In this document: positions 1 to 64,000 of the stretch, piece after piece | Numbering within the stretch: the first letter of the stretch is position 1 | Layout: each line of letters starts with the position of its first letter | NCBI GenBank assembly: GCA_016716765.1 | Contig: JADJVA010000009.1 | Coordinates: 71,013 to 135,012, forward strand | Length of the DNA: 64,000 nucleotides | DNA from: Bdellovibrionales bacterium | GTDB lineage: Bacteria > Bdellovibrionota > Bdellovibrionia > Bdellovibrionales > UBA1609 | Reading direction: 5' to 3' | Translations under genes and position numbers: made by a program | The notes under the pieces: generated by a model | Told to the model about the DNA's origin: nothing | Databases searched by the model: none | Seen by the model: the letters and a program-made list of their open reading frames with translations, nothing else

Positions 1-179
1 ACTTAACCGCTTAATTCTTAATTCGTATTTGCTGTTCAGCTCCTCATCGACAAGGCCCGCCAGATATTGCTCATAGGTCAATCTGCCCTTTTCCGCAGCC
101 CGCGAGGCTTCGTTATAGCCTTCGGCCATGGTTGCAAATTCAGCTGTTTTAGGCCATTGCTGAGTTCTTCATTTGTCAT
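1..179 (-). pseudogene. istB: IS21-family IstB helper ATPase, N-terminal fragment (gene runs off the window edge) with an apparent 1-nt frame break near 135
   Basis: ATG at 179..177 overlaps the istA stop (ATGA at 176-179). That frame reads MTNEELSNGLKQLNL and stops after 33 codons. The adjacent frame continues ATMAEGYNEASRAAEKGRLTYEQYLAGLVDEELNSKYELRIKRLS to position 1. Joined, they give the usual IstB N-terminus (LKxLxLxxMAE..). An internal ATG at 129 could alternatively start a shorter product. Confidence 0.55.
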
Positions 180-1672
180 CCGGTTACTCCTTGTTGGTTG
201 GGAATGAGTTGATCATAATCTTTTAAATTTGGACTTATCGGGGTTTGGCCAAACCGTGTGCTGAGATCGATTACCAATGCCTCGGGTCTGCGCTCAACAA
301 GAAGCAGGTCTTTGACTTCCATGAAGATGTTCATCACGCCCACAGGCTGGCCAAGAACAATTTCTAGCGCACATTGGATCTCGCTTAACGGCGTGTGATG
401 GATGAGATTCATTATACGTAAAAACTCGCGTTCGGATGCCCCAGGAAGGTTCTCTTGGCTTTTGAGCCGACGATAAAGATCCCTGAATATTTTCTCTGGG
501 AATAAAATTTCACGGTGTTTCCATCGGATCATCGCTTGTGGCTTGCGGAGAAGGCTTTTTAAAATATGCTCAAGCTTTATGCTATGCTCACCCTCAGACA
601 TTCGAGGATGGACAACGATGACATCACTGCCCTTGCGCGTGATTCGTGTCTCAAAAGCACCAGCCACGACTCGGCACTCTAATCCGATCCATGCATCCGC
701 AACTGAGTAAGTGGTCTTGGCGACGCGAACCGTGCCATGCGGAGACGCACGAGTCTCTTCCACGCGGCAAAGCACATCCTCGTCTCGCGGCAACAGCGAT
801 CTCAACTGACCACACTCTGTTTTCAGCAGTTCAGTGACGGCTTCGCTTTGCTCCTGTTCACCGAAGGCCTCGAGCTCGACGTTGAGGTGGGAAAAATCCC
901 GGAACCTGATCCCATGAACATTTACGTGATTCCTAAATCTCCTCGACCAGGTTTGAATGTCGCGCTCAACATCACCTTTTTCATTGCCTCGGCCTGGAGA
1001 GCAGGGAAGAACTCCAAAATCGTAATATTTGATCGCCCTATTAAACGCATCCGTGTAGTCGCGGCCTCCGTCTTTTTTCACCCGCTTCACGCATGGACTT
1101 AAGTTGTCGATTCGAATATTTTTTGTTTGACCACCAATTTTTTCAAAAAATGAATGGACGCCATCCATGAAACATTCATAGGTCTTGTGTGGGAAGCCCT
1201 TGATGACGCAAGCGTTAGAAAACGGCAAAGTACCAAAATGTAAGTGCGCAATCACCGGGCCCGATAAAAATGGCAGTTCGATTGATTCTTTAAAATCAAA
1301 CTGTGCCTGCTCGCCAGGGGTATACTCTTGCTCAAAAAAGCGCTCTTTTGGCTTTCCCTCGCACCACGATTTCATTCGCCTTTGAATCGTGCGTTCGCTA
1401 CCCAAATAGCCTAGCGGACGAATCAGCGCATAGATCTCGCCGGCCGAAAGTTCCGGGGCGATAACGAGCTTCCCCCGAACAAAACCCTCAAACTCGGCAA
1501 AGAAATCCTGCCTTGAGGGAGTGGATCTTGGTCGATAGCATGGGGGAGCTGTCGATTTGAGGTACTTGCGCACAGTCTTTCGATCAAGATCAAGCTCCCG
1601 CGCAATCTTGGACTTGCTCTCGCCAAGGTGATCAAGAGCTCTTATTTTATGAAAAATATCCATTGTTATCAC
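176..1672 (-). CDS. istA: IS21-family transposase IstA
   Basis: 498-aa ORF with N-terminal HTH (ESKSKIARELDLDRKTVRKYLK) and a long catalytic core. It has a 4-nt ATGA overlap with a downstream istB, the diagnostic IS21 two-gene layout. Confidence 0.9.
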   Translation of the reverse strand: MITMDIFHKIRALDHLGESKSKIARELDLDRKTVRKYLKSTAPPCYRPRSTPSRQDFFAEFEGFVRGKLVIAPELSAGEIYALIRPLGYLGSERTIQRRMKSWCEGKPKERFFEQEYTPGEQAQFDFKESIELPFLSGPVIAHLHFGTLPFSNACVIKGFPHKTYECFMDGVHSFFEKIGGQTKNIRIDNLSPCVKRVKKDGGRDYTDAFNRAIKYYDFGVLPCSPGRGNEKGDVERDIQTWSRRFRNHVNVHGIRFRDFSHLNVELEAFGEQEQSEAVTELLKTECGQLRSLLPRDEDVLCRVEETRASPHGTVRVAKTTYSVADAWIGLECRVVAGAFETRITRKGSDVIVVHPRMSEGEHSIKLEHILKSLLRKPQAMIRWKHREILFPEKIFRDLYRRLKSQENLPGASEREFLRIMNLIHHTPLSEIQCALEIVLGQPVGVMNIFMEVKDLLLVERRPEALVIDLSTRFGQTPISPNLKDYDQLIPNQQGVTG

Positions 1673-1752
1673 CGGCTAAAGCCTCCTCAGTCCCGTCGTG
1701 GGACACGAGGAGTGATAATGCAGCCTCGGCTCCAACGCCAAGGTGGGGAATT

Positions 1753-2073
1753 TTAATTGGCGCGCGACCGACCTCGCAATTTTCCCAATGCCTCCAGCAC
1801 GTTACCAAGATTGCCAGAGTCCAATGCCTCCAGAAGCTCCCAAACCTTGGCATTGCCCGAGCCGCTCCAGACATCCAAAGCAACGCGAATCCATTGCTTC
1901 TCGCCGCTCGAAAAACACGCCGCATGCCTGCGCATTTCCATCGCTTGAAAACGAATTCGCGGACGCCTATCTTCGAAATAAAATTCCAACAGCTTGGGAT
2001 GATTACGGAAAATCACCGCAATCACTTCGTGAGTAAATCGATCGGGATCTGTAGCCGATTGCCAGCCATCCAT
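1753..2073 (-). CDS. hypothetical 106-aa protein inside the GC-rich segment upstream of istA
   Basis: ORF preceded by AGGAGG 6 nt upstream of the ATG and by a GC hairpin (2089-2104). Composition matches the IS segment, not the AT-rich flank. No recognisable motif. Confidence 0.4.
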   Translation of the reverse strand: MDGWQSATDPDRFTHEVIAVIFRNHPKLLEFYFEDRRPRIRFQAMEMRRHAACFSSGEKQWIRVALDVWSGSGNAKVWELLEALDSGNLGNVLEALGKLRGRSRAN

Positions 2074-2146
2074 AAAGGCCTCCTTTGGCCCCGCCTCGGC
2101 GGGGAAAAAGTGGCCAAATTTAATTTGTGCCGGTGGCCCTTTTTAA

Positions 2147-2680
2147 TTGGCGGCTAACACTCATTTCGAGGCCCTCAAAAAGCTGCTTTCGCCTGAACGT
2201 TTTTTTCCAATTGTGGGCCTTAAGACCGAGCAAGTAAACGAAATACCAGAGGGATCAATTGATTTGTTCTCAGATGTATTTGCGGCCGGAAGCTACTCAG
2301 ATCGCCCTGATTTGGTCTTCCTTAATGCTATCAAATGGCTGAAGGTAGACCATGAGGCCTATATCACTCTGACTACCGACACGTATTTGAGCGAAGAGAC
2401 TACTGAGGCGACATCAGTTTTTCCGTTTTTTTCAAAGAAGAAAGTGAAGAAGAGATGGCGAGACCGATCTTTCCTTGAGTTTTTTAAAAATATTCGAGGT
2501 GTTGATTTAATGTATTCAATAAAAGAACTAGGCCAGGGTGAGTCTGCATTGCAACTGAAACTTATCAAACGTGATATGCATTTTTCAGTTCCGGAGCTTC
2601 GTCCTTTAGAAATTGATAATTCTTATCCACCCTTAAGAAGATTTGAGAAAACTGGAAATATTTTAGTTATTTCCAAATAG
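2147..2680 (+). CDS. hypothetical protein, possibly 5'-truncated by the adjacent insertion
   Basis: AT-rich ORF whose first (TTG) codon lies inside the last repeat of the GC-rich segment, so the native N-terminus may be missing. No motif recognised. Confidence 0.35.
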   Translation: MAANTHFEALKKLLSPERFFPIVGLKTEQVNEIPEGSIDLFSDVFAAGSYSDRPDLVFLNAIKWLKVDHEAYITLTTDTYLSEETTEATSVFPFFSKKKVKKRWRDRSFLEFFKNIRGVDLMYSIKELGQGESALQLKLIKRDMHFSVPELRPLEIDNSYPPLRRFEKTGNILVISK

Positions 2681-2836
2681 GGCTAAAATGAAATAGGAAA
2701 AATTTTCGAAGACTGCAGGCAGTCTATAATAGAATTCTATCTGCGATGCGCGTGGCAAACCAAGGATATAGATATATTTGTTAAAGATCTTGATCTTTCC
2801 GAAATATTGGAAAGAGAAAAACAACTTAGGGCGGAG

Positions 2837-2860
2837 AAAAAACACTAGAAAGTGTTTTTT
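2837..2860. terminator. bidirectional hairpin between convergent genes
   Basis: Perfect 10-bp stem AAAAAACACT / AGTGTTTTTT with 4-nt loop AGAA. The A-run and T-run flanks let it work on either strand. The stem is AT-rich, hence weak. Confidence 0.4.
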
Positions 2861-2907
2861 CATTCCGCTCCTCAGTTTTCTAAACAAAAAGAACTTTATT
2901 TTGAGAC

Positions 2908-3453
2908 TTACTCAAAACAGGAAGAAATCACAGGCACTGATTCAATAGAATGCGATCCGTAGGTCTCAAGATCCTGAACTTTCACCCCATAGTATTTGAC
3001 CTCGACAGCGCTCTTATCTGACCCCTGCGGAAGCATCACACGAATATAACCAGCTCCTTCGACCTCTTCACCGCAAAGATTTTCATTTCGATAGGAAATT
3101 TCTAAGTTGACGGGCAGGAAAAGAAGATATTTATCCTTGCGCTTAGCTAAGTGACTAAATGGAACTTCGTAGGGAACCCACACGTCTTCGAATTTCACAG
3201 TGCCATCCACCTCTATAAGTTGCAAAGTCCTCACCTTGAGGACGACTCCTAAATCAATTTTGTAAGGGTTAACCCAACTTACGGAAAAATCCTTTGAGAT
3301 CAAATAGTGGGAAAGATTTCTAAGATGTTCTATATTTGATGTTTCTTCTCGAACCACAGGGTCAGAGGAGACAATTGAGAGGCTTGGCGGAACCAGCGCC
3401 TTTGACTCAACGGCCATATATAGAGCTACTAAAGCAATAAAAAAGTGTTTCAT
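2908..3453 (-). CDS. secreted hypothetical protein
   Basis: Start moved to ATG 3453 (GGAGGG 5 nt upstream). Signal peptide MKHFFIALVALYMAVESKA. Confidence 0.6.
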   Translation of the reverse strand: MKHFFIALVALYMAVESKALVPPSLSIVSSDPVVREETSNIEHLRNLSHYLISKDFSVSWVNPYKIDLGVVLKVRTLQLIEVDGTVKFEDVWVPYEVPFSHLAKRKDKYLLFLPVNLEISYRNENLCGEEVEGAGYIRVMLPQGSDKSAVEVKYYGVKVQDLETYGSHSIESVPVISSCFE

Positions 3454-3555
3454 GTACCCTCCGTTTAAGAAATTTATTGGGAAGATTTGAACCTGGTAGA
3501 AAGGCCCTGTCAACCTCAACCGGAGACCCCTAATATCTCATCTCGGTCATTGTTA

Positions 3556-4257
3556 TTATGGTGCTTTTAACAGTGCTAACAATAGCTCTGGTCGATTGTT
3601 TCGAGGATTATTGACGAGATTGGATATTTCTCGTGCTTCCAGCCAATCAGACGGGCATGGATTAAGGAGATTTTTCAGCGCCAAGATGTCATGGTTATGG
3701 GGATCAAGCCAATCTTTCTCCCCCAATCGAGAAAGTATAGCCGGCATACGGTTGTGTATCTTGGCTACAAGTGAATTAGCTGACGTAGTGATAATCGAAA
3801 ATGAAAATACCTCTTCGTTAGTGGTCTTCGATTTCCAACACTCCCACACTCCTGCTAAACTCATGATGGGATCGCCCTTCAAAGATATTGCGTAAGGTCG
3901 CTTCGGCCCCCCATCGGTGCGTTGCCACTCAAAGAAACCAGAGAATGGTACAATGCACCGACGACGTAGGAAGGGCTCTTTAAAGCTGCGCTTCTCGTCA
4001 ATATCCTCAGCCTTGGCATTTATAAGGCTATACTTATCGGCCGCCTTAACATCTTTCGCCCAAAAAGGGACAAGGCCCCATCGAAAAAAACCAATTCGTA
4101 ATTCGCCATCTTCTCGAAAAACGATGGGTGATTTCTGAGTCGGCGAAAGATTGTAGTTAGGAACAAAGCCGTTCAAAGGGTTATTCTTGGCCTTCTCATT
4201 TAAATAACGAAGACGGAGTTCCTCTTCAGAATAGGTTTGATAGGCTCGACCGCACAT
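3556..4257 (-). CDS. yedK: SOS-response-associated peptidase (SRAP/YedK/HMCES family, abasic-site processing)
   Basis: Begins MCGRAYQ (catalytic Cys2 of the SRAP family), about 230 aa. Motifs FFRWGLVPFWAK and FFEW are typical of DUF159/SRAP. Confidence 0.85.
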   Translation of the reverse strand: MCGRAYQTYSEEELRLRYLNEKAKNNPLNGFVPNYNLSPTQKSPIVFREDGELRIGFFRWGLVPFWAKDVKAADKYSLINAKAEDIDEKRSFKEPFLRRRCIVPFSGFFEWQRTDGGPKRPYAISLKGDPIMSLAGVWECWKSKTTNEEVFSFSIITTSANSLVAKIHNRMPAILSRLGEKDWLDPHNHDILALKNLLNPCPSDWLEAREISNLVNNPRNNRPELLLALLKAP

Positions 4258-4427
4258 ATCAGAAGCATAATAGAATTTCCGTGTCCAAAGGCATTGATAA
4301 TTTTGCTAAATGGCATTTTTTTAAAATGATTCCGTATTGACGCGGCATAGAATTCAAAATAGAGCAAAATTCGAAGTTCCCTCACATCTGAACTCACTTG
4401 GATGTTGTGCATCTGGGATAAAAGGTC

Positions 4428-5597
4428 TTGCAAAAGATGTGGACCCTCTTGAAACTTATCTTTTGTATTGATCTCAATCGACTCAAAAAAAGCGGGGGGC
4501 TGGTGCGCATTCACGCAAAGCAATTATTGTATGTATTTTTTTTGAGCTGCTTTAGCTTTCAGAGTAATTGCAATAAAGCGGCTCTAGCTAAGGCAAAGAG
4601 AGAGACCAAGCTCGAATCGCAGCCCAAAGTGCTTCGGATATTGAGCGACAGAACTCAATCTCACCTCTTACCTATCTTTGAACGGTATAAGGAGCGAACG
4701 GGAATTGAGATACAATCCCTATTTGTCGAGAAAGGTCTTCTTGCTAGATTACAGACTTCGCCAAGAGAAGCAGACATCGTGATCACGAAAGATGCCGATT
4801 TGATGGAGATTGCAAAAGAAAAACGCATCATATCTTCTTTCCGCTCAGATTATATCGAAAACATAGTTCCAAAAGAATACAGGGACTCAGAAAACTTCTT
4901 TTTTTCTGATTCGTATAGGGGACGGGTTATTTTTTATTCAAAGGATCGGGTTAAGGCGAGCGACTTGGTATCCTACAAGGATTTGGCTCATTCAAAATGG
5001 AAGAAAAAAATATGTATTCGCTCCGGTTATGATGATTATAATTTAAATTTGTTTGCACAGTGGCTGATAATTTACGGTCGGAAAGAGGGAAAGGAATTAA
5101 TCCAGGGCCTTCATGATAATCTTGCACTCAATCCTTCGGGAAATGATCGTCAGCAAATTAGAAATATCTTGGAAAAGAAATGCGATCTTGCATTAGCCAA
5201 TTCCTATTACATGGGAATCATGCTCAATACTACTGACCAAAGGAGTTGGGGGTTGTCATCGAAGGTTTTCTTTCCAGACCAAAAGCTATCGGGTACCGCC
5301 ATTCTTCGCTCTGGTCTAGCCCTAACAAAAAATATCGAGAATCGGGAAGCATCGATAAAATTTTTAGAATATATGGTTAGTCCAGAGGTTCAGAAACAGA
5401 CCTCTGAACTTACCTTTGCCTATCCAGTGACAAATGCGGTTGGTTTGCCAAAAGAGAATGTTCAGCTTGGAGAGGGCCAAGTTGAGGTGAAAGGTGGAGT
5501 TTTCAAAATTAATAATGTACCTCTTTCCGAGATTGCAAAGCTGAGACAGGAAGTTGCCCAATTTCTTGATCAGATTCAATTTGATAAAGCCCCATAG
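4428..5597 (+). CDS. ABC transporter periplasmic substrate-binding protein, FbpA/AfuA-like Fe(III) type
   Basis: Family-1 SBP features resembling ferric-binding protein: RVIFYSKDRV, SKWKKKICIRS, and ANSYYMG with the paired Tyr. The true start is probably GTG 4503 (G-rich RBS), giving the lipoprotein-like signal FFLSCFSFQSNC. Confidence 0.7.
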   Translation: MQKMWTLLKLIFCIDLNRLKKSGGLVRIHAKQLLYVFFLSCFSFQSNCNKAALAKAKRETKLESQPKVLRILSDRTQSHLLPIFERYKERTGIEIQSLFVEKGLLARLQTSPREADIVITKDADLMEIAKEKRIISSFRSDYIENIVPKEYRDSENFFFSDSYRGRVIFYSKDRVKASDLVSYKDLAHSKWKKKICIRSGYDDYNLNLFAQWLIIYGRKEGKELIQGLHDNLALNPSGNDRQQIRNILEKKCDLALANSYYMGIMLNTTDQRSWGLSSKVFFPDQKLSGTAILRSGLALTKNIENREASIKFLEYMVSPEVQKQTSELTFAYPVTNAVGLPKENVQLGEGQVEVKGGVFKINNVPLSEIAKLRQEVAQFLDQIQFDKAP

Positions 5598-7072
5598 TGT
5601 TTAGTTTTAACTTTTATTCCAGTCTTCTTGACGGTCTCTTAAATAGCTCGATTATATTGGCCATCACCTTTTCTGTCGTTGTGCCTCTGGCCTATTTTAA
5701 TACAAGAAATATTGTAAAATACAAAATACCCTATAGCCGAATGCTTGGTGTTCTTTCGATTTCTCTTCTCATTGTTCCAAATTTTATCTTTGCCAGTATC
5801 TATCGAGAATTTTTTTCGACGACTGGACCTCTAGAAGATGTTTTGTCCAGCGAGGTGATTTTACCATTGGGCAATGTCCCGATCAATTCTGTTGTTGGGT
5901 ATTCATTTTGTCTGATGCTTTCAATTTACCCTCTTTCCTATGCCGTTTTCAAGCCACTTCAAATTGCTCACCTGAGTTCCAACGAGTTAATAGGCCAAAC
6001 GCTATCTCTAAGTAAATGGACAGTCTTTCGTAAAATAACTTTTCCCTTCTTCACTCCCGCAATTCTATTTATAGCCATAATGATAATTAGTTCCATTCTT
6101 GGCGATTTCACCTCGGCGCAGGTCCTTGGCGTGCGGACATTGTGTACGTTCCTATTTAATTCATGGTTTTCGACTTACGACTATAACACGCTTATTCGCT
6201 ATTCATTGGTTGTACTGGGCTTAATATTTTTGGGCTTTATGTATTTTTTAATTAAGAGTTTGATCCGTCGCCGTTCTTTGCATTTTTACAATGTTAGTGC
6301 GAGGTCAAGAATTTCAATCTCTGGATCAAGAAAATATTTGCTCCTATTTCTCATTTGTCTCCCTCTCATTTTCGGGCTGGTCCTACCTGGCTCAGTTGTT
6401 CTAAAGTGGGCAATAGAGTCCATCGCCCGTGTTAATCTGAATCGTCTCTATGAATTCACCGGAGAGAGTGTCTTTATCTCCGTCACAGTTACATTCATTT
6501 CTATTCTTATCTCTTTTCTGCTGATTCTCTACCAAAGAAAAGGCCATCTAGGCCGAACTGGAGAGACGTTAATTTGGATTCTATCGGCGGGCTATGTCAT
6601 TCCATCTCTTAGTTTATCATTTCTAATTGTTTGGTTTTTAGGGGATACCTCAATTGCGGTGAACTCAAAGCTACCAAATCTTGTTCTTATTGCCCAAGTT
6701 ATAAAATTTGTTGGTCCTGCGGTGATTATCTTGAATTTGAGAAGTCACCAGATACCTCTGCAATACGAAATGACGTTGAGTTTATTTAGAGTTGGGCCCT
6801 TAGGGAGATTCAAAAACCTCTTTGTGCCGCTTTTTGGAATGTCCGCGACACTTGCCTCAAGCTTTGTTTTTATCGAGTCACTTCGTGAAGTTACTTCTCC
6901 TCTGATCTTAAGGCCATTTACGTACTCAACATTATCTGTCGAAATATTCACCTTGATCTCGCGAAATTTGATCAAGGAGAGCTCCTTGCTCATTATCTGT
7001 CTATTTATCTGCTGTATTTATCCAATGAATTTGCTTATTCGATCCTTAGGAAATGAAAACTATGAGAAGTGA
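5597..7072 (+). CDS. ABC transporter permease, two-module FbpB-like
   Basis: 491-aa polytopic protein of the size and duplicated layout of iron(III) ABC permeases. GTG start overlaps the SBP stop by 1 nt (TAGTG). Confidence 0.7.
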   Translation: MFSFNFYSSLLDGLLNSSIILAITFSVVVPLAYFNTRNIVKYKIPYSRMLGVLSISLLIVPNFIFASIYREFFSTTGPLEDVLSSEVILPLGNVPINSVVGYSFCLMLSIYPLSYAVFKPLQIAHLSSNELIGQTLSLSKWTVFRKITFPFFTPAILFIAIMIISSILGDFTSAQVLGVRTLCTFLFNSWFSTYDYNTLIRYSLVVLGLIFLGFMYFLIKSLIRRRSLHFYNVSARSRISISGSRKYLLLFLICLPLIFGLVLPGSVVLKWAIESIARVNLNRLYEFTGESVFISVTVTFISILISFLLILYQRKGHLGRTGETLIWILSAGYVIPSLSLSFLIVWFLGDTSIAVNSKLPNLVLIAQVIKFVGPAVIILNLRSHQIPLQYEMTLSLFRVGPLGRFKNLFVPLFGMSATLASSFVFIESLREVTSPLILRPFTYSTLSVEIFTLISRNLIKESSLLIICLFICCIYPMNLLIRSLGNENYEK

Positions 7073-8120
7073 TATTTTTAGGGTTGGGGATATCGTAAAA
7101 ACATATAGAAAAAAGTCCGTCCTCGACCATGTCTCATTTGAGATGAACTCAGACGAGTTGATTTCAATTCTAGGGCCAAGCGGTTCTGGCAAATCAACTC
7201 TGCTAAAAATACTGGCTGGCATTGAGAGTCCTGATAGCGGGCAGTTTTCATTCGTTAAAAGCGAAATTGACCAAATCCCCTATTTTGATAACTCAAAGAA
7301 TTTCGTTCCGATTGGTCTACGTGGAATTATGTACGTTTTTCAGGAGCCATCCTTGTTTCCCCATTTGACGGTACAAGAGAATCTAAGTCTTGGATTGGTC
7401 GCCCCTAAGTCTCCAGAATCAAAGAAATGGATAGAAGAAATTATTTCATTCTTTCTCATAGGAAATCGCCTTTCTCGGTATCCCCATGAGTTGTCCGGAG
7501 GTGAGCAGCAGAGGGTTGTGGTGGCCAGGTCATTGGTCGGCAAGCCGCTCATGTTATTGCTCGATGAGCCGTTCAGTAATTTGGATGATCATCTCAGGTA
7601 TAAGATTCTCATCGACTTAAAGTCCTTTCTATCAAAAAATGGAATCGCCGCTTGCCTCGTCACGCACAACCAAAATGAAGCATTTCTATTCTCATCTCGA
7701 ATTCTTATTTTGAAAAACGGAAAATTAATTCAACAGGGATCTCCCGTTGAATTATATACTCACCCAAAAAATGCAGATGCTGCTCAGATTGTTGGCCTGA
7801 GCAATCTATTGACAACAGAGGAATTTGGGATGCTTAATACATCAATTGAGATTCCTCGCTTGCCAAAGGGTGAGATATTTTTATTTAGACCAGAGGACTT
7901 GATAGCATCTGTATTCCCAATTAATGAAGGGAAATCACATGAGGTGGAATCGCATTGGTTTTTTGACAATAGGAGCATGGTTTCAGTTGTACTCCCTACT
8001 GGAAAGCAAATTTGGTGCTGTCTGAGTGGCACAACCATCACTTCCAGTTCTCACCGAAAGGTTTGCATTGAGATAAAGAAGTATCTCCAGATACAGGAAA
8101 GTTCTTATGAAGATACTTAA
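7053..8120 (+). CDS. ABC transporter ATP-binding protein, FbpC/PotA-like with C-terminal regulatory domain
   Basis: Walker A GPSGSGKST, signature LSGGEQQRV, Walker B LLLDEPFS. Overlaps the permease gene by 20 nt. Confidence 0.85.
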   Translation: MKTMRSDIFRVGDIVKTYRKKSVLDHVSFEMNSDELISILGPSGSGKSTLLKILAGIESPDSGQFSFVKSEIDQIPYFDNSKNFVPIGLRGIMYVFQEPSLFPHLTVQENLSLGLVAPKSPESKKWIEEIISFFLIGNRLSRYPHELSGGEQQRVVVARSLVGKPLMLLLDEPFSNLDDHLRYKILIDLKSFLSKNGIAACLVTHNQNEAFLFSSRILILKNGKLIQQGSPVELYTHPKNADAAQIVGLSNLLTTEEFGMLNTSIEIPRLPKGEIFLFRPEDLIASVFPINEGKSHEVESHWFFDNRSMVSVVLPTGKQIWCCLSGTTITSSSHRKVCIEIKKYLQIQESSYEDT

Positions 8121-8340
8121 ATTGAAGAGAGGCTTTACAACAAATTCAAGTGGAACCAATGAATGGGTTTCGACACAGAATAGCAATTCAAACAATCTAC
8201 CGGTAAATTATACTTGGAATAATTTAGGTAAGTTGGGCATGCTCGTTGTTCTTGTTTCTATTCTTATTTTTGTTGATCAACTTGTTCGGAATATTTTATC
8301 ATTTAGGAAAACAGAATCTTCTAATGAAGGCGAGCAGTGA
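8107..8340 (+). CDS. 77-aa single-pass membrane peptide, candidate substrate/partner of the downstream radical SAM enzyme
   Basis: ATG with AGGAAA 7 nt upstream. Overlaps the ATPase stop by 14 nt, and its own stop overlaps the rSAM start (GTGA). Polar N/S/T/W-rich head (GFTTNSSGTNEWVSTQNSNSNNLPVNYTWNN), then a TM helix (LGMLVVLVSILIFV). Confidence 0.5.
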   Translation: MKILKLKRGFTTNSSGTNEWVSTQNSNSNNLPVNYTWNNLGKLGMLVVLVSILIFVDQLVRNILSFRKTESSNEGEQ

Positions 8341-9638
8341 CCTCCAATTTTCAATCAACTTTGATTCTCAGACAAGAGTACTTTGGGGGAATTCTTTTTA
8401 ATACCAAAGACGCAACCTATATGGAATTGGATCATGAAGCTTTTGATATGCTACAAAAGTATCTAACCCAAACTCCGATGCAAATGATCAAAGATATATT
8501 GGCCCTGAAAACTGAAGGAATGAAATTGTTTCGAGAGCTACTGGTAAGACATCTTCCGAGAGGTCACCAGAAAATTAAGCTCATAAGGAATGCGAAGTCT
8601 GATTTTTTGTCCGCACCCACACTTGTCGATCTCCAGGTCACTAATCAATGTTTTATGGATTGCCCGCATTGCTATGCTTCGTCGCATCCAGCGGGCCTTC
8701 ATGCCGATTTCGAATCGCTGAAGTCCATCATCAGTGATTGTTCTCGTATGGGTGTTTTCCAAATAGCGATAGGAGGCGGTGAACCTCTATTGCACCCTAG
8801 AATTTCAGAAATCCTCTATCTTATTCGGGAAAATGGAATAGTACCAAATCTTACTACCACTGGGCACAATTTAACATTGGAGAACCTCAAGGCCATAAAG
8901 GAAACTTGTGGAGCTGTCGCACTTAGTTTAGAGGGCCAAGGAAGGAATTTTTCAATTCATAGAAAAACTGGATGGGATTTCTTTCTTAAATCACTGAATA
9001 AATTGAATCATGCGAAGATTCCGGTCGTTTTTCAGGTTACTCTGAGTAAAGAAAATTTGGATAATTTGCCTGACATAGTGAATTTTGCTTTAGAGGAAAG
9101 AGATCTCTACGGCGTCATTTTTTTGGCCTACAAACCTGTGGGACGCGGAAAATTCTACAATCACTCTTTAAGTTCGGTCGATTCTGTTATGCTTCATGCT
9201 CAGCTGAAAGATACTTTTCTGAGACTCTCTAAACACACACGTGTTGGTTACGATTGCTGCTTAACTCCTGGGATTGTGGGAATCGAAGAGGATTTTGGCA
9301 TGGTGGAATTTGAACAACTGGAGGGATGTTCGGCCACGCGCAGTAGCCTTGGTCTAACAAACGATTTTGATGTTTTGCCATGCACATTTTTGCCTGAACT
9401 CAAGTTTGGAAATTTGAAAACGCAATCCTTGTCGGAGGTTTGGTTTAACTCAAGAACGGTTCGATTTCGAAATCGGCTCATCGGTCAAGCCGACAAGAAA
9501 CCAGTTTGCAGAGGATGTGACAGCAAGGCTTCATGTCTTGGTGGCTGTCCGATTTGGGATTTGGTCAATTGCAAAAACAATTACCTCGACCATAAGCCAC
9601 CAGCTGCGGAAAGTAACTTGGAGCTAATTGAATCCTAA
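8337..9638 (+). CDS. radical SAM / SPASM-domain enzyme with an N-terminal PqqD/RRE-like extension
   Basis: CxxxCxxC cluster CFMDCPHC. GGGEPLL SAM-binding motif. C-terminal auxiliary-cluster cysteines (DCC.., EGCSATR, LPCTF, CRGCDSKASCLGGC). About 95 aa precede the cluster and contain LILRQEYFGGILFNTKDATYMELD, reminiscent of peptide-recognition (PqqD-like) domains. Confidence 0.8.
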   Translation: MTSNFQSTLILRQEYFGGILFNTKDATYMELDHEAFDMLQKYLTQTPMQMIKDILALKTEGMKLFRELLVRHLPRGHQKIKLIRNAKSDFLSAPTLVDLQVTNQCFMDCPHCYASSHPAGLHADFESLKSIISDCSRMGVFQIAIGGGEPLLHPRISEILYLIRENGIVPNLTTTGHNLTLENLKAIKETCGAVALSLEGQGRNFSIHRKTGWDFFLKSLNKLNHAKIPVVFQVTLSKENLDNLPDIVNFALEERDLYGVIFLAYKPVGRGKFYNHSLSSVDSVMLHAQLKDTFLRLSKHTRVGYDCCLTPGIVGIEEDFGMVEFEQLEGCSATRSSLGLTNDFDVLPCTFLPELKFGNLKTQSLSEVWFNSRTVRFRNRLIGQADKKPVCRGCDSKASCLGGCPIWDLVNCKNNYLDHKPPAAESNLELIES

Positions 9639-9641
9639 GGC

Positions 9642-10898
9642 CTATTTCGTATTTTCGAGCCACTGATCCACTAGTTCCTTTTCTAACCATTCGGCTCGGT
9701 AAATTTGAATAGCCTGGTCAGTCTTGGAAACTCCAACTGGAACCTGCCACTTCCACACGACATCCCCCCATGAATCCACTTCTATGATTGCACTTCTGTT
9801 GCAACCGTAGGAGATGAGAGTGTTCCCATTTTTTAATCTCTGAACAGAACCGTAGTGTTTGCAAGACATTTTTCCAATTGGATTTTCCGTAAAATTCCAA
9901 ACGACATCTCCGGTGAGAGGGTTAATTTCAATGACATGAGAAAGTATTAGACGATCTGGTATCTGATCGGCATTAACAAAAAGGAGAATATTGTTGTTTT
10001 CAAGCCAACGGGCCGAATGAACTCCATGGCCACTTCTTACACGGTAGACCTTGACGGGCATTCGGGTTAACCGATCTACAATTAAAACCAATCCACTCAT
10101 CGCATCCGACAGAAGAATATTCCCCTCTCTAAATTCAGTGTGGTTCTCCATGAGGGAATTCTTTGGTATAGATTCAATCTTATTAAAATGAGTGAATCCG
10201 ATTGATTCGTGATTTTTGTTTCCGTCTCCCTTTTTGTATTTATGTGGGCCATTTAATGGGTGATTGATCAGCCCAGCTATTTCGCGCAAGTAATCAATGT
10301 CTCTCCAACGAAAAGTTTCCTTTCCGTCTTTGTCTATTTCAACGGCGATATCAATTCGCTCATATTGTTTCCCCCTTTTTCTGGAATCTAAACTGAAATA
10401 CAGGATTGATTGCTCGAGATACGACACTGACATATCGTGGGTCACAACTGAGGGGACCATCCACTCTTTTCGAAACGGGGTAAATTTGGAAATTCCGATT
10501 TCTTCGTGTGTTAAAAATGAAACGGCCTGACCGCCTTTTAGAAGATTGCAATATGAGCCAGGTATTTTGGCTACTGTTCTTCCGTCCATTTTAATAAGAG
10601 AACATCCCATTTCAAAGGTAATCACCAAAATATATCCGTCGTCGTAGAAGATACTATTTTGTTTTAGCATCAATACACCCTTGGCTCTTAATTGTGCCAA
10701 GGTTCCATTGTCTGTCTCATAGTGATCAAAGGATTGCAGCGCGACAGCTGCAACAATGAAAAAAAGTCCCACAATAATTGTTTTTATTTTTGGCAAAGAC
10801 GGTTTCTGAATTGAGAACATATGTATCATTTGAGTTAAGAGGCGGACTGCCAATTTGGCAGAAATTGTTCTCGGCTGACCTTGCTTTTGAAAGTCCAA
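9642..10898 (-). CDS. arylsulfotransferase (ASST)-like beta-propeller protein, membrane-anchored or secreted
   Basis: Repeated motifs typical of the ASST family: LKNGNTLISYG..AIIEVDSWGDVVWKW, VIEINPLTGDVVWNF, HSARWLENNNILLF. N-terminal hydrophobic anchor IIVGLFFIVAAVAL. The start may be ATG 10829 rather than 10898. Confidence 0.55.
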   Translation of the reverse strand: MDFQKQGQPRTISAKLAVRLLTQMIHMFSIQKPSLPKIKTIIVGLFFIVAAVALQSFDHYETDNGTLAQLRAKGVLMLKQNSIFYDDGYILVITFEMGCSLIKMDGRTVAKIPGSYCNLLKGGQAVSFLTHEEIGISKFTPFRKEWMVPSVVTHDMSVSYLEQSILYFSLDSRKRGKQYERIDIAVEIDKDGKETFRWRDIDYLREIAGLINHPLNGPHKYKKGDGNKNHESIGFTHFNKIESIPKNSLMENHTEFREGNILLSDAMSGLVLIVDRLTRMPVKVYRVRSGHGVHSARWLENNNILLFVNADQIPDRLILSHVIEINPLTGDVVWNFTENPIGKMSCKHYGSVQRLKNGNTLISYGCNRSAIIEVDSWGDVVWKWQVPVGVSKTDQAIQIYRAEWLEKELVDQWLENTK

Positions 10899-11827
10899 AT
10901 AGCGAAATCGATATAGTAGTGAACCATCATAAAGCCAACCATCAAATCGATGGGGTGAAACTGCCGTTTTTCCATCAAGAGAAAGCAGGCGTAGGTTGCC
11001 AATCCACTCAGAGCTATCAGCGGGAGCATGAAACCACCAAATTTAATTGCCCATTTTCCAAATTCAAAAGGGCAACTAATTTTATTCATTTTCATCATGA
11101 ACACCAAACCAAGGTAAGCGATGCTATGATGAGCATTGAAGACGTAGAATTGGGAATATTTCGGAAGATCTGCGGCGAACGGCCATGGTATGGTAACGAT
11201 TAGCGCCGTTGCAAAAAAAAGAAAGAATGGCAAAGAGCAGACACCCTTGCCAATCAGGTAAGCGAGATAAATGACAGAAGAAATTGCGACAATCAGACTG
11301 AAAATACTGGAAATATTCTGGGCAACTGGAGAACCTCCCCAGGCATCAACCGCCACACGCGCAGCTATCAATAGACAAAAAATTAATTTCTCTACATATC
11401 GTTCTAGATTAAGAGGAGTGGTTTCGGACTGCTGTCGATAGATCTGAAGAATCATATAATTTTGCATGCTCAGGTGAATGTTAGCAACGATCAAGGAGAA
11501 CTTAAAAAGAGATACCCATTGCCAGCTATGCCTTCCCTCTATGAAAAATATCGGAATCGTAAATCCAAGAAAGAGAACGATGGGAAGAATTAAGCGAAGA
11601 GCATAGTTCGTCATGGCAAGTCTGATCCGGTCCGCATGATCTTTTATCATGACAAATGTTGCCAAAAAATGAGGAAGTCGAACAAGGGGACCGTAAACAA
11701 AAGCTAAAAATGAGAGATCTCCAATGGTAGATCCAAATTGGCTAACAATGATGGCCGACGGAATCAGTATCCAAAAGCTAGAAAAGAAAATCAAATCAAA
11801 CCTCGGTGCCAATATCCAAGATTTCAT
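10835..11827 (-). CDS. polytopic membrane protein with four conserved His motifs (paralog P1)
   Basis: 330 aa, multiple TM helices. Motifs LPHFLAT, IHLSMQ, AHHSIAY and VHYYIDFAIW are shared with the ORFs at 31831-32946 and 33024-34280. Confidence 0.65.
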   Translation of the reverse strand: MKSWILAPRFDLIFFSSFWILIPSAIIVSQFGSTIGDLSFLAFVYGPLVRLPHFLATFVMIKDHADRIRLAMTNYALRLILPIVLFLGFTIPIFFIEGRHSWQWVSLFKFSLIVANIHLSMQNYMILQIYRQQSETTPLNLERYVEKLIFCLLIAARVAVDAWGGSPVAQNISSIFSLIVAISSVIYLAYLIGKGVCSLPFFLFFATALIVTIPWPFAADLPKYSQFYVFNAHHSIAYLGLVFMMKMNKISCPFEFGKWAIKFGGFMLPLIALSGLATYACFLLMEKRQFHPIDLMVGFMMVHYYIDFAIWTFKSKVSREQFLPNWQSAS

Positions 11828-12030
11828 CTCAAGATGACTCCATTTAGTGACAACTTTAATGTTGCCTTAAGAAGTGCAATTGTTGAAAGTAAAAAAATAA
11901 TACATTGCATTATTTGGATTGAGTGATTTTGATCCTTTGCTTTTCATCGGAGTTGAATCCGCCTTTTGCCCTGAGATACAATTCATCGTGGGCTGTGTAG
12001 TTTAACTGTGTAGTGGGGTGGATGGTGGGA

Positions 12031-13239
12031 ATGAATCGTCGTCAAGCTTTGTATGCAATTACTGGCGGGCTGGCATTGAGCAGCTCAGTGGGGATTGGGA
12101 TACGGTTGTTTCGACGCCAGTTTTCTCGGTCGGGTGAGGCCTCAGCCATTACACTGGGTAGCGACAGAGCGACGAAAGATACTTTTCTAACTGAGGCTTT
12201 TCTCGACTCTCATAGAATACAACAAGTTGAATTGCCAATGAAGGAGGGACATTCAGCCCTATGTTTGCCAGAGAGAAAACTGGTGTGCATCGGTCACAAA
12301 AGTACCACCAGCCTGTTTATAGATAGTGATAATAAGGTGATAAAGAAAATTGAGGCTCCTAAGGGATATATGTATGGGGGCCATGGGCTTGTCTTTCTAA
12401 ATCAAAAGCAAGTTTTACTCACTGCACATGCTGAGATTGCTGCTTCAGAAAAAGATGCTGGTTTAATACAAGTCTTTTCGCTGGATAAAATGGAACTCAT
12501 TCAGCAGTTTTCCAGCCATGGCATCCATCCACATGAAATCAGATTATTGCCAGATGAAAAATCGTATGTAGTCACTCATTATGGCATGTTATCGGAGGAG
12601 AATAATCCGAACCCTCAACACTTCACTTTTGGCGTTTTGAATCCGAAACTCAGTGTTTTTTCAGTTGAAACAAATTTGCCAATTGTCCATCATCCTGTGA
12701 CTCCAAGCTATGCTATCTTTACCCACATGGACGTCGGACCTGATGGGTTGGTCTATGGTGTAAATAATCAATATTGGCACACGGATTTTTTCAAAAAAAA
12801 CCGTCCGGAACATGAATTTGGCGATAATGATTTCAATCTAGATCCTCTTGAGGAAATAAAAGATCAAGTAGCTGTTCCACTTCCCTTGGTCGTTATTGAT
12901 CCAGCAACGGGCAAGCAAAAGGACATATTCACATCATCAAAAACTCAGCGGAGATCTCAATCAGTAGCAACAAATTTTCTGATGAAAAAGGTAATTGCAA
13001 CTTATCCTTATTCACATACGATTTTGATCGTTAATCAAGATTTTTCAGCCTCAACTGTCGATACTCGGTCTTTTGGAATCTCCGGAGTAAGGGGCGTCTG
13101 CGAAATTCCCTTTACAAGCAAGATCGTCATTACTGGAACAGAGGAAAATATCGCAGTGATTGATTTGAAATCCATGGAAAGAATCCAGTTTTTCCCTGCT
13201 AAATTGAATGCGTCCATTCATGTTTCAATTCGCACGTAA
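12031..13239 (+). CDS. DUF1513-like periplasmic beta-propeller protein with Tat signal
   Basis: Start moved to ATG 12031, giving MNRRQALYAITGGLALSSSVG (twin-arginine signal). GGHGLVF and HGIHPHEIRLLPD resemble DUF1513 signatures as I recall them. Confidence 0.5.
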   Translation: MNRRQALYAITGGLALSSSVGIGIRLFRRQFSRSGEASAITLGSDRATKDTFLTEAFLDSHRIQQVELPMKEGHSALCLPERKLVCIGHKSTTSLFIDSDNKVIKKIEAPKGYMYGGHGLVFLNQKQVLLTAHAEIAASEKDAGLIQVFSLDKMELIQQFSSHGIHPHEIRLLPDEKSYVVTHYGMLSEENNPNPQHFTFGVLNPKLSVFSVETNLPIVHHPVTPSYAIFTHMDVGPDGLVYGVNNQYWHTDFFKKNRPEHEFGDNDFNLDPLEEIKDQVAVPLPLVVIDPATGKQKDIFTSSKTQRRSQSVATNFLMKKVIATYPYSHTILIVNQDFSASTVDTRSFGISGVRGVCEIPFTSKIVITGTEENIAVIDLKSMERIQFFPAKLNASIHVSIRT

Positions 13240-13247
13240 TTGCGAAG

Positions 13248-13721
13248 TCACTTTTTTTCCCGTAGGCATCGATGAATGACGAGGTCCATAGTTGAAAGAA
13301 ATTGAGAACGACTTTCTTTTTCCATCGCTTTTGGTCCGGTATTTTTGTGACCAAGGTCTCTCAAATGTGAATTTAGACTTCTTATGGCCAACGCACTTCC
13401 AATGTTTTCTGAATCAAGTTCACGTCCTTTTGGCCCGACAACGCGGGCTCCACGTTGGATACATCTGTCAGCAAGCAGAAGATCAGAAGTGATCAAAATG
13501 TCACTTCTCTCGATATTTTCAGCAATCCAATCGTCGGCGGCATCAAATCCGCCTGACACCACTTTCATTTCAATAATGGGCTCAAAAGGAATATTGAGAT
13601 ATTGGTTGGCCACAAGGATCACCTTGATTTGGTGGCGTCGAGCAAGCTTGTAAATTTCTTCTTTTACAGCACAACCATCCGCATCGACGTAGATAATCAA
13701 ATCTGAACTCAATGGATCCAC
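13248..13721 (-). CDS. yaiI: YaiI/YqxD family protein (UPF0178/DUF188)
   Basis: IYVDADGCAVKEEIYKLARRHQIKVILVAN and ITSDLLLADRCIQRGARVVGPKG match the family pattern. About 150 aa. Confidence 0.8.
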   Translation of the reverse strand: MDPLSSDLIIYVDADGCAVKEEIYKLARRHQIKVILVANQYLNIPFEPIIEMKVVSGGFDAADDWIAENIERSDILITSDLLLADRCIQRGARVVGPKGRELDSENIGSALAIRSLNSHLRDLGHKNTGPKAMEKESRSQFLSTMDLVIHRCLREKK

Positions 13722-14042
13722 CCCTGGTACAAAGATAGAATCCAGTAATTTGATTTATATTCCATTGAATCCTCGGCATCGGATTATAAGCTAAATGAAA
13801 ACGAAATGTACCGCAAATGCTCCTTCACTTCCAGCTCGAAATCAGACTTGGTTTGCCCAATCGATTTGCAGCTGTTCGTTCATACGTATAAGTTAAGAAA
13901 CCCTAGATTTCACAAGAAGCCATAGGAATATGGAAATTTTTATGAGCAAATACAGCTACTTAGTATGGAAGACAAAAGACCTTACTTCAGAGGATGAATT
14001 GATTGGCCGATAAGACTTTAGGCGAGTCAACATTCATGGGAT

Positions 14043-16154
14043 ATGAGCACAATGAAACTTCGAACCTCTTTTTTCTCTAGGCAATCTGCCATAGCTTTAA
14101 TTGCGTTGTGTGGGATATATTTCTTTTATGCAAACTGTGGATTTCGATCCAATCGTTTTCTAGGAACGGCTGACGACGACAGCAATTATACCTATACAGG
14201 GGCCAGAACTATATTGGACAAACAAACAATTGTTATTCATCCGTTTGATCCAGGAGGGGGTGAAGACGAGCCTGAAGCCTTTGCTCGTGAGTTGGTTAAG
14301 ACATTTGGTGATTCCTCAAACTGGACAGGGATGAATTTGGGTTTTTCTCTTCTTTTGAGTCCGATGCAGGAAAAGGATGAGGCAATGGTCCTGCGTATCG
14401 ATAAAGCCTTTAAAGTGGCTCAGGAATTGAAGATTCGTCTTCTCATTCATATTAATCATGAGTGGCTCTTTGGCTTTTTTCCATCTTATGATCCTCAGTA
14501 TGGAAATCTAATGATTCAAACCATCACGGGCGTGAAAGCTCTCGGTTTTAATGATTATAAAAGAGTCGATAGCTCTTCTGAAATTGTGAAGCATGTTGAA
14601 TGGAAGAGTTGGACAGAGCCATATTCCAATTATCACCTCTTTTGGGGATCTGAAAGTATTCAGCCACCAAAAATCAATTACAAGAGTCCCTACATTCGCA
14701 CTCTTTTGACCCAAAAATCGATTGTGATAAAGGAGGCGATCGCGCAAGGATTGGCCAAATATATGTCCGAAGATAATTCATTGTTTTTGGGGCTTGACCT
14801 CGGGTGGGAAACATCGCTTGATGACAATGATAGCAACGACGGCTTAGGCCCAATCGGGTACAGGGCACTTATTGATTCCGGCTATGGCCCCGGTCAGCTC
14901 AATGACCAGGAAGTAAATGAATTCTTGGGAAAGACGGCAAAGGAGTACATTGATTTTGCTGCTTCTCTCTATGCATCACTATATATTCCAAAAGAAAAAA
15001 TGTTTTCTCATTACTTGCTTCTTGATAGGGATAGACATTTTCCTGGATACCGATACGAGCGATGGATTCGAAATCCATCTCATCTGGCAAAAGAGCAATC
15101 CATGATGATTCCGGGATTTAGCATGTACTGTACCACTGTTGACTGCGCGGAAATAAAGAATGAACTTCAGTCTGATGCTCCAAGCGATTGGGTGGTAACT
15201 GAGAGTGGTCCAAGTCTACTTCCAATTTTGATTAATGGATTTCCGGAATTGAACATTCGACCTCCTCGCTTCATGACACTTTATGCTTTTGGAGCGAACA
15301 TAAAAAATGATAGAGAGATGATTAAAACTATTTCTGATTTGTTGCGAAGAGCCCCACCAAAACCACCAGAGGAGGCTCCTGGTCTCGCAATTGGGTATAT
15401 CGATGGAGTTGGCGAAGGTCCTAACGGCACAGTCGGAGTAGGTGGTTGGGCCTGTGTTCCGAAGAATGCATTGAGTATAAAGATAAGAATCTACGCAGGA
15501 GGAGCTGCAAATCAAGGAGGTACCTTGATTGCTGAAACGCTGGCAGATAGTGTGCGAGATGATGCTGGAGTGCAGTCTCTCTGTGAGACGAATTTCACAA
15601 GATATGGTTTTGCTTATCTCATCAGTCCTCAAGATAGATTGATCCATGCAAATAAAAAAATCTATGTTCATGGTGTTTCGACGGACTTCGGTGGTAGGAA
15701 TGAAGAACTCAAAAATTCAGGAAGGTTTTCGGTCATAGCACCTGTGGAACCACCGCCAACCATTCAACCATTAGTTCCTGGTCCGGCAATCGGGTATATC
15801 GATGGAGTTGGCGAAGGTCCTAACGGCACAGTCGGAGTAGGTGGTTGGGCCTGTGTTCCGAAGAATGCATTGAGCATAAAGATAAGAATCTACGCAGGAG
15901 GAGCTGCAAATCAAGGTGGTACCTTGATTGCTGAAACGCTTGCAGATCATGTGCGAGATGATGCTGGAGTAAAGTCTCTCTGCCAGACGAATTTCACGAA
16001 ATATGGTTTTGCTTATCTCATCAGCCCTCAAGACAGACTGATCCATGCCAATAAGAAAATCTATGTTCATGGTGTTTCGGCGGACTTCGGTGGTAGCAAT
16101 GAACTGCTTGGACATTCTGGAGATTTTTCAGTGCCCCCGACCGTCATGCACTAG
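14043..16154 (+). CDS. probable lipoprotein with unknown N-terminal domain and two tandem C-terminal beta-sandwich-like modules
   Basis: Signal/lipobox-like IALCGIYFFYANCG. The C-terminus holds two 133-aa copies of GYIDGVGEGPNGTVGVGGWACVPKNALSIKIRIYAGG... Confidence 0.6.
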   Translation: MSTMKLRTSFFSRQSAIALIALCGIYFFYANCGFRSNRFLGTADDDSNYTYTGARTILDKQTIVIHPFDPGGGEDEPEAFARELVKTFGDSSNWTGMNLGFSLLLSPMQEKDEAMVLRIDKAFKVAQELKIRLLIHINHEWLFGFFPSYDPQYGNLMIQTITGVKALGFNDYKRVDSSSEIVKHVEWKSWTEPYSNYHLFWGSESIQPPKINYKSPYIRTLLTQKSIVIKEAIAQGLAKYMSEDNSLFLGLDLGWETSLDDNDSNDGLGPIGYRALIDSGYGPGQLNDQEVNEFLGKTAKEYIDFAASLYASLYIPKEKMFSHYLLLDRDRHFPGYRYERWIRNPSHLAKEQSMMIPGFSMYCTTVDCAEIKNELQSDAPSDWVVTESGPSLLPILINGFPELNIRPPRFMTLYAFGANIKNDREMIKTISDLLRRAPPKPPEEAPGLAIGYIDGVGEGPNGTVGVGGWACVPKNALSIKIRIYAGGAANQGGTLIAETLADSVRDDAGVQSLCETNFTRYGFAYLISPQDRLIHANKKIYVHGVSTDFGGRNEELKNSGRFSVIAPVEPPPTIQPLVPGPAIGYIDGVGEGPNGTVGVGGWACVPKNALSIKIRIYAGGAANQGGTLIAETLADHVRDDAGVKSLCQTNFTKYGFAYLISPQDRLIHANKKIYVHGVSADFGGSNELLGHSGDFSVPPTVMH
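15381..16154 (+). repeat. in-frame 399-bp tandem duplication (second copy slightly shorter, ends at the stop codon)
   Basis: CCTGG at 15378 recurs at 15777 (offset 399 = 133 codons). The first ~160 nt of the two copies differ at only a few positions. The encoded copies share a 53-aa identical run. Confidence 0.9.
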
Positions 16155-16191
16155 TTTTTCAGATTTTTAAAGTAATTTCTGAAAAAGTCGA

Positions 16192-17589
16192 TTATCTGTT
16201 CACAATAGAAAAACGCGAGGTAAAATGCCTTAAAAATGGAGGTTCCCAGGTAATCTTCATCCCTCGAATTCCATTTTTGTTCTGAGCTAGTTCGGCCATG
16301 CCTTCAAGAATATAGTCAAAATGGCTCTGCGTGTAGACCCGGCGAGGAAATGCAAGTCGCACCAGTTCCATCGGTGCAGCTTGAAATTTCCCGTCCACCG
16401 TTTTGCCAAACATTACCGAACCGATTTCACAAGAGCGGATTCCTTCAGCTAAGAACATTTCACAAACTAAAGCTTGCCCCGGTAGTTGATCCTGCGGAAT
16501 ATGTGATAGAAAACTCTTGGCATCGATATAGACAGCATGCCCCCCGGCTGGTTGCATGGTCGGAATTCCCAATTTATTTAATCCTTCAGCCATGTATCGT
16601 GATACAGCGATACGATAAGAAAGATAAGATTCATCGAGAACCTCTGTAAGACCGACAGCCAAAGCTTCCAGGTCCCTCGCAGCAAGACCTCCGTAGGTTG
16701 GAAAACCCTCTGTAAGAATAAGCGAGGCACGCAGGGAGGCTAACCAATGATCATTCTTCAGTGCAATAAAACCGCCGATATTTGAAAGAGCATCCTTTTT
16801 CCCGCTCATCATGCAACCATCTGCCAGAGAAAAGGTTTCTTGAGCGATGTCTCTTACAGAACGAGATTCTTGCCCTCGTTCTCGCAATTTTATCAGATAG
16901 CTATTCTCAGCGAATCGACAAGCGTCCAAAATAAATGGAATTCCATATTTCTTATAAATCTTTGAGGCTTCTCGAATATTCTCTAAAGAAACTGGTTGGC
17001 CCCCGCCCGAATTGTTCGTGATAGTCAACATACCACACGGAATTTGGGTCCGATGTTCAGAACAAAAGGAATCAAGCTTTTCTAAATCAATATTTCCTTT
17101 GAAGGGGTGCATTTTTGCAGGGTCTTTTCCCTCTTCAATGACCAAATCGACGGCTTCTGCACCAGATTGTTCGATGTTGGCACGAGTGGTATCAAAGTGA
17201 TTATTAGACGGTATCTTCATTCCTGGTTTGAGAATGACTCCAAAAAGCAGGCGCTCGGCTGCCCGTCCCTGGTGAGTGGGGATAACATATTGATAACCGG
17301 TAATGTCACGGACTGCATGCTGGAATCGTTCAAAGCTGGTTGAACCTGCGTAGCTCTCATCAGCGACCATCATTGCGCCCCATTGAGCGGCACTCATGGC
17401 GCTCGTTCCGCTATCGGTCAGGAAATCGAAGGTCACATATTTTGCTGCAACTAAAAATAAATTGTATCCCGCTTCCTCAAGAATCTTCTTTCTGCTTGCA
17501 CGAGAGTGAAACGGAAGGGGCTCTACCATTTTAATTTTGAATGGTTCTATTATGGTTCGTTGGCGTTTTGGTTGATTTTCAAGTTTCAT
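16192..17589 (-). CDS. tnaA: tryptophanase (tryptophan indole-lyase), PLP-dependent beta-eliminating lyase
   Basis: Full-length family match (FLTDSGTSAM, PTHQGRAAE, MSGKKD PLP lysine, FPTYGGL). It has Asp in HFDTTR and His in LRHFTSRF, the positions that are Asp137/His463 in E. coli TnaA. Confidence 0.8.
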   Translation of the reverse strand: MKLENQPKRQRTIIEPFKIKMVEPLPFHSRASRKKILEEAGYNLFLVAAKYVTFDFLTDSGTSAMSAAQWGAMMVADESYAGSTSFERFQHAVRDITGYQYVIPTHQGRAAERLLFGVILKPGMKIPSNNHFDTTRANIEQSGAEAVDLVIEEGKDPAKMHPFKGNIDLEKLDSFCSEHRTQIPCGMLTITNNSGGGQPVSLENIREASKIYKKYGIPFILDACRFAENSYLIKLRERGQESRSVRDIAQETFSLADGCMMSGKKDALSNIGGFIALKNDHWLASLRASLILTEGFPTYGGLAARDLEALAVGLTEVLDESYLSYRIAVSRYMAEGLNKLGIPTMQPAGGHAVYIDAKSFLSHIPQDQLPGQALVCEMFLAEGIRSCEIGSVMFGKTVDGKFQAAPMELVRLAFPRRVYTQSHFDYILEGMAELAQNKNGIRGMKITWEPPFLRHFTSRFSIVNR

Positions 17590-17595
17590 TTCGGA

Positions 17596-19106
<1,511 letters not shown>

Positions 19107-19212
19107 CTCATCTAGACCTGTTAGGCTAAGGAGTAGCTGCGTCACAGAATCACATTTGCAGTTTTTATTATAAAGCCAAGCAATGTAACATATTATTTGC
19201 AGATAGGAAAGT

Positions 19213-22200
19213 ATGTCTCATATAACTCTAGATGATTTTGAAGATATCACCGGCTGGACCATGCACTCCTCAGGACAAGCAAACCTCAAATTAACACAAA
19301 GTGAAGGCCTCAACCGCAAAGCCTTAAAATTAGACTTCGACTTTAAGGAGGCGCGCGGATTTGTGACTGCTCGGAAGGAGTTTTCCTTTTCAACTCCCGA
19401 TGACTACATCATTTGCTTTGATTTTCGCGGAAATCTTTCAATAGAAAAGTTCGAATTAAAGCTGATTGATCAATCCGGCCTAAATGTTTGGTGGTACAAC
19501 TCTCCCCATCTTGAGATTTCTGATAAATGGCAAAATCTGTCGATTAGGTCCCACCAGATTGAATTTGCCTGGGGTCCCTTAGGTAGTAACAGTGATCCCA
19601 TAACCGAAATTGGAGCAATTGAACTCGTTTTTTGGGCTGACTCTTCAGAGCGGGGATCAATGTGGATCGACAATCTCAGACTCATTGACAAGAAAATCCA
19701 AAATCCTGCTGTTGTCACTGCATCGAGTTCGCTTGCAGACCATCGTCCAGATTCTTCTTTGGACCCATCATCTGAAAACGGTTGGAGAAGCACGACAGCC
19801 AAAAAACCGCAATGGTTAGAGATCAATTTTGGAGAGGTGCGAGAGCTTGGTGGGTTAGTCATTCATTGGGATTCTTTGCACCAAACTAAAAAATTTGAAA
19901 TACAATGCTTGAGTGAAGGGGCCAACGAGTGGAAAACGATTTATTTTGCTGAAGCTGTGTCTCATGTGCGGAGTTACATATATCTGCCGGGAGCGTCATG
20001 TCGTCAGCTGCGTTTCAATTTTTTGGAAAATTATGGATCAGAGAGTTTTGGACTTAAGTTCCTCGAGATAAAAAGTCATCAATTTTCCCGATCTCAAAGT
20101 TCTTTTTTTAAAAACGTCGCTCGTTACGAACCAAAGGGAACCTTTCCAAAATATTTCTATGGGGAACAGAGCTATTGGACCGTGATTGGGACTCCTGAAG
20201 AAAATTCCTTCCAAGCACTCATTAACGAGCAAGGAATGGTGGAGATTGATAAGGGTAGTTTTTCTGTAGAACCATTTCTGTTAGCTGAAGGAAGTTTGGT
20301 GACTTGGAACGATGTTGAAGTGACCCAAACTCTCGAACAGAGCTTGCCCATCCCCTCAGTTCATTGGAAAAGACATGACCTTCATCTTCAAACTACCGTC
20401 TATATGGATAGCACAGAAAAGAGATCGATTGTTTACATTCGCTATCGCGTTCAGAATTTGGGAGAAATAAGTCAAAATGTTTCCTTATTCGCCTTGCTGC
20501 GACCATTCCAAGTGACCCCTCCCTGGCAGAGTCATCTCAAGTTCGGTGGAATTTCACAAATTAACGAACTGATTGCAGTAGAAGGGGCTATTCAAGTAAA
20601 TAGAGAGAAAATCGTGATTCCTCTCAGTAATTCTGAATGTTTTTCCTTTTCTTCTTTCGATCAGGGACCACTCAGCCCAATCATTCGCAATGAACCGCCG
20701 CCTGAAATATCACAATTGGTGGATAGTTACGGATGGGCTTCGGGCTCAATGAAATTCAAATTTGATTTGAAACCGAATTCAATTAAGGAGGTTTATTTAG
20801 CGATACCCAGTGACAATTGCTCAAGTGAGAAAAAGACAATAAAGGAAATCTCACAAATGTCTGGTTCTGAAGCCTTTGAGAAAGTTGTTCAGAACTGGAA
20901 ACATAAGCTCAGCCCTGTTGAAATCACCTTGCCGGATTCGGAACAGCATTTTATTGACGCTCTTAGAATATCTGCGGCACATATACTTATCAATCGTGAT
21001 GGTCCTGCCTTGCAACCTGGCCCTCGCCGTTATGCATGCAGCTGGATTCGTGACGGCGCCGTGATGGCGGCCGCTGCTCTTCGTATGGGATTCAATGAAG
21101 AAGCAAAGAATTTTATCAAATGGTACGCTCAACATCAAAACATGAAAGACGGCCAGCTCCCTTTTGCTATCGACCATGAAGAACATTTTGAACCACCCGA
21201 GCACGACAATCTGGGTGAGTTCATTTTTACCATCGCCGAGTGTTTCCGCATAACAAAAGACATGGAGTTTCTAAAATCTCTGTGGCCATCCGTTCAAAGA
21301 GCAATAGGCCAAACTGAGTTTCTGCTCAAACAGAGATTAACTGCGAAGTACTTGCAGCCTGAAACTCAGGCTTACTACGGACTGCTACCTGAATCAGTTA
21401 GTCACGAGGGGTACCTATTCCAACCCGTTCATTCCCATTGGGATAATTTTTGGACCTTGCGAGGTTTGATCGATGCCGCCTTTTTGGCCAGTGTTTTGGG
21501 AGATGTTCAACAAGAAGCTCATTTTTCCGAACTGTGCAGATCATTCAAAGAAAGCCTCATGAACTCTCTGAATTTGACGATAAAGGAAAGAGGAATTGAT
21601 TATTTTCCTGGCTCAGTCGAGCTTGCCGACTTTGATCCCTCTGCCACCGCCATCGTTGGATCTCTCCTCAATGATAATCAATTTTTTACAAATGAGGTAT
21701 TTCGAAATACCTTTGATAAATATCTCATTGATTTTGATGCCAGTCACAGACGACAGTCAGGAAAGTGGATTAACTTCACTCCCTACGAAATGCGCATCAT
21801 AGGAACACTTGTGAAAATGGGAAGAAGAGAAGAATCCTATAACCTTCTCAAGTTTTTTATCGACGAAAGAGCCCCACGTTCCTGGAATCAATGGCCAGAA
21901 ATTGTTTGGCGAGACCTTAAGGCTCCGGCTCACATCGGGGATCTGCCCCATTCATGGGTGGGGGCAGAATACATTCTTTCCTTTTTGTCCGTTTTCGCCT
22001 ACGAGAAACTTGACTGTCAGAACCTCGTTCTGGCGGCTGGCATACCAAGAGATTGGTTGAGCCACGGGGAGATATCAGTCAGAAATCTTCCAACCTATTT
22101 TGGGAAAGTAAGTTATACGCTTCGAAAATCTGGGGATAGGCTTTTAAAGATGTCGGTATCTATGGATTCATCTGACTCTCGGCTCAGAATTGTTATTAAG

Positions 22201-22221
22201 CCCCCTCTCTTGGCCGCATGA
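19213..22221 (+). CDS. F5/8 type C (discoidin) domain protein fused to an (alpha/alpha)6 GH15-like glycoside hydrolase domain
   Basis: 1002 aa. The N-terminal third has discoidin-like features (NGWRSTTAKKPQWLEINF). The C-terminal part carries YACSWIRDGAVMAAAALRMG, the glucoamylase-type WxRD motif. Confidence 0.6.
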   Translation: MSHITLDDFEDITGWTMHSSGQANLKLTQSEGLNRKALKLDFDFKEARGFVTARKEFSFSTPDDYIICFDFRGNLSIEKFELKLIDQSGLNVWWYNSPHLEISDKWQNLSIRSHQIEFAWGPLGSNSDPITEIGAIELVFWADSSERGSMWIDNLRLIDKKIQNPAVVTASSSLADHRPDSSLDPSSENGWRSTTAKKPQWLEINFGEVRELGGLVIHWDSLHQTKKFEIQCLSEGANEWKTIYFAEAVSHVRSYIYLPGASCRQLRFNFLENYGSESFGLKFLEIKSHQFSRSQSSFFKNVARYEPKGTFPKYFYGEQSYWTVIGTPEENSFQALINEQGMVEIDKGSFSVEPFLLAEGSLVTWNDVEVTQTLEQSLPIPSVHWKRHDLHLQTTVYMDSTEKRSIVYIRYRVQNLGEISQNVSLFALLRPFQVTPPWQSHLKFGGISQINELIAVEGAIQVNREKIVIPLSNSECFSFSSFDQGPLSPIIRNEPPPEISQLVDSYGWASGSMKFKFDLKPNSIKEVYLAIPSDNCSSEKKTIKEISQMSGSEAFEKVVQNWKHKLSPVEITLPDSEQHFIDALRISAAHILINRDGPALQPGPRRYACSWIRDGAVMAAAALRMGFNEEAKNFIKWYAQHQNMKDGQLPFAIDHEEHFEPPEHDNLGEFIFTIAECFRITKDMEFLKSLWPSVQRAIGQTEFLLKQRLTAKYLQPETQAYYGLLPESVSHEGYLFQPVHSHWDNFWTLRGLIDAAFLASVLGDVQQEAHFSELCRSFKESLMNSLNLTIKERGIDYFPGSVELADFDPSATAIVGSLLNDNQFFTNEVFRNTFDKYLIDFDASHRRQSGKWINFTPYEMRIIGTLVKMGRREESYNLLKFFIDERAPRSWNQWPEIVWRDLKAPAHIGDLPHSWVGAEYILSFLSVFAYEKLDCQNLVLAAGIPRDWLSHGEISVRNLPTYFGKVSYTLRKSGDRLLKMSVSMDSSDSRLRIVIKPPLLAA

Positions 22222-22317
22222 TCGAGGTTCAAGTAAATTCGAGGAAACTTTCAAAATTTGATCCTGAAAATTTAATTATCTACGATTGTCCGGCAGAAAT
22301 TCTGATCAGGTATTCAA

Positions 22318-23973
22318 TTAGTGATTAGAGCTGTTTAAGGAACGAACCGTCCATAATCCATCCCTTTTTAATTCTAGAATTTGATCGTGAAAGGGAAGCA
22401 GCGCCGGATCGTTGGTTGTGCTGATGTAGGTGATCGAAGACTCATGAAGAGCCTTATAAATTATCTGTCGGACCTCTGGAACAAGGGTGCTGATTGCTTC
22501 ATCTAAAAAAGCAAATTGAGGCCTAGCGATGAGCAACTGTGCAATCGACAAAAGCTGAGACTCGCTTGTCGAAACCCGTGTGGACCAGTCTTGATCAGCG
22601 TCGAGCCCCCCAACTCTGTTTAAGAAAGATTCCAACTGAACAATTTTTAAAACATCTATTAAACGTTGATCTTCAATACTATTATCTACACAAGGATAGG
22701 TTAAAACAGACCGCAAAGATCCCCGCTTCAAATAGGGGTGTTGAGGTAGAAACATGAGTTGCTCTTGCTGCGGCCTTCCAATTCGACCCTTGCCGGCTGT
22801 CCAGATTCCTGCAGTGGCATTAACTAGCAAGCTCTTTCCCACGCGGTTAGGCCCGAGAATTACCAGCCGTCTTCCCCGAGAGATTTCTAAGTTCAAGTTG
22901 AGGATCAGCGGCGCTTCATTCTCAGGTCCGAAAATTGTGAGGTTTTCGTATCTAATCGAATCGCTTCTATCAACAATCTCAATGGTTGGTCTATGAGCTA
23001 CTGGTTTTTTTAACATCGCTTCATTCAGTGAATCTAAACGTGAGACAATTGCTACAAAAGAGGAGAGCCTCTGAAATTCAGTGATAATCAAAGAAAAGGC
23101 ACCCAATACAAACACAAATGCAGACGCCGCTTGAGTGATGACTCCAAATTCTCGATTGCCATCCAAATAAATGGGCGCTACGATGATGATTGGGACAAGC
23201 TGAGCCCAATAGTTATATCCAGTAGTAAAAAAGCTGAGATTTCGGTTGACTGATATAATCCGCTTGAGATTATCGACGACAATCGCCAAACCTTTTTGAA
23301 CTCTCGTCAGCTCTTTGCTCTCACCACGATTTAAAGCGACAGAATCGGCATGTTCACGAATTTGAATCAAATTATACCTTAAATCTGCCTCCTTTTTTAA
23401 CTGAAGAAAATTGAGATGGACGAGGCGATATCCAATTAAAAAAGTGATTGCAGAACCAACTGTGGCGTAAGCCAGGGCCCCGTAGACTAACCAGGGCGTG
23501 ATCGACCATAGGATGCTTGCAAATCCAATGAATGCGACCACAGAGTTAAGAATTATGAGAAAAAAGGACAAAGTTGTGGCAGTAAACGTTCGAATGTCCT
23601 CTGTGATTCGCTGATCAGGATTATCGATATCAGGTTGTTCATTTAGCCTGCAATAAGCTCTATTGCCTAGATACTCACGCAAGAAATAATCTGTTAGCCA
23701 CTGCCTCCAGTACAAAGCGAATCGCTCTTCAATGAAACGAAAAAAAACAGCCACCACCGTAATTATTCCGACTATTCCAGAGCACTGAAGGGCCAAGAGC
23801 AAAAACCTCGTGGATTTTCCATCGGCTAAGACCGTCATCATGTCCCGATTGAGATAACTTGAAATAATATTTAGTCCATTTATAGACAAAGACAACACAA
23901 CCAGCAAGCCAAGGAGGCCAAGTGCCTTTCCGCCTTCGGAGGAGACGAAAAATGGCCGTGCTACAGAGTACAA
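22318..23973 (-). CDS. ABC transporter fused permease/ATPase, ABCD (ABC_membrane_2, YddA/BacA-like) type
   Basis: LYWRQWLTDYFLREYL...DNPDQRITEDIRTF is the hallmark of this membrane domain. C-terminal Walker A GPNRVGKS, signature STSESQ, Walker B FAFLDEA. Confidence 0.8.
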   Translation of the reverse strand: MYSVARPFFVSSEGGKALGLLGLLVVLSLSINGLNIISSYLNRDMMTVLADGKSTRFLLLALQCSGIVGIITVVAVFFRFIEERFALYWRQWLTDYFLREYLGNRAYCRLNEQPDIDNPDQRITEDIRTFTATTLSFFLIILNSVVAFIGFASILWSITPWLVYGALAYATVGSAITFLIGYRLVHLNFLQLKKEADLRYNLIQIREHADSVALNRGESKELTRVQKGLAIVVDNLKRIISVNRNLSFFTTGYNYWAQLVPIIIVAPIYLDGNREFGVITQAASAFVFVLGAFSLIITEFQRLSSFVAIVSRLDSLNEAMLKKPVAHRPTIEIVDRSDSIRYENLTIFGPENEAPLILNLNLEISRGRRLVILGPNRVGKSLLVNATAGIWTAGKGRIGRPQQEQLMFLPQHPYLKRGSLRSVLTYPCVDNSIEDQRLIDVLKIVQLESFLNRVGGLDADQDWSTRVSTSESQLLSIAQLLIARPQFAFLDEAISTLVPEVRQIIYKALHESSITYISTTNDPALLPFHDQILELKRDGLWTVRSLNSSNH

Positions 23974-24195
23974 CCGAACCCAGAATATTCGCTTTGTAGG
24001 CCCTGTTGATAATTCTATAGAAATAGTTTCCTCCCATCATTCAAATTCAATTACTATTCCTCACGTCTGAGTTTATTCTATCAGATTTATTTCCGTTTGG
24101 CAGCCAACTCTTCCTATCTATCAAATCTATCGGAACTACTGAAAAGCCCATTTGTTGGCCTTGCTCCGGTTAAAAATAGGGAGTATCTAAAAGAG

Positions 24196-24783
24196 ATGAA
24201 AAAAGCAGATCAGACGAGAGCAAAAATAATCAAGTCAGCCGCCTTTTGTCTGGCTCACTTGGGCGAGCGGGAAACGACATTTCAGGCTATTGCCGATCAT
24301 TGCGGAGTGAGCCAGCCTTTGGTTGTAAAGTATCTGAAAAATAGGGAGGGTATTTTTTCAAATGTTATTGAAGAAATGGTGGAAAAAGCCAAATCTGCAA
24401 CTGTCGAAGTCCTCAGCCAGAGTTCTTCTGCAACAGACGCCCTCACCAAGTATTTATTTGTTTCTTTAGAAAATTTTGAAAAAGATCAGACAATACCTAG
24501 AATTTATTTGATGCTTTATTATTTTGCAGGAATTGATCCAAAATTCAGAGCAATAAACTCAGAAATCAAAAGAGGGGCAGTGGATAGAATATATAACATT
24601 CTTGAGGCTGGTATTGAATCTGGCGAATTTCGGCGCTCTCTTGATACCTATGGTTTAGCCCGTATTATTCATGATGGAATAGTTGGGATATTACTAAGCT
24701 CAATTACAGAAATTGGAGCGCCTCCAACTAAAAAGGTCGTCAAGGATTTCAGTGAAGCTATTCAAGCACTAGTTAGGGCTTGA
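24196..24783 (+). CDS. TetR/AcrR family transcriptional regulator
   Basis: Start moved to ATG 24196: MKKADQTRAKIIKSAAFCLAHLGERETTFQAIADHCGVSQPLVVKYL is a canonical TetR HTH. Divergent from the ABC transporter gene. Confidence 0.8.
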   Translation: MKKADQTRAKIIKSAAFCLAHLGERETTFQAIADHCGVSQPLVVKYLKNREGIFSNVIEEMVEKAKSATVEVLSQSSSATDALTKYLFVSLENFEKDQTIPRIYLMLYYFAGIDPKFRAINSEIKRGAVDRIYNILEAGIESGEFRRSLDTYGLARIIHDGIVGILLSSITEIGAPPTKKVVKDFSEAIQALVRA

Positions 24784-26166
24784 TCTCAGGCGCCTTAGAA
24801 TTTCATGAGCTACATCAATTGGTATGAAAAATGAGACATACTTTGCCTGAGAAAATTGTACTTCATCTAGATTAAAGATCGTTCCTTCTGAAGGTGGCTC
24901 TTCCATTCTCATTTTCTGAAGGCCTCCGAAAGCATTTTCAAAGGCATAAAATATCCAAACGGGGTCCCTCATACGCTCCAATTCTCGAAATTCCTCTGAA
25001 TTCACGTCAACATGGCGGTAATTTCTTGGCAAGGTTCTCATTTCAATCGCCGCAAGTGAGTGAGGAGAATCATTAGGGATTTTCCACGAAGTGCTCTGCT
25101 CTTTTGACGTCAACGCAACCAAACCCAAATCGATAAGTGGCTCAACTTCAGGCGGCGTCAGGAGAATCTTAAGTAATTTTGGATCCTCTCCAGAAGAAAG
25201 AAACAGAGTAATAATTTGGTCTAACTGGCGGGCAGATACGATGCGATGCCAATCTCTGATGAGATCCTGATTCAGCTCCAGGACATGTTCCGTTACTGTA
25301 TTTATTTTACCTTCAACCTCATAATTTTTGTTAAATGTTCTCGAAATAGCTCGATCAATTGGCAAGCCCTGTCTCTTCAGAGCTCTCAGGACGGGAGAAT
25401 TGACCTGAAAAAACACTCGATTGACAATGTTGTTCTGCCTCAACCAAACAAACAATTGTCGATACAGATACAACTCCATAAATTTAATGTCGTGGCCCGT
25501 AACCAATGAGTCATTTGAATTTTTAGAGAGACTCAAGCGGCCCGCTTCGGCGATCACTTCTCCGGGTGATCGCTCAATAGGGCCTATTTCGTCTTCAACA
25601 TGAAGAGGCTCACTTTTATTTGATGAAAGGAGCACCTGGAGATGGAGCAGCGGCTGGGCCTTGTCAATAAGCCTCTCAGGATCGATTGCAGCTAAGACGT
25701 ATTCTCTCAGGTCACTGATAGAATAGTAATGAACTAAAAAGTGAATGATACGTTCGCTTTCCGTTGAGTCCTGCTCAAGAATTCGCGGCAATAAGGTCGT
25801 CCTCTCGGGACCCTGAAGCGAAAAGCTTTGGTAGAGATTCTTTAATGCTCTTTCCTTCGCCGAAACAGACGGATTCAAAGGCCATTTTGTGGCTGTGCCA
25901 ATATGGTCTGCCGACAAGTATCTTTCAATTTGTATTTCGGTTGGATGATTCGTGCCTCTGATAACAAGCACCCGAAAAGGAGGTATCGGAAAAATTGTTG
26001 AAAACTGCTTTATGATTGCAGAAGATCTCTGCACATAAATAAGGCGAGCAATTTTGTTCTGAACTGGCCCATTCAGTAATCTCAGACAAGAGGAAAATGA
26101 CAAGGGCTGCGCTCGCGCAGCCATACTAAGAAACCCTGCCACTAAAAAATAGACCAACTGCCCCAT
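24769..26166 (-). CDS. secreted hypothetical protein
   Basis: Start moved to ATG 26166, giving signal peptide MGQLVYFLVAGFLSMAARAQ. The middle segment (GEVIAEAGRLSL ... LRALKRQGLPI) faintly resembles GNAT-like acyltransferases, but I cannot confirm that. Confidence 0.45.
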   Translation of the reverse strand: MGQLVYFLVAGFLSMAARAQPLSFSSCLRLLNGPVQNKIARLIYVQRSSAIIKQFSTIFPIPPFRVLVIRGTNHPTEIQIERYLSADHIGTATKWPLNPSVSAKERALKNLYQSFSLQGPERTTLLPRILEQDSTESERIIHFLVHYYSISDLREYVLAAIDPERLIDKAQPLLHLQVLLSSNKSEPLHVEDEIGPIERSPGEVIAEAGRLSLSKNSNDSLVTGHDIKFMELYLYRQLFVWLRQNNIVNRVFFQVNSPVLRALKRQGLPIDRAISRTFNKNYEVEGKINTVTEHVLELNQDLIRDWHRIVSARQLDQIITLFLSSGEDPKLLKILLTPPEVEPLIDLGLVALTSKEQSTSWKIPNDSPHSLAAIEMRTLPRNYRHVDVNSEEFRELERMRDPVWIFYAFENAFGGLQKMRMEEPPSEGTIFNLDEVQFSQAKYVSFFIPIDVAHEILRRLRSSPN

Positions 26167-26477
26167 GATGCAAGTTTTCAATTGGTCAAAATTTGATCTA
26201 TTTGAGTTCTTATCTAATTGAGTAATGTTATCCTGGAGCAACAAAACCACCCGGAAAAGTGAACTAAATTTCAGGATTCGAAGAATCCAACTCTCATACT
26301 CGAACCAGGAACTAAAATACAATATAAATTTTATAGATTGCGCTAGAAATTTTGTGGCAAATCTACTCTAACAGGAGGCAATCACTCAAAGAACCTCCGC
26401 AGCTTGCCTGCTACGGAGGTGATAGCTTTCGAAACAGAAGATAACTTGTCCTTATGTTTTCTCTTAACTTTATTTGT

Positions 26478-27512
26478 TTAGATCTCTTCGCTCAGACTTC
26501 GATTGTAAATCTCACTTTTAAGATAGGCTTCTACCCCAGACACAAATTCTTTGAAGCGAGGGTCCTCAATCATTTTAACAGCTTCCTGCGGTTCTGCCTT
26601 TAGGTATCTTACCAAATCCTCATTGGAAAACCCTTCACTGAGAGATTCAATCCTCGCTTGAACGCTCTCATCCCTCGGCAAAGTCGGGATAGCAATCGAT
26701 GCAGCCATTCCCTGTGGTGTCCTTCTCAATACCATCAAGAGGGTCGCAGCAACTAGTCCCCCCACTCCGAGCTTAGCTAGTCCATTGCCTTCGGTACCAC
26801 TCTCCAACATTTCGGACGTCACATTAAGTCGGGAAAGGAGACCCGAAACAGATTCTCGAGGGTCTGATTCCTGTTGAACCCTCGCGCGAGCTGCCGGACT
26901 GGACGATCGCTCTTCGATTCCTTCCCTCTCATGCGCGGAAGAGACAGCTGGCACCGAAGAGTGGAGCTCCTCTGGACTGACTGAGGTGCACACAACTGGA
27001 AAATATTGCCAAACAAAGCGAGTCACCTGGTATTGGTAGGGAGGTGCTCCAACCATGGTCGGCACTGGGTTTAAATAGAAAAAAGTCCCAGCACCCTTCC
27101 CGAAGTTTGTAACTGCAAGGTCGATCCACAACTTTGCACCTTGTCCCGATGCAAAACTTACGATCTCATACGGGTACCCCCCTGGCCCACCTGATTGTTG
27201 TACAACCTGTCTATCGGTTAAGCCCGAACCAAATGTGCCAAGAAAAGTTTGACCATGAGTTCGTGATGGTTCAGGAATGAGTTTAGCCGAATACTCCTGC
27301 GCTTGCCCTCCAGGAAGCGTTTGGACGGACATAATTCGTTCTGGACCAGTTCCAATGAGTTGAATATTAATTTCATCAACTCCTTGCCACGGGAGAGCTG
27401 CTCCGACACCAGTACAAACAATTGCTCCCGCGCCGGGCTGATCCTGAGCAAAACTATTTAGTTGCCCCATAATTACAAACCCAAAAAGAAGACTGAATAC
27501 GCCGACTCTCAT
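26478..27512 (-). CDS. secreted hypothetical protein with C-terminal membrane anchor
   Basis: ATG 27512 preceded by GGAGGAAAC. Signal peptide MRVGVFSLLFGFVIMGQLNSFAQ. Hydrophobic segment LGVGGLVAATLLMVL near the C-terminal third. Confidence 0.55.
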   Translation of the reverse strand: MRVGVFSLLFGFVIMGQLNSFAQDQPGAGAIVCTGVGAALPWQGVDEINIQLIGTGPERIMSVQTLPGGQAQEYSAKLIPEPSRTHGQTFLGTFGSGLTDRQVVQQSGGPGGYPYEIVSFASGQGAKLWIDLAVTNFGKGAGTFFYLNPVPTMVGAPPYQYQVTRFVWQYFPVVCTSVSPEELHSSVPAVSSAHEREGIEERSSSPAARARVQQESDPRESVSGLLSRLNVTSEMLESGTEGNGLAKLGVGGLVAATLLMVLRRTPQGMAASIAIPTLPRDESVQARIESLSEGFSNEDLVRYLKAEPQEAVKMIEDPRFKEFVSGVEAYLKSEIYNRSLSEEI

Positions 27513-27586
27513 GTTTCCTCCCTTTAATCTAATAAGAATTTTGGCGGACACTATATCAATGACCCGCCAACTACAAACAATATTTT

Positions 27587-27600
27587 TGAGTATTTACTCA
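27587..27600. promoter_or_regulatory. palindromic candidate operator upstream of 26478-27512
   Basis: TGAGTA-TT-TACTCA, perfect 6+2+6 inverted repeat. A half-related copy TGAGTATAAACTAA lies at 27690-27703 in the same AT-rich intergenic region. Confidence 0.2.
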
Positions 27601-27785
27601 CCAATATGTTTACAGAACACATAAGCATATAAAACTAGGTAATATCAATATATTAAGTAGTTTTATGGCAGATTAAGAATAATATATTTTGAGTATAAAC
27701 TAATTATTTGTGACTCTGTCGGGACAGATATCGCGCGAGAATAGCAGAGTCGAAAAATTCAAATTTACTTAAGTTAGGATAGAAT

Positions 27786-28427
27786 TCAAATTTGGGTTTT
27801 CAAAAATTCAATTTTTCTTCTCAGGGTTTTTGCATCAATTTCAAGGAGTTCCAGGCTTGTCTTTTTTTGCAAATACTCAGCATTGGAAATCGCTCTCTTT
27901 TGAATGAGCTGATGATATTTTTCTGACAAAATTGAGGCGTGAGACAATTGGTTTTCTATTTTTTTTAAATTAACAATCTCCGCATCCAGCGCCAGACGTT
28001 GCGATTTTTTAAAGAGCTCGTTGATTCTTTCTTTGTCCTCAGAGTCGCCGCCATTGCCTTTAGATATAATCTGCAGAAGGTCAGTGATGACATCGTACCT
28101 GAGAAGTTCCATCCTGTTGATGTCCTCCTCGAACATCTCAGTTTCCAGTTTAACTTGCGCCATTAATAGTTCGATTTGAGAAGAAAGATCAGATTGAGAG
28201 AGTCGACGATAGCGTTCCAAAGAGGATCTCAAGTAGGAAATTTTTTTGTGAAGAGCTTCCGTCCTTCCTTCGCCTTCAATCTTTTTCTTGATAACATCAA
28301 TGTACATGAACTTCAGATCCATAGAGGAACTGGCGTTTAAAGACCGAAGCTCCTCTGACGCCCGTACATTAAACACACACATAGCCATTAAAAGGACAGT
28401 CAACGATCTCATGTCCCCCCTCAGCAA
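27786..28427 (-). CDS. secreted coiled-coil hypothetical protein
   Basis: Signal-like MRSLTVLLMAMCVFNVRASE, then heptad-rich charged sequence throughout. Confidence 0.5.
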   Translation of the reverse strand: MLRGDMRSLTVLLMAMCVFNVRASEELRSLNASSSMDLKFMYIDVIKKKIEGEGRTEALHKKISYLRSSLERYRRLSQSDLSSQIELLMAQVKLETEMFEEDINRMELLRYDVITDLLQIISKGNGGDSEDKERINELFKKSQRLALDAEIVNLKKIENQLSHASILSEKYHQLIQKRAISNAEYLQKKTSLELLEIDAKTLRRKIEFLKTQI

Positions 28428-28533
28428 CCTCTCACCACGCCATCACGTTACATGACATTATAAATTTAAAAAAATTAAAAAATCCATTTTTATTTAGCCG
28501 CTTTAGTCCAAGCGAATAAGAGCGCCCCCAAGT

Positions 28534-29220
28534 TCAGACTGACGCAGAATCCAAATGAGCGGATTCGTTGGCCACTCTAGGCCTGGTCCTGGGTTGTTCT
28601 TCTCCAATGAGAACAAACTCATTGGATTCCCCTTCATGGGCATAGACATTTGCAGTGCTCAGTTCGAACCACCATCCATGCAACCTGACATTCCCTTGAT
28701 CCAATCGCTCTCGTACAATCGGGTAGGTCTGCAGGTGTTCTATTTGCTGTAGCACATTTAACTGCGAGAGTCGGTTACTTGGACTCAGTCTTGAACTCGC
28801 TATAGAAAGCTTTTCCAATGATGGCTCACCGTGACGCAACCACGATCGCAAGTTTGGGGCCGCAAGGCTATTTCGTCCTTCCAATAAAGCATGCATGGCC
28901 CCACATTCGGAATGACCGCAAACAATGACATCCGACACATTCAAATTCATCAGCGCAAATTCGATTGCCGCCCCTTCCGACACATCACCCGAAGAGTGGC
29001 CGTCCTTCTTACACATAGGAATTAAGTTTCCTACGTTCCTAATAACAAAAAGATCGCCAGGATCAGTGGACGCAAATAAATTCGGAACAACTCGGCTGTC
29101 AGAACAGGCAATGAACAGGGTATCTGGAGATTGCCCCAAGGCTAACCGAGAGAATTTTTCCCTATACTCCGGCTGTAAATTCCGGCGAAATTCGATAATC
29201 CCATCCACAAGTTTCTTCAT
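28534..29220 (-). CDS. beta-class carbonic anhydrase (CynT-like)
   Basis: Zinc ligand motifs CSDSRV and GHSECGAM. FVIRNVGN and LHGWWF are close to E. coli CynT as I recall it. Confidence 0.9.
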   Translation of the reverse strand: MKKLVDGIIEFRRNLQPEYREKFSRLALGQSPDTLFIACSDSRVVPNLFASTDPGDLFVIRNVGNLIPMCKKDGHSSGDVSEGAAIEFALMNLNVSDVIVCGHSECGAMHALLEGRNSLAAPNLRSWLRHGEPSLEKLSIASSRLSPSNRLSQLNVLQQIEHLQTYPIVRERLDQGNVRLHGWWFELSTANVYAHEGESNEFVLIGEEQPRTRPRVANESAHLDSASV

Positions 29221-29494
29221 GGTAACAAACCTTCTCGATAAACTCGATTCCCGGCGAAACTGACAAGGTTCAAAGTGACACTCCCCACTTTCTAACCATG
29301 GCCCCTCCGATCGATATCAAAGACATATTGCACTATCCCAAGCTGCGACTGGCATCCTTATCATGCAAGCTGGAGGTACGCAAGAGAGGCCTTATCTCAA
29401 CCGCCTAAGAAAACACCCACTCCAAAAGGAAGACAAAAGGCGGAGCAAGTCTAGATTATAGGGTTACTCACCACAAAAATTTGCTAACTCCAAA

Positions 29495-30496
29495 ATGACC
29501 TGGATTTATGCACCGACATTGGGTCAGAATAAAGCCATGAAAACAGCTCAAGACCTTATGACTTCGCAAGTATATTCAATCAATTCCTCAGATGAGTTGG
29601 ATACTGTCATCAGAGATTTTCTCCAATATGGAGTGACCACGGCGCCCGTGCTTGACCATATGGGTGACGTTTTAGGTATTCTGTCTGAGCTTTCACTCGT
29701 GAAGATCTTTGTTCGCCAAAGCCTAAAGGAGTCGAAGGTAGTTCGAATTGGACAATTTTCTGATATTCTCGAAGAACCATTTTTTGTTAGCCTAGACACG
29801 CCTATTGCTGGAGTCATGAAGGCTTTGGTTCACTCGCCTACACACCGCGTGGTTGTCCAGAATCTGGGAAAACAAATGGTGGGGGTTATTAGTCCAAAAG
29901 ATGTACTGAGATTTCTTTTGGGCGAATTTGACGAATCTAAAAATTTGAACAGTCAATTAGAGAAAGCACATGAAAAACTAAAGGAAGTCATGTCCCAACT
30001 TAAAGACACAAAAGAAGTCTTGATTCGCTACCAAAATTTTTACGAAAAAACTCCGGTCCTGATGCACTCGGTGGACGCGGAAGGCAACATTGTAATGGCA
30101 AACCACTGTATACATCAGGCACTCGGATACAATCCCGGCGAACTAATTGGTAAACATATTGACGACCTTTATACCAAAGATCATGTTGCTGACGCCCTCC
30201 GAGGGCTAAAAAATATTGCTAACAATGGTTTTCACAAGAGTACTTACACAACAATGATGACCAAAGAAGGGAAACCTTTCAGAGTGGATATAGCCTCGTC
30301 CGCGATCAAAACTCCGGATGGAAATTTTTTTGCGACTATTTCAGTTTCACGACCGATAAATTCGGATACCATTCTCAGAGCACTCCGCGGATTGCTTCAT
30401 CAAGAAAGCCTTGGAGAGGAAGACCTCAATGCATTTTTACAGGAAATACAAGCGATGGGACTGTCTCACTCTCCAAAACCAATCTCAAAAATTTAG
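29495..30496 (+). CDS. CBS-pair plus PAS domain protein (sensor/regulator without obvious output domain)
   Basis: The N-terminal tandem CBS pattern is AQDLMTSQVYSI..., and ...VISPKDVLRFL. A coiled linker follows, then a PAS-like segment (VLMHSVDAEGNIVMANHCIHQALGYNPGELIGKHIDDLY). The start could be ATG 29537. Confidence 0.65.
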   Translation: MTWIYAPTLGQNKAMKTAQDLMTSQVYSINSSDELDTVIRDFLQYGVTTAPVLDHMGDVLGILSELSLVKIFVRQSLKESKVVRIGQFSDILEEPFFVSLDTPIAGVMKALVHSPTHRVVVQNLGKQMVGVISPKDVLRFLLGEFDESKNLNSQLEKAHEKLKEVMSQLKDTKEVLIRYQNFYEKTPVLMHSVDAEGNIVMANHCIHQALGYNPGELIGKHIDDLYTKDHVADALRGLKNIANNGFHKSTYTTMMTKEGKPFRVDIASSAIKTPDGNFFATISVSRPINSDTILRALRGLLHQESLGEEDLNAFLQEIQAMGLSHSPKPISKI

Positions 30497-31578
30497 TTGC
30501 CAGCTGACGAAGGCTGCGGAAATTTTTCGACGATGAGCGTTTGGGTCGGATACGCAAATTCAATATTTTCTAATTGAAATTTCTTGAATATCCCAATGAG
30601 AAGCGCCTGTTTCAGATCCATATAGATCTGAAATTCTGGGTCCATGACCCAGAATACAATCTCGAAATCAAGCGACGAATTTCCATAATTTGAAAAATGA
30701 CAGCGCTCATATCTAAGATTATTGATATTCTCCACAATGGCTCTGATCCAAATTGGTATCATCTCCAACTTATCTGCTGGAGTCGAATAGGTAACCCCAA
30801 TATTCAATACACCACGACGTTCAGACATTCGCTTAAAATTTTGAATCCGGCTTTCCAACAAGTCCTTATTTGAAAAAATTAGCTCCTCTCCCGAAAGGCT
30901 GCGTACTCGGGTCGTCTTGATTCCAATGTGCTCCACTGTACCCTTCTCATTTCCGACATATATGAGATCCCCTATTACAAACGGCTTATCAAATACAATT
31001 GATAGCGAAGCCAACAAATCTCCCAATACATTTTGAGCAGCGAGAGCTACGGCGATTCCTCCGACCCCGAGTCCAGCAACCAAAGCTCCAACATCCACTC
31101 CTATGTTACTCAAAGCCAATAAACTGGCGACACAAATCAAAAGTGTCTGGGCTCCCACATAGATTAATCCTATTGCCGACTTCGAGGAACCATTACTGGA
31201 TAACTTCTTCGAGAGAATATGTTCTCGCCACCTGCTGAGCAGCTTCAATCCCCAAATGCAAAATTGATAGGCAGTGAGTAAAACGACCGAAACATGTAGA
31301 ATGCGGTTCATGGCATCAGTGGTATTAAGAGTCTGAGCCAACAAACTGAACATCCACGTAAATATAACGAGCTTCCTAAGTCCATCAAAACAGTCCCCGA
31401 TCAACTCATGAAAGACTCCGTCCTTGTTTTTTGTAAAATGCCGCCAACGATCAGATACAAGGTTGAGCGCGATCTTTATAAAGGCCGTCAAGCCAATTGC
31501 CACGCTTATCGCAAGCAGCCATTTGATTTCGCCCCTCACCGATAAGACTTCACTTAACTGCTCAAACCAGGAAGTCAC
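30493..31578 (-). CDS. mechanosensitive ion channel, MscS family
   Basis: TM3/beta-domain signature LGDLLASLSIVFDKPFVIGDLIYVGNEKGTVEHIGIKTTRVRSLSGEELIFSN. Confidence 0.85.
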   Translation of the reverse strand: MTSWFEQLSEVLSVRGEIKWLLAISVAIGLTAFIKIALNLVSDRWRHFTKNKDGVFHELIGDCFDGLRKLVIFTWMFSLLAQTLNTTDAMNRILHVSVVLLTAYQFCIWGLKLLSRWREHILSKKLSSNGSSKSAIGLIYVGAQTLLICVASLLALSNIGVDVGALVAGLGVGGIAVALAAQNVLGDLLASLSIVFDKPFVIGDLIYVGNEKGTVEHIGIKTTRVRSLSGEELIFSNKDLLESRIQNFKRMSERRGVLNIGVTYSTPADKLEMIPIWIRAIVENINNLRYERCHFSNYGNSSLDFEIVFWVMDPEFQIYMDLKQALLIGIFKKFQLENIEFAYPTQTLIVEKFPQPSSAGN

Positions 31579-31794
31579 AAATCTCTCCTTTTGTCATAGG
31601 ACTGCAATTTCTAAGATATTCAAACAAAAAAATCAAATTGTTACTGAATACAGTTTATCGACACATACAAGTGACTGTCATTTGAGTTCGGACCAATCCC
31701 TTGCTATTAAGGCCCTTTTTTGATCTCCTGCCCAGACGAAGGTCTGCCGACAATGATCTCGTGAGAATTTTTGAATATTGGTAGCTCTATAAAC

Positions 31795-31824
31795 TGTGAG
31801 AGGAGGCACTTTATTGCCCTCACA
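31795..31824 (-). terminator. hairpin just downstream of the 31831-32946 gene
   Basis: TGTGAG(A)GG ... CCCTCACA stem with a 12-nt loop, followed on the minus strand by GTTTAT. Confidence 0.35.
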
Positions 31825-31830
31825 TTCTAT

Positions 31831-32946
31831 TCAATTCGAATTTAACAAAAGTTTCATCGATGCTTTGCGTACGGATTTGTCACGCATTTTAAATATCATG
31901 GAATCGATGATAATATGGAGAATATTTGTGGCCGCATAGATGGACCAACTCCAGATAATAAAATCACTCTTCGGCCCTGACCCCATCGAAAGAAAGTAAT
32001 CTGCCATTCCATTCTTTCTAAAAAGAAGAAGAAAAAAATAAAGAGTAGTGATACCAATAACAAAAATTGAAGAATACATCACAACACGTTCTTGCCTAGA
32101 TCTCTTGATTTTTTTCCATACAAGGAAATATTCATAACCATGAATGATTCGAACACCCGAAACAGCGGCCATTGAAAATGCGTAAAATGGCCACACAAGA
32201 TATCTGATGGAAAAAATCAATTTAATAGGCAGACCCAGCTTAAAGCATCTGTATCCTACAAAAATAAGTCCAGCCGACACGCACAAGGAAAAAACGACAG
32301 CAATAGTCTTGTAATACATTGCGTAGGCCAAGAAATGTTCGTAGCCGTCCAAATATCCCCTAAAAACGATTGTGCTCAAAACGACACTAAACAGCAACAT
32401 TCTAACGAGATTTCGCTCGATTTCCAAATACCACTTCAACCGATTCCGAGTTCCCTCCGGCTCGGAGGATGCCTGAATAACTTTGTTTGAGTGAATGAAG
32501 GATACTCCCATACTCTGATAGATCATATGGAAAGATGAAAACAACACCGAATCCAAAAAATAAAAAGAAACAAGCAAAAACGATAAAAGTTGATTGTCAA
32601 TTTTGAGCTTTTTAAACGACGCTCCAAAAACCACAAGAAGTACGGCAAAAATTAACCCAAACGGTACCCAAAAAAGAAATGGCTTCCCATTTGTCTTCGT
32701 ATCAATCCAAGCCTTTATTTCAAGCACAGTTAAAAGAAGAGAGAGCGAGAACATATGATGCGCGGCCGCCAAAGTTGAGAGCGCTAGGATGAATCCAACC
32801 AAGGACAAGGGCCTTAACAGCGTAAGCTCAGCAGCAGACAAAGCAAGAAAACCAAAAGGAAGCAGCAAATTTACCGATTCGTCAGTCAGACCAAATGTCG
32901 AACCCAAAATTCGCGACATACACCGACCCCCCAAGACCTCTCTCAC
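31831..32946 (-). CDS. polytopic membrane protein with four conserved His motifs (paralog P2)
   Basis: Multi-TM. Motifs AAHHMFS, FHMIYQ, IHGYEY, LHIIIDSMIFK. The start may be ATG 32919. Confidence 0.65.
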   Translation of the reverse strand: MREVLGGRCMSRILGSTFGLTDESVNLLLPFGFLALSAAELTLLRPLSLVGFILALSTLAAAHHMFSLSLLLTVLEIKAWIDTKTNGKPFLFWVPFGLIFAVLLVVFGASFKKLKIDNQLLSFLLVSFYFLDSVLFSSFHMIYQSMGVSFIHSNKVIQASSEPEGTRNRLKWYLEIERNLVRMLLFSVVLSTIVFRGYLDGYEHFLAYAMYYKTIAVVFSLCVSAGLIFVGYRCFKLGLPIKLIFSIRYLVWPFYAFSMAAVSGVRIIHGYEYFLVWKKIKRSRQERVVMYSSIFVIGITTLYFFLLLFRKNGMADYFLSMGSGPKSDFIIWSWSIYAATNILHIIIDSMIFKMRDKSVRKASMKLLLNSN

Positions 32947-33023
32947 TTTTTGCTACTTACAGTAAAGTTACTATATTAAGCTGGTCAAGTGCAATCGGCT
33001 TAGAAAGAATGTAGGTAAAAGTT

Positions 33024-34280
33024 ATGCATTCCAATCAAGGCAATTCTTGGCGCAATTTAACGGGTCTCTATTCTTTGAAGGAGAATTTTTTGCATTTTTT
33101 TCGACAAGAAAAAGTTGGAAACAATTTTTTTATCAGTGCTTCACTCTTTGAGAGCCAACTTGAAAAATTGAACTTGGCTATTCCCTTTATTTGGATCCCT
33201 CTTTTTATATTTGAGCTCTTCATCCAGCCTGGTCTTTACAATCTTGGTTCTGACATGTTCTGGAACTTCATTCGAAATATTCTTTTTCTCAATACTATTC
33301 ATGTTCTTTTGACCTACATCATGATTTTTCGAAGTGTAGAAGTCAGAGCCTGGCTCAAAGAAAATCGGATTTTCAGAAAACTAGGATTTATGACAAGTGT
33401 TGTTTTTGTTCAGCTATTTTTTATAGCATTTTTTGTTGTCCAAAAAACAAGTTTTCCAATGGGCAGAATCTTGGACTATAGTTTGTATGCTGGAATACTG
33501 GTATCATTTGTTGTTTTCGGACTCAAAGTGCATCATAGTCTCTCGCAGGTCAGATATCTCGCCAGATTATACGACACAAAGTGTACGCCAAATGTGAATG
33601 GACTTAGAGACGAAACGCAAATGACAGAGAAGGCTCAGAAAGTCGAACAAAGACTATTTATTCTTCTTATCGCATCCTTTTTTCTCATCGGATCTGTTTG
33701 GTACGCTCTCGTGGGAGAAAAACTTCCTTTTGAATATTCCGAAATGGCAAAAATTCTCTCTTTGATTCTTTTCATCCCCTGCATAGGAATACTTATTAAT
33801 TTCTTTCGATATCCGAGGCCCTGGAATATCAATAAGGGCATTTATTTGCTGAGGCTAATTGCCTTCCCGCTCTTTTATATTACCCCGATCACGACCCTGG
33901 TAATGAGTTCCTGCCATGGAATGGAATACTGGTGTATCTATAGCACTACCAAGAAGAAATCAGTAAATGGGGTTCAATGGATGAGCATTTCAACATGGAT
34001 GTTGTTTATTCTCGCCGTTGGTCTACTGTTGACCCCCTATAGCAAAATGCCAGTCTTGAACTGGCTTTTTCCTGATTTGAGTGCCTTTAGCTCCTCCGTA
34101 TTAATAGGAGTTTCAGTGAGCTTTTCATTTACTCACTACTACATCGACGCACTCCTAATTAAAATGGTCCGAAATGGAAATCAGGAGAAATCCGCTCTGG
34201 AGGGTTTTCTAGAAAATAGCGGTGAAAAGACCGAGACTTCGCGGTTATCTTTAAAATTAGCACCCCAAACTACTGAGTAG
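33024..34280 (+). CDS. polytopic membrane protein with four conserved His motifs (paralog P3)
   Basis: Multi-TM. Motifs IHVLLT, VHHSLSQ, CHGMEY, THYYIDALLIK. Divergent from P2, and 12 nt upstream of the PLP enzyme gene. Confidence 0.65.
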   Translation: MHSNQGNSWRNLTGLYSLKENFLHFFRQEKVGNNFFISASLFESQLEKLNLAIPFIWIPLFIFELFIQPGLYNLGSDMFWNFIRNILFLNTIHVLLTYIMIFRSVEVRAWLKENRIFRKLGFMTSVVFVQLFFIAFFVVQKTSFPMGRILDYSLYAGILVSFVVFGLKVHHSLSQVRYLARLYDTKCTPNVNGLRDETQMTEKAQKVEQRLFILLIASFFLIGSVWYALVGEKLPFEYSEMAKILSLILFIPCIGILINFFRYPRPWNINKGIYLLRLIAFPLFYITPITTLVMSSCHGMEYWCIYSTTKKKSVNGVQWMSISTWMLFILAVGLLLTPYSKMPVLNWLFPDLSAFSSSVLIGVSVSFSFTHYYIDALLIKMVRNGNQEKSALEGFLENSGEKTETSRLSLKLAPQTTE

Positions 34281-34292
34281 GAGGATTGGGCA

Positions 34293-35588
34293 ATGAGCTC
34301 ATATAAATTTAATCGAAGAGAATCTTTAAAGGCTTTGGCATTAGCGGCAGGGTCTTTCACTCTCTCAGCATGCACGCATGGTAACTTGCAATCTTCAAAT
34401 GCAAGCTCAGAACCTGACATACAGAATGATTGGGGTGCTGTCAGAGATCTTTTTAATCTCGATCGAAAAAAACTTCACTTTGCAAGCTTCGTACTGACGT
34501 CTCACCCTACGCCCGTCAGAAGGGAAATCGAGCGTCTTCAGAAGCAATTCGATTCGGACCCCATGGCCAGCAAGGAACATTTTAGTGTTTTCATTGAAAG
34601 AATGCACAATTCCGCTGCAACCTATCTAAAGACTGATTTTAAAAATATCGCCTTTACAGACAGCACAACAATGGGTCTAGGTTTATTATACAACGGAATT
34701 AAACTCTCTCCAGGCCAAGAGATCTTGGTGTCTGACCATGATTTCTATTCGACCATAGAAAGTCTAAGGTTGAGAGCCAATAACACTGGCGCATTGGTCC
34801 GTAAATACGAGCTCTACAAATCGATAAAGCAGGTTTCTGAAGACGAAATACTTACTAATATTCGCAAAAATATAAAGCCGAAAACTCGCGTTTTGGCGAC
34901 CACTTGGGTTCAATCAGATACCGGGTTAAAAATTCCAGTGAAAGGAATTGGTGAAATTGTTGCTGATGTGAATCGGAATCGTGACTCTAAAAATCGCTTG
35001 CTCTATTGTATCGATGGAGTTCACGGATTTGGAGTTGAGGAAATGACTCCAACCGAAATGGGTTGTGATTTTTTTGCGGCGGGGACTCATAAGGCAATAT
35101 TTGGCCCCCGTGGCACCGGCATATTATGGGCTAAGGATGCCAAATGGCCAAGCCCAGACATTGAGGCAACAATCCCTTCTTTTTTTGGCACAAACTATTT
35201 TGGCCAAGCTATGTCCCCTGGCGGAATGCACACTTTTGATTATCGTTGGGTCGTCTACGAAGCCTTTGATCTACATTTAAAAATTGGCAAAAATAGAATC
35301 GAAAAAAGAATCCACTCTCTAGCCACCCAGATGAAGCAGGGTCTGCTTAAAATTCCCCATGTTGACCTTATGACTCCTTTGGACGAACGTCTTTCTGCTG
35401 GTCTTATTGGATTTGAGATTGCTGGCATGACTCCAGAGAATGTAGTGCAGGCCCTTGCCAAGGAAAATATCGTCTCCAGCGTGAATTCTCGACTGAAAAC
35501 AACGGCTCGTTTATTTCCCAGTCTTCTCACTTGTGAGGCAGATGTAGAGACTGTTTTAAAAGTGATTCAAAACAAAATTAAGGCATAA
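34293..35588 (+). CDS. class-V aminotransferase-fold PLP enzyme (cysteine desulfurase / isopenicillin-N-epimerase-like) with Tat signal and lipobox
   Basis: AGGAGG RBS. N-terminus NRRESLKALALAAGSFTLSAC (twin-Arg motif plus L-S-A-C lipobox). AAGTHKAIFGPRGTGILW carries the PLP lysine context of fold-type I class V enzymes. Confidence 0.7.
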   Translation: MSSYKFNRRESLKALALAAGSFTLSACTHGNLQSSNASSEPDIQNDWGAVRDLFNLDRKKLHFASFVLTSHPTPVRREIERLQKQFDSDPMASKEHFSVFIERMHNSAATYLKTDFKNIAFTDSTTMGLGLLYNGIKLSPGQEILVSDHDFYSTIESLRLRANNTGALVRKYELYKSIKQVSEDEILTNIRKNIKPKTRVLATTWVQSDTGLKIPVKGIGEIVADVNRNRDSKNRLLYCIDGVHGFGVEEMTPTEMGCDFFAAGTHKAIFGPRGTGILWAKDAKWPSPDIEATIPSFFGTNYFGQAMSPGGMHTFDYRWVVYEAFDLHLKIGKNRIEKRIHSLATQMKQGLLKIPHVDLMTPLDERLSAGLIGFEIAGMTPENVVQALAKENIVSSVNSRLKTTARLFPSLLTCEADVETVLKVIQNKIKA

Positions 35589-35678
35589 AAATATCTCAAT
35601 ACCTCGCCCATCTCGTGCCAACTCATCGTGCACTCGCGAATTCAGGAGCAATTTCAATTCCCTTTTGCTTTTGCTTCT

Positions 35679-37016
35679 TTATAAGGTATTGAACGTAGCG
35701 GTGAATGAAATTTTCTTTGAGTCCTTAAATCGCCACCACCCCCGATATGTATTTGAGGGAAATGTGGAAATGGGTAGTTGACTCCTCCATACCGACGAGG
35801 AAGCGTCGTAAGTCCAGGGTGCCGTCTGAGTCCACTTTGCTTGATCATCACATGACCTGGTACCTAACACTTCAAGACAAGCTTCGATATTGCTCGGACT
35901 GGATCCCGCATTCTCAGCTTTTGAATACAAAAATCCACCCCTCGAAAGAGGAAAATAATATTGAGCAGGTCCATTGTAGGAATCAGAAAAAGTCAAAACC
36001 GGAGCCAAATCCAGACCACTCGCCATGGGGCAATTGTATAAATCGACGGGCTGTTTTAGAATCACAGCCTGATTGAAAATCGTCGCAAAGCACTTTCCCA
36101 GAGCGAACTGACCAGTTCCATTAAAATGCCAAGTGTCGCTCAACACAAAGTTATCCGTAGATAATAGAAACGTATTTTTTACTTGTCTCGCCAATTTTTC
36201 CTGGGCAGATCGAACCCCAACAACTGATTCAAGCGGCAAGTGCGCATAACGGTAAATTCGCCCAAAAATAAATGCCAAATCCTTCTCAACTAAATCGGTA
36301 CGAATCTTTTCAATGAGGGTGAATAGGTTGGTCTGGTACATTTTTCCAATGGATGAATATTCGAGGGCATCGCTTTCTCCCTGCATCCAAAGCATTGCTT
36401 TGTACTCAACGTCTCTCTGATTTACCGCGGAGCGAATGTAAGCCAGCAGATTTAAATAGAGAGGATTGTTCTGCGTGACGGTCTGTCCCTGATTATTTTG
36501 GTACTTAGGTAGCCATTGTGCCAGACTGGTCCCATTGACCGCATATTTGATGCCGATAATTTTTTTTCCAGGAAAAAGACGACCAATTTCAGATATGAAT
36601 GAAATCTCAGGACCGAACTCAGAGACACCGTCCTGATCCAAGTCCTGCTGATGGTCCCAGTCAGCCACCCTCCTGTTCGCAACATAAAATTCCACGTTTG
36701 AAGGAATCTTGGTCAATTTCTCATTTTTCAAATAGCTATAGAGCTGACCCTGCCCAGCCATATTTGATTGTCCTGCCAATACAAAGACCCAGGGCTTATT
36801 GATAGACTGATTTCCTCCGGAGGTATTATTTATACTGATGCCGTTGTCAGAATTATTCTCTGTCTCTTCCTTCGTTTGATCATCATCTCCGTCCTTCAAA
36901 GGAAGAAAATGATCGCAATTAACAAAATGAAATAGTAAAATCCCTCCGGTTAGCACAAGGGCATATCTAGTTGATAAAATGAAGAGACGGCGATTTATAT
37001 TCAATTGCAAAAGCAC
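35679..37016 (-). CDS. sialate O-acetylesterase-like SGNH/CE6 carbohydrate esterase (SASA family)
   Basis: VFVLAGQSNMAGQG and LWMQGESD are the family hallmarks. N-terminal anchor/lipobox-like LLFHFVNC. Confidence 0.8.
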   Translation of the reverse strand: MLLQLNINRRLFILSTRYALVLTGGILLFHFVNCDHFLPLKDGDDDQTKEETENNSDNGISINNTSGGNQSINKPWVFVLAGQSNMAGQGQLYSYLKNEKLTKIPSNVEFYVANRRVADWDHQQDLDQDGVSEFGPEISFISEIGRLFPGKKIIGIKYAVNGTSLAQWLPKYQNNQGQTVTQNNPLYLNLLAYIRSAVNQRDVEYKAMLWMQGESDALEYSSIGKMYQTNLFTLIEKIRTDLVEKDLAFIFGRIYRYAHLPLESVVGVRSAQEKLARQVKNTFLLSTDNFVLSDTWHFNGTGQFALGKCFATIFNQAVILKQPVDLYNCPMASGLDLAPVLTFSDSYNGPAQYYFPLSRGGFLYSKAENAGSSPSNIEACLEVLGTRSCDDQAKWTQTAPWTYDASSSVWRSQLPISTFPSNTYRGWWRFKDSKKISFTATFNTL

Positions 37017-37356
37017 CTCCTCGAATACAATCTGTATCTCGCAAAAGGCATGCCGGCTCGATCAAGTAAATCACTTTGAATTAAAACCAATTAGTTTGAG
37101 TCATTTCAAGTTATTGTGGCGACATCTCAACCCATATTACCAAGCGGAACTGTGCCCAAGCATTTGGCAGGTGGCGACACGCCTCCTCCAATTAAGAAGC
37201 CCAACTCCTGTCTCAAATTGAAACAGTCGACCGAAGACCCATTTCGTTTGTCTGGTTGAGTTGTCTTTGCAGATTCTGTTCGAACGTATCAGTTTGACAT
37301 ATGTCCATCAAAAATGGGATCAGGAGGGTTACGGTAATTCAAGCCTGTGACGATAA

Positions 37357-38109
37357 ATGGGCATGGTTTTGATTCTCTTTCTTTCCTTAGCAATTCCCAG
37401 GTCAATTCCCGTAGGAGCAGCTTCCTGTGAAGAACTTAAGGTTGGCGAGGCTCAAAACATCATAGGACAAACTGAGCACGGGGCGAATATCCGTAGATAC
37501 CGTCTTCACCGCAGAAGCGAAAATCGATACGAAGTCTTGTTTAACCCAAAGTTTTCCCATGTCGAACTTTCGAAGCAATTCAATAAGTGCTTTCAGTCCG
37601 GGCATCTATTGGAAACGCCAAGCGGTAAGCAAGTCCGCATTATGGCGAGTCCTTTGGCGCCTGAAATAGAAATTAGAAGAAAAGATCGGCCTGGGCCGGC
37701 GACAAGAGATCGGTGGGATTCGGCTATGGACTGTGGATGGATGGCTCATGAGTTATTGCATTGGGCTGGGTTGTGCGACGAGTACCGACATTCCTTGAAA
37801 AGAACTTCTGCATCAGATAGCACCCATGCCTCGAGCTTTTCCTGTCGAAGAGTAAGAGAGAATAATCTTATGGGCTTAAATTCAAAAGACACACAGAATG
37901 TGCTCCTAGATGATCAATTCAACCAAATCATTCTGCCAGGCTGTCCCGTCAACTCGACCTATACGGAATGTGCGAAACAGGCATATTCTTTCCGATCAAG
38001 CGGATGCAAAAAGGGTGGCGAATGCAAGGACGTCCTTTCGAGACCGATCTCTGTTCAGCCACCAATTGAAGTGGAAGATAGAGGATCTGAAGCCACGGGC
38101 CAGCGTTAG
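37357..38109 (+). CDS. secreted putative zinc metalloprotease (HExxH)
   Basis: Signal peptide MGMVLILFLSLAIPRSIPVGAAS. Single HELLH motif in WMAHELLHWAGLCDEY. Cys-rich. Confidence 0.45.
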   Translation: MGMVLILFLSLAIPRSIPVGAASCEELKVGEAQNIIGQTEHGANIRRYRLHRRSENRYEVLFNPKFSHVELSKQFNKCFQSGHLLETPSGKQVRIMASPLAPEIEIRRKDRPGPATRDRWDSAMDCGWMAHELLHWAGLCDEYRHSLKRTSASDSTHASSFSCRRVRENNLMGLNSKDTQNVLLDDQFNQIILPGCPVNSTYTECAKQAYSFRSSGCKKGGECKDVLSRPISVQPPIEVEDRGSEATGQR

Positions 38110-38152
38110 ATCCGACATTGTTAACTGTAAATCTGCCGGGCCAGATTGGGTT

Positions 38153-39517
38153 CTATTTGCTGATTTGAAAAGCCAGCTCCAGCGCCTGACTTGCGTTAAG
38201 TCGTGGATCGCAGAGCGTTTCGTAAAGCCCCTCAGCGAGGTGCTCTTCCAAAATGGCCTGATCTCCGCCAATGCACTCCACAACGTCTCTGCCGGTTAAC
38301 TCAAAGTGCACTCCTCCAGCCACGGTGCCAAAGGATTCATGAACCTTGAAGAATTTTTTGACTTCAGAAATGATCGCGCCGAAAGCCCGCGTTTTGTAAC
38401 CATTCTTTGCCGTAATTGTATTGCCGTGCATGGGATCGCAACACCAAACAACCTGGCGGCCCTCTTTCTGAACATGCTGAATCAGTTTTGGCAAAAACAC
38501 ATCGATTTTTTCAAAACCCATCCGCGAAATAAGGGTCAAGCGTCCCATTTCATTGCGCGGATTGAGAATATCCATCAGACGTGACAGCTCGTCGGTTGTA
38601 ATTGAGGGCCCGCACTTCACCGCAATCGGGTTGTTCACACCACGTAAGAATTCAACGTGAGCTCCGTCTGGCTCTCTGGTGCGATCACCAAGCCAAAGCA
38701 GGTGCGCTGAACAATCATACCAGTCGCCTTCGTAATCCTGCTCGGGCCTCGCTGTGGTGCTATCCCGCCGAGTTAAGGCCTGCTCATAAGGCAGCAACAA
38801 CGCCTCATGGGAGGTGTAAAACTCGACCTGATGAATCTGTGGAGTATTTTCGTTGGTAATACCACAGGCTTTCATAAAAGCCAGAGCCTCGTCGAGACGA
38901 CTGGCAATGTCCTCGTAAAGGCTGCTCTGGGCCGTGTTTTTTTTCACAAAATCAAGATTCCAAGCATGGACTTGTTTCAGGTCGGCATAGCCCCCATGGG
39001 AAAATGCGCGCAGAAGATTTAATGTGGCGGCAGCCTGCACATAAGCCCGCTCCATCCGCACCGGATCTGGAGTTCGTGCGATCGGGTCAAAATCACTGCC
39101 GTTGATGATATCTCCTCTGTAACACGGGAGCCTCACTCCATCTCGAATCTCTACATCGCTACTGCGAGGCTTAGCAAACTGCCCAGCCAGCCGTCCCACT
39201 TTGATGACCGGCTTTTTCCTGACATAAGTCAAAATCACCGCCATCTGTAAAAGCACGCGAAACGTATCACGAATGGTATTCGCACGAAATTCATTGAAGC
39301 TTTCCGCACAATCGCCACCTTGAAGTAAAATTGCATCACCTTGACCAACCTCGGCCAAACGCTCTTTGAGACAACGAGCCTCGCCGGCAAACACCAGCGG
39401 CGGGTAAACAGCCAAGCTGGCTTCCACTTCTGCCAACTTTCCAGGATCGGGGTACACAGGCACCTGGGATACCTTTTTGTCACGCCAACTTCTCGGAGTC
39501 CATAAAGCCTGGTTCAT
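38153..39517 (-). CDS. 3-deoxy-7-phosphoheptulonate (DAHP) synthase, class II
   Basis: 454 aa. N-terminal [19 protein letters not shown] and overall length are typical of plant-like class II DAHPS. Confidence 0.85.
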
Positions 39518-39518
39518 T

Positions 39519-39896
39519 TTACTGACCTTTCACTTTCACTACCCTACGACCTGATTTTTGTACCGAGGGCGCCTTTTTCTGCTGAAAAGTAGCCTCCGCC
39601 AATATCATTTCAAAAATTCCACGAATAAAACTTTTTCGAAGACCCATTTTTGCCCCAAGCTGAGAGCGGTTATGCAAGACCTCGACCTCCCGCTGATTCT
39701 GGACAATGCTGCGACGACCCTGCCTTTTCAATTGACCGACTTTTGCTACGATCCCGAATCTCCGCCGCAAAGCTACCAAAATTTGCCGATCAGCCTTGTC
39801 TATGTCCCTCCGCAAAAGCTGCAGCCGTCGATCAAACGAATCCTTTGAAGCCTTAGAGGTTTTAAGATTTTTTCTCCTTTTACGAGCCTCACTCAT
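39519..39896 (-). CDS. chorismate mutase (AroQ class)
   Basis: [33 protein letters not shown]. Small helical protein. ATGA overlap with tyrA. Confidence 0.75.
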
Positions 39897-40774
39897 GGTG
39901 CCGTACCACGACTGGCCTGCCGAATATTCTGTAAAACTCGGCGTATGCCATTTGCATTTTCCATCAAAGCCTTTGTTTCATCAAAGCTCTTATTCAGAAG
40001 TGATTGCTGAAATATTCTCAAATTTTCCATATAAGCCTCCAGCGCGGCAAGCACGTGTTCGCGGTTCTGTTCAAAAATCGGCAGCCACATCGCCGACGAG
40101 CTTTTTGCCAAGCGTGATGTGGATTCAAATCCTCCGCTAGCCAGATCAAAAATAGTGCTGACGCTATTTTCCTTATTGAGCACCGTGTTTGCCAAAACAA
40201 ATGAAATCGCGTGGGATAGGTGAGAGATAAATGCCGTGTGCAAATCATGCTCATCCGCCGCCATATAGACCGTCTTCATCTGCAATACTTCGAACATCTC
40301 ATCAACTCGACGCAAATGGGATGCTGCCGATTGCTCCGCTTCACAAATAACGGCAGAACGATTCGCAAACAACCCACGGAGCGCAGCCCCAGGCCCAGAA
40401 TGCTCTGTCCCGGCCATGGGGTGAGCCGCTACATACTGAGCTCTTTTTGCATGCCCCGCCACAATTTCGCAAATCGCCTTCTTGGTCGAGCCCATGTCAG
40501 AGACAGTGGTTTCAGCACTTATCTGGTCCAAGACTTCTGGCAAAAGTGAAATGATCTTATCAACCGGAACCGCCAACACCACCAATTCTGCACCACTCAG
40601 GGCTTCCTTGAGGGGCGCAATTCTGTCAACGATCCCGCGGTTCAGTGCCAATCGGCAATGTTCAAGATTCACGTCAACGCCAACAACACTTCTCGCTAAG
40701 CCTTTTGCCCTAAGATCCAGCGCCAGCGATCCTCCAATTAATCCCAAACCAATCACGGTAAGGTTCATAGCCAA
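39893..40774 (-). CDS. tyrA: prephenate dehydrogenase
   Basis: Rossmann N-terminus LTVIGLGLIGGSLALDLRAKG, HPMAGTEHSGP motif. Confidence 0.85.
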   Translation of the reverse strand: MAMNLTVIGLGLIGGSLALDLRAKGLARSVVGVDVNLEHCRLALNRGIVDRIAPLKEALSGAELVVLAVPVDKIISLLPEVLDQISAETTVSDMGSTKKAICEIVAGHAKRAQYVAAHPMAGTEHSGPGAALRGLFANRSAVICEAEQSAASHLRRVDEMFEVLQMKTVYMAADEHDLHTAFISHLSHAISFVLANTVLNKENSVSTIFDLASGGFESTSRLAKSSSAMWLPIFEQNREHVLAALEAYMENLRIFQQSLLNKSFDETKALMENANGIRRVLQNIRQASRGTAP

Positions 40775-41631
40775 GGTCTCTCACTTCGTTTGTAATCGCC
40801 AAATTGAATTAAATTAATGGTCTTGGCTTTTAGCTCATTCAAAGCCAACTGATAATCACCCATATTCAGCCACTCAAGATCCACATGAAAGGAGTATTCA
40901 TAAGGCCTGCCCAATACGGGAACCGACTGCAGCTTTGTCATATTCAGATTGTGCGTTTCAAAAATTTTTAACACTTTTAGGAGACTACCGGACTCGTGTG
41001 CGATCTCAAAGCGAAGAGAAGCCTTATCAGGTGTAACGACTGGTAGACCCCAGTCACGCAAATCCTCTTTATTATTGGCTAGGATCAAAAAGCGGGTGTA
41101 ATTCAGTTTATTCGTTTCAATTCCCGCTTTTAAGATCTCCAAGCCGTAAACTTCAGCCGCGCCTTTACCGGCGATCGCCGCGTTTCCGAGCAGCTGATCG
41201 ACGGCAATTCGCCTGGCACTTTCCGCGGTATCTGGTCCTTCTAAGACCTGCAAATGAGGATAGTTAGCAAGAAAATCCTCGCACTGCAGAAGAGCCATGG
41301 GATGCGACTGGACAACCAATACATCTTCGATTGTCTGACCTGGCAATGCCATTAAATTCAGTTCAATGCGCAAGTAAACCTCACCGACAATTTGCGATCG
41401 AAACTTTTCAAGCAATTGATAGTTCGGCAAAATGCTTCCAGCCAGGGAATTCTCTATTGCCATCACGTTAAAATCGGTTTCGCTCCCCCGCAGAGCCTCG
41501 GCCAAGCGCCTAAATGATGAACATTCAACTAATTCGATGGAACGATTGGTGAAATACTCGCGAGCCGCCGCATCGTGAAAGGCGGCGCGAATGCCCTGGA
41601 TCCCTATCTTGGGGTTTTTTTCATTTTTCAC
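40765..41631 (-). CDS. pheA: prephenate dehydratase with C-terminal ACT domain
   Basis: IGIQGIRAAFHDAAAREYF at the N-terminus. ACT region SLRFEIAHESGSLLKVLKIFETHNLNMTKLQSVP..PYEYSFHVDLE. Confidence 0.85.
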   Translation of the reverse strand: MKNEKNPKIGIQGIRAAFHDAAAREYFTNRSIELVECSSFRRLAEALRGSETDFNVMAIENSLAGSILPNYQLLEKFRSQIVGEVYLRIELNLMALPGQTIEDVLVVQSHPMALLQCEDFLANYPHLQVLEGPDTAESARRIAVDQLLGNAAIAGKGAAEVYGLEILKAGIETNKLNYTRFLILANNKEDLRDWGLPVVTPDKASLRFEIAHESGSLLKVLKIFETHNLNMTKLQSVPVLGRPYEYSFHVDLEWLNMGDYQLALNELKAKTINLIQFGDYKRSERPWL

Positions 41632-41672
41632 TTTCTCGCCTCACTTGCATATCCTCAACCAGCTTTCTTCTA

Positions 41673-42752
41673 TCATATTCTCGCAGACCTCTGTCGCAAC
41701 AAGTGATCCACCACAGTCAAAGCGGCCATGGCTTCAACAATAACTACCGCCCGCGGAACCACACAAGGATCATGTCGGCCGCGCCCGGCCAACTCAAGGC
41801 TTTGACCGCTCTTGTCGATGCTGGTTTGCTTTTTCATAATTGTCGCTACGGGCTTAAACCCGACACGAAAATAAATATCCATACCGTTCGAAATTCCACC
41901 CTGAATTCCTCCAGAGTTGTTGGTGCGTGTCCGAATCTGACCGTTGACGACCTCAAACGGATCGTTATGTTCTGAGCCCTTCTGAGTTACGCCAGCAAAG
42001 CCAGAGCCAATTTCAAATCCCTTCGCTGCATTGATACTCAACATCGCCTTAGCTAAATCGGCATTCAAACGATCAAAAATTGGCTCGCCCAATCCAGCTG
42101 GGCAGCCACGCACAAGACCGGTAACGACTCCTCCCAAGGTATCTCCTTCTTTGCGGACATCCTCTATAGCACGAATCATTCTCTCGGCCGTAGCTGAATC
42201 TGGACAACGTACAGGATTTTCATCCCTTCGCGACAGATCCAAATTCAAGTAGGTTTTGTCCAAACACACCTCTCCCACCTGTGAAACATAGGCCGCCACT
42301 TCGATGTTATGCTGGCGCAAAAGCAGCTGCGCCACGGCTCCAGCAAAAACCCGGGCTGCCGTCTCCCGAGCGCTAGAACGGCCTCCACCACGGTGGTCAC
42401 GCAAACCAAATTTGGCATCGTAAGTATAATCAGCATGCGATGGACGATATGCATTGGCAACATGGTCATAATCCTGTGCGCGACTGTCCTCATTGGGAAT
42501 CAATGCCGCCAAGGGTGTGCCAAGACTGACATCATTGAGAACGCCAGAAACAATTCTCGCCTGATCACTTTCTTTGCGTTGAGTGGTCAAATGCGACTGC
42601 CCGGGTCGACGACGATCGAGCTGCGCCTGAATAAAACCGTGGTCGATTTTCAATCCAGCTGGGCATCCGTCAATCACCACACCCATCATCGGACCATGGG
42701 ATTCGCCAAAGGTCATGATACGAAAAATTTGGCCAAATGTATTACCGCGCAT
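41673..42752 (-). CDS. aroC: chorismate synthase
   Basis: MRGNTFGQIFRIMTFGESHGPMMGVVIDGCPAG, GGGRSSARETA. Confidence 0.92.
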   Translation of the reverse strand: MRGNTFGQIFRIMTFGESHGPMMGVVIDGCPAGLKIDHGFIQAQLDRRRPGQSHLTTQRKESDQARIVSGVLNDVSLGTPLAALIPNEDSRAQDYDHVANAYRPSHADYTYDAKFGLRDHRGGGRSSARETAARVFAGAVAQLLLRQHNIEVAAYVSQVGEVCLDKTYLNLDLSRRDENPVRCPDSATAERMIRAIEDVRKEGDTLGGVVTGLVRGCPAGLGEPIFDRLNADLAKAMLSINAAKGFEIGSGFAGVTQKGSEHNDPFEVVNGQIRTRTNNSGGIQGGISNGMDIYFRVGFKPVATIMKKQTSIDKSGQSLELAGRGRHDPCVVPRAVVIVEAMAALTVVDHLLRQRSARI

Positions 42753-42803
42753 AAAAGTTCGCCTTTCCTTTCCGCTTCTCTTCTGTGCTCTTCTTTTCTG
42801 TTC

Positions 42804-43301
42804 TCACTCTGGCCTACGAGACAATCTTGATCGAGGCGCTCTTGAGCGAGACAGAAAATGTTGGATCGCCTTTGCATAGGAGTTTACGCCAAATCCAGAA
42901 ATCTGCTTCACACACACATCACGAATAACCGAAATTCTGCGAAATTTTTCTCTTCTGTGTATGTCGGTCAAGTGAACCTCATAGGCTGGCAAATCCACAG
43001 CTGCCAAGGCGTCTCGGATCGCATAGGAATAATGGGTGAAGGCGCCGGGATTGATCACAATTGAATCAGCCCACTTGCGTTGCGCGTGGATAAAATCAAT
43101 CAGTTTTCCTTCATGATTAGATTGAAACACCCGCAATTTATACCGACTTTTTCGAGCGTCCGCTCTTAATCCTTTATTCAATTCAGCAAGGGTCATGTGA
43201 CCGTAAATGTGCGGCTCACGTTGACCCAACAAGTTGAGATTCGGGCCATGAATAATAACAATATTCTTCTCAACTTTCTTCTCCTCAACTTTCTTCAGCA
43301 T
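42804..43301 (-). CDS. aroQ: type II 3-dehydroquinate dehydratase
   Basis: IIHGPNLNLLGQREPHIYG, INPGAFTHYSYAIRDA. Confidence 0.92.
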   Translation of the reverse strand: MLKKVEEKKVEKNIVIIHGPNLNLLGQREPHIYGHMTLAELNKGLRADARKSRYKLRVFQSNHEGKLIDFIHAQRKWADSIVINPGAFTHYSYAIRDALAAVDLPAYEVHLTDIHRREKFRRISVIRDVCVKQISGFGVNSYAKAIQHFLSRSRAPRSRLSRRPE

Positions 43302-44439
43302 GATGGCCTCCCACTAACAGTTTTCTGTAAGCCTTCTCAAGATCATTGCGAGTCACCGTCACGTCTAAAACGGCTCGCCCCAGTCTTTTGAGCAAGACAA
43401 AACGAATCCGGCCCTCGTGCTTTTTTTTGTCTTTGGCCATCGCCTGTGTCAGCTGGTCAAATCCAATGTGCTTCGGCAGAGCCGGCACCTCGATCATATT
43501 TAGAAAAGCCGTTATGGTTTTTGCCTGGTTCAGTGATAAGTGACCCTTTATTTCTGACAAGCAAATAGCAAAACGCATACCCCAGATAACTGCTTCCCCG
43601 TGTTGAAATATTTCATAATCTGTCACAGCTTCGAGCGCGTGTCCAAATGTGTGCCCAAAGTTTAAAACCTCGCGCCGACCCTTGCGATCCCATTCGTCGG
43701 CAGCTACAACCTTAGCTTTCCAAGATAGAGATTCATGAACCAGTTTGCTTAGTACTTTGGCATCCAAATTCAAAGCCGCTCGCCAATGCTTGTTCAGATA
43801 GACAAAAAGCTCTTTGTCATAGATGAGCGCATACTTGATAACTTCACCGAGGCCAGAAATAATCTCGCGAAGGGACAATGTTTTCAGAAAATTTGTGTCA
43901 CAAACAACAAGTGCAGGTTGATGAAATGTTCCAATCAAATTTTTCCCTAGAGAATGATTGACGCCTGTCTTACCGCCAATGGAACTGTCAACCTGCGCCA
44001 GAAGAGTCGTGGGAATCCCCACCCAACTCACTCCGCGCAGGTAAGTGGAAGCGAGGAATCCTCCAGCATCACCAAGAGTTCCTCCACCCAGTACAAAAAC
44101 CGTGGAAGAACGATCAATCCCAAATTTGAGAAAATCGCCATAAATCGGCAAAATGCTCGAAAAGTCCTTTAAGGATTCACCGGCCGCCAGTTTAATTACG
44201 TCCATCTTCCAGCCTGATTTCCTCAAAACCGCCAACACCTTTTTCGCTGGATGCGCTAGTCTCTCATCAGCGAGCAATATCCCTCGTTTCGACCGGATAC
44301 AACCAGTTGGACTCTGCAACTGAAGAAGCACTTGACCCAGCCGACTCGTAACTCCTGGGCCAACGAACACACAGTAAGAACGCGCCCCGAGTTTAACTTG
44401 CATTCGGGATTCCTTTTTATCATTGGATTTCAGCTTCAC
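43285..44439 (-). CDS. aroB: 3-dehydroquinate synthase
   Basis: GGGTLGDAGGFLASTYLRGVSWVGIPTTLLAQVDSSIGGKTGVNH. GTGA overlap with the upstream gene. Confidence 0.9.
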   Translation of the reverse strand: MKLKSNDKKESRMQVKLGARSYCVFVGPGVTSRLGQVLLQLQSPTGCIRSKRGILLADERLAHPAKKVLAVLRKSGWKMDVIKLAAGESLKDFSSILPIYGDFLKFGIDRSSTVFVLGGGTLGDAGGFLASTYLRGVSWVGIPTTLLAQVDSSIGGKTGVNHSLGKNLIGTFHQPALVVCDTNFLKTLSLREIISGLGEVIKYALIYDKELFVYLNKHWRAALNLDAKVLSKLVHESLSWKAKVVAADEWDRKGRREVLNFGHTFGHALEAVTDYEIFQHGEAVIWGMRFAICLSEIKGHLSLNQAKTITAFLNMIEVPALPKHIGFDQLTQAMAKDKKKHEGRIRFVLLKRLGRAVLDVTVTRNDLEKAYRKLLVGGHHAEES

Positions 44440-45914
44440 GAGACTTTACTCCGCAAAATCTTAATAATTCCATCCGCCACTTCGCTTGGTGATTTTTTGT
44501 CAGTTTGAACTTGCACAGAAGCCTCAGCATACTGCGCTTCGCGAGCTCGCAAAAGATTTTGCAAGTGAGTGATTCGATCACCGCTCGTCTTTAAAAGGGG
44601 ACGTTCCTCCCATTCACTTGAAAGACGCTCCAACAGGCTTTCGGGGCTGGCCTTTAGATAAAACAAATCACCCGCCTGGCCAATCAGTCGGCGATTTTCT
44701 GGACTGATCAAGGCACCACCTCCCAGCGCACAAACGCCACCCGCCGAAATCCGGCGCAAAAGATCCTGCAATGCCTGACTCTCCCATCGACGAAATTCGA
44801 TCTCACCGCCCTCAGAAAAAATTTGCGGGATTGATTTTCCCGCCAATTCGACAATCAATGCGTCTAAATCAAAAAAAGGGCAAGCCAATTTCTGGCTTAG
44901 GATTCTTCCCGCCGCCGACTTTCCGACACCCATAAATCCACACAAAAAAATCGGCCGCTGGAAGTCGGCCCGCGGCAAGGGCTTGGCGCTATCAAAACGT
45001 AAAATATCACGCAGAAATGCAGTCAAATCACTCGCCAAGACTTCTTTGGTCCTAGCCGACAATGGACCAAACCAAATTTGCCAAGTCGCCAAAGCTTGAC
45101 TAACAAACATGGTCAATCCACCAATGGCCCGCAAGTTTGCACGCTGCGCCTCTTGCAAAAACAAGGTCTGCTCTGGCCGGTAAATCAAGTCCAGGGCCAA
45201 AGCTTGCCGCGAACAGCGAAGAAAAATTTCTGAAAAGTCGATAGGCCCTGAGCCCCTATTAGTCGGGCGAGTATTTGCTAGGTCCCCGTTCATGCGATCA
45301 TCATAATGGACCATTCCCACGGGCGTCGCCTGCACCACCAGATCAGCCAAGACATCGATTGAAGCGGCCGTTGCCACCGACGAAAATTCTGTTGATTTGA
45401 AAACGGCCGACAGATCATTGAGGAGGTTCTGCGCCCTTTGCACTCCACGGTTGATCACTACAATCCTCTGCGCACCAGCTTTCGCACAAGCGTAAACGGT
45501 TGCCCGTGCAGCCCCTCCTGCGCCAATAATCAAAATAGTTTTTCCATGACAGACAAATCCAACTTTTTCCAAAGTGGCCTCTATGCCTGCCACATCAGTG
45601 TTGTAACCACGTAGTCGCTCGCCCATGACCTTAACAACATTGGCCGCACCAAGCACCTGAACTTCTGGGGCCAGTTCATCGAGATAACACAAAATCGATT
45701 CCTTGTGAGGAATCGTGACATTAAGTCCCAACCATTGAGCCCCCTCAGACTGTTTGCGCAATCGCTGACAGAAATTCTCAAGCTGCTGTGACTCCACATC
45801 CAGCGCCTCATATCGCAACCGATTGTCCCCCAAACTTTCACCAATAAAGCCAAACACCTGAGGAGAAAGCGAATGCGAAATGGGATGTCCGATGACGGCC
45901 GCACGTAAATTCAT
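44436..45914 (-). CDS. aroE-aroK: fused shikimate dehydrogenase / shikimate kinase
   Basis: The N-terminal half has VIGHPISHSLSPQVF, LNVTIPHK and GAGGAARA (AroE). The C-terminal half has FLCGFMGVGKSAAGR Walker A and a GGGALIS-type region (AroK). Start set at ATG 45914, forming ATGA with the aroA stop. Confidence 0.85.
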   Translation of the reverse strand: MNLRAAVIGHPISHSLSPQVFGFIGESLGDNRLRYEALDVESQQLENFCQRLRKQSEGAQWLGLNVTIPHKESILCYLDELAPEVQVLGAANVVKVMGERLRGYNTDVAGIEATLEKVGFVCHGKTILIIGAGGAARATVYACAKAGAQRIVVINRGVQRAQNLLNDLSAVFKSTEFSSVATAASIDVLADLVVQATPVGMVHYDDRMNGDLANTRPTNRGSGPIDFSEIFLRCSRQALALDLIYRPEQTLFLQEAQRANLRAIGGLTMFVSQALATWQIWFGPLSARTKEVLASDLTAFLRDILRFDSAKPLPRADFQRPIFLCGFMGVGKSAAGRILSQKLACPFFDLDALIVELAGKSIPQIFSEGGEIEFRRWESQALQDLLRRISAGGVCALGGGALISPENRRLIGQAGDLFYLKASPESLLERLSSEWEERPLLKTSGDRITHLQNLLRAREAQYAEASVQVQTDKKSPSEVADGIIKILRSKVS

Positions 45915-47194
45915 TTTGTGAGGTCTTGCAAAGTAGAATAAAATTCTGGATAAGAAATCCCGACACAATCAGATCCGCAGATCAGACTCTCCCCTTCGGC
46001 GATCAATGCCGCCACGCTGAATGCCATGGCGATCCGGTGATCGTGAAAGCTATTGATTTCTGCACCAATTAGCTTCTGTGGACCCTCGATAATAAATCCG
46101 TCCCGGGTTGTTTCAATCACTGCCCCCATAGCCCGAAGATTGGTGGCCACGGCCTCGATCCGATCGGTCTCTTTCACCCGCAATTCTTCAGCGCCCGTGA
46201 CTTTCGTTGTTCCGTGTGCCTGCGTGGCCAATACTGCGAGGATGGGCAATTCATCAATCAGCGATGGGATCTCGTGTTCCGACACCACAACACCTAACAG
46301 CGGTCCATGGCAAGCCTGAATCTCGCCCATGGGTTCTGGATTTTCCTCCGTTAGGGCTACACGGATTGTCGCACCCATGCGCCGTAACACCTCAATAAAT
46401 CCCGTGCGTGTTGGATTGAGTGAGACACCGCTCAGCCGCAAATCCGACCGGGGAACCAAAACGGCGGCCGCCAGCCAAAATGCGGCGGTGGAGGGATCGC
46501 CAGGCACACGTAAAATATTGGCCGAAAATTGTTGACCACCACACACCCGCACCTCCTCGGAGTTAGACTCAATATGCACTCCGAAATGTTTCAACAGCCT
46601 CTCTGTGTGATCACGACTATGAATCTCTCCCCAAATCCGCGTATCACCGTCTGCTAACAAACCAGCCAAAATAATCGCCGTTTTAATTTGGGCGCTGGCG
46701 ATTTTCAGTTCGTAGTCGATTCCGTGAAGACGACGACCCAGAACTTCCAAAGGAGCGAAATCCTTGCCGGTTAGTTCGATCTGCGCGCCCATTTCTCTCA
46801 ATGGATCTGCCACCCTCCTCATCGGCCGTTTTATCAGGGACTCATCACCTGTCATCTTCACCCGTATACCTTCTACGGCGGACAAAACACCCATCATCAG
46901 GCGCATGGTCGTCCCTGAATTCCCGCAATCCAATATTTGCGTGGTATTTATAAAACTTTCAGGGCCTCTTCCTTCTATAATAGTCACATGCCCTTCTTTG
47001 CGGATGGGCACTCCAAGTTGTCGAAGAACACGGGCTGTTGATTGGACATCAGCACTTTCTAAAATATGATGAACCTCGGTTCGACCCTGGCTAAGCGCGC
47101 CAAAAATCAGTCCGCGGTGGGAGATAGATTTATCTCCCGGCAATTTCAAAGATCCGCGAAAGTTACTTACCGGGCCCACGCGACTGTCCATCAT
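45911..47194 (-). CDS. aroA: 3-phosphoshikimate 1-carboxyvinyltransferase (EPSP synthase)
   Basis: LPGDKSISHRGLIFGAL, DCGNSGTTMRL. Start moved to ATG 47194 (GGAG 6 nt upstream). Confidence 0.9.
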   Translation of the reverse strand: MMDSRVGPVSNFRGSLKLPGDKSISHRGLIFGALSQGRTEVHHILESADVQSTARVLRQLGVPIRKEGHVTIIEGRGPESFINTTQILDCGNSGTTMRLMMGVLSAVEGIRVKMTGDESLIKRPMRRVADPLREMGAQIELTGKDFAPLEVLGRRLHGIDYELKIASAQIKTAIILAGLLADGDTRIWGEIHSRDHTERLLKHFGVHIESNSEEVRVCGGQQFSANILRVPGDPSTAAFWLAAAVLVPRSDLRLSGVSLNPTRTGFIEVLRRMGATIRVALTEENPEPMGEIQACHGPLLGVVVSEHEIPSLIDELPILAVLATQAHGTTKVTGAEELRVKETDRIEAVATNLRAMGAVIETTRDGFIIEGPQKLIGAEINSFHDHRIAMAFSVAALIAEGESLICGSDCVGISYPEFYSTLQDLTK

Positions 47195-47375
47195 CAATTC
47201 TCCAGTTGTATCTGTATATATCGCGCCCATAATAGGCATTACGCGAATACGCGTCAAACGCTAGAGTAAGATTTAACGAATTAGACGCGCTTCCGGGAGG
47301 TCTCAGCAGGCCCTTGAGGCTTCGGATCAATTTTTCTCCTGGTCACCTAAGGTTTTCAAAATCAAATCTGAGGTA

Positions 47376-47720
47376 ATGAGTGCTTCTTTAGATGAACTAG
47401 AAGCTAATAGGGACAGTTCAACTAAAGAGACATTTAGCTCTTACAGCTATTTTAAATCTGATTATATCCGATTCTTTACCAATGGCTATATATCGCACTT
47501 AGCAAACAAATTTGAACCGGGTAGTCTTGAAAGTAGTTATGAAAACGACGGAGTTGAGGCTCTTTTTTATCAGATTAAAGGAATTGGAGGCTGGCTGTTA
47601 GAAGATGCTTTCAATGGTACATACACGGACAGGGAGATTAAATATGGTTACTGTGAGGCGAACCCAGGCAGCACGGAGTCTATATGCGAAGAAGGAGTTT
47701 ATACCCCTTGTATGCTTTGA
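47376..47720 (+). CDS. hypothetical protein (114 aa)
   Basis: ORF with GAGG near the start. No recognisable motif. Confidence 0.35.
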   Translation: MSASLDELEANRDSSTKETFSSYSYFKSDYIRFFTNGYISHLANKFEPGSLESSYENDGVEALFYQIKGIGGWLLEDAFNGTYTDREIKYGYCEANPGSTESICEEGVYTPCML

Positions 47721-48593
47721 TTGTTCGAAGTATTTCAACAGAGTCATTCATCAAGAATGCGTGTGGCCCTTTTACTGATGTTGTGGTTTGGAGGTTTGGC
47801 TGGAACTTGGTTAGTCCAAGCCCCAGAGCTCAAAAAAGATGAGTTCCTTCAGTCACTCGATAATTTTTTGGGCGCATTAGACTACCTTAAGAAGAGTGAA
47901 ACATGGGACGTCTCCGAAGCTTTTATGAAGAAGCTTGATCAGTTTTCATTGGCAGGGGAAGTTAAACGTGCTCTGCGCAAACGTTATTACGATAGGGGGC
48001 CAAAGCTCATGGCGAATTTGGCTGACTGTGCTGCAAGAGCGAAGCAAAAGATAACCGATGCAACATCCCATGTAGTGCCCGACTCAGTAATGACCGAGAA
48101 AATGGATAGCGTTTTTGGTTTTAGAGAGTTTCGGTTGCCATACGATGAGCCTGATGTAAAGAACCCATTCAGTGACTCCATGATTTCTAGCGATTTTTCA
48201 ACCAATGAAAACTTGTACCGCCTTTTCAGGCAGTTGCCGGATAGTTATCCGGTAGTTATTGATTTGAACTTTCAGGGAGCACGCTTAAGAAGCGACGATG
48301 GCGAAATAGTAATCAAATCGGGCAATATGCCGCAACTGTTAAATTTTGTAAATCTTATTGATCAGCGTTTTCACTATCAGATTATGACGGATAAGGATGT
48401 GGAAAAGGGCATTTACCAATATAACTATAATCAAAGGTATGAGTTTGGTGGCTTGGGGAATCATTTCTGTGTTTTGAACCAGGAGGAAGAGCTGATCTCA
48501 ATCAATGTGGATACCGATAATGGCAGCGTCTCTTCTAAAAGAGTCAATGCGTGTTTAACCGATAGATACCTCATAGAAAGACGACTAAAGTAA
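47721..48593 (+). CDS. hypothetical protein, probably secreted
   Basis: An internal Met gives MRVALLLMLWFGGLAGTWLVQA (signal-like). No motif recognised. Confidence 0.45.
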   Translation: MFEVFQQSHSSRMRVALLLMLWFGGLAGTWLVQAPELKKDEFLQSLDNFLGALDYLKKSETWDVSEAFMKKLDQFSLAGEVKRALRKRYYDRGPKLMANLADCAARAKQKITDATSHVVPDSVMTEKMDSVFGFREFRLPYDEPDVKNPFSDSMISSDFSTNENLYRLFRQLPDSYPVVIDLNFQGARLRSDDGEIVIKSGNMPQLLNFVNLIDQRFHYQIMTDKDVEKGIYQYNYNQRYEFGGLGNHFCVLNQEEELISINVDTDNGSVSSKRVNACLTDRYLIERRLK

Positions 48594-48595
48594 TC

Positions 48596-49060
48596 AATTA
48601 CGATTTACCCGTATTTGTATTGCCCAAAAACTTTCGTGATCTGGGTCGGCTACTACAGCTCATGTCGGTTACCCGTGATCTAGGCAATAGAAGACCTAAC
48701 CGAATGCCGTTCAGCGGAAGAATTCTAGTTTTTGCGCATAGAGAATCTACCAAATCACCAAGATCTGGGGTAGGTTTTTTCGGGGACAGTGAAATATACC
48801 AACGCCAGCTCGGGTGAAAGAGAGTGGACGGGTTCCGGGGTCAAGACTAGCAAGGATAAGCATGGTCCCGCATGAGAATTGCTACGGATACTTGAGTTTG
48901 TAAACATGACGGCCAGAAATCTCAAGCTGAACGCCCCAACTTGTGAGATGAGCACACAACCATAGATCCGGGTGAAAGCTGTATGTCTCTATATGAGCTG
49001 TAGGAGCCGACCCAGATCACGAAAGTTTTTGGGCAATACAAATACGGGTAAATCGTAATT
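48596..49060. repeat. 465-bp cassette: 68-bp inverted repeats (1 mismatch) flanking a 329-bp core; MITE-like or invertible element
   Basis: Left arm 48596-48663 is the reverse complement of right arm 48993-49060 except for one base (T vs G at the 12th position from the inner end). The cassette fills the whole intergenic gap between 47721-48593 and the next gene. Confidence 0.85.
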
Positions 49061-49062
49061 TT

Positions 49063-49590
49063 GTGAGAAATGGAAACGAGATGAAATGTGTTTGGCTTGC
49101 AGTCCAATTACTAGCCCTCACCCTCGGTTGGACCGCGAAGGGAGCGATCCCTTCGACGGCTTGTAACCGACTATTGATGGGTCGCAATCGAGTCGTTGGT
49201 GTCGAGATCCGCACTACCTCTGAACGCGAAGCAATTCTTCCAGAAATTGGCAAGTCCTACGACCTTAGCTTCTTTTGGGAGGATCGACCGATACAATTTA
49301 GCGTAAGTTTTGGGGAAAGGTTCGTGACATGGCTCAAAGAGGGTGGACACCACTTTGACATCGAAGCTGGAATGATAGTGACAAAGGACTCTAAGAGATT
49401 TGCCGTCGGAGGAAACAATGAACTATATGAGGAACGCACGGGAAGAACCGCTCCTCCCTGGCTTTTCTACGCTGCAGACAAAAATGTGTTTGGCCTACCA
49501 AGAGGAGAATTTTTCCTTGATTTGCACGACTCCGCAGTTACGGCCAACTATTCCGCTCTAAACATTATTGATCGCGCAATTGCACCGTAA
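49063..49590 (+). pseudogene. secreted hypothetical protein gene, 3' end cut by IS66 insertion
   Basis: Likely start ATG 49081 (MKCVWLAVQLLALTLGWTAKG signal). Its TAA stop (49588-49590) is supplied by the first bases of the IS66 terminal repeat GTAAGCG. Confidence 0.55.
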
Positions 49591-49611
49591 GCGATTCATA
49601 ACCTGTATTTT

Positions 49612-51165
49612 TCAGGCTCGAGAATCAGGTGATAAAATGATCTCAGCGAGGCGCTCGAAGTCTTCTAGGGATTTGGCCAGTGGTAGCTCAGTGAGCATTC
49701 GAACCATGGCCGCGTAGGGGTTCACCCCATTGATTTTGGCTGTTACCGTGAAGCTGTACATGACACTGCTGGCCTCGGCCCCCGCGGGGTGTGTCGGAAA
49801 ACAGCCACGCATTCCTGCCGATGGCATACTTGCGGATCGCTCTCTCCGTAAAGCCATTGTCCGCCTCCAGACGCCCATCCTTGAGGTAGCCTGTCAGGTA
49901 CTCATACTCATTCAAAAAGTAGCGGAGGGCCCCTCCGATCTTGCTTTTACTGGAACCTTTGGCTGATGCCTTTCAGCCCACTCCTTCATCTCTTTCCAAA
50001 TGGGCTCAGCTATTTCCAGCCTCAGGCGGTACCGCTCCTCAGGCGGCATCTCGCCGATTTTTTCTTCCAGATCATACAGTTTTTTAAAGTAACCAAGTCC
50101 TGCCTCTCCAAGGCTTCGGCCGGACTTAGCCCCATCCACTGTGGCGGATTCAAATTTCCTGCGGGAGTGCATCCCACATCCTATGCGGATCACGCCCTCT
50201 TGTTTTTCCAACACATCATAGGCATTCAATCCGTCACATTGCAGATATCCTGTAATTCCGTCCAGAAGCTGCCTGGCCGCTTCCTGGCTCCGGGATATGC
50301 GGTAATCAAACAGAACAATCTTCTTGTCCCCGTAGGGCGTACTCCTCACCCACATCCATGATTTGTCTTCGGCCTTCCTGCCATTCTCTTTGAGAACCTG
50401 CACTTGCGTCTCATCCACGGCCACATAAAAAGAGGTTATCAGCCGGTCTGAAAGAACATTCCAGACAGGCACGAGAGCCTGCGCCACTTGCACCACCCAG
50501 CGGGCCATCGTGCTGCGGGGAAGATCAACTCCCTGACGCTCCATGATCTCCTCAATCCGATACAGCGGAAGTCCATCGCAATATTTGGAGGTGATAATGG
50601 CGGCAAGCAACTCGGGAGTGGCAATCCCCTTAGGGATCACGCAAGGCACTGGCGGAGCGGTCTTCACATAGTCCCCGCTATCCACTCCATACTTGGCCCG
50701 CTCATAGCGGATCACACTGACTTTAGCTGGCTCATACTTGAGCTTCTCCGAGAACTCCCAGCCAATCACCTTGAGAGGTTGCCCCTCTTCAGAAAAACGC
50801 TCGTTTTCTGGAAGCTCGATCTTCACCACTTCCCGCTCAAGGTTCTCGGGGATTGGACGACGATGACCCCGCTGCCTCTTATGCGAAGGAACCGTGACCT
50901 CGACCTGCGCCTCATCCTCTTCGGGTGTCCCTTTGGAGACTTCAAGTTCCACTTCGTTGTAGAGAACCCTCTGTTCCGGCGACACCCAAGACTCCGACTT
51001 TCTACCAAACTGCGCTCGTTTGAGAGAACGGATCTGCTCATGCAACCAAGTGACCTCACTTTGCAGGAACTTGATCTTCTCTTCATCAAGACGAGCACGC
51101 GCTCTCAGGCCTTCATTCTCTGAGGACAACTCTTCTTGTTTTGAAAATAGCTCTCGCGGCTGCAT
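49612..51165 (-). pseudogene. tnpC: IS66 transposase TnpC, split into three frames by two frameshifts
   Basis: Frame 1 (49912-51165) ends ..PKVPVKARSEGPSATF. The next frame reads SKIGGALRYFLNEYEYLTGYLKDGRLEADNGFTERAIR. The third reads GAEASSVMYSFTVTAKINGVNPYAAMVRML. These are contiguous conserved IS66 TnpC segments. The breaks lie at a T4 run (about 49945-49948) and a C5 run (about 49779-49783). Confidence 0.8.
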
Positions 51166-51197
51166 GCGCGGGACTCTTCAACATTTTCTTCGAAAGA

Positions 51198-51554
51198 TCA
51201 ACAGACTCTTTCAAAATTTATTTCTGAAAATGGCTTCATTTTCCAAACATCATAACCTTCCAGAAGCCAGCTCAATTGCTCTGTGGATATGTGGACTACT
51301 TCCTGCAAAGATTTCCTCGGCCATGGGAACTTTTCCACATCCAATTGCTTTTGCCATAGACAGAACCCACTTCGATCAAAATACAGAATCTTGATCGTGT
51401 GCCGTCGTCGACCACAGAACACGAAAAGATTTTTCCCGTTCAACTTTCCCATCTGGGCACTCTCCACAATCTGACTCAATCCCGGAATCCCACGGCGCAA
51501 ATCGACAGGATCTCGATGCAGAAAAACACCCTCAAATTGACTGGGAGATTTCAC
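51198..51554 (-). CDS. tnpB: IS66 accessory protein TnpB (Orf2)
   Basis: 118 aa. VFLHRDPVDLRRGIPGLSQIV and KILYFDRSGFCLWQKQLD are typical of IS66 Orf2. Confidence 0.85.
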   Translation of the reverse strand: MKSPSQFEGVFLHRDPVDLRRGIPGLSQIVESAQMGKLNGKNLFVFCGRRRHTIKILYFDRSGFCLWQKQLDVEKFPWPRKSLQEVVHISTEQLSWLLEGYDVWKMKPFSEINFERVC

Positions 51555-51853
51555 CTAGTACCTCCCTGCAGATAAAAGATCAGCTCAGCCACCCATTGTG
51601 CGTCAGGGAGCGAACGAACCGCTCTTGGTTTCTGAATTTCCACTGGCACAAAAGCAGAGCTCACCGGCTTTCGGCGTCCAACACTCCCTCTCTTGCTTCC
51701 CTTGGATAGTCGATACTTCCAGTTCTTGAACGTGGTGTTGTTCAGTCCCTCTTGCCGACAGAACTCGGTCTCGGAGCCAGAGAAATTTTCTGCCTCCCTG
51801 ATTTTAGTTTGCCAATATTCTTTGGTTTTTAATCTTTGATCAGAATTTTCCAC
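51551..51853 (-). CDS. tnpA: IS66 accessory protein TnpA (Orf1, HTH)
   Basis: 100 aa. 4-nt overlap with tnpB. First gene of the IS66 operon. Confidence 0.7.
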   Translation of the reverse strand: MENSDQRLKTKEYWQTKIREAENFSGSETEFCRQEGLNNTTFKNWKYRLSKGSKRGSVGRRKPVSSAFVPVEIQKPRAVRSLPDAQWVAELIFYLQGGTR

Positions 51854-51927
51854 TCAAGCCTCCTTGGTTGTTGAGCAATATATGTGGAAAGTTCAAATCA
51901 CAAAAATAGGGTTTATGGAGCGCTTAC

Positions 51928-53294
51928 GAGGAGTCGATCTGGACATGCTAAATGATGATGTACTGGGCAGGTCGCTTGATGCGATCCATGCCTATGGACC
52001 CTCGAAATTCTTTTCAGATTTAGTATTTTCTACTCTATTGAAAAATAAATTGGTCTCAAAATTCATTCACATGGATTCGACAAGCCATTCATTTTTCGTG
52101 AAGAAATACAGCAAGGATTCTGGGATTGAGGTTAGGTACGGACATTCAAAAGGCCGAAAAGACCTCACTCAATTAGTTCAGTTATTAATGACTACTGATC
52201 AAGGGATTCCATTCTGGTCAAAAACCTATTCGGGCAATGCAAATGACCGTGAGATATTTCAGCAGTCAGTCCAGTCGGTTAATGAATATTTTAAGACGTG
52301 TGGATTTGCTGACGAAGTTTGCGTGGTATCTGATTCAGCGCTTTACTCAAAAAAGTTCCTACTTAACAAAGACATCACAGGCAGCTGGATGGCTCGAGTA
52401 CCTGAGTCGATCAAGAGGGCAAAACAACTGGTTGAATCTGATCACAAAAAGGCCCCATGGATTAAGATCAACCAAGACTACAAATACCGAGAGGAATCGG
52501 TGTCCTACGGCGGGAAACGTCAGAGATGGATTATAGTTAATAATCGAGAGGCCAGGTATAAGGAGTTGAGCACACTCCAACGAAATTTGGACAAGGAAGA
52601 ATGGCTCCTTGAGAAAAAGACAAAAAGCCTTATGAATACGGTTTTTCAAAGCCGCGAGACCTTGAATAGTGAGTTCAAAAGAATCGTTAAGCGACATCCT
52701 CTGTTTGAGCTGAGAAAAACAATCATTGGCCATTACAAAAGACGTCGAGGTAAAAAGCGCCCGATTCAGTCCGGATATAAGGTCATCATAGGATTTTCAA
52801 GGCACGAAAAGCTGATTAAGAAATTAGAAAATAAGAGGGGAAAGTTTATCATAGGAACCAATGACTTGGATCCAAAATTAACTCCTGAAAGAATTGTTGA
52901 AGTCTACGGTGGGCGAAACCAGAACATTGAAGGTTGCTTCAAATTTATCAAGGATTCAAGCTTTAGGCTGAACGAAGTATTTCTAAAACGTGTCGATCGA
53001 ATCGAGTCCTTAATGGCGATCATGGCTCTATCGCTATTTGTAAATAACCTCGGGCAATTGAAGCTGAGAGAAGCGTTGAAGACCAAGCAGCTCAGTTTGC
53101 CAAGTCAAAACGGAAAAAGAACTCAAAGTCCGACCTTAAAATGGGCCTTTCAAACGATGAGAAATATCATCAAGGTACGAGTAAATATTTTTGGGCGCAT
53201 CTATGAAGAGTTCAAAGGGCTCGAGGCCGCTCAGCGAATTATCATCGAGTGCTTCGGTTCGAGCGCCAAAATGATCTACGGCAGCAGCCCTTAG
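51928..53294 (+). pseudogene. IS4/IS1634-family DDE transposase, 5'-truncated at the IS66 junction
   Basis: The conserved C-terminal region is EVYGGRNQNIEGCFKFIKDSSFRL...ESLMAIMALSLFV. Also VVSDSALYSKKFLL and GKFIIGTNDLD. The first 21 codons of the track ORF (51864-51926) are read out of the IS66 end, so the native N-terminus is missing. Confidence 0.6.
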
Positions 53295-53765
53295 CTCCTT
53301 CAAATCGAAGCTAGATTCAAATGACCTCTGATCCCATTTCTTTGGGAAGGGGAGAGCTCCGTTCGGACTCCTTAGAATTGCTCTAGAAAACCCAAAACTT
53401 TAACCCGCCAGATAAAATTGAACAGATGGACGTTGAATTCGACCCATTTCTGCCCTCGACCAACAAAAGTTTGGAGGTGGATTTGAAGTTCAACTGCGAA
53501 ATGTCAGAATATAGGTTATCCCGTCTCAATTAGGGGACCGAGATGGCGCAGACAAATCTTACAAAGGTGAGCTCGTTATGTGAGATTAGCCAGCACAGGG
53601 TGTGATACGGGACATCCGCACCCGCCTACACGTGTATGAGGCCAACCTTTTTCAAGTCTATACGGGCATTCGCAAAGCCGTTCATGAACTGGTTGAAATC
53701 GCCTAGCTGACAAAAAGTAGTTGATAACCCAGATAGGCCCTCATCAACCTGCAACTTGCGGTTAT

Positions 53766-56700
53766 TTAATACCAGCGCTTCACCTTGCGCACACTGTTAT
53801 TGTCAGAGTCAGATATAAATAAATTGCCTTCGCTATCAAAGGCAAGACTGGTCGGATAGGAGATACTGGCCGAAGTGGCGACAACTCCCTCTTGGGAAAG
53901 GTCGAGAGTTGTGCGCGCTAATCCCCCACCGCTTGAGCCCATCACTAAGGAAGCAGATCCTGACAATCTATCTCTACATTTTACAAAAGAAAGGTTGGAA
54001 GAAGTGCTAAATGAGCTGTAGCAAATTTGCTCAGCATTCGCCGTAAGACCATACAAAGTATTCGAGCTCAGTGCCGCATCCTGATAAAGGCTTTTCAAAT
54101 AGTTGGCTGGGACTGTCACTCCCATGACATTGACGGATGATCCCGTATCATTGATATATTTAATTTTTCTGTTGGCTGAATCGAGCAAATAGTAGCCACC
54201 CGCCACGAGGGGATCAGCAATGATTTTAGTTGGTACCCCGAATCGAGCTGACAAAAGAGGGCTATCGATATCTCCAGTGGTGCCACAGGTGCCAGCAAAA
54301 TCAGCTATCACACCGAAGGGATCAATTTTTGCGATACAATAAGCCGCATTTAGTCCCACCAAAAGTCCCCCACCACTTTCAAACTCAATCGTTTTGGGAT
54401 CCACAATTTCTGAAATAGCGGGATTGTAATTCACATAAGTTCCACAAGTTGAGGTCCCCGCCACCCGACTTATCTTAAAAGGATTCACATTAACATTGAA
54501 CAAAGAAGCGAGTCCCCCAGTTCGATTGTAGGCTCTAATTCGGCAGGTGCTCGATGTGGCCGTCGCATAGACAAGGGTACTGGCGCTGACCGTGAAGTCC
54601 TGAAGTTTATTGGCAGCAATCAAATTAGATAAGGGGTCAAGATCATCGATTGAATCAGCAGATCCCCCCCCACCAATATAGGTTTCTAAATATCCAGTCC
54701 CTAAATCCAAGCGACGAACTTCTGTCGAACTGGGCATATCCCCAATCAACAGGCTATTGGTCAATGCGTCGTAACTCAATTGTTTCGGAAAACTCAACAG
54801 AGAGCTCGCCGCCGCGTGAGCTGTCGAATTTATTTTGCCACCTCGGCCCAATCCAGTTCCAACAACTCCATTGATAAGATTGCTAGTGAAGTTGAGTTCC
54901 TCAATGTAACCATTTTGATTGTCAGCGACCAACAATCGATTACCCTCTAAAATCATGTCTTTTGGATAGTACAATTCAGAGGCAAGAGCTGGTCCCCCAA
55001 AGCTCGGGACCCCCAAGGTCCCTGTTCCCCAAATTGGACCTCCCATATAACCGCTAATACTTTGCCCACCCCAGACAAGGGGCGATGGGGAGTTATTTAG
55101 ATAAGTAATTCGCGCACCGGTTGAATAGCTGATAAAAAAGCCCCTCACGATGGAAGGATCGTCAATCGTTAGAAAAGCCGGCATCGGAAATTGATTTGCC
55201 AGAGCAGTCATTTCAGAGGGATTGCCTGAGGTGCAGCCGCCAGCCATTCCCGCAATGGTACCGACGTTGCTTGAAAACACTGTGCTTGCCCCTCCAAAAA
55301 AGCTAATGGAGCCTCCCGTGGTATTTAAAACTCTTAAAGCACAAACGCCAGTATTGTACTCGACCCAATACATATTGCCCGAGTTATCAAAGGCAATATC
55401 CATCGGCTTTTGAATCGTCGCACTGCCAGCGGGCCCATTGGTATTTCCAGCTGCACCAGTACCCACCACGGTATAGGCCAGTCCATTGGATAAATCGACA
55501 CGCTTAATTCGATAAATAGTGGAACAGCCCACATACAAATTGTTCCCATAAATAGCCAAGCCATAGGGGCCATTGCAAGCTTGGGTGGTGCCTGAAGTGC
55601 CATCCGTGTGACCTCCAGATGGTCCCAAGACAATGCTGACAGTTCCAGCGCTGGTCACGGAAAACACAGCATTCTGAGTGGTGGTTGTGTAGTAAAGAGT
55701 CTGAGTGGTCGAATCCCAAGCCATGCTATTGACAATGTTGATAGGCATATTGGCTGCTGTCCCCGAGGTGGCATTACTCACTCCACCCGTACCCACCAGA
55801 ACCTTCATCTGACCAGGAGCTATCGCGGTTCCCAATTTTGTGACCGCAGAAGAGCTGGTATTGTAAAACCATATGAGACGATTGCCCGTATCACTGACAA
55901 AATATCCGTAACCGGAATCCTCAGCTAATGCCCACGGTTCTATCCTTAAACGACTCGCCTCAAGCGGAAGGATCGCACCGTTTCCGACGTCCGGCTGACC
56001 CACCACCGTGCAAACCTCGCCGCCCTTTAGTTTGTTACATGCCGAGCTAAATCCATTGACCGTGATATTCCAAGAGTGTGAAACCGTGGTCGTGCCATCG
56101 GTGACGCTCACTTTGAGCATATTGGACCCCAAAAAGGATGAATTTGAATTAAAAGTTGCCGTAGCACCCGAAGCCGTGAGAGCGGCATTGGCGGAATTGT
56201 TCAAGGTCCAAGAATAGGCAAAGGTCCCCGAACCACCTGAAGCATTGGCGGATAAACTGAGTGATTTATCGACTGTCACAAAATCAGAAGTCCCAGAGGG
56301 CGATATCGGTGTGACGGTCAGTGGTCCCCCGATCGGCGACGAAGCTCCAAACCGTGTGCAACTGGTGACAAAATCGGCTGACATATTGGCAGTGAGATCA
56401 AGGCTCACATCACCGGGTTTCAAATCGATCACTTTGCTGGCTAAGCGCACGGGACGCGAGAGATTGTCATAGTCGGGGGGAACCCCTTCAGGAACCTTTT
56501 TGCACTCAGCATTTATCGATCGCAATCCCAGCACAGTAATGACTCGGGCTGCACCGCTGGGAACAATCAGTTCAGCAGTGCCACCTGCTGGCACGAACGC
56601 AATTGAGGGACCAAACTGAATACTCGGACCTGAAGTGGTACAATTGTGTCGCATCAATCCAGGATCTGGACCACCTACTGTCACCATGTAGCAGTTGATA

Positions 56701-56945
56701 TCGGCCAGTGACTGAGGATCACTCAGCGCCCAAGTTTCACTGTTCTGAGAAGAAACGCCTTGGCCAGCTTTTCTCGCTCCAGTTGCACTAATCATTGATG
56801 CGTTGATCTTCTCAGCATTTGATTTTGCCGCCGGAAATTGAATTCTAACGGTGCTGCCCGAGTTCGATTTTTTAGTACAGCCAAAAGCCATTGCCGCAAT
56901 GGCAATACTCAAGCATGACAATACTCTTAAATCACAGCAAAACAA
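53766..56945 (-). CDS. large NHL-repeat beta-propeller lipoprotein with Ig-like module
   Basis: TTG start with GGAGG upstream. Lipobox AAMAFGC. The NHL-type repeats are YPTSLAFDSEGNLFISDSDNNSVRKV, PMDIAFDNSGNMYWVEY, and YYPKDMILEGNRLLVADNQNGYIEE. PKD/Ig-like stretch near residues 210-300. Confidence 0.7.
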   Translation of the reverse strand: MFCCDLRVLSCLSIAIAAMAFGCTKKSNSGSTVRIQFPAAKSNAEKINASMISATGARKAGQGVSSQNSETWALSDPQSLADINCYMVTVGGPDPGLMRHNCTTSGPSIQFGPSIAFVPAGGTAELIVPSGAARVITVLGLRSINAECKKVPEGVPPDYDNLSRPVRLASKVIDLKPGDVSLDLTANMSADFVTSCTRFGASSPIGGPLTVTPISPSGTSDFVTVDKSLSLSANASGGSGTFAYSWTLNNSANAALTASGATATFNSNSSFLGSNMLKVSVTDGTTTVSHSWNITVNGFSSACNKLKGGEVCTVVGQPDVGNGAILPLEASRLRIEPWALAEDSGYGYFVSDTGNRLIWFYNTSSSAVTKLGTAIAPGQMKVLVGTGGVSNATSGTAANMPINIVNSMAWDSTTQTLYYTTTTQNAVFSVTSAGTVSIVLGPSGGHTDGTSGTTQACNGPYGLAIYGNNLYVGCSTIYRIKRVDLSNGLAYTVVGTGAAGNTNGPAGSATIQKPMDIAFDNSGNMYWVEYNTGVCALRVLNTTGGSISFFGGASTVFSSNVGTIAGMAGGCTSGNPSEMTALANQFPMPAFLTIDDPSIVRGFFISYSTGARITYLNNSPSPLVWGGQSISGYMGGPIWGTGTLGVPSFGGPALASELYYPKDMILEGNRLLVADNQNGYIEELNFTSNLINGVVGTGLGRGGKINSTAHAAASSLLSFPKQLSYDALTNSLLIGDMPSSTEVRRLDLGTGYLETYIGGGGSADSIDDLDPLSNLIAANKLQDFTVSASTLVYATATSSTCRIRAYNRTGGLASLFNVNVNPFKISRVAGTSTCGTYVNYNPAISEIVDPKTIEFESGGGLLVGLNAAYCIAKIDPFGVIADFAGTCGTTGDIDSPLLSARFGVPTKIIADPLVAGGYYLLDSANRKIKYINDTGSSVNVMGVTVPANYLKSLYQDAALSSNTLYGLTANAEQICYSSFSTSSNLSFVKCRDRLSGSASLVMGSSGGGLARTTLDLSQEGVVATSASISYPTSLAFDSEGNLFISDSDNNSVRKVKRWY

Positions 56946-57210
56946 ATTAAGTGCCTCCGATTTATGTCCCCTCCTGGCTTATCGGAGGTTTCATCTGGGG
57001 AACGAGATCCAATGTGAGAAAGATACTGAGAATCGAATAAAGATTAGGTACGAGGCGAAGGGAAATATGGAAGATGGAGATCTCTCCATCTTTATCAAAA
57101 CAACACAAACTCATTTTTTGGCGAAAATTGCTTCGCCAATTAAAACCATGAGGCATGGATATTGCTGATTCAGCCCTCGTTTGACTTCTAACCCGATAGC
57201 GAGGTGATAA

Positions 57211-57768
57211 ATGGCAATAACCCCTGCAATTGTTATAGCGTTGATACTTCGATCTACAGGTGAAACCCAATTCGGTTTGAACCTGGATTGTGCTCTAAAA
57301 CAAAACTCCAACACCGGCGGTATCTCTTCTGAATATCAGGACACTCAGAGAGACTCAGATCCTCAGGCTGAAAATACCCAATTAAATATTCGCATTAGCG
57401 AGATGACTTCCTTATATGGTGAAAAATTCTACTGGATTAGTCTTGCCGCCAACGGAGAACACATCGGAAGTGGTTTTAAGGCCAGCCCGAGAAAAGTCCA
57501 AGTCTCTGTGGGCGAATCTGGATATTCGCTTGTCTGGAAAGAAAGACAAACAAGGAGAAGGGGCAATGCTAATTCAGGAGAAACCTTTCTTACAGTGAAA
57601 ATGGCAGATCCTGATCAAAGACTTGACTTTGGGAGCACTCAATTGGGCGAAGATGAGTTTAGGGCGAATGTCTCTATTAATCCCATAATTGCTCCCTCGA
57701 TGCCACCTCACTTCGTCAAGAGTCTCACCAACGCCACCTGCAAAATTAAGAATGCTGACCCCATCTAG
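57211..57768 (+). CDS. hypothetical protein (185 aa)
   Basis: ATG preceded by GAGGTGATAA. No recognisable motif. Confidence 0.4.
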   Translation: MAITPAIVIALILRSTGETQFGLNLDCALKQNSNTGGISSEYQDTQRDSDPQAENTQLNIRISEMTSLYGEKFYWISLAANGEHIGSGFKASPRKVQVSVGESGYSLVWKERQTRRRGNANSGETFLTVKMADPDQRLDFGSTQLGEDEFRANVSINPIIAPSMPPHFVKSLTNATCKIKNADPI

Positions 57769-58485
57769 GGATCAGACAAAGCAAACGGGCCAATCGTAGT
57801 GGCAATAATTGCAGTTCAGGCCGTCTATGTGCACTTCAATGTCTAGCCTGAAAAAATGAGCTTGGACTATCATTTGACCCGCCAACATGCGATTTTTACT
57901 TAGGCTGGATATTCGGTTGGAAGTCACGAGATCAAATTGGGAAATTGCTGGTCTCAAGATCAGTTTGATCTGGCAGATCTCAATATTATTGGCTTTAACG
58001 ACGAAGGGAGCTCCTCCAGAATTGATATCTGCTATGATTTTTTTCAGCTTGAGATGACAAACAAGGTAAAAGTTCTAGTTACAGAGTGACAAATAAATGC
58101 AAAATCAATTCGCAACCGGTAATGAAAACGACCACAATAGCGACTACCTGTTGAAATTTCAATAGACGACCATATTTCGATTCAAATCGAAACGTTTTCA
58201 CTGAAATTGCCCCGCCATTTTCATGGTAAACTAAATGGGAGTGTTTTTCAAACTGGAGGTGCTGGAGCTTATGACTTTTTAAAAAAGTGGGACCGTGAAC
58301 TAAGGCACTCGTGCAACTCCACGAAAGAAGACGACAGGCGACCGGGGCTCAACGGTAAATTTTATGGATGAGACGGATATAAACGGCGACTCCGAGATGC
58401 GACGGCCAAAAGCGCGGAGCGGAAGGCCCACTTGAGCCACTGAGAATGGCTCCCATAGGAATTGTTAATCTTAAAAGTCTCTTGT

Positions 58486-58851
58486 TTAAAGAGCCCAGGC
58501 AATTCCGTTCAGGCACACGCCGCCGCCCGTTTGATATTCATTGTTTTGCAACAGGTAGTCACTGTGGCCTATTTGTATATCGTGGAAGGAATTTACAGTG
58601 GCCTCAAAGAGGGACAGAAATTCGGTCCAAATACGCTGGTAATATCGACGAGTGTTGGGGGCTTTTTGATAGAGCCAGGAGAAAAGTAGGCCCTGCTCCT
58701 GGCTTGAGAGTTTTGAGAAAACGGTTTTGCAGTTGAGGGAGATATTTTTACTAGCTGGCAAATCAAGGGCCTTATTCTCGGCTCGCGAGTTAGTTGGAGA
58801 GTTTGGTGAAATCAGGGGGCTTTTTGAGGGAATACCAAGGTGATTTGCCAT
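58486..58851 (-). CDS. hypothetical protein resembling only the N-terminal SAM-like domain of a tyrosine recombinase (possible integrase remnant)
   Basis: FSWLYQKAPNTRRYYQRIWTEFLSLFE...DIQIGHSDYLLQ follows the phage-integrase N-terminal pattern (..T...Y.r....F..f). No catalytic domain follows in any frame that I can read. Confidence 0.3.
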   Translation of the reverse strand: MANHLGIPSKSPLISPNSPTNSRAENKALDLPASKNISLNCKTVFSKLSSQEQGLLFSWLYQKAPNTRRYYQRIWTEFLSLFEATVNSFHDIQIGHSDYLLQNNEYQTGGGVCLNGIAWAL

Positions 58852-58978
58852 ATTAAAATCCTAGCACACCTGACGAATAGAGAAAGGTAAGAAAAGCCTA
58901 ATAATCATACATGATTTTATGCGCTAAAATTCGAGTTTCAGATGGTACTTTGATGTTACGTTTGTTACGATTCGATTT

Positions 58979-59422
58979 GTGAAGCCTAGATTGTCCCCCC
59001 TTCATTATCCTGTTGTCATAAAGCAACATCTTGATTTTATTGTTCTTTCTGTGCCTGATTTGGGTATTAGTCTCGTTGAAAACGCTCCCCTCCAAGGCAA
59101 ACTAAACCCCGAATATGTTCTTAAAATCGCCACTGCGCTCGCAAATGTTTGGCTTAAGGCTCAAAAAAGACTTCTTGAACATCAGTCCGCTGGGAAAAGT
59201 GCACCCTCCCCGTCTAAACAGAAAATGTCGGTTGATGCGAGGAGATTGCAATACATGACGGCCTCTGAGGTGGCGAAACGACTTGGCGTCAGCCGAATGA
59301 CCGTTCATCGATTGGTTAAGAAGGGTTTACTAACTTGTACAAAAACAAGGGGCCAACACTCTCGCTTTTCCGAACTAAACCTAAAGGCCTACGAAAAGAA
59401 ATACTGCGTCAAAAATGAATGA
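58979..59422 (+). CDS. HicB-like N-terminal domain fused to an excisionase/MerR-type HTH
   Basis: HYPVVIKQHLDFIVLSVPDLGISLVENAP fits the HicB antitoxin fold pattern. C-terminal MTASEVAKRLGVSRMTVHRLVKKGLLTCTKTRGQHSRF is the excisionase-family HTH. Confidence 0.55.
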   Translation: MKPRLSPLHYPVVIKQHLDFIVLSVPDLGISLVENAPLQGKLNPEYVLKIATALANVWLKAQKRLLEHQSAGKSAPSPSKQKMSVDARRLQYMTASEVAKRLGVSRMTVHRLVKKGLLTCTKTRGQHSRFSELNLKAYEKKYCVKNE

Positions 59423-59460
59423 TGATCCGTGTTATTGTTCTAAAAACATTAGGCTCAGCG

Positions 59461-59913
59461 CTAGTGATTCAAATTAGAACCTTCAGAAATCTCTGATTGT
59501 TTGATGGAAATTTCGTCTATCGATTCGGCCTCATTAGCTTCAAAAAGAACGCTGCCCTGACTGTCTGTGTCGATTCCACCCTCCGACTCGGATGCCTTCT
59601 TGACTGGTATTTTCTTAACGCCGGGCTTCTTCCGTTTTACTTGGGGCGACTTTGAGGATTCTGCCGCTTGGTCCACTCCGATGAGTCCTCCCATATTCTC
59701 CTTGAGAGATTGAATTCTATCATCGGTCAGTTTTTTCAGCTTAGCCTTAGAAAGATTGAACTTATCAGCCAACATCAGTGTCTCATCAAACTCAACTTTC
59801 GCCTGTTCAAACTTAAGTCTGGCTTGCTCAAGTTGATTTTTCGCGCATTCAAGATTTACAGAAGTCCGATCCATCTGAGACAAGAAGTCCATAAGTTGCA
59901 TATCGTCTCCCAC
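59461..59913 (-). CDS. acidic coiled-coil hypothetical protein
   Basis: 150 aa. N-terminal heptad-rich helix, Lys-rich centre (KRKKPGVKKIPVKK), acidic tail. Last gene of the parA-led minus-strand string. Confidence 0.45.
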   Translation of the reverse strand: MGDDMQLMDFLSQMDRTSVNLECAKNQLEQARLKFEQAKVEFDETLMLADKFNLSKAKLKKLTDDRIQSLKENMGGLIGVDQAAESSKSPQVKRKKPGVKKIPVKKASESEGGIDTDSQGSVLFEANEAESIDEISIKQSEISEGSNLNH

Positions 59914-60038
59914 CTTCTCCGGAAATATCTGCCGGTTGCATAATGAAGCGCCTTACTTTTAAGTTCTTTTAATTCCCGAAACAATAAAAAAATGCACGTC
60001 ATCGCTGATCAAAAGAGCCAGCTCTGATAAGACAGAAT

Positions 60039-61958
60039 TCATAGTGTATCGTTATTATTACGCGATCGTTCGTTTTCAATAATTCTTGCCAAGACTAGTT
60101 TTTGATATGAGACACTGCCTAGCTTTGCAAGATGGCTCTCTGGCACCAAGTGCCGTTTCTCGTCGTCTGTCAATTTTTGAAATATCTCGGTGGCGGCTGC
60201 CACCAAGGCTGTCTCTGCTGTTTTCCGACGAAGATCTAGGGTTTCGCGCCTGCGAAGTTCGTTTGCCTCTACCTGCATCTTAAGCTCGCTCATATAGGCT
60301 TCCGAAACGTAGGCTCCAGAACGTCTCAAAATGCCCATGAGAAAGCCTAACTTGGACCCGCGGCTTTTCACCTGACCTGCATCAAGATCGTAGGCAAAAG
60401 CTTCCAAGGAATCCTGAACTTCCGTCGCTAAAAGGGTACCCGTATGGAAAAGCTGGCGAATTTGTGTTCTCCCAAATCCAATGTCCTGCAAGGAAGGAGG
60501 TATCTGAATATCCGACCAATCAATGGGGAGATCTATTGGTGTTGATGAAAATGACGGGTTGGTTTCTGATGTTGTGTTGTTAGTAGTAGTAGCTTTTTTG
60601 ATTAAATTTACACTACTACTACTAGAGGGCGTTGTGTCCGGTAACGTGTTCGCTTTGTGTTCGCTTTGAGGGGTTTTTGTGTTCGCTTTAGAGGTCATTT
60701 GTATGGCGAGATAGCCGTCAAAATGCTGATCTGGAACGCCAAATTCGATGAGACATCCCCTTCCTAATCCAAGCGGTCTTTTTGTTAAAAAGCCGTCTAG
60801 TTTCATCCGTTGTGTCGTTGTTTTTACCGACCCAAGCCTAATATTTGAAGCCTTTGCGAGGTATTCATGAGTTGTTGAAATCGTGCGGCTTCTTGATTGC
60901 AAACAGAGCTCAAGAATGCTTTCAAAGATCTTTAAGCGATTGCCTGAAAGATTTTGCACGGAGTGTTCAGTTCGAAAAATGTGGCTAGACGGTGTGTTCG
61001 GGTTTTGTGTCCAGTGTAGTGTTCGCTTTGTGTTCGCGTTGTGTTCGCTATCTGTGTTCGACTCATGTTGTGTTCGCTTTGTGTTCGCTTTGTGTTCGCT
61101 ATCTGTGTTCGCATTTGTCAAGCTCTTGCCAGCATCTAAAATTTCAAATTCTGAGTAATTTTTAGAGTATTGAGGCTGCCGTTTGTGTTTCTCTGATAAA
61201 GATTGTGTTCGCTTTAATGTTTTTTTGTGTTCGCTATCGTTTTGATTTAAAGCAACTACATCTCTACTTGTGTTCGCTATTTGTGTTCGGTTAAGCTCTG
61301 CGTTCTGTTCCGTTTCCGACCTACTGTCAGAGTCTAAATTACTTGAATTATTACTATTATCAAAAACCGTGTTCGCTATTCGTGTTCGCTTTTCTAGTGG
61401 AATGTGTTCGCTATTCGTGTTCGCTTTTCTCAGAAGATCTAGGTAGGTCTGCTCTTTAGATGTGTCCGATTTGTGTTCGTTATTTGTGTTCGCTTTCTGT
61501 GTTCGTATGATCTCCTGCGAAGGGTCTTTTGGAGTGAGAATCGACTTTGAAAAACCAAGGTGATTGCCATTTAGGTCTGCATTCTCAGCGAATTTGTGTT
61601 CGCTATCGTCGCTATTTGTGTTCGCTATTTGTGTTCGCTTTTTCAGAGGCACATCAGAAGCCTCAGAATTGAAAACTACCATGTCACTGGCTAGGGGTAA
61701 TCCAGCGTGGTCTGCCGACAATCCTCGATCGTTTAAATCGATATCAAGATTGAATTCAATCTTAGGATCAGTGACTATCAAAGGCTTCGCATCATCCTCA
61801 AGATTTGCAGAAGTCTCTTTACTAGAATCTCTTTTCTCTTCGCTAGCTTTCAAAGAGGCCATGGTCTCCTTTATTCCATAGCCTCTTTTTCCAGTGCGCA
61901 CCGAGGGCACCTTTGGTCCCTTCGATGCCTTTTCTAGGAGATCGTCAAGCTTAGCCAT
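60039..61958 (-). CDS. 639-aa putative replication-initiator or centromere-binding protein (winged-helix) whose gene contains a dense DNA repeat array
   Basis: wHTH-like RLKIFESILELCLQSRSRTISTTHEYLAKASNIRLGSVKTTTQRMKLDGFLTK. Conserved-looking C-terminal domain (LQDIGFGRTQIRQLF...SKLGFLMGILRRSGAYVSEAYM). Lies 19 nt downstream of parA. The N-terminal two thirds are low complexity, generated by the GTGTTCGC array. Confidence 0.55.
   Translation of the reverse strand: MAKLDDLLEKASKGPKVPSVRTGKRGYGIKETMASLKASEEKRDSSKETSANLEDDAKPLIVTDPKIEFNLDIDLNDRGLSADHAGLPLASDMVVFNSEASDVPLKKRTQIANTNSDDSEHKFAENADLNGNHLGFSKSILTPKDPSQEIIRTQKANTNNEHKSDTSKEQTYLDLLRKANTNSEHIPLEKRTRIANTVFDNSNNSSNLDSDSRSETEQNAELNRTQIANTSRDVVALNQNDSEHKKTLKRTQSLSEKHKRQPQYSKNYSEFEILDAGKSLTNANTDSEHKANTKRTQHESNTDSEHNANTKRTLHWTQNPNTPSSHIFRTEHSVQNLSGNRLKIFESILELCLQSRSRTISTTHEYLAKASNIRLGSVKTTTQRMKLDGFLTKRPLGLGRGCLIEFGVPDQHFDGYLAIQMTSKANTKTPQSEHKANTLPDTTPSSSSSVNLIKKATTTNNTTSETNPSFSSTPIDLPIDWSDIQIPPSLQDIGFGRTQIRQLFHTGTLLATEVQDSLEAFAYDLDAGQVKSRGSKLGFLMGILRRSGAYVSEAYMSELKMQVEANELRRRETLDLRRKTAETALVAAATEIFQKLTDDEKRHLVPESHLAKLGSVSYQKLVLARIIENERSRNNNDTL
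60634..61638. repeat. iteron-like array: about 26 direct copies of GTGTTCGC (plus degenerate copies), all in one orientation
   Basis: Hand count of 21 exact GTGTTCGC. They start at 60646, 60657, 60679, 61019, 61030, 61041, 61070, 61081, 61092, 61105, 61205, 61227, 61270, 61369, 61382, 61404, 61417, 61486, 61596, 61618 and 61631. Five one-mismatch copies start at 60994, 61054, 61283, 61473 and 61499. Confidence 0.9.
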
Positions 61959-61976
61959 GTCCCGTCTGCCTTAGGC

Positions 61977-62950
61977 TTACTGACTTACATCAGCTGGAAG
62001 TTTGGAAAGACCAATGATCTCGTCTACGAGTTGAGCTATGTCTTTATAGAAATTCGAGGTTGGAGACAGGTCAGACTGTCCAGACTGAACACGATTTATC
62101 GTATTGTCTGCTCGAATTACCGTGGAAAAGAGCTCTGCTTTCGTGTTACTTTCTAAGGTTCCAAGGGATTCCTTTAAGGATACGACCCAGCCGAGCTGAG
62201 ACGACAGGCGATTGTCCAGTTGGTTGATGAGAATTCTCACCTCTGGCTGGTAGAATTCATATTCCATCAACCATTCTCGCAAAGATTCAAGAGTCATCTG
62301 GACTCCTTCGATACTAAATCTGGTCAAAAGAGTGGGAATAATAATGAGATCTGCTGCCAAACTTCCAAGAAAATTGATCTGTGAAAAACTAGGCGACATG
62401 TCAAAAATAACAAAATTGGAATTCTGATCCTTAATGAGATTTCCAACGTAGGTTGCAGGATTTTTCTGAAAGCCACTCAGCTCAGTTTCAAGACGTGAGT
62501 TGAGGAGACTAGATGGCAGCACCTTAAGCCGTCATCAACATCAACAACAGCATCTTCGATACTGCACTTTCCAGTGATAACATCGTGGAGCACGTACCTG
62601 ATCTTCTTTTGAAGACTTTCGTCATTGAGAAAAAACATGGTACTGTTTGCTTGTGGGTCCAAATCAACCACAAGTACCTCAAAACCGAGGTCTACCATTC
62701 TCCGGGCCATGGAAGTGGCGATCGAGGTCTTGCCTACTCCACCCTTATTGTTGCTAATCGCGATTGTCTTCTTGTTCGAATAGCTAATGCCGCGGTGGCT
62801 GAAGAGCTTTCGTACAGCCGCTCGCGTGTACATTCTTGTTCTCCCCTTGAGACTTGATTCTTCATCAAGAATATTGAGGGCCTTGCTTAAAGCGCTAATT
62901 CGCTGAGGAGTCACACTTAACGAATCCGATAGTTCTTGCGTGGAAATCAT
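61977..62950 (-). pseudogene. parA: ParA/Soj-family partition ATPase with N-terminal HTH, interrupted by a 1-nt frameshift near 62520
   Basis: GGAGGTAGGTTT-ATG start. Deviant Walker A AISNNKGGVGKTSIA. ORF 62477-62950 ends ..VVDVDDGLR and ORF 61977-62522 resumes VLPSSLLNSRLETELSG..FVIFDMSPS, a contiguous ParA sequence in a different frame. Confidence 0.8.
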
Positions 62951-63347
62951 AAACCTACCTCCATTGGGTGGCTTTCGTAATTGGCCTGCTATTTCGAATA
63001 AAGGCCCTATTTGACATTATCGTGAAATAGTATTGCGCTTGGGTAAAGGAAAATTTTCTCTTTACTCTTCTTAAGTCTAATGGCGTCAGCAATAAATACT
63101 ATAGCCCGGCTATTGAGATTGGCTGAAGGTGAACAATCCGCCTTTGCTCTGAGCTCGAACAAAAGCGTTGATTAATACATCGTACCTAACTTTGGCGAAT
63201 CTCAAAACCGCGCGACAAATTCCAATACTGAGAAATCAATTGCGCAAGTCCGAAGCCCGATCAGGACCCGTCGCATCGCATTGTTTTCCTGGTAGAATGG
63301 AGCAGTTCTGAAAAAAGTGACATTTTCTAGCTGGATAAGGTTCACCC

Positions 63348-63804
63348 ATGCTGCCTGATAGAACACATCAAATCTTTGTGCCCTATCTTGTGCTCGCCTT
63401 GATTTCTTCCTTCTCTTGTAGCATTGACACCACAATCAGGGGAGTTATCGGACTTCCTCTAGAAAATGATCTTCTTAATTCGACCATTTCATTTTCAGGC
63501 TCGGCCATTGCCGACAACACATTCCAGGTAGAGGTCACTGTTCTGCTCAAAAACTCAAATGGATCATCTATTGTCGGATCTCATCTAAACCTGGAAATTG
63601 AAAGTGGAGATGGAGTCACAGTGCTTGGGTCCGTACTCCGATTCAGACATCAATGGAAGGTCTTTATGCGTTATCACTACTTATGTACCAGGTACAAAGA
63701 CCATACGAGTATTCGGTATTAATCCCTCAGTCATGCTTCGAAACTCGATTGAGTTTGTACCCCTTTTAACTGTTGGCCCCGTCTATCTAGCCAACAAGGA
63801 CTGA
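63348..63804 (+). pseudogene. lipoprotein with bacterial Ig-like (Big_1-type) domain, frameshifted near 63625
   Basis: Lipobox LISSFSC. ADNTFQVEVTVLLKNSNGSSIVGSHLNLEIESGDGVTVLG continues in another frame as ..SDSDINGRSLCVITTYVPGTKTIRVFG, the second half of an invasin/intimin-type Ig domain. Confidence 0.5.
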
Positions 63805-64000
63805 AATACCTATGTCAAAGACGCTGGACCTCGTCTAGACGAGTATTCTCAGTTAGATGTCACATGTGCGACGGGAGCGAGACTGGTCCCTACACTTGTA
63901 TTCATGGAGGCGAGAAACGCAAGGTAACAGTCACGGGTCATAGCAGTTGTTTGGATCTCAATCTTGCTGAATTGCTAGGAGCGTTTGACTGAGAATATAA

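Follow-up and report, generated by a model that had tools for sequence, protein, structure and literature searches.

We propose that a 77-residue membrane protein and a radical SAM (rSAM)/SPASM enzyme, encoded next to each other behind a ferric-iron ABC importer in a Bdellovibrionales bacterium, form a dedicated substrate–enzyme pair, and that the modified, membrane-tethered head of the small protein works with the transporter. We put the probability of this reading at about one half. The conserved unit is the pair of small protein and enzyme, not the five-gene block to which both belong here. The window analyzed is a stretch of 64,000 nucleotides of contig JADJVA010000009.1, and all coordinates refer to positions within it.

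The block covers positions 4428–9638 on the plus strand. An earlier note on this DNA had described five genes overlapping at every junction, and both the list of open reading frames and a direct reading of the junction sequences bear this out, with each frame at exactly the coordinates it gave. In 5' to 3' order, the genes encode an FbpA-class Fe(III)-binding protein (4428–5597), a permease (5597–7072), an ATPase (7053–8120), the 77-aa protein (8107–8340) and the rSAM/SPASM enzyme (8337–9638). The first junction reads CCATAGTGTTT, in which the G at 5597 is common to TAG and GTG. The permease and ATPase genes overlap by 20 nt, from the ATG at 7053 to the TGA ending at 7072; the overlap would be 11 nt if the real ATPase start were the ATG at 7062, as in the gene call of a 96%-identical relative (L026). 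The ATPase and small-protein genes share 14 nt (ATG at 8107, TAA ending at 8120), and the small-protein and enzyme genes meet in GTGA at 8337–8340.

Judged from sequence, the first three genes encode an FbpABC-type Fe(III) ABC importer, as the earlier note had held. The substrate-binding protein (SBP) belongs to the FbpA/FutA ferric-iron class by its Pfam SBP_bac_6 match, by residue conservation and by phmmer searches of the PDB, which matched 1q35 (FbpA, E 4.6e-49), 1y4t (E 2.9e-47), 2pt1 and 2voz. Tyr142, Tyr198 and Tyr199, together with Arg10, Arg101 and Arg103 (1q35 numbering), are kept in 25 of 25 cassette SBPs. In the 1q35 structure, the three tyrosines bind iron and the arginines bind the synergistic anion. 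The SBP is probably a lipoprotein, with LLYVFFLSC near its N-terminus, and its true start probably lies downstream of 4428; the gene call of the 96% relative places it at 4437. The permease is of the fused double-domain, FbpB-like kind and contains about 10–12 hydrophobic segments, ten of them with a Kyte-Doolittle (KD) value above 1.6. Its copy in the window is too divergent for Pfam detection, but tblastn finds permease orthologues at the same position in other loci, and these match BPD_transp_1. The ATPase is of the PotA/FbpC/CysA type (Pfam ABC_tran, 116 bits) with a C-terminal regulatory, TOBE-like extension. TOBE_2 was found in its orthologues, and many importer ATPases of NCBIfam score about 170–210 bits against it, each under its own cutoff. 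Membership in the FbpABC type is thus met for the SBP, by its tyrosine Fe(III) site and anion arginines, and for the permease and ATPase.

The enzyme (433 aa) belongs to an uncharacterized orthologous family, according to Pfam, homologue searches and an AF2 model. It contains both CFMDCPHC and CRGCDSKASCLGGC. Pfam searches place it in the radical SAM superfamily (PF04055, 64.9 bits against a cutoff of 29.5) and among SPASM proteins (PF13186, 39.2 bits against 21.5, residues 331–395). The CX3CX2C cluster motif in CFMDCPHC (C105, C109 and C112; 8649–8672) is invariant in 28 of 28 family members. In the SPASM region (residues 307–412; 9255–9572), delimited by the Pfam match and by invariant columns, the cysteines at 307, 308, 331, 349, 391, 394, 400, 404 and 412 are invariant, a set that by sequence suffices for two putative auxiliary [4Fe-4S] clusters; the defining pattern of the subfamily is Cx9-15Gx4C ... 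Cx2Cx5Cx3C ... C. The homologue search listed 440 proteins at E ≤ 1e-5; of the best 120, all but the 96% relative show 40–50% identity with at least 88% of the query covered, and orthologues with the small ORF upstream show 42–50%.

The N-terminus of the enzyme (residues about 1–75; 8337–8561) is predicted to form an RRE-like domain of PqqD fold. The AF2 model (mean pLDDT 82.5, pTM 0.86) places three β-strands (8–14, 17–22 and 27–31) before three helices (33–44, 47–55 and 60–72), with pLDDT 62–90 across the block, and this β3α3 order meets the RRE fold. R12, E14, G17, G18 and D32 are invariant. The top Foldseek matches of the whole model are SuiB (E 7e-19, 437 columns), SkfB and CteB, and SuiB also ranks first in a profile search of the PDB, aligned from profile position 7. 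Sequence support for the domain alone is weak: its profile has residues 25–57 of SuiB as the only natural PDB match (E 0.006), and Pfam PqqD (PF05402) gives no match to the enzyme at E ≤ 0.01. The PqqD-type element that had been proposed therefore stands by fold (SuiB, SkfB, CteB) and fails by the PF05402 search. As modeled, the architecture is RRE–rSAM–SPASM, as in peptide maturases.

No NCBIfam family is matched above its cutoff (best 83 bits, against cutoffs of 380–650). The cofactor-biosynthesis clade of AhbD and NirJ, named beforehand as a refuting outcome, does not claim the enzyme: NirJ2 scores 83 against 500, AhbD 70 against 500 and NirJ 68 against 515, an RRE is present, and no haem-pathway genes occur among the locus neighbors. 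Sactipeptide and ranthipeptide maturases were likewise rejected, with StsB at 69.9 against 625, SkfB at 43 against 300, and no cysteine in the head of 38 unique small-protein sequences.

The small ORF is annotated as a gene in public records under the name "hypothetical protein", and a Shine-Dalgarno-like AGGAAA ends 6 nt 5' of its ATG at 8107. It is a real gene, far beyond a chance ORF, because its head motif recurs beside rSAM orthologues in all assessable related loci but one. A head-motif ORF lies directly upstream of an rSAM orthologue in about 40 nonredundant loci from at least seven phyla. Where at least 600 nt are available upstream of the rSAM gene, this holds for 46 of 47 loci, and the ORF usually overlaps the rSAM start; the sole exception, L059, is eroded and keeps the ATPase and rSAM genes. 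Lack of conservation of the short ORF beside rSAM homologues would have counted against the pairing, and the neighborhood survey found the opposite. A DNA scan with the head motif alone detected 28 loci in 185,579 species genomes, against about 0.01 expected by chance on our own estimate, and an rSAM gene is present in every locus that extends beyond the ORF.

The small protein is bitopic and is presumed to be the rSAM substrate. It measures 77 aa in the window and 72–183 aa in other family members. The family shares the head pattern M[KR]IL[RK]xRRG[FY]TTNSSxxxE[WYF]; next come a disordered linker that varies between members, a single transmembrane (TM) helix and a juxtamembrane tail of basic character. 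The layout described earlier, a basic start, a polar segment and a C-terminal hydrophobic helix, is indeed seen. The conserved element, G[FY]TTNSSxxxE[WYF], belongs to the extreme N-terminus. In the window, the head (residues 1–23, MKILKLKRGFTTNSSGTNEWVST; 8107–8175) divides into a basic leader of β-strand-like character (residues 1–8) and a near-invariant core that runs from G9-[FY]10-T-T-N-S-S15 to E19-[WYF]20. In column counts over 38 unique sequences, M1, T11 and S14 are kept in 38 and E19 in 37. The detection pattern itself demanded G9, T12, N13 and S15, and only M1, T11, S14, E19, F/Y10 and W/Y/F20 were free to vary. Looser searches added only two head variants, E19Q (L072) and T11S plus S14C (L064); the latter carries a cysteine. 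No lysine is conserved in the core. Of about 40 sequences, which span at least seven phyla, only two thus have any change at the small polar residues T11, T12, N13, S14, S15 and E19, while the remainder of the protein drifts freely. Such near-invariance is in keeping with a constraint set by catalysis or by the product, not by docking alone.

The linker (residues 24–41; 8176–8229) is rich in N and S in the window; across loci, it varies from 18 to 128 aa, with a P+A+T+S+G fraction of 0.28 to 0.86. Two aromatic motifs had been singled out in this protein. NEW overlaps the conserved E19-W20. NYTWNN lies in the linker and is not conserved: the 96% relative has Y35H, and the whole segment varies in other taxa. 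The TM helix (residues 42–60, KLGMLVVLVSILIFVDQLV; 8230–8286) has a mean KD of 2.19 over 19 residues, and the mean is 1.7–2.6 across all homologues. By eye, a semiconserved Asn precedes it ([GS]NxxL). A basic juxtamembrane segment and an acidic C-terminal tail follow (RNILSFRKTESSNEGEQ, then the stop codon; 8287–8340), with ER[ILV][ILV]RR...DDE as the homologous counterpart. In all homologues, the 15 residues after the helix contain 3–8 K/R, and 0–3 K/R precede it. From this asymmetry, the positive-inside rule places the head outside the cell, a topology that is inferred. We note a conflict here: the head lacks a signal peptide and carries 4–5 positive charges, and the enzyme can only be in the cytoplasm.

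Two known precursor types were considered for the small protein and rejected. A classical RiPP precursor has an N-terminal leader and a C-terminal core that is cut out by proteolysis and exported. Here the conserved part is the first 23 residues, followed by linker, TM helix and charged tail, and the module has no protease or exporter gene. A Tat-dependent tail-anchored family combines a twin-arginine signal peptide (RRxFLK plus a hydrophobic h-region) with a C-terminal TM helix (PMC10924467). This type does not fit either: RRG[FY] precedes the polar TTNSSxxxE, and there is no h-region.

In the mechanism that we propose, the RRE of the enzyme would first bind, in the cytoplasm, the basic and β-strand-prone start of the small protein (MKILRxRR). 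The radical SAM core would then abstract a hydrogen within the G-[FY]-T-T-N-S-S-x3-E-[WYF] core, the inferred substrate. The type of chemistry is also inferred. The likeliest product would be an intramolecular C–C or C–O cross-link that joins the aromatic side chain of residue 10 or residue 20 to an aliphatic carbon in Thr, Asn or Ser, similar to those of SuiB (Lys–Trp), PqqE (Glu–Tyr) and the three-residue cyclophane formers; this is a guess, and no modification has been observed. A thioether is excluded because the head has no Cys. The modified head would presumably not be released, and the flexible linker would keep it tethered to the TM helix, whose conserved juxtamembrane motif may dock at a membrane transporter. 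In the window and in most genomes, this would be the co-encoded FbpABC-type Fe(III) importer, and the mature protein could take part in ferric-iron uptake as a subunit with an accessory, regulatory or iron-handling role, although any role in iron transport is an inference. It is possible, but to us rather doubtful, that the installed modification makes the tethered head a functional element of the transporter, either as a ligand that passes Fe(III) or as a switch that reports Fe–S, SAM or oxygen status. The switch idea stems from the requirement of the enzyme for three [4Fe-4S] clusters, through which its activity could gate iron import.

The link to transport is strong. In 30 loci (24 nonredundant) across phyla, the complete SBP–permease–ATPase set precedes the pair with its order unchanged, its genes overlapping or a short distance apart and its flanks unrelated. 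The enzyme also co-diverges with the transporter: pairwise rSAM distances correlate with those of the SBP (r = 0.90) and the ATPase (r = 0.87; Mantel p ≤ 5e-4). Six of about 40 nonredundant loci have no adjacent ABC genes, and four of these, of Patescibacteria type, have one orthologous MFS transporter in their place, adjacent or overlapping, which argues that the association is with membrane transport as such. Several observations count against the proposed reading. The pair lacks adjacent ABC genes in L001 and L023, in L008 an unrelated gene separates it from them, and in L059 the small ORF is missing. No consistent Fur box precedes the cassettes, and usable expression evidence is lacking.

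These distributions also bear on an alternative that we consider improbable, namely, that the pair has an iron-unrelated function in the membrane or envelope and stands behind fbpABC only through shared inheritance of a mobile five-gene block. It would accommodate L001 and L023, where the pair has neither adjacent ABC genes nor any transporter nearby, the unknown substrate of the four MFS transporters, and the lack of a consistent Fur box upstream of the cassettes. The rare but phylogenetically scattered occurrence of the 28 motif-scan loci suggests horizontal transfer and would suit it as well. However, a mobile block does not readily account for the constant order and tight spacing of the 24 nonredundant loci amid unrelated flanks, for the co-divergence of the enzyme with the SBP and ATPase, or for the frequent replacement of missing ABC genes by another transporter.

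There is also a small chance that the head is modified, cut off by a housekeeping protease and active extracellularly, for instance as a peptide metallophore that is re-imported as its iron complex through the FbpA-type importer. The RiPP-maturase architecture of the enzyme and the proximity of the pair to an iron importer are compatible with such a released product. So is the SBP, whose residues we checked: as in 1q35, a three-Tyr FbpA-class SBP requires an exogenous ligand or synergistic anion for complete iron coordination. Yet no protease or peptide-exporter gene was found in the conserved module, and conservation extends to the TM helix and juxtamembrane motif, for which a follower peptide destined to be discarded would have no use. 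Moreover, the conserved part occupies the extreme N-terminus, the usual place of RiPP leaders, and the head offers no obvious iron ligands unless the chemistry makes them.

Strict co-occurrence, the long flexible tether, the persistence of the ATPase and rSAM genes without the small ORF in L059 and the precedent of rSAM enzymes in iron-acquisition operons such as that of HutW (PMC10035031) would also suit a head that merely binds the RRE and holds the enzyme at the transporter, where, on the model of the ChuW/HutW enzymes of haem-uptake operons, the target of the enzyme would be a transporter subunit, a small molecule or an iron chelate that has been imported, but this is hard to credit, since six near-invariant small polar residues and two aromatic positions exceed the needs of a docking strand, the nearest structural relatives all modify their bound peptide, and the SBP residues suit naked Fe(III) plus an anion, not a chelate.

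The substrate–enzyme reading, with a tethered head that works with the transporter, hints at a further layer of iron-transport biology built on a previously undescribed gene pair. Fe(III) handling around FbpABC-type importers and the post-translational tuning of their activity are poorly understood, and a partner made by radical chemistry would be a new component of a textbook transporter. If the modified head were a functional element, it would define a new class of modification-dependent accessory subunit, for ABC importers and Patescibacteria MFS carriers alike. For the radical SAM/RiPP field, the pair offers an uncharacterized enzyme family with a sharply defined, Cys-free presumed substrate motif. 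We know of no precedent for a precursor with an N-terminal conserved segment tethered to the membrane. Together, these features make new chemistry plausible. Because the cassette is present in three cultured strains (Thiohalocapsa halophila DSM 6210, Thiohalocapsa sp. ML1 and Halochromatium glycolicum DSM 11080), the question is directly testable. The earlier note had recognized no described system of this kind, and our literature search likewise found no published tethered peptide and rSAM enzyme co-encoded with a ferric importer.

Among known systems, SuiB/StrB with its substrate SuiA/StrA (streptide, Lys–Trp) provides the best structural and profile match. It shares the RRE, the radical SAM barrel and a SPASM domain with two auxiliary clusters, and the substrate gene lies directly upstream in both systems. 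However, identity to SuiB is only about 18%, and the KGDGW-type core is absent here. Streptide-type maturases cross-link the Lys and Trp of a K-x-x-x-W core, but position 20 of the head may be W, Y or F, and its core has no conserved Lys. In contrast to streptide, the substrate is membrane-anchored and conserved at its N-terminus, there is no exporter or protease gene, and the partner is an importer. PqqE/PqqA and MftC/MftA are likewise SPASM enzymes acting on a dedicated small peptide, which yields cofactors. PqqE joins Glu to Tyr, and the head studied here has a near-invariant Glu beside an aromatic residue. PqqE is among the best NCBIfam matches, but its TIGR02109 score of 83.4 bits is far from the cutoff of 381 (265 for MftC), and it was rejected as an assignment; no pqq genes, pqqB-D/F included, occur at any locus, nor do mftB/D/E/F. 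The substrate here is also inferred to remain tethered and not to be C-terminally processed.

The three-residue cyclophane formers (3-CyFE), which make triceptides, have the RRE–rSAM–SPASM architecture and, within an Ω1-X2-X3 motif, join the aromatic residue Ω1 to the β-carbon of X3. The [FY]10-T11-T12 of the head formally fits this motif, but this is a resemblance only; triceptide precursors are usually soluble, with repeated motifs in a C-terminal core. On the transporter side, FbpABC, HitABC and FutABC have in common with the present importer the fused double-domain permease, the C-terminal regulatory domain of the ATPase and the iron and anion residues of the SBP. To our knowledge, the described Fbp, Hit and Fut operons have three genes, and none adds to these a small membrane protein as a fourth component together with a radical SAM enzyme. 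KdpF, AcrZ, MgtR/MgtS and MntS are short bitopic modulators of transporters; their genes lie with or close to that of the transporter, and binding to it within the membrane is how they act. We know of none among them that needs an enzyme-installed modification or in which a long tether bears a conserved soluble head.

A radical SAM enzyme encoded within an iron-acquisition transport operon is known from ChuW/HutW (PMC10035031). These are HemN-like methyltransferases that act on haem, without an RRE, a SPASM domain or a peptide partner. A final comparison is with QhpD/QhpC and with anSME, which is among the Foldseek matches of our enzyme, and its sulfatases. The cross-links of QhpC need Cys, which is absent here, as is the anSME motif C/S-x-P/A-x-R, and QhpC and the sulfatases are exported via recognizable signals. 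As in our proposal, a SPASM enzyme in these systems equips a protein with a functional modification, and the protein then works elsewhere.

Five genes on the forward strand of the window overlap at every junction: those for a solute-binding protein (SBP, 4428-5597), a permease (5597-7072), an ABC ATPase (7053-8120), a small protein of 77 residues (8107-8340) and a radical SAM (rSAM)/SPASM enzyme (8337-9638). This arrangement, taken from the ORF calls and from a reading of each junction, was correct as written in the earlier note. A single G at 5597 is common to the TAG stop of the SBP gene and the GTG start of the permease gene. The ATPase ATG lies at 7053 and the permease TGA ends at 7072 (an overlap of 20 nt), the ATG of the small ORF lies at 8107 and the ATPase TAA ends at 8120 (14 nt), and the last junction is GTGA at 8337-8340. 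The gene 3' of the cassette (9642-10898) is in convergent orientation. Consensus scans for promoters and terminators between 4100 and 10000 found matches at chance level only. No Fur box recurred consistently when the 500 nt 5' of the SBP match were scanned in 31 loci, L014 (p = 0.005) and L022 (p = 0.02) being the sole outliers. The window derives from a wastewater Bdellovibrionales MAG. Metatranscriptome runs were uninformative on expression, as all contigs that contain the locus there are 20-37 kb long, with about 94-95% identity, and are most likely DNA carry-over. The contigs, found in runs X7, X8 and X10 (all labelled metatranscriptomic) for window positions 3500-11000, point to a second strain, roughly 5% diverged, that is common in wastewater samples.

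The SBP matched solute-binding-protein families in Pfam and NCBIfam weakly. Among solved structures it matched Mannheimia FbpA (1q35, E 4.6e-49) and Campylobacter cFbpA (1y4t, E 2.9e-47), with Synechocystis FutA1 and FutA2 also among the matches. When aligned to 1q35, Tyr142, Tyr198, Tyr199, Arg10, Arg101 and Arg103 are kept in 25 of 25 SBPs from related cassettes; we take the three tyrosines to be the iron-binding residues of 1q35 and the remaining ones to hold the synergistic anion. The permease has about ten strongly hydrophobic segments and its orthologues match BPD_transp_1; the third protein is an importer-type ABC ATPase. The designation "Fe(III) ABC importer", which had been read from the sequence alone, is therefore justified.

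Several features surround the cassette. A 498-aa transposase-like ORF (176-1672, reverse strand) shows a weak match to the Mu-transposase C-terminal domain, and G+C is higher in the first 2 kb of the window (0.49) than in the 10 kb that follow (about 0.41); a mobile element may thus border the region. An SRAP gene (SOS-response-associated peptidase, YedK-like; 3556-4257, reverse strand) is the immediate 5' neighbour of the cassette and points away from it. L026, a 96%-identical relative, has this gene too; in other taxa it is not beside the cassette. Downstream, at 9642-13239 (11306-14904 in L026), are three genes, encoding a weak arylsulfotransferase-like β-propeller (reverse), a 330-aa polytopic membrane protein of no family (reverse) and a DUF1513 protein with an RRQAL Tat-like start (forward). 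None of the three was found by tblastn in 25 genome-scan loci. The DUF1513 gene is a single ORF of 408 aa in the window and two ORFs (276 and 142 aa) in L026, pointing to a frameshift or assembly error in the one or the other. Further along, a 703-aa protein without a Pfam match (14043-16154, forward) has, towards its C-terminus, a pair of almost identical repeats of about 110 aa with the sequence PGxAIGYIDGVGEGPNGTVGVGGWACVPKNALSIKIRIYAGGAANQGGTLIAETLAD... Tandem genes at 16192-19029 (reverse) encode proteins of 465 aa, a Pfam Beta_elim_lyase of the tryptophanase/tyrosine phenol-lyase type, and 477 aa, whose L026 counterpart is labelled Beta_elim_lyase in Pfam. An SbmA/BacA-like half-transporter (ABC_membrane_2 and ABC_tran; 22318-23973, reverse) belongs to a family known for peptide uptake and is, by its position, unrelated to the cassette. 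The region 38000-52000 has a G+C of 0.47-0.50 and a strongly negative GC skew, compared with 0.40-0.44 elsewhere.

The small ORF is a genuine and conserved gene. In a search of 185,579 species genomes guided by a family alignment of the rSAM enzyme, 24 loci with enzyme orthologues were identified; the single rSAM protein as query had returned no loci, and the family alignment was needed. By tblastn and motif searches, an ORF starting M[KR]IL[RK]xRRG[FY]TTNSS was found directly 5' of the enzyme gene in all 24, with one apparent exception that proved to be a contig break, its other half being L037. In the reverse test the query was the head motif alone, written as a degenerate DNA pattern (the head being residues 1-23 of the small protein), for which we estimate about 0.01 chance matches. 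It recovered 28 loci in the same genomes: 23 on the contigs of the profile-guided scan, the one missing half, and four new ones, all four with the enzyme gene adjoining the ORF. A metagenome scan added 21 loci; apart from L059 and L069, each of them shows the ORF, or as much of it as can be seen, where the contig reaches far enough. The earlier note had made its reading depend on whether a short ORF is kept beside rSAM homologues; the head ORF is kept in 46 of the 47 loci whose upstream sequence spans at least 600 nt (about 40 non-redundant). Gene callers behind the public records also call it, under the sole name "hypothetical protein". Protein searches did not give a family census: library-wide phmmer hits to a 30-aa head were mainly low-complexity S/T/N-repeat proteins, with just five true members of the family among them, and a head profile run against a 5.8-billion-protein set retrieved five small "hypothetical" proteins and no others. 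The system is rare (about 28 of 185,579 species genomes) yet widely scattered, with carriers in Myxococcota, Spirochaetota, Alpha-, Beta- and Gammaproteobacteria, Verrucomicrobiota/Lentisphaerae, Planctomycetota, Bdellovibrionota and Patescibacteria.

The five genes have different neighbours in each taxon examined and thus form a self-contained module. In 30 loci (24 non-redundant) the SBP, permease and ATPase genes are all found upstream, with their order unchanged. The pairwise distances among the enzymes track those among the SBPs (r = 0.90) and those among the ATPases (r = 0.87; Mantel p <= 5e-4). The invariant core is nevertheless the pair of small protein and enzyme, not the five genes. 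The pair occurs without nearby ABC genes in Silvanigrella (L023) and in a Haliangium MAG (L001). In a Polyangiaceae locus, L008, a 761-aa ORF (5224-7509, reverse), read from its sequence as a putative monomeric-type isocitrate dehydrogenase, lies between the ATPase gene and the small ORF on the opposite strand; the insertion shows that the pair is separable from the ABC genes. ABC genes are also missing from the loci of four MAGs, two of Patescibacteria and two unclassified, which have instead an adjacent or overlapping MFS_1 transporter gene (L034 5277-6461; L048 1512-2687; L047 2185-3327, reverse; L050 3658-4809). The products form a conserved MFS_1 subfamily with 46-49% mutual identity and have no NCBIfam family above cutoff. 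In three of these four loci a further membrane protein is near the pair (DUF401 in L034 and L050, weakly CitMHS-like in L048). The substitution of an MFS carrier for the ABC system in Patescibacteria argues for a transporter in general as the partner, whatever its fold, and supports the reading proposed below. L059 (2442-7853) is an eroded variant, with the ATPase and an rSAM orthologue of 49% identity and without SBP, permease or small ORF. Its gene order is Tat-signal FAD/ALO-type oxidase, ABC ATPase, rSAM orthologue and response-regulator-TPR protein; in Silvanigrella (L023), too, the rSAM gene is followed by one for a response-regulator-TPR protein.

The conserved head of the small protein was analyzed in 38 unique sequences. 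G9, T12, N13 and S15 were required by the search pattern, and their counts of 38/38 are therefore uninformative alone. Among the free positions, M1, T11 and S14 are each present in 38/38 and E19 in 37/38; an aromatic residue occupies position 10 (F or Y) and position 20 (W, Y or F), and positions 22-23 are mostly PP. Looser searches revealed only two departures: E19Q in L072, and T11S with S14C in L064, whose head is MKVIRLRRGFSTNCSGTNEF. The head is followed by a linker of 18-128 residues, without sequence conservation and usually rich in P/A/T/S/G, then by a single hydrophobic helix (mean KD 1.7-2.6), often preceded by [GS]NxxL, and by a basic stretch, often ER[ILV][ILV]RR, before an acidic end. 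The window copy is the shortest among the loci. Of the two aromatic motifs singled out initially, NEW corresponds to the conserved E19-W20, whereas NYTWNN falls in the variable linker and differs in the 96% relative. The small ORFs of the window and this relative have six codon differences, three synonymous and three non-synonymous, too few and too similar a pair to measure selection.

Both the Radical_SAM and SPASM domains of the enzyme score above the Pfam cutoffs. The earlier note would have been refuted by an enzyme of the AhbD/NirJ clade, and this is not what we found. ScmE, PqqE and NirJ2 score 83 bits, and AhbD, MftC, StsB and WgkB about 70 bits, all well under the NCBIfam cutoffs of 265-650. 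With no family near its cutoff, the enzyme belongs to no curated clade, and particularly not to AhbD/NirJ. Its many full-length homologues (40-50% identity) all have generic names. Across an alignment of 28 homologues, the CX3CX2C cysteines, nine cysteines of the SPASM region and an N-terminal signature of R12, E14, G17, G18 and D32 are invariant. In the AlphaFold2 model (pLDDT 82.5, pTM 0.86), residues 8-72 form three strands followed by three helices, the predicted fold of a PqqD-type peptide-recognition domain (RRE).

We propose that the enzyme modifies the head of the small protein, a reading supported by its near-invariant small polar residues, which point to a catalytic or product constraint. 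The RRE would bind the basic N-terminal strand of the small protein, the radical SAM core would modify the G9-W20 core of the head, and the modified head would stay on its tether and act at a transporter, here the ferric importer. This enzyme-substrate reading as a whole is the most likely one, although the mechanism beyond modification of the head by the enzyme is unproven. A released natural product is argued against by the lack of a protease or exporter and by the conservation of the transmembrane and juxtamembrane region. Reading the C-terminus as a sortase/exosortase-type sorting signal was rejected, because the protein lacks an N-terminal signal peptide and ends in an additional acidic tail; a Tat signal was rejected because RRG[FY] is not followed by an h-region. 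Thioether chemistry is excluded, as the head contains no Cys.

The evidence on the topology of the tethered head is contradictory. There are 0-3 K/R residues before the helix and 3-8 after it, from which the positive-inside rule predicts a cytoplasmic C-terminus with the head outside; S/T- or P/A-rich linkers fit this prediction. Against it stand the absence of a signal peptide, the missing Tat h-region behind RRG[FY], the four or five positive charges in the head and the need for the enzyme to act in the cytoplasm. The head may be modified first and exported later, possibly once residues 1-8 have been removed; alternatively, the N-terminus may lie inside, against the positive-inside rule, or the helix may pack into the transporter. 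The physiological role is a matter for speculation, the candidates being hand-over of iron, gating, and a switch that reports on Fe-S status.

The earlier note recognized no described system of this kind. A full-text literature search, which did not cover subscription journals, found no description of the module; this is absence of evidence only. NCBIfam, Pfam and the source annotations provide no name for the small protein or the enzyme. The cautious interpretation given initially thus holds and can be sharpened: we conclude that this is an undescribed RRE-rSAM-SPASM family with a dedicated, inferred membrane-tethered substrate, usually within an FbpABC ferric-iron importer operon. The RiPP-maturase architecture, suspected earlier from a PqqD-type N-terminus, is supported by the predicted structure and only faintly by sequence. 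Pfam PqqD does not match the enzyme, and the N-terminal domain profile searched against the PDB found, among natural proteins, only the SuiB RRE strands, weakly (E 0.006). A family-profile search of the PDB gave SuiB as the top match, aligned from profile position 7. Foldseek with the model likewise ranked SuiB first (E 7e-19, 437 aligned columns), followed by SkfB and CteB, with anSME and PqqE at lower ranks. The chemistry proposed for the head rests solely on analogy to SuiB, PqqE and the cyclophane formers. SuiB, SkfB and CteB are peptide maturases that carry an RRE, as does the predicted architecture of the present enzyme.

Follow-up and report, generated by a model that had tools for sequence, protein, structure and literature searches.

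The window (the whole 64-kb stretch of DNA that was analysed) contains an open reading frame, here termed ORF X, whose predicted disordered linkers are encoded by dense arrays of the direct repeat GTGTTCGC, and these arrays are under nucleotide-level selection. We favor the explanation that the repeats are ORF-embedded iterons for X's own winged helix and that they probably form a cis maintenance site of a plasmid, most likely its origin; a centromere role of the X-bearing site for ParA is possible. This would be a natural case of an overlapping code, in which a dense putative protein-binding array runs through a translated ORF in three frames and is accommodated by disorder. Furthermore, it draws attention to a very large plasmid-maintenance family that lacks annotation, with at least 2,357 clusters at 50% identity (E ≤ 1e-3), no Pfam or NCBIfam model, and members on 163 PLSDB plasmids.

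The features of the locus are as follows.

60039..61958, minus strand: ORF X, 639 aa, from the ORF list, orthologues and AlphaFold2 model
60051..60524, minus strand: C-terminal helical domain segment, aa 479-636, where conservation in the family is highest
60581..60623: inverted repeat, TAGTAGTAGTAG at 60581-60592, a 19-nt AT-rich spacer, and ACTACTACTACT at 60612-60623
60634..60689, plus strand: downstream array, exact sites at 60646, 60657 and 60679 and a degenerate GTGTCCGG at 60634; codes for the first residues past the winged helix
60684..60959, minus strand: winged helix-turn-helix (wHTH) segment, aa 334-425, a repeat-free gap between the arrays
60994..61638, plus strand (antisense to X): upstream array, 23 GTGTTCGC sites (18 exact, 5 one-mismatch); codes for aa 107-322
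60963, 61007 and 61462, plus strand: degenerate copies assigned to the upstream array
61923..61949, minus strand: N-terminal short helix segment, aa 4-12, LDDLLEKAS, followed by Lys/Arg-rich sequence
61977..62950, minus strand: parA, Walker-type ATPase with an N-terminal HTH

The Repeats Are Dense, Uniformly Oriented, and Read in All Three Frames

GTGTTCGC, which reads GCGAACACAAA on the coding strand, occurs in 22 exact copies in the 64-kb window, whereas shuffled sequences contain 1.33 on average and 6 at most. All but one lie on the plus strand between 60646 and 61638, the sole other copy being at position 40055. Five one-mismatch sites (60994, 61054, 61283, 61473 and 61499) share the orientation and the stretch of the exact ones, and degenerate GTGTCCG/GTGTCCA copies were located at 60634, 61007 and 61462. 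The 21 exact and five one-mismatch copies on a single strand, as well as the degenerate ones, had been reported in a first-pass annotation of this DNA, and our recount gave the same numbers. The distances between sites in the dense block at 61019-61112 were also identical on re-measurement (11, 11, 13, 16, 11, 11 and 13 bp).

Spacing by one helical turn applies to neighbors, with nearest-neighbor distances over the whole array of 11 bp (five times), 13 bp (eight times) and 22 bp (four times) plus larger gaps; however, the phase resultant of the GTGTTCGC sites is just 0.13 at 10.5 bp, with a peak of 0.55 at 12, so that long-range phase coherence at 10.5 bp is absent and "one helical turn" is valid for neighboring sites only. 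Within the dense block no spacing is a multiple of 3, in agreement with the first-pass annotation; over the whole array one is, the 315-bp gap across the winged-helix segment. The 26 sites are distributed over all three frames of the minus-strand ORF X (10, 8 and 8), as had been claimed, and the peptide NANTDSEHKANTKRTQ is present in its translation. According to Tandem Repeats Finder, a 51-bp block of four sites (17 codons) is duplicated at 61015-61111.

The Arrays Are under Nucleotide-Level Selection

In eight orthologues of X, 77-97% identical in aa sequence (alignment A1), the frame remains open, at lengths of 594-642 aa. We compared seven orthologues, of 84-94% nt identity, by codon position. 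Motif columns were invariant in fractions of 0.91, 0.89 and 0.92 at codon positions 1, 2 and 3, and the remaining columns of the repeat region in fractions of 0.64, 0.72 and 0.53, the contrast at the third position being highly significant (Fisher p = 1.3e-9). Since about 90% of motif columns are invariant whatever the codon position, against about 50% of the other third positions, the constraint is on the nucleotides. This is what the first-pass annotation had proposed in placing the constraint on DNA rather than peptide; the contrary outcome, peptide repeats with scrambled synonymous codons, was not seen. If the most divergent orthologues are used to define the sites, identity in the window is 98-100% at every codon position, compared with 75-84% for the neighboring bases.

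These data bear directly on the view that the nucleotide motif itself has no function and that the array is a repeat at the protein level, or has expanded neutrally, like a microsatellite, within a linker that tolerates it. In the orthologue comparison the linker is indeed under weak protein-level constraint, and the 51-bp in-frame duplication, together with a 46-aa deletion between repeats in one orthologue (P0003), shows that the array does change by slippage or recombination. However, one 8-mer persists in three frames, each giving a different peptide, third codon positions are 92% invariant inside the motif versus 53% outside, site positions are shared among orthologues down to 84% nt identity, and the architecture persists across the family at 25-35% aa identity. 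We thus consider this view extremely improbable, and it is already contradicted by the codon-position data, on the evidence of which the peptide-repeat reading was rejected.

The Repeats Lie in DNA Encoding Predicted Disordered Linkers

X has no match in Pfam, NCBIfam or PHROG. In an AlphaFold2 model built on a 46-sequence alignment, the layout from N to C terminus is a short helix, a long disordered region, the wHTH, a second disordered linker, and an all-helical domain. Residues 15-330 are predicted to be disordered, with pLDDT <50 save three short gaps, and the wHTH has pLDDT >90 over most of the segment. The repeats are restricted to DNA for the predicted disordered linkers (pLDDT <50) on either side of the wHTH, in agreement with the earlier observations that repeats flank the winged helix on both sides and that the ORF directly follows parA; the gap to parA is 18 nt.

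A Foldseek search with the full X model returned a generic wHTH only, with weak MarR/ArsR-type, AspA and DnaD matches (E ~4e-3), and weak Pfam wHTH matches were found in 18 of 46 family members (DnaD_N in 6 of 46). The C-terminal domain (model pLDDT 92), which carries the motifs AFAFDL and FMGILRKG..Y, has no PDB match either by fold (Foldseek, domain alone) or by sequence, and a PDB sequence search with the full-length profile of X gave nothing meaningful. At the other end, the N-terminal helix block is modeled with pLDDT 69, and many family members have Lys-rich N-termini like that of X. The Lys/Arg-rich N-termini were seen by inspection, and only 54 of 231 members match a simple L[DE][DE]LL-like pattern. 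By analogy with ParB N-termini, the helix and the Lys/Arg-rich stretch are a candidate ParA-interacting peptide.

A Conserved Inverted Repeat Lies beside the Downstream Array

On the coding strand the inverted repeat reads (AGT)4 ... (ACT)3-4, giving the peptide SSSS...TTT, and as single-stranded DNA it is predicted to form a 13-bp stem (-8.1 kcal/mol, z = -2.8). The (AGT)4/(ACT)4 inverted repeat is found in nearly all homologous loci at 25-35% aa identity, and the corresponding protein signature, S{3,}..T{2,}, in 205 of 231 full-length family members. Among the 15 genes scored, AGT accounts for 58 of 70 Ser codons within the run versus 96 of 496 elsewhere, and ACT for 42 of 48 Thr codons within the run versus 105 of 513 elsewhere, a codon choice that, judged from sequence, only DNA-level selection would explain. 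We take (TAG)4 to resemble DnaA-trios. No DnaA box TTATCCACA with up to one mismatch was found at 52-64 kb of the window, and no match to an IHF site was seen by eye in the spacer.

A Large Family Shares the Architecture and Differs in the Motif

A genome-contig search with the single X protein returned no relative, whereas an alignment-based search returned 17 loci. Homologous loci come from Bdellovibrionota, Oligoflexia, Gammaproteobacteria, Planctomycetales and named plasmids. Nearly every locus examined has its own same-strand motif, spaced at 10-13 bp and read in several frames, and the arrays form two clusters, 264-343 bp apart, around the wHTH segment, the second cluster being smaller; the exceptions are locus L019, with no clear array, and two short Legionella homologues with few repeats. 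Comparison of the sequences shows that the architecture is conserved, persisting at 25-35% aa identity, and that the motif is diversified across this very large family. Furthermore, motif and recognition helix appear to covary, SVKT occurring with ...ACACAAA and S/T-A-K/Q with GACAAA/AACAAA. On complete plasmids the motif is found only within X, save for extra copies upstream of parA in pLPL; locus L013 also has additional copies there. No earlier description of the X family on Legionella or Bdellovibrio plasmids was found in the literature searched.

The first-pass interpretation, an iteron or centromere array tolerated within a coding region, is supported because the repeats lie only in predicted disordered linkers, because the motifs are family-wide yet different between members, and because on complete plasmids the motif is confined to the X ORF.

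A signal acting in mRNA, in which (GCGAACACAAA)n and an (AGU)4/(ACU)4 hairpin would be bound by an RNA-binding regulator or would pause translation or direct processing, would account for the presence of the copies on the transcribed sense strand in every family member. The inverted repeat would give a 12-13-bp RNA stem, and the conservation tests do not separate DNA from RNA. We nonetheless judge an RNA signal very unlikely: motif differences between homologues track the recognition helix of the encoded wHTH, the pLPL and L013 copies lie in an untranscribed or opposite-strand region upstream of parA, there is no Rfam family match, and the uniform orientation has a simpler cause, since the reverse orientation would encode hydrophobic F/V/C/L peptides. 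CsrA/Hfq-type RNA motifs were set aside, as motifs vary between members and that of the window lacks GGA. An Rfam search of 58.5-64 kb gave nothing relevant, and the signal in a promoter/terminator scan was no higher than in shuffles.

X Is Obligately Linked to parA and Resides on Plasmids without a Recognized Initiator

In all 16 loci for which upstream sequence was available, the gene directly before X is parA, and the same order is found in the window (18-nt gap), pLPL, pBdHAGR4 and L. pneumophila C9_S. At every locus the two genes are separated by at most 26 nt or overlap, and X has no other conserved neighbor; the linkage of X to parA is obligate. The window copy of parA is broken by a 1-nt deletion near 62528, and the gene is intact, at 324 aa, in all orthologous loci. 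A position tightly coupled behind parA is the classic place of ParB, which counts against an origin. At locus L010, X is followed by a DnaD_N-like ORF; this could be a separate initiator, which also counts against an origin.

Complete plasmids with parA-X are pLPL, those of L. pneumophila C9_S (33 kb) and L. israelensis (47 kb), pBdHAGR4, pBdHAGR2, and a 33.8-kb P. salmonis plasmid that also has canonical parAB. None of the six has an annotated Rep (in PLSDB gene tables, which are incomplete) or a MOB-suite replicon type, and no Rep, oriV or iterons could be found on P. salmonis pPSLF89-1 to -3 (PMC6963756). Among the plasmids that carry the family are those of two pathogens on which published work could find neither an initiator nor an origin or iterons. 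The minimum of the detrended cumulative GC skew lies no more than about 1.1 kb from X in five of the six complete plasmids and away from X in that of L. israelensis; this does not place the origin inside X, because partition loci often adjoin origins. GC skew also tracks gene orientation.

The locus could instead be a centromere only, with X a non-canonical ParB analogue that binds the centromere through its winged helix and activates ParA by an N-terminal peptide, the arrays parS/parC-like, and origin and initiator elsewhere. The invariably close position behind parA, the sole conserved neighbor, fits such a role, as do the two clusters of 11-bp direct repeats, which recall R1 parC, and the fold match to AspA, itself a wHTH centromere-binding protein. 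Lys-rich N-termini, MAKLDDLLEKASK and MPDLEELLQSRSKKK among them, are similar to the N-terminal peptides of ParB proteins, and the extra copies in pLPL and L013 occupy the usual type Ib centromere/operator place. In addition, an 11-bp unit with one winged helix would be less usual for a Rep, whose iterons are 17-22 bp, than for centromere-binding proteins (R1 ParR/parC, TubR/tubC), and no sequence similarity of X to a Rep family was detected, which counts against an initiator. On the other hand, the six complete parA-X plasmids have no recognizable initiator, the P. salmonis plasmid has a canonical parA-parB besides parA-X and still no Rep, X lacks a ParB/Srx domain, and an AT-rich inverted repeat conserved across the family is not expected of a centromere. 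We therefore regard a purely centromeric function as unlikely, though a serious alternative.

A Model for Plasmid Maintenance by parA-X

In the explanation that we favor, iterons within the ORF, the GTGTTCGC copies would be double-stranded DNA sites for the wHTH of the protein from the same ORF, placed in the DNA for X's two disordered linkers, where nearly any hydrophilic peptide would be tolerated. X would oligomerize on the two arrays that flank its own DNA-binding-domain coding segment, the AT-rich inverted repeat would serve as an unwinding or loading element, and the conserved C-terminal domain would recruit host replication proteins. The arrays and the adjacent (AGT)4/AT-rich/(ACT)4 inverted repeat would thus constitute the cis site by which a large plasmid is maintained under the control of a two-gene operon, parA-X, and the X nucleoprotein complex may also be cargo for the upstream ParA via the Lys-rich N terminus. 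Binding by X, origin activity and the ParA interaction are what we infer here. If confirmed, this would provide a new replicon and incompatibility type for MOB-suite and PlasmidFinder, incompatibility groups predictable from sequence via member-specific motifs, and a compact vector backbone for Bdellovibrio, Legionella and Piscirickettsia.

More tentatively, and with more doubt than confidence, parA-X may be a self-contained two-gene replicon and segregation cassette in which X is both initiator and ParA adaptor. The entire cis site would then be encoded within X's disordered linkers, which would favor cis action of the nascent protein. The iterons would be variable, and the invariant (AGT)4/(ACT)4 element, for unwinding or loading, would be recognized by the invariant C-terminal domain or a host factor. 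If true, this would identify the replication system that has been missing for plasmids of Piscirickettsia salmonis, Legionella (pLPL-type) and Bdellovibrio, together with that of at least 2,357 protein clusters (50% identity) in metagenomes.

Comparison with Known Systems

The lack of precedent claimed in the first-pass annotation was overstated: pSK41-type RepA_N plasmids have their origin in the middle of rep, where the DNA codes for a linker that can be dispensed with (PMC5703833). Lambda O, with these plasmids the nearest parallel to X, had already been named in that annotation. RepA_N proteins (pSK41 Rep, pAD1 RepA) resemble X as proposed here in having an N-terminal winged-helix initiator that binds repeats in its own gene and a separate C-terminal domain, thought to contact host replication proteins (PMC5703833, PMC7145576). 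The X arrays likewise lie inside the ORF, in DNA for a linker predicted to be disordered (pLDDT <50). However, X has no PF06970 match, nor does PF06970 appear in a list of the 25 Pfam families matched most often by the 46 members. The four Rep boxes of pSK41 form one central cluster, whereas the X family has 10-30 sites at ~11 bp in two clusters, which flank the DNA-binding-domain coding segment and are accompanied by the extra conserved (AGT)4/(ACT)4 inverted repeat. Furthermore, the X gene is always coupled to an upstream parA, and its hosts are Gram-negative lineages, RepA_N being found in Firmicutes.

In lambda, iterons and an AT-rich region lie in the O gene, between the parts for the N-terminal DNA-binding and C-terminal partner-binding regions, and the presence of both elements within an initiator gene is what we propose for X. 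Lambda, however, has four 19-bp iterons and no ParA partner, compared with dozens of 11-bp units in the X family, and Phage_rep_O (PF04492) is matched by one of 46 family members, weakly (E 0.0054).

R1 parC and tubC consist of 11-12 bp direct repeats, about one helical turn, in two blocks that a small DNA-binding protein coats cooperatively, and TubR is a winged helix. The X locus shares with R1 ParR/parC and TubR/tubC the short direct repeats about one turn apart and the two blocks, but their repeats are intergenic, they lack a large C-terminal domain and a conserved inverted repeat, and their motors are ParM (actin-like) and TubZ (tubulin-like), whereas the partner of X is a Walker ParA.

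As in ParABS and repABC, parA is followed by the gene for a DNA-binding partner, and the window ParA has an N-terminal HTH as in type Ia; the repABC origin is located inside repC (PMC3155836). X differs in having no ParB/Srx (ParBc) domain, no predicted RHH fold and no RepC similarity, with a predicted wHTH and a novel helical domain instead, and it is a single protein in place of RepB plus RepC. In Rep_3 initiators (RepE, pi, RepA of pPS10) the domain contains two winged helices, and the iterons, of 17-22 bp, adjoin an AT-rich DUE, whereas X has no Rep_3 match, one predicted winged helix and an 11-13 bp unit; the likeness lies in the AT-rich inverted repeat next to the downstream array of X.

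A motif array within the X coding region

The 64-kb window contains 22 copies of the octamer GTGTTCGC, compared with a chance mean of 1.33 and a maximum of 6 in dinucleotide-preserving shuffles, and 21 of these copies lie on the + strand at 60646-61638, antisense to a 639-aa ORF, here called X, that directly follows parA. Five one-mismatch copies (60994, 61054, 61283, 61473 and 61499) share this orientation and stretch, and degenerate GTGTCCG/GTGTCCA copies start at 60634, 61007 and 61462.

Features of the parA-X locus in the window
58979-59422, +, 147-aa HTH_17/MerR-like ORF, convergent, beyond the 150-aa ORF
59461-59913, -, 150-aa ORF after X, no family match
60039-61958, -, X
60581-60623, inside X, inverted repeat: TAGTAGTAGTAG, 19-nt AT-rich spacer, ACTACTACTACT
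60634-60689, +, downstream array
60684-60959, -, winged helix-turn-helix (wHTH) of X
60994-61638, +, upstream array
61977-62950, -, parA

The first-pass annotation had counted 21 exact and 5 one-mismatch copies in a single orientation, all of which we recovered, and its spacings for the dense block at 61019-61112 were matched exactly. The helical-turn spacing it described holds between neighbours, which are chiefly 11, 13 or 22 bp apart, but spacing analysis of the window array found no 10.5-bp phasing over long range. As it had also claimed, the sites occupy all three reading frames of X, and the unit GCGAACACAAA is therefore translated as ANT, RTQ and SEHK. Read as sense, this A/C-rich unit yields T, N, K, Q, H, E, S and R, whatever the frame, and no stops; read in reverse it would yield F, V, C and L, which is what the spurious + strand ORFs show. 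Coding tolerance alone may therefore have fixed the uniform one-strand orientation of the copies. At 61015-61111 a 51-bp (17-codon) block of four sites is present as an in-frame duplication (copies 95% identical; Tandem Repeats Finder), which shows array growth without frame disruption; conversely, the homologue P0003 (594 aa) has lost 46 aa between two repeats.

The motif is constrained at the DNA level

Eight orthologues of X share 77-97% amino acid identity (alignment A1), and the DNA of six was retrieved for site comparison. Each of the six has 19-22 exact sites, in matching frames and at near-identical positions along the gene, and their retrieved DNA contains no exact copies outside the X gene. 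Seven sequences (84-94% nucleotide identity to the window) were aligned by codon; invariance at codon positions 1/2/3 is 0.91/0.89/0.92 for motif columns, 0.64/0.72/0.53 for non-motif columns of the repeat region and 0.78/0.87/0.47 for the C-terminal half of X (third position, motif versus other columns, Fisher p = 1.3e-9). At sites defined solely in the most divergent orthologues, window identity is 98-100% in every codon class, versus 75-84% at adjacent positions. The codon periodicity seen in the coding sequence around it is thus missing from the motif, a signature of selection on nucleotides. The alignment thus supports the DNA-level constraint proposed in the first-pass annotation, which had suggested this test, and indicates that the motif is conserved as nucleotides rather than as peptide. 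Despite this constraint, X is a genuine ORF; its frame is open in all relatives, length differences are multiples of three (594-642 aa), and the first 100 codons show ordinary coding-type conservation.

Domain organization of X

The structure of X was predicted by AlphaFold2 from a 46-sequence alignment.

Predicted segments of X
aa 4-12, short N-terminal helix
aa 334-425, wHTH, confident (pLDDT mostly above 90)
aa 479-636, all-helical C-terminal domain, confident

Residues 15-330 and 428-472 nearly all have pLDDT < 50. The upstream array codes for aa 107-322 and the downstream array for the first residues past the wHTH; because both map to these low-pLDDT segments, all repeats lie in DNA coding for predicted disordered linkers. 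The wHTH fold has generic MarR/ArsR-type matches only, AspA and DnaD included. The C-terminal domain, modelled separately at pLDDT 92, has no match in the PDB by sequence or by fold, and Pfam, NCBIfam and PHROG models gave no match to X.

A family of proteins with their own motifs

The distant homologue P0009 (34% identity) was the gateway to at least 384 relatives, with no precomputed Pfam domains among the relatives listed from that search, and an exhaustive profile search gave at least 2,357 clusters at 50% identity (E <= 1e-3), 1,086 of them with E <= 1e-30. We inspected, by hand or script, 17 MAG loci (from Bdellovibrionota, Oligoflexia, Gammaproteobacteria, Planctomycetales, Alphaproteobacteria and Ignavibacteria) plus plasmids of Bdellovibrio sp. 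HAGR004, Legionella and Piscirickettsia. Nearly all genes inspected have their own same-strand motif at 10-13-bp spacing in several frames; no clear array was found in locus L019, and the short Legionella homologues L031 and L032 have few repeats. Member-specific motifs include CGAACACAAA, CCGGACACAAA, TGGCAACAAAC, TTAGAACAAAG, AGATAACAAA, GGGTAGCAAA, GTGGAGCCAAAG, TAGGGTTCAA, TACCGACACA (30 copies within a 633-aa member) and TTAGATAWC (pLPL). In loci with arrays, the copies form two clusters 264-343 bp apart, the gap being the wHTH-coding segment. The family consensus peptide QTxxKxxTNxx, with a period of 11 residues, is an 11-bp DNA unit read through three frames.

On complete plasmids the motif is restricted to the X ORF, save a few pLPL copies upstream of parA; the MAG locus L013 has a few additional upstream copies. 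In pLPL (NC_006366), TTAGATA(A/T)C recurs at 11-bp spacing both upstream of parA and within X (motif/inverted-repeat segments 1-135, 1572-1744 and 2177-2244), and a degenerate AGTAGTA...TACTACT inverted repeat comes after the motif copies. The start of the recognition helix appears to covary with the motif, a suggestive pattern uncorrected for phylogeny: SVKT accompanies ...ACACAAA in five loci, including two remote relatives, and S/T-A-K/Q accompanies GACAAA/AACAAA/AGCAAA.

An inverted repeat embedded in the gene

In nearly all homologues the downstream array is directly followed by (TCT)AGTAGTAGTAGT, 18-27 AT-rich nt and ACTACTACTACT, which make up a perfect 12-bp inverted repeat. The window copy, absent from the first-pass annotation, has a predicted 13-bp ssDNA stem (-8.1 kcal/mol, z = -2.8). 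The element is translated as SSSS...TTTT, a signature that 205 of 231 full-length members of the family show at the protein level. Across 15 genes scored, the run uses AGT for 58/70 Ser codons, versus 96/496 elsewhere in the same genes, and ACT for 42/48 Thr codons, versus 105/513. This codon usage indicates that the inverted repeat is kept as DNA across a family of only 25-35% amino acid identity. Variable candidate iterons and a near-invariant inverted repeat may parallel the variable wHTH surface and highly conserved C-terminal domain. The (TAG)n sequence resembles DnaA-trios; no DnaA box was found near the window locus.

Linkage to parA

In every one of the 16 loci whose upstream sequence is available, X overlaps parA or follows it by at most 26 nt (the gap is 18 nt in the window), and parA is the only neighbour conserved across loci; the 150-aa and 147-aa ORFs are shared by every close orthologous locus but are not conserved in the family at large. 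ParA, which has an N-terminal HTH, partially matches the SopA, RepA and ParA partition models. The window parA has a 1-nt deletion near 62528 (GACGG-CTT versus GACGGCCTT in orthologues) that results in two ORFs, the mark of an assembly error or of a pseudogene.

Origin or centromere

X homologues are present on 163 PLSDB plasmids (tblastn): 135 from Piscirickettsia salmonis, 20 Legionella, 4 Bdellovibrio and 4 others. Six complete plasmids that we inspected have no replication initiator annotation or MOB-suite replicon type, the PLSDB annotation tables being incomplete.

Complete plasmids without annotated initiator, with GC-skew minima; the last line is a circular MAG contig
pLPL, 59.8 kb: minimum ~0.45-0.5 kb, X at 1.35-2.75 kb
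L. pneumophila C9_S, 33 kb: minimum 13,153, X/parA junction 13,116/13,142
pBdHAGR2, 48 kb: minimum 16.5 kb, X at 14.0-15.6 kb
pBdHAGR4, 11.9 kb: minimum ~1.1 kb from X
L. israelensis, 47 kb, IS-rich: minimum away from X, the sole exception
P. salmonis ps12201A.p6, 33.8 kb
L020, 8.9 kb: minimum ~0.2 kb from X

The sole other initiator candidate on pBdHAGR4 and L020 is a Replic_Relax protein, more likely involved in mobilisation on pBdHAGR4 because a coupling protein adjoins it. The P. salmonis plasmid (L033, NZ_CP061199; segments 6654-8771 and 10611-12189) carries parA-X plus a canonical parA-parB, with no annotated Rep. A published survey of P. salmonis plasmids reports that initiator, oriV and iterons were not identifiable for three of four of them (PMC6963756). 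At the homologous locus L027 (NZ_CP061197), stop codons interrupt the X gene. Downstream of X in L010, a 416-aa ORF (3373-4623) has a borderline DnaD_N match (26.9 bits versus cutoff 27) and might serve that single element as a separate initiator.

The detrended cumulative GC-skew minimum, a measure confounded by gene orientation, lies <= ~1.1 kb from X in 5/6 complete plasmids, L020 counted among them, and repeated or AT-rich cis elements at parA-X are located within X only. Together, the plasmid and GC-skew evidence favours an origin in or at parA-X, and we consider it fairly probable that the site acts as an origin, with or without a centromere role, the two being compatible. The obligate coupling of X to parA, the Lys-rich N-termini of X proteins, the 11-bp repeat unit and the pLPL copies upstream of parA all speak for a centromere; that the site is a centromere only seems unlikely, given the six plasmids without annotated initiator.

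The lambda O and repABC RepC genes likewise contain their origins. The nearest precedent for X, as a candidate origin-containing gene, is the RepA_N family: in pSK41 Rep, the N-terminal winged helix binds four Rep boxes central in rep, the origin DNA codes for a dispensable protein linker, and the C-terminal domain contacts DnaG (PMC5703833). Sequence does not support membership of X in the RepA_N, lambda O or RepC families, and X differs from all three in its tens of 11-bp sites, in two arrays bracketing the DNA-binding-domain coding segment, in its conserved trinucleotide inverted repeat, in its constant linkage to parA and in its Gram-negative hosts.

The surrounding replicon

A complete shikimate-pathway cluster lies on this apparently plasmid-type replicon, adjoining an IS66 transposase.

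Other features of the window
176-1672, Mu-type transposase
16192-19029, two adjacent tandem beta-eliminating lyase genes (tryptophanase / tyrosine phenol-lyase family)
38153-47257, shikimate cluster: class II DAHP synthase, chorismate synthase, DHQ synthase, fused shikimate dehydrogenase-kinase, EPSP synthase
49912-51165, IS66 transposase

Given the shikimate genes, the two transposases and orthologous contigs of up to 112-162 kb, the replicon is probably a megaplasmid.
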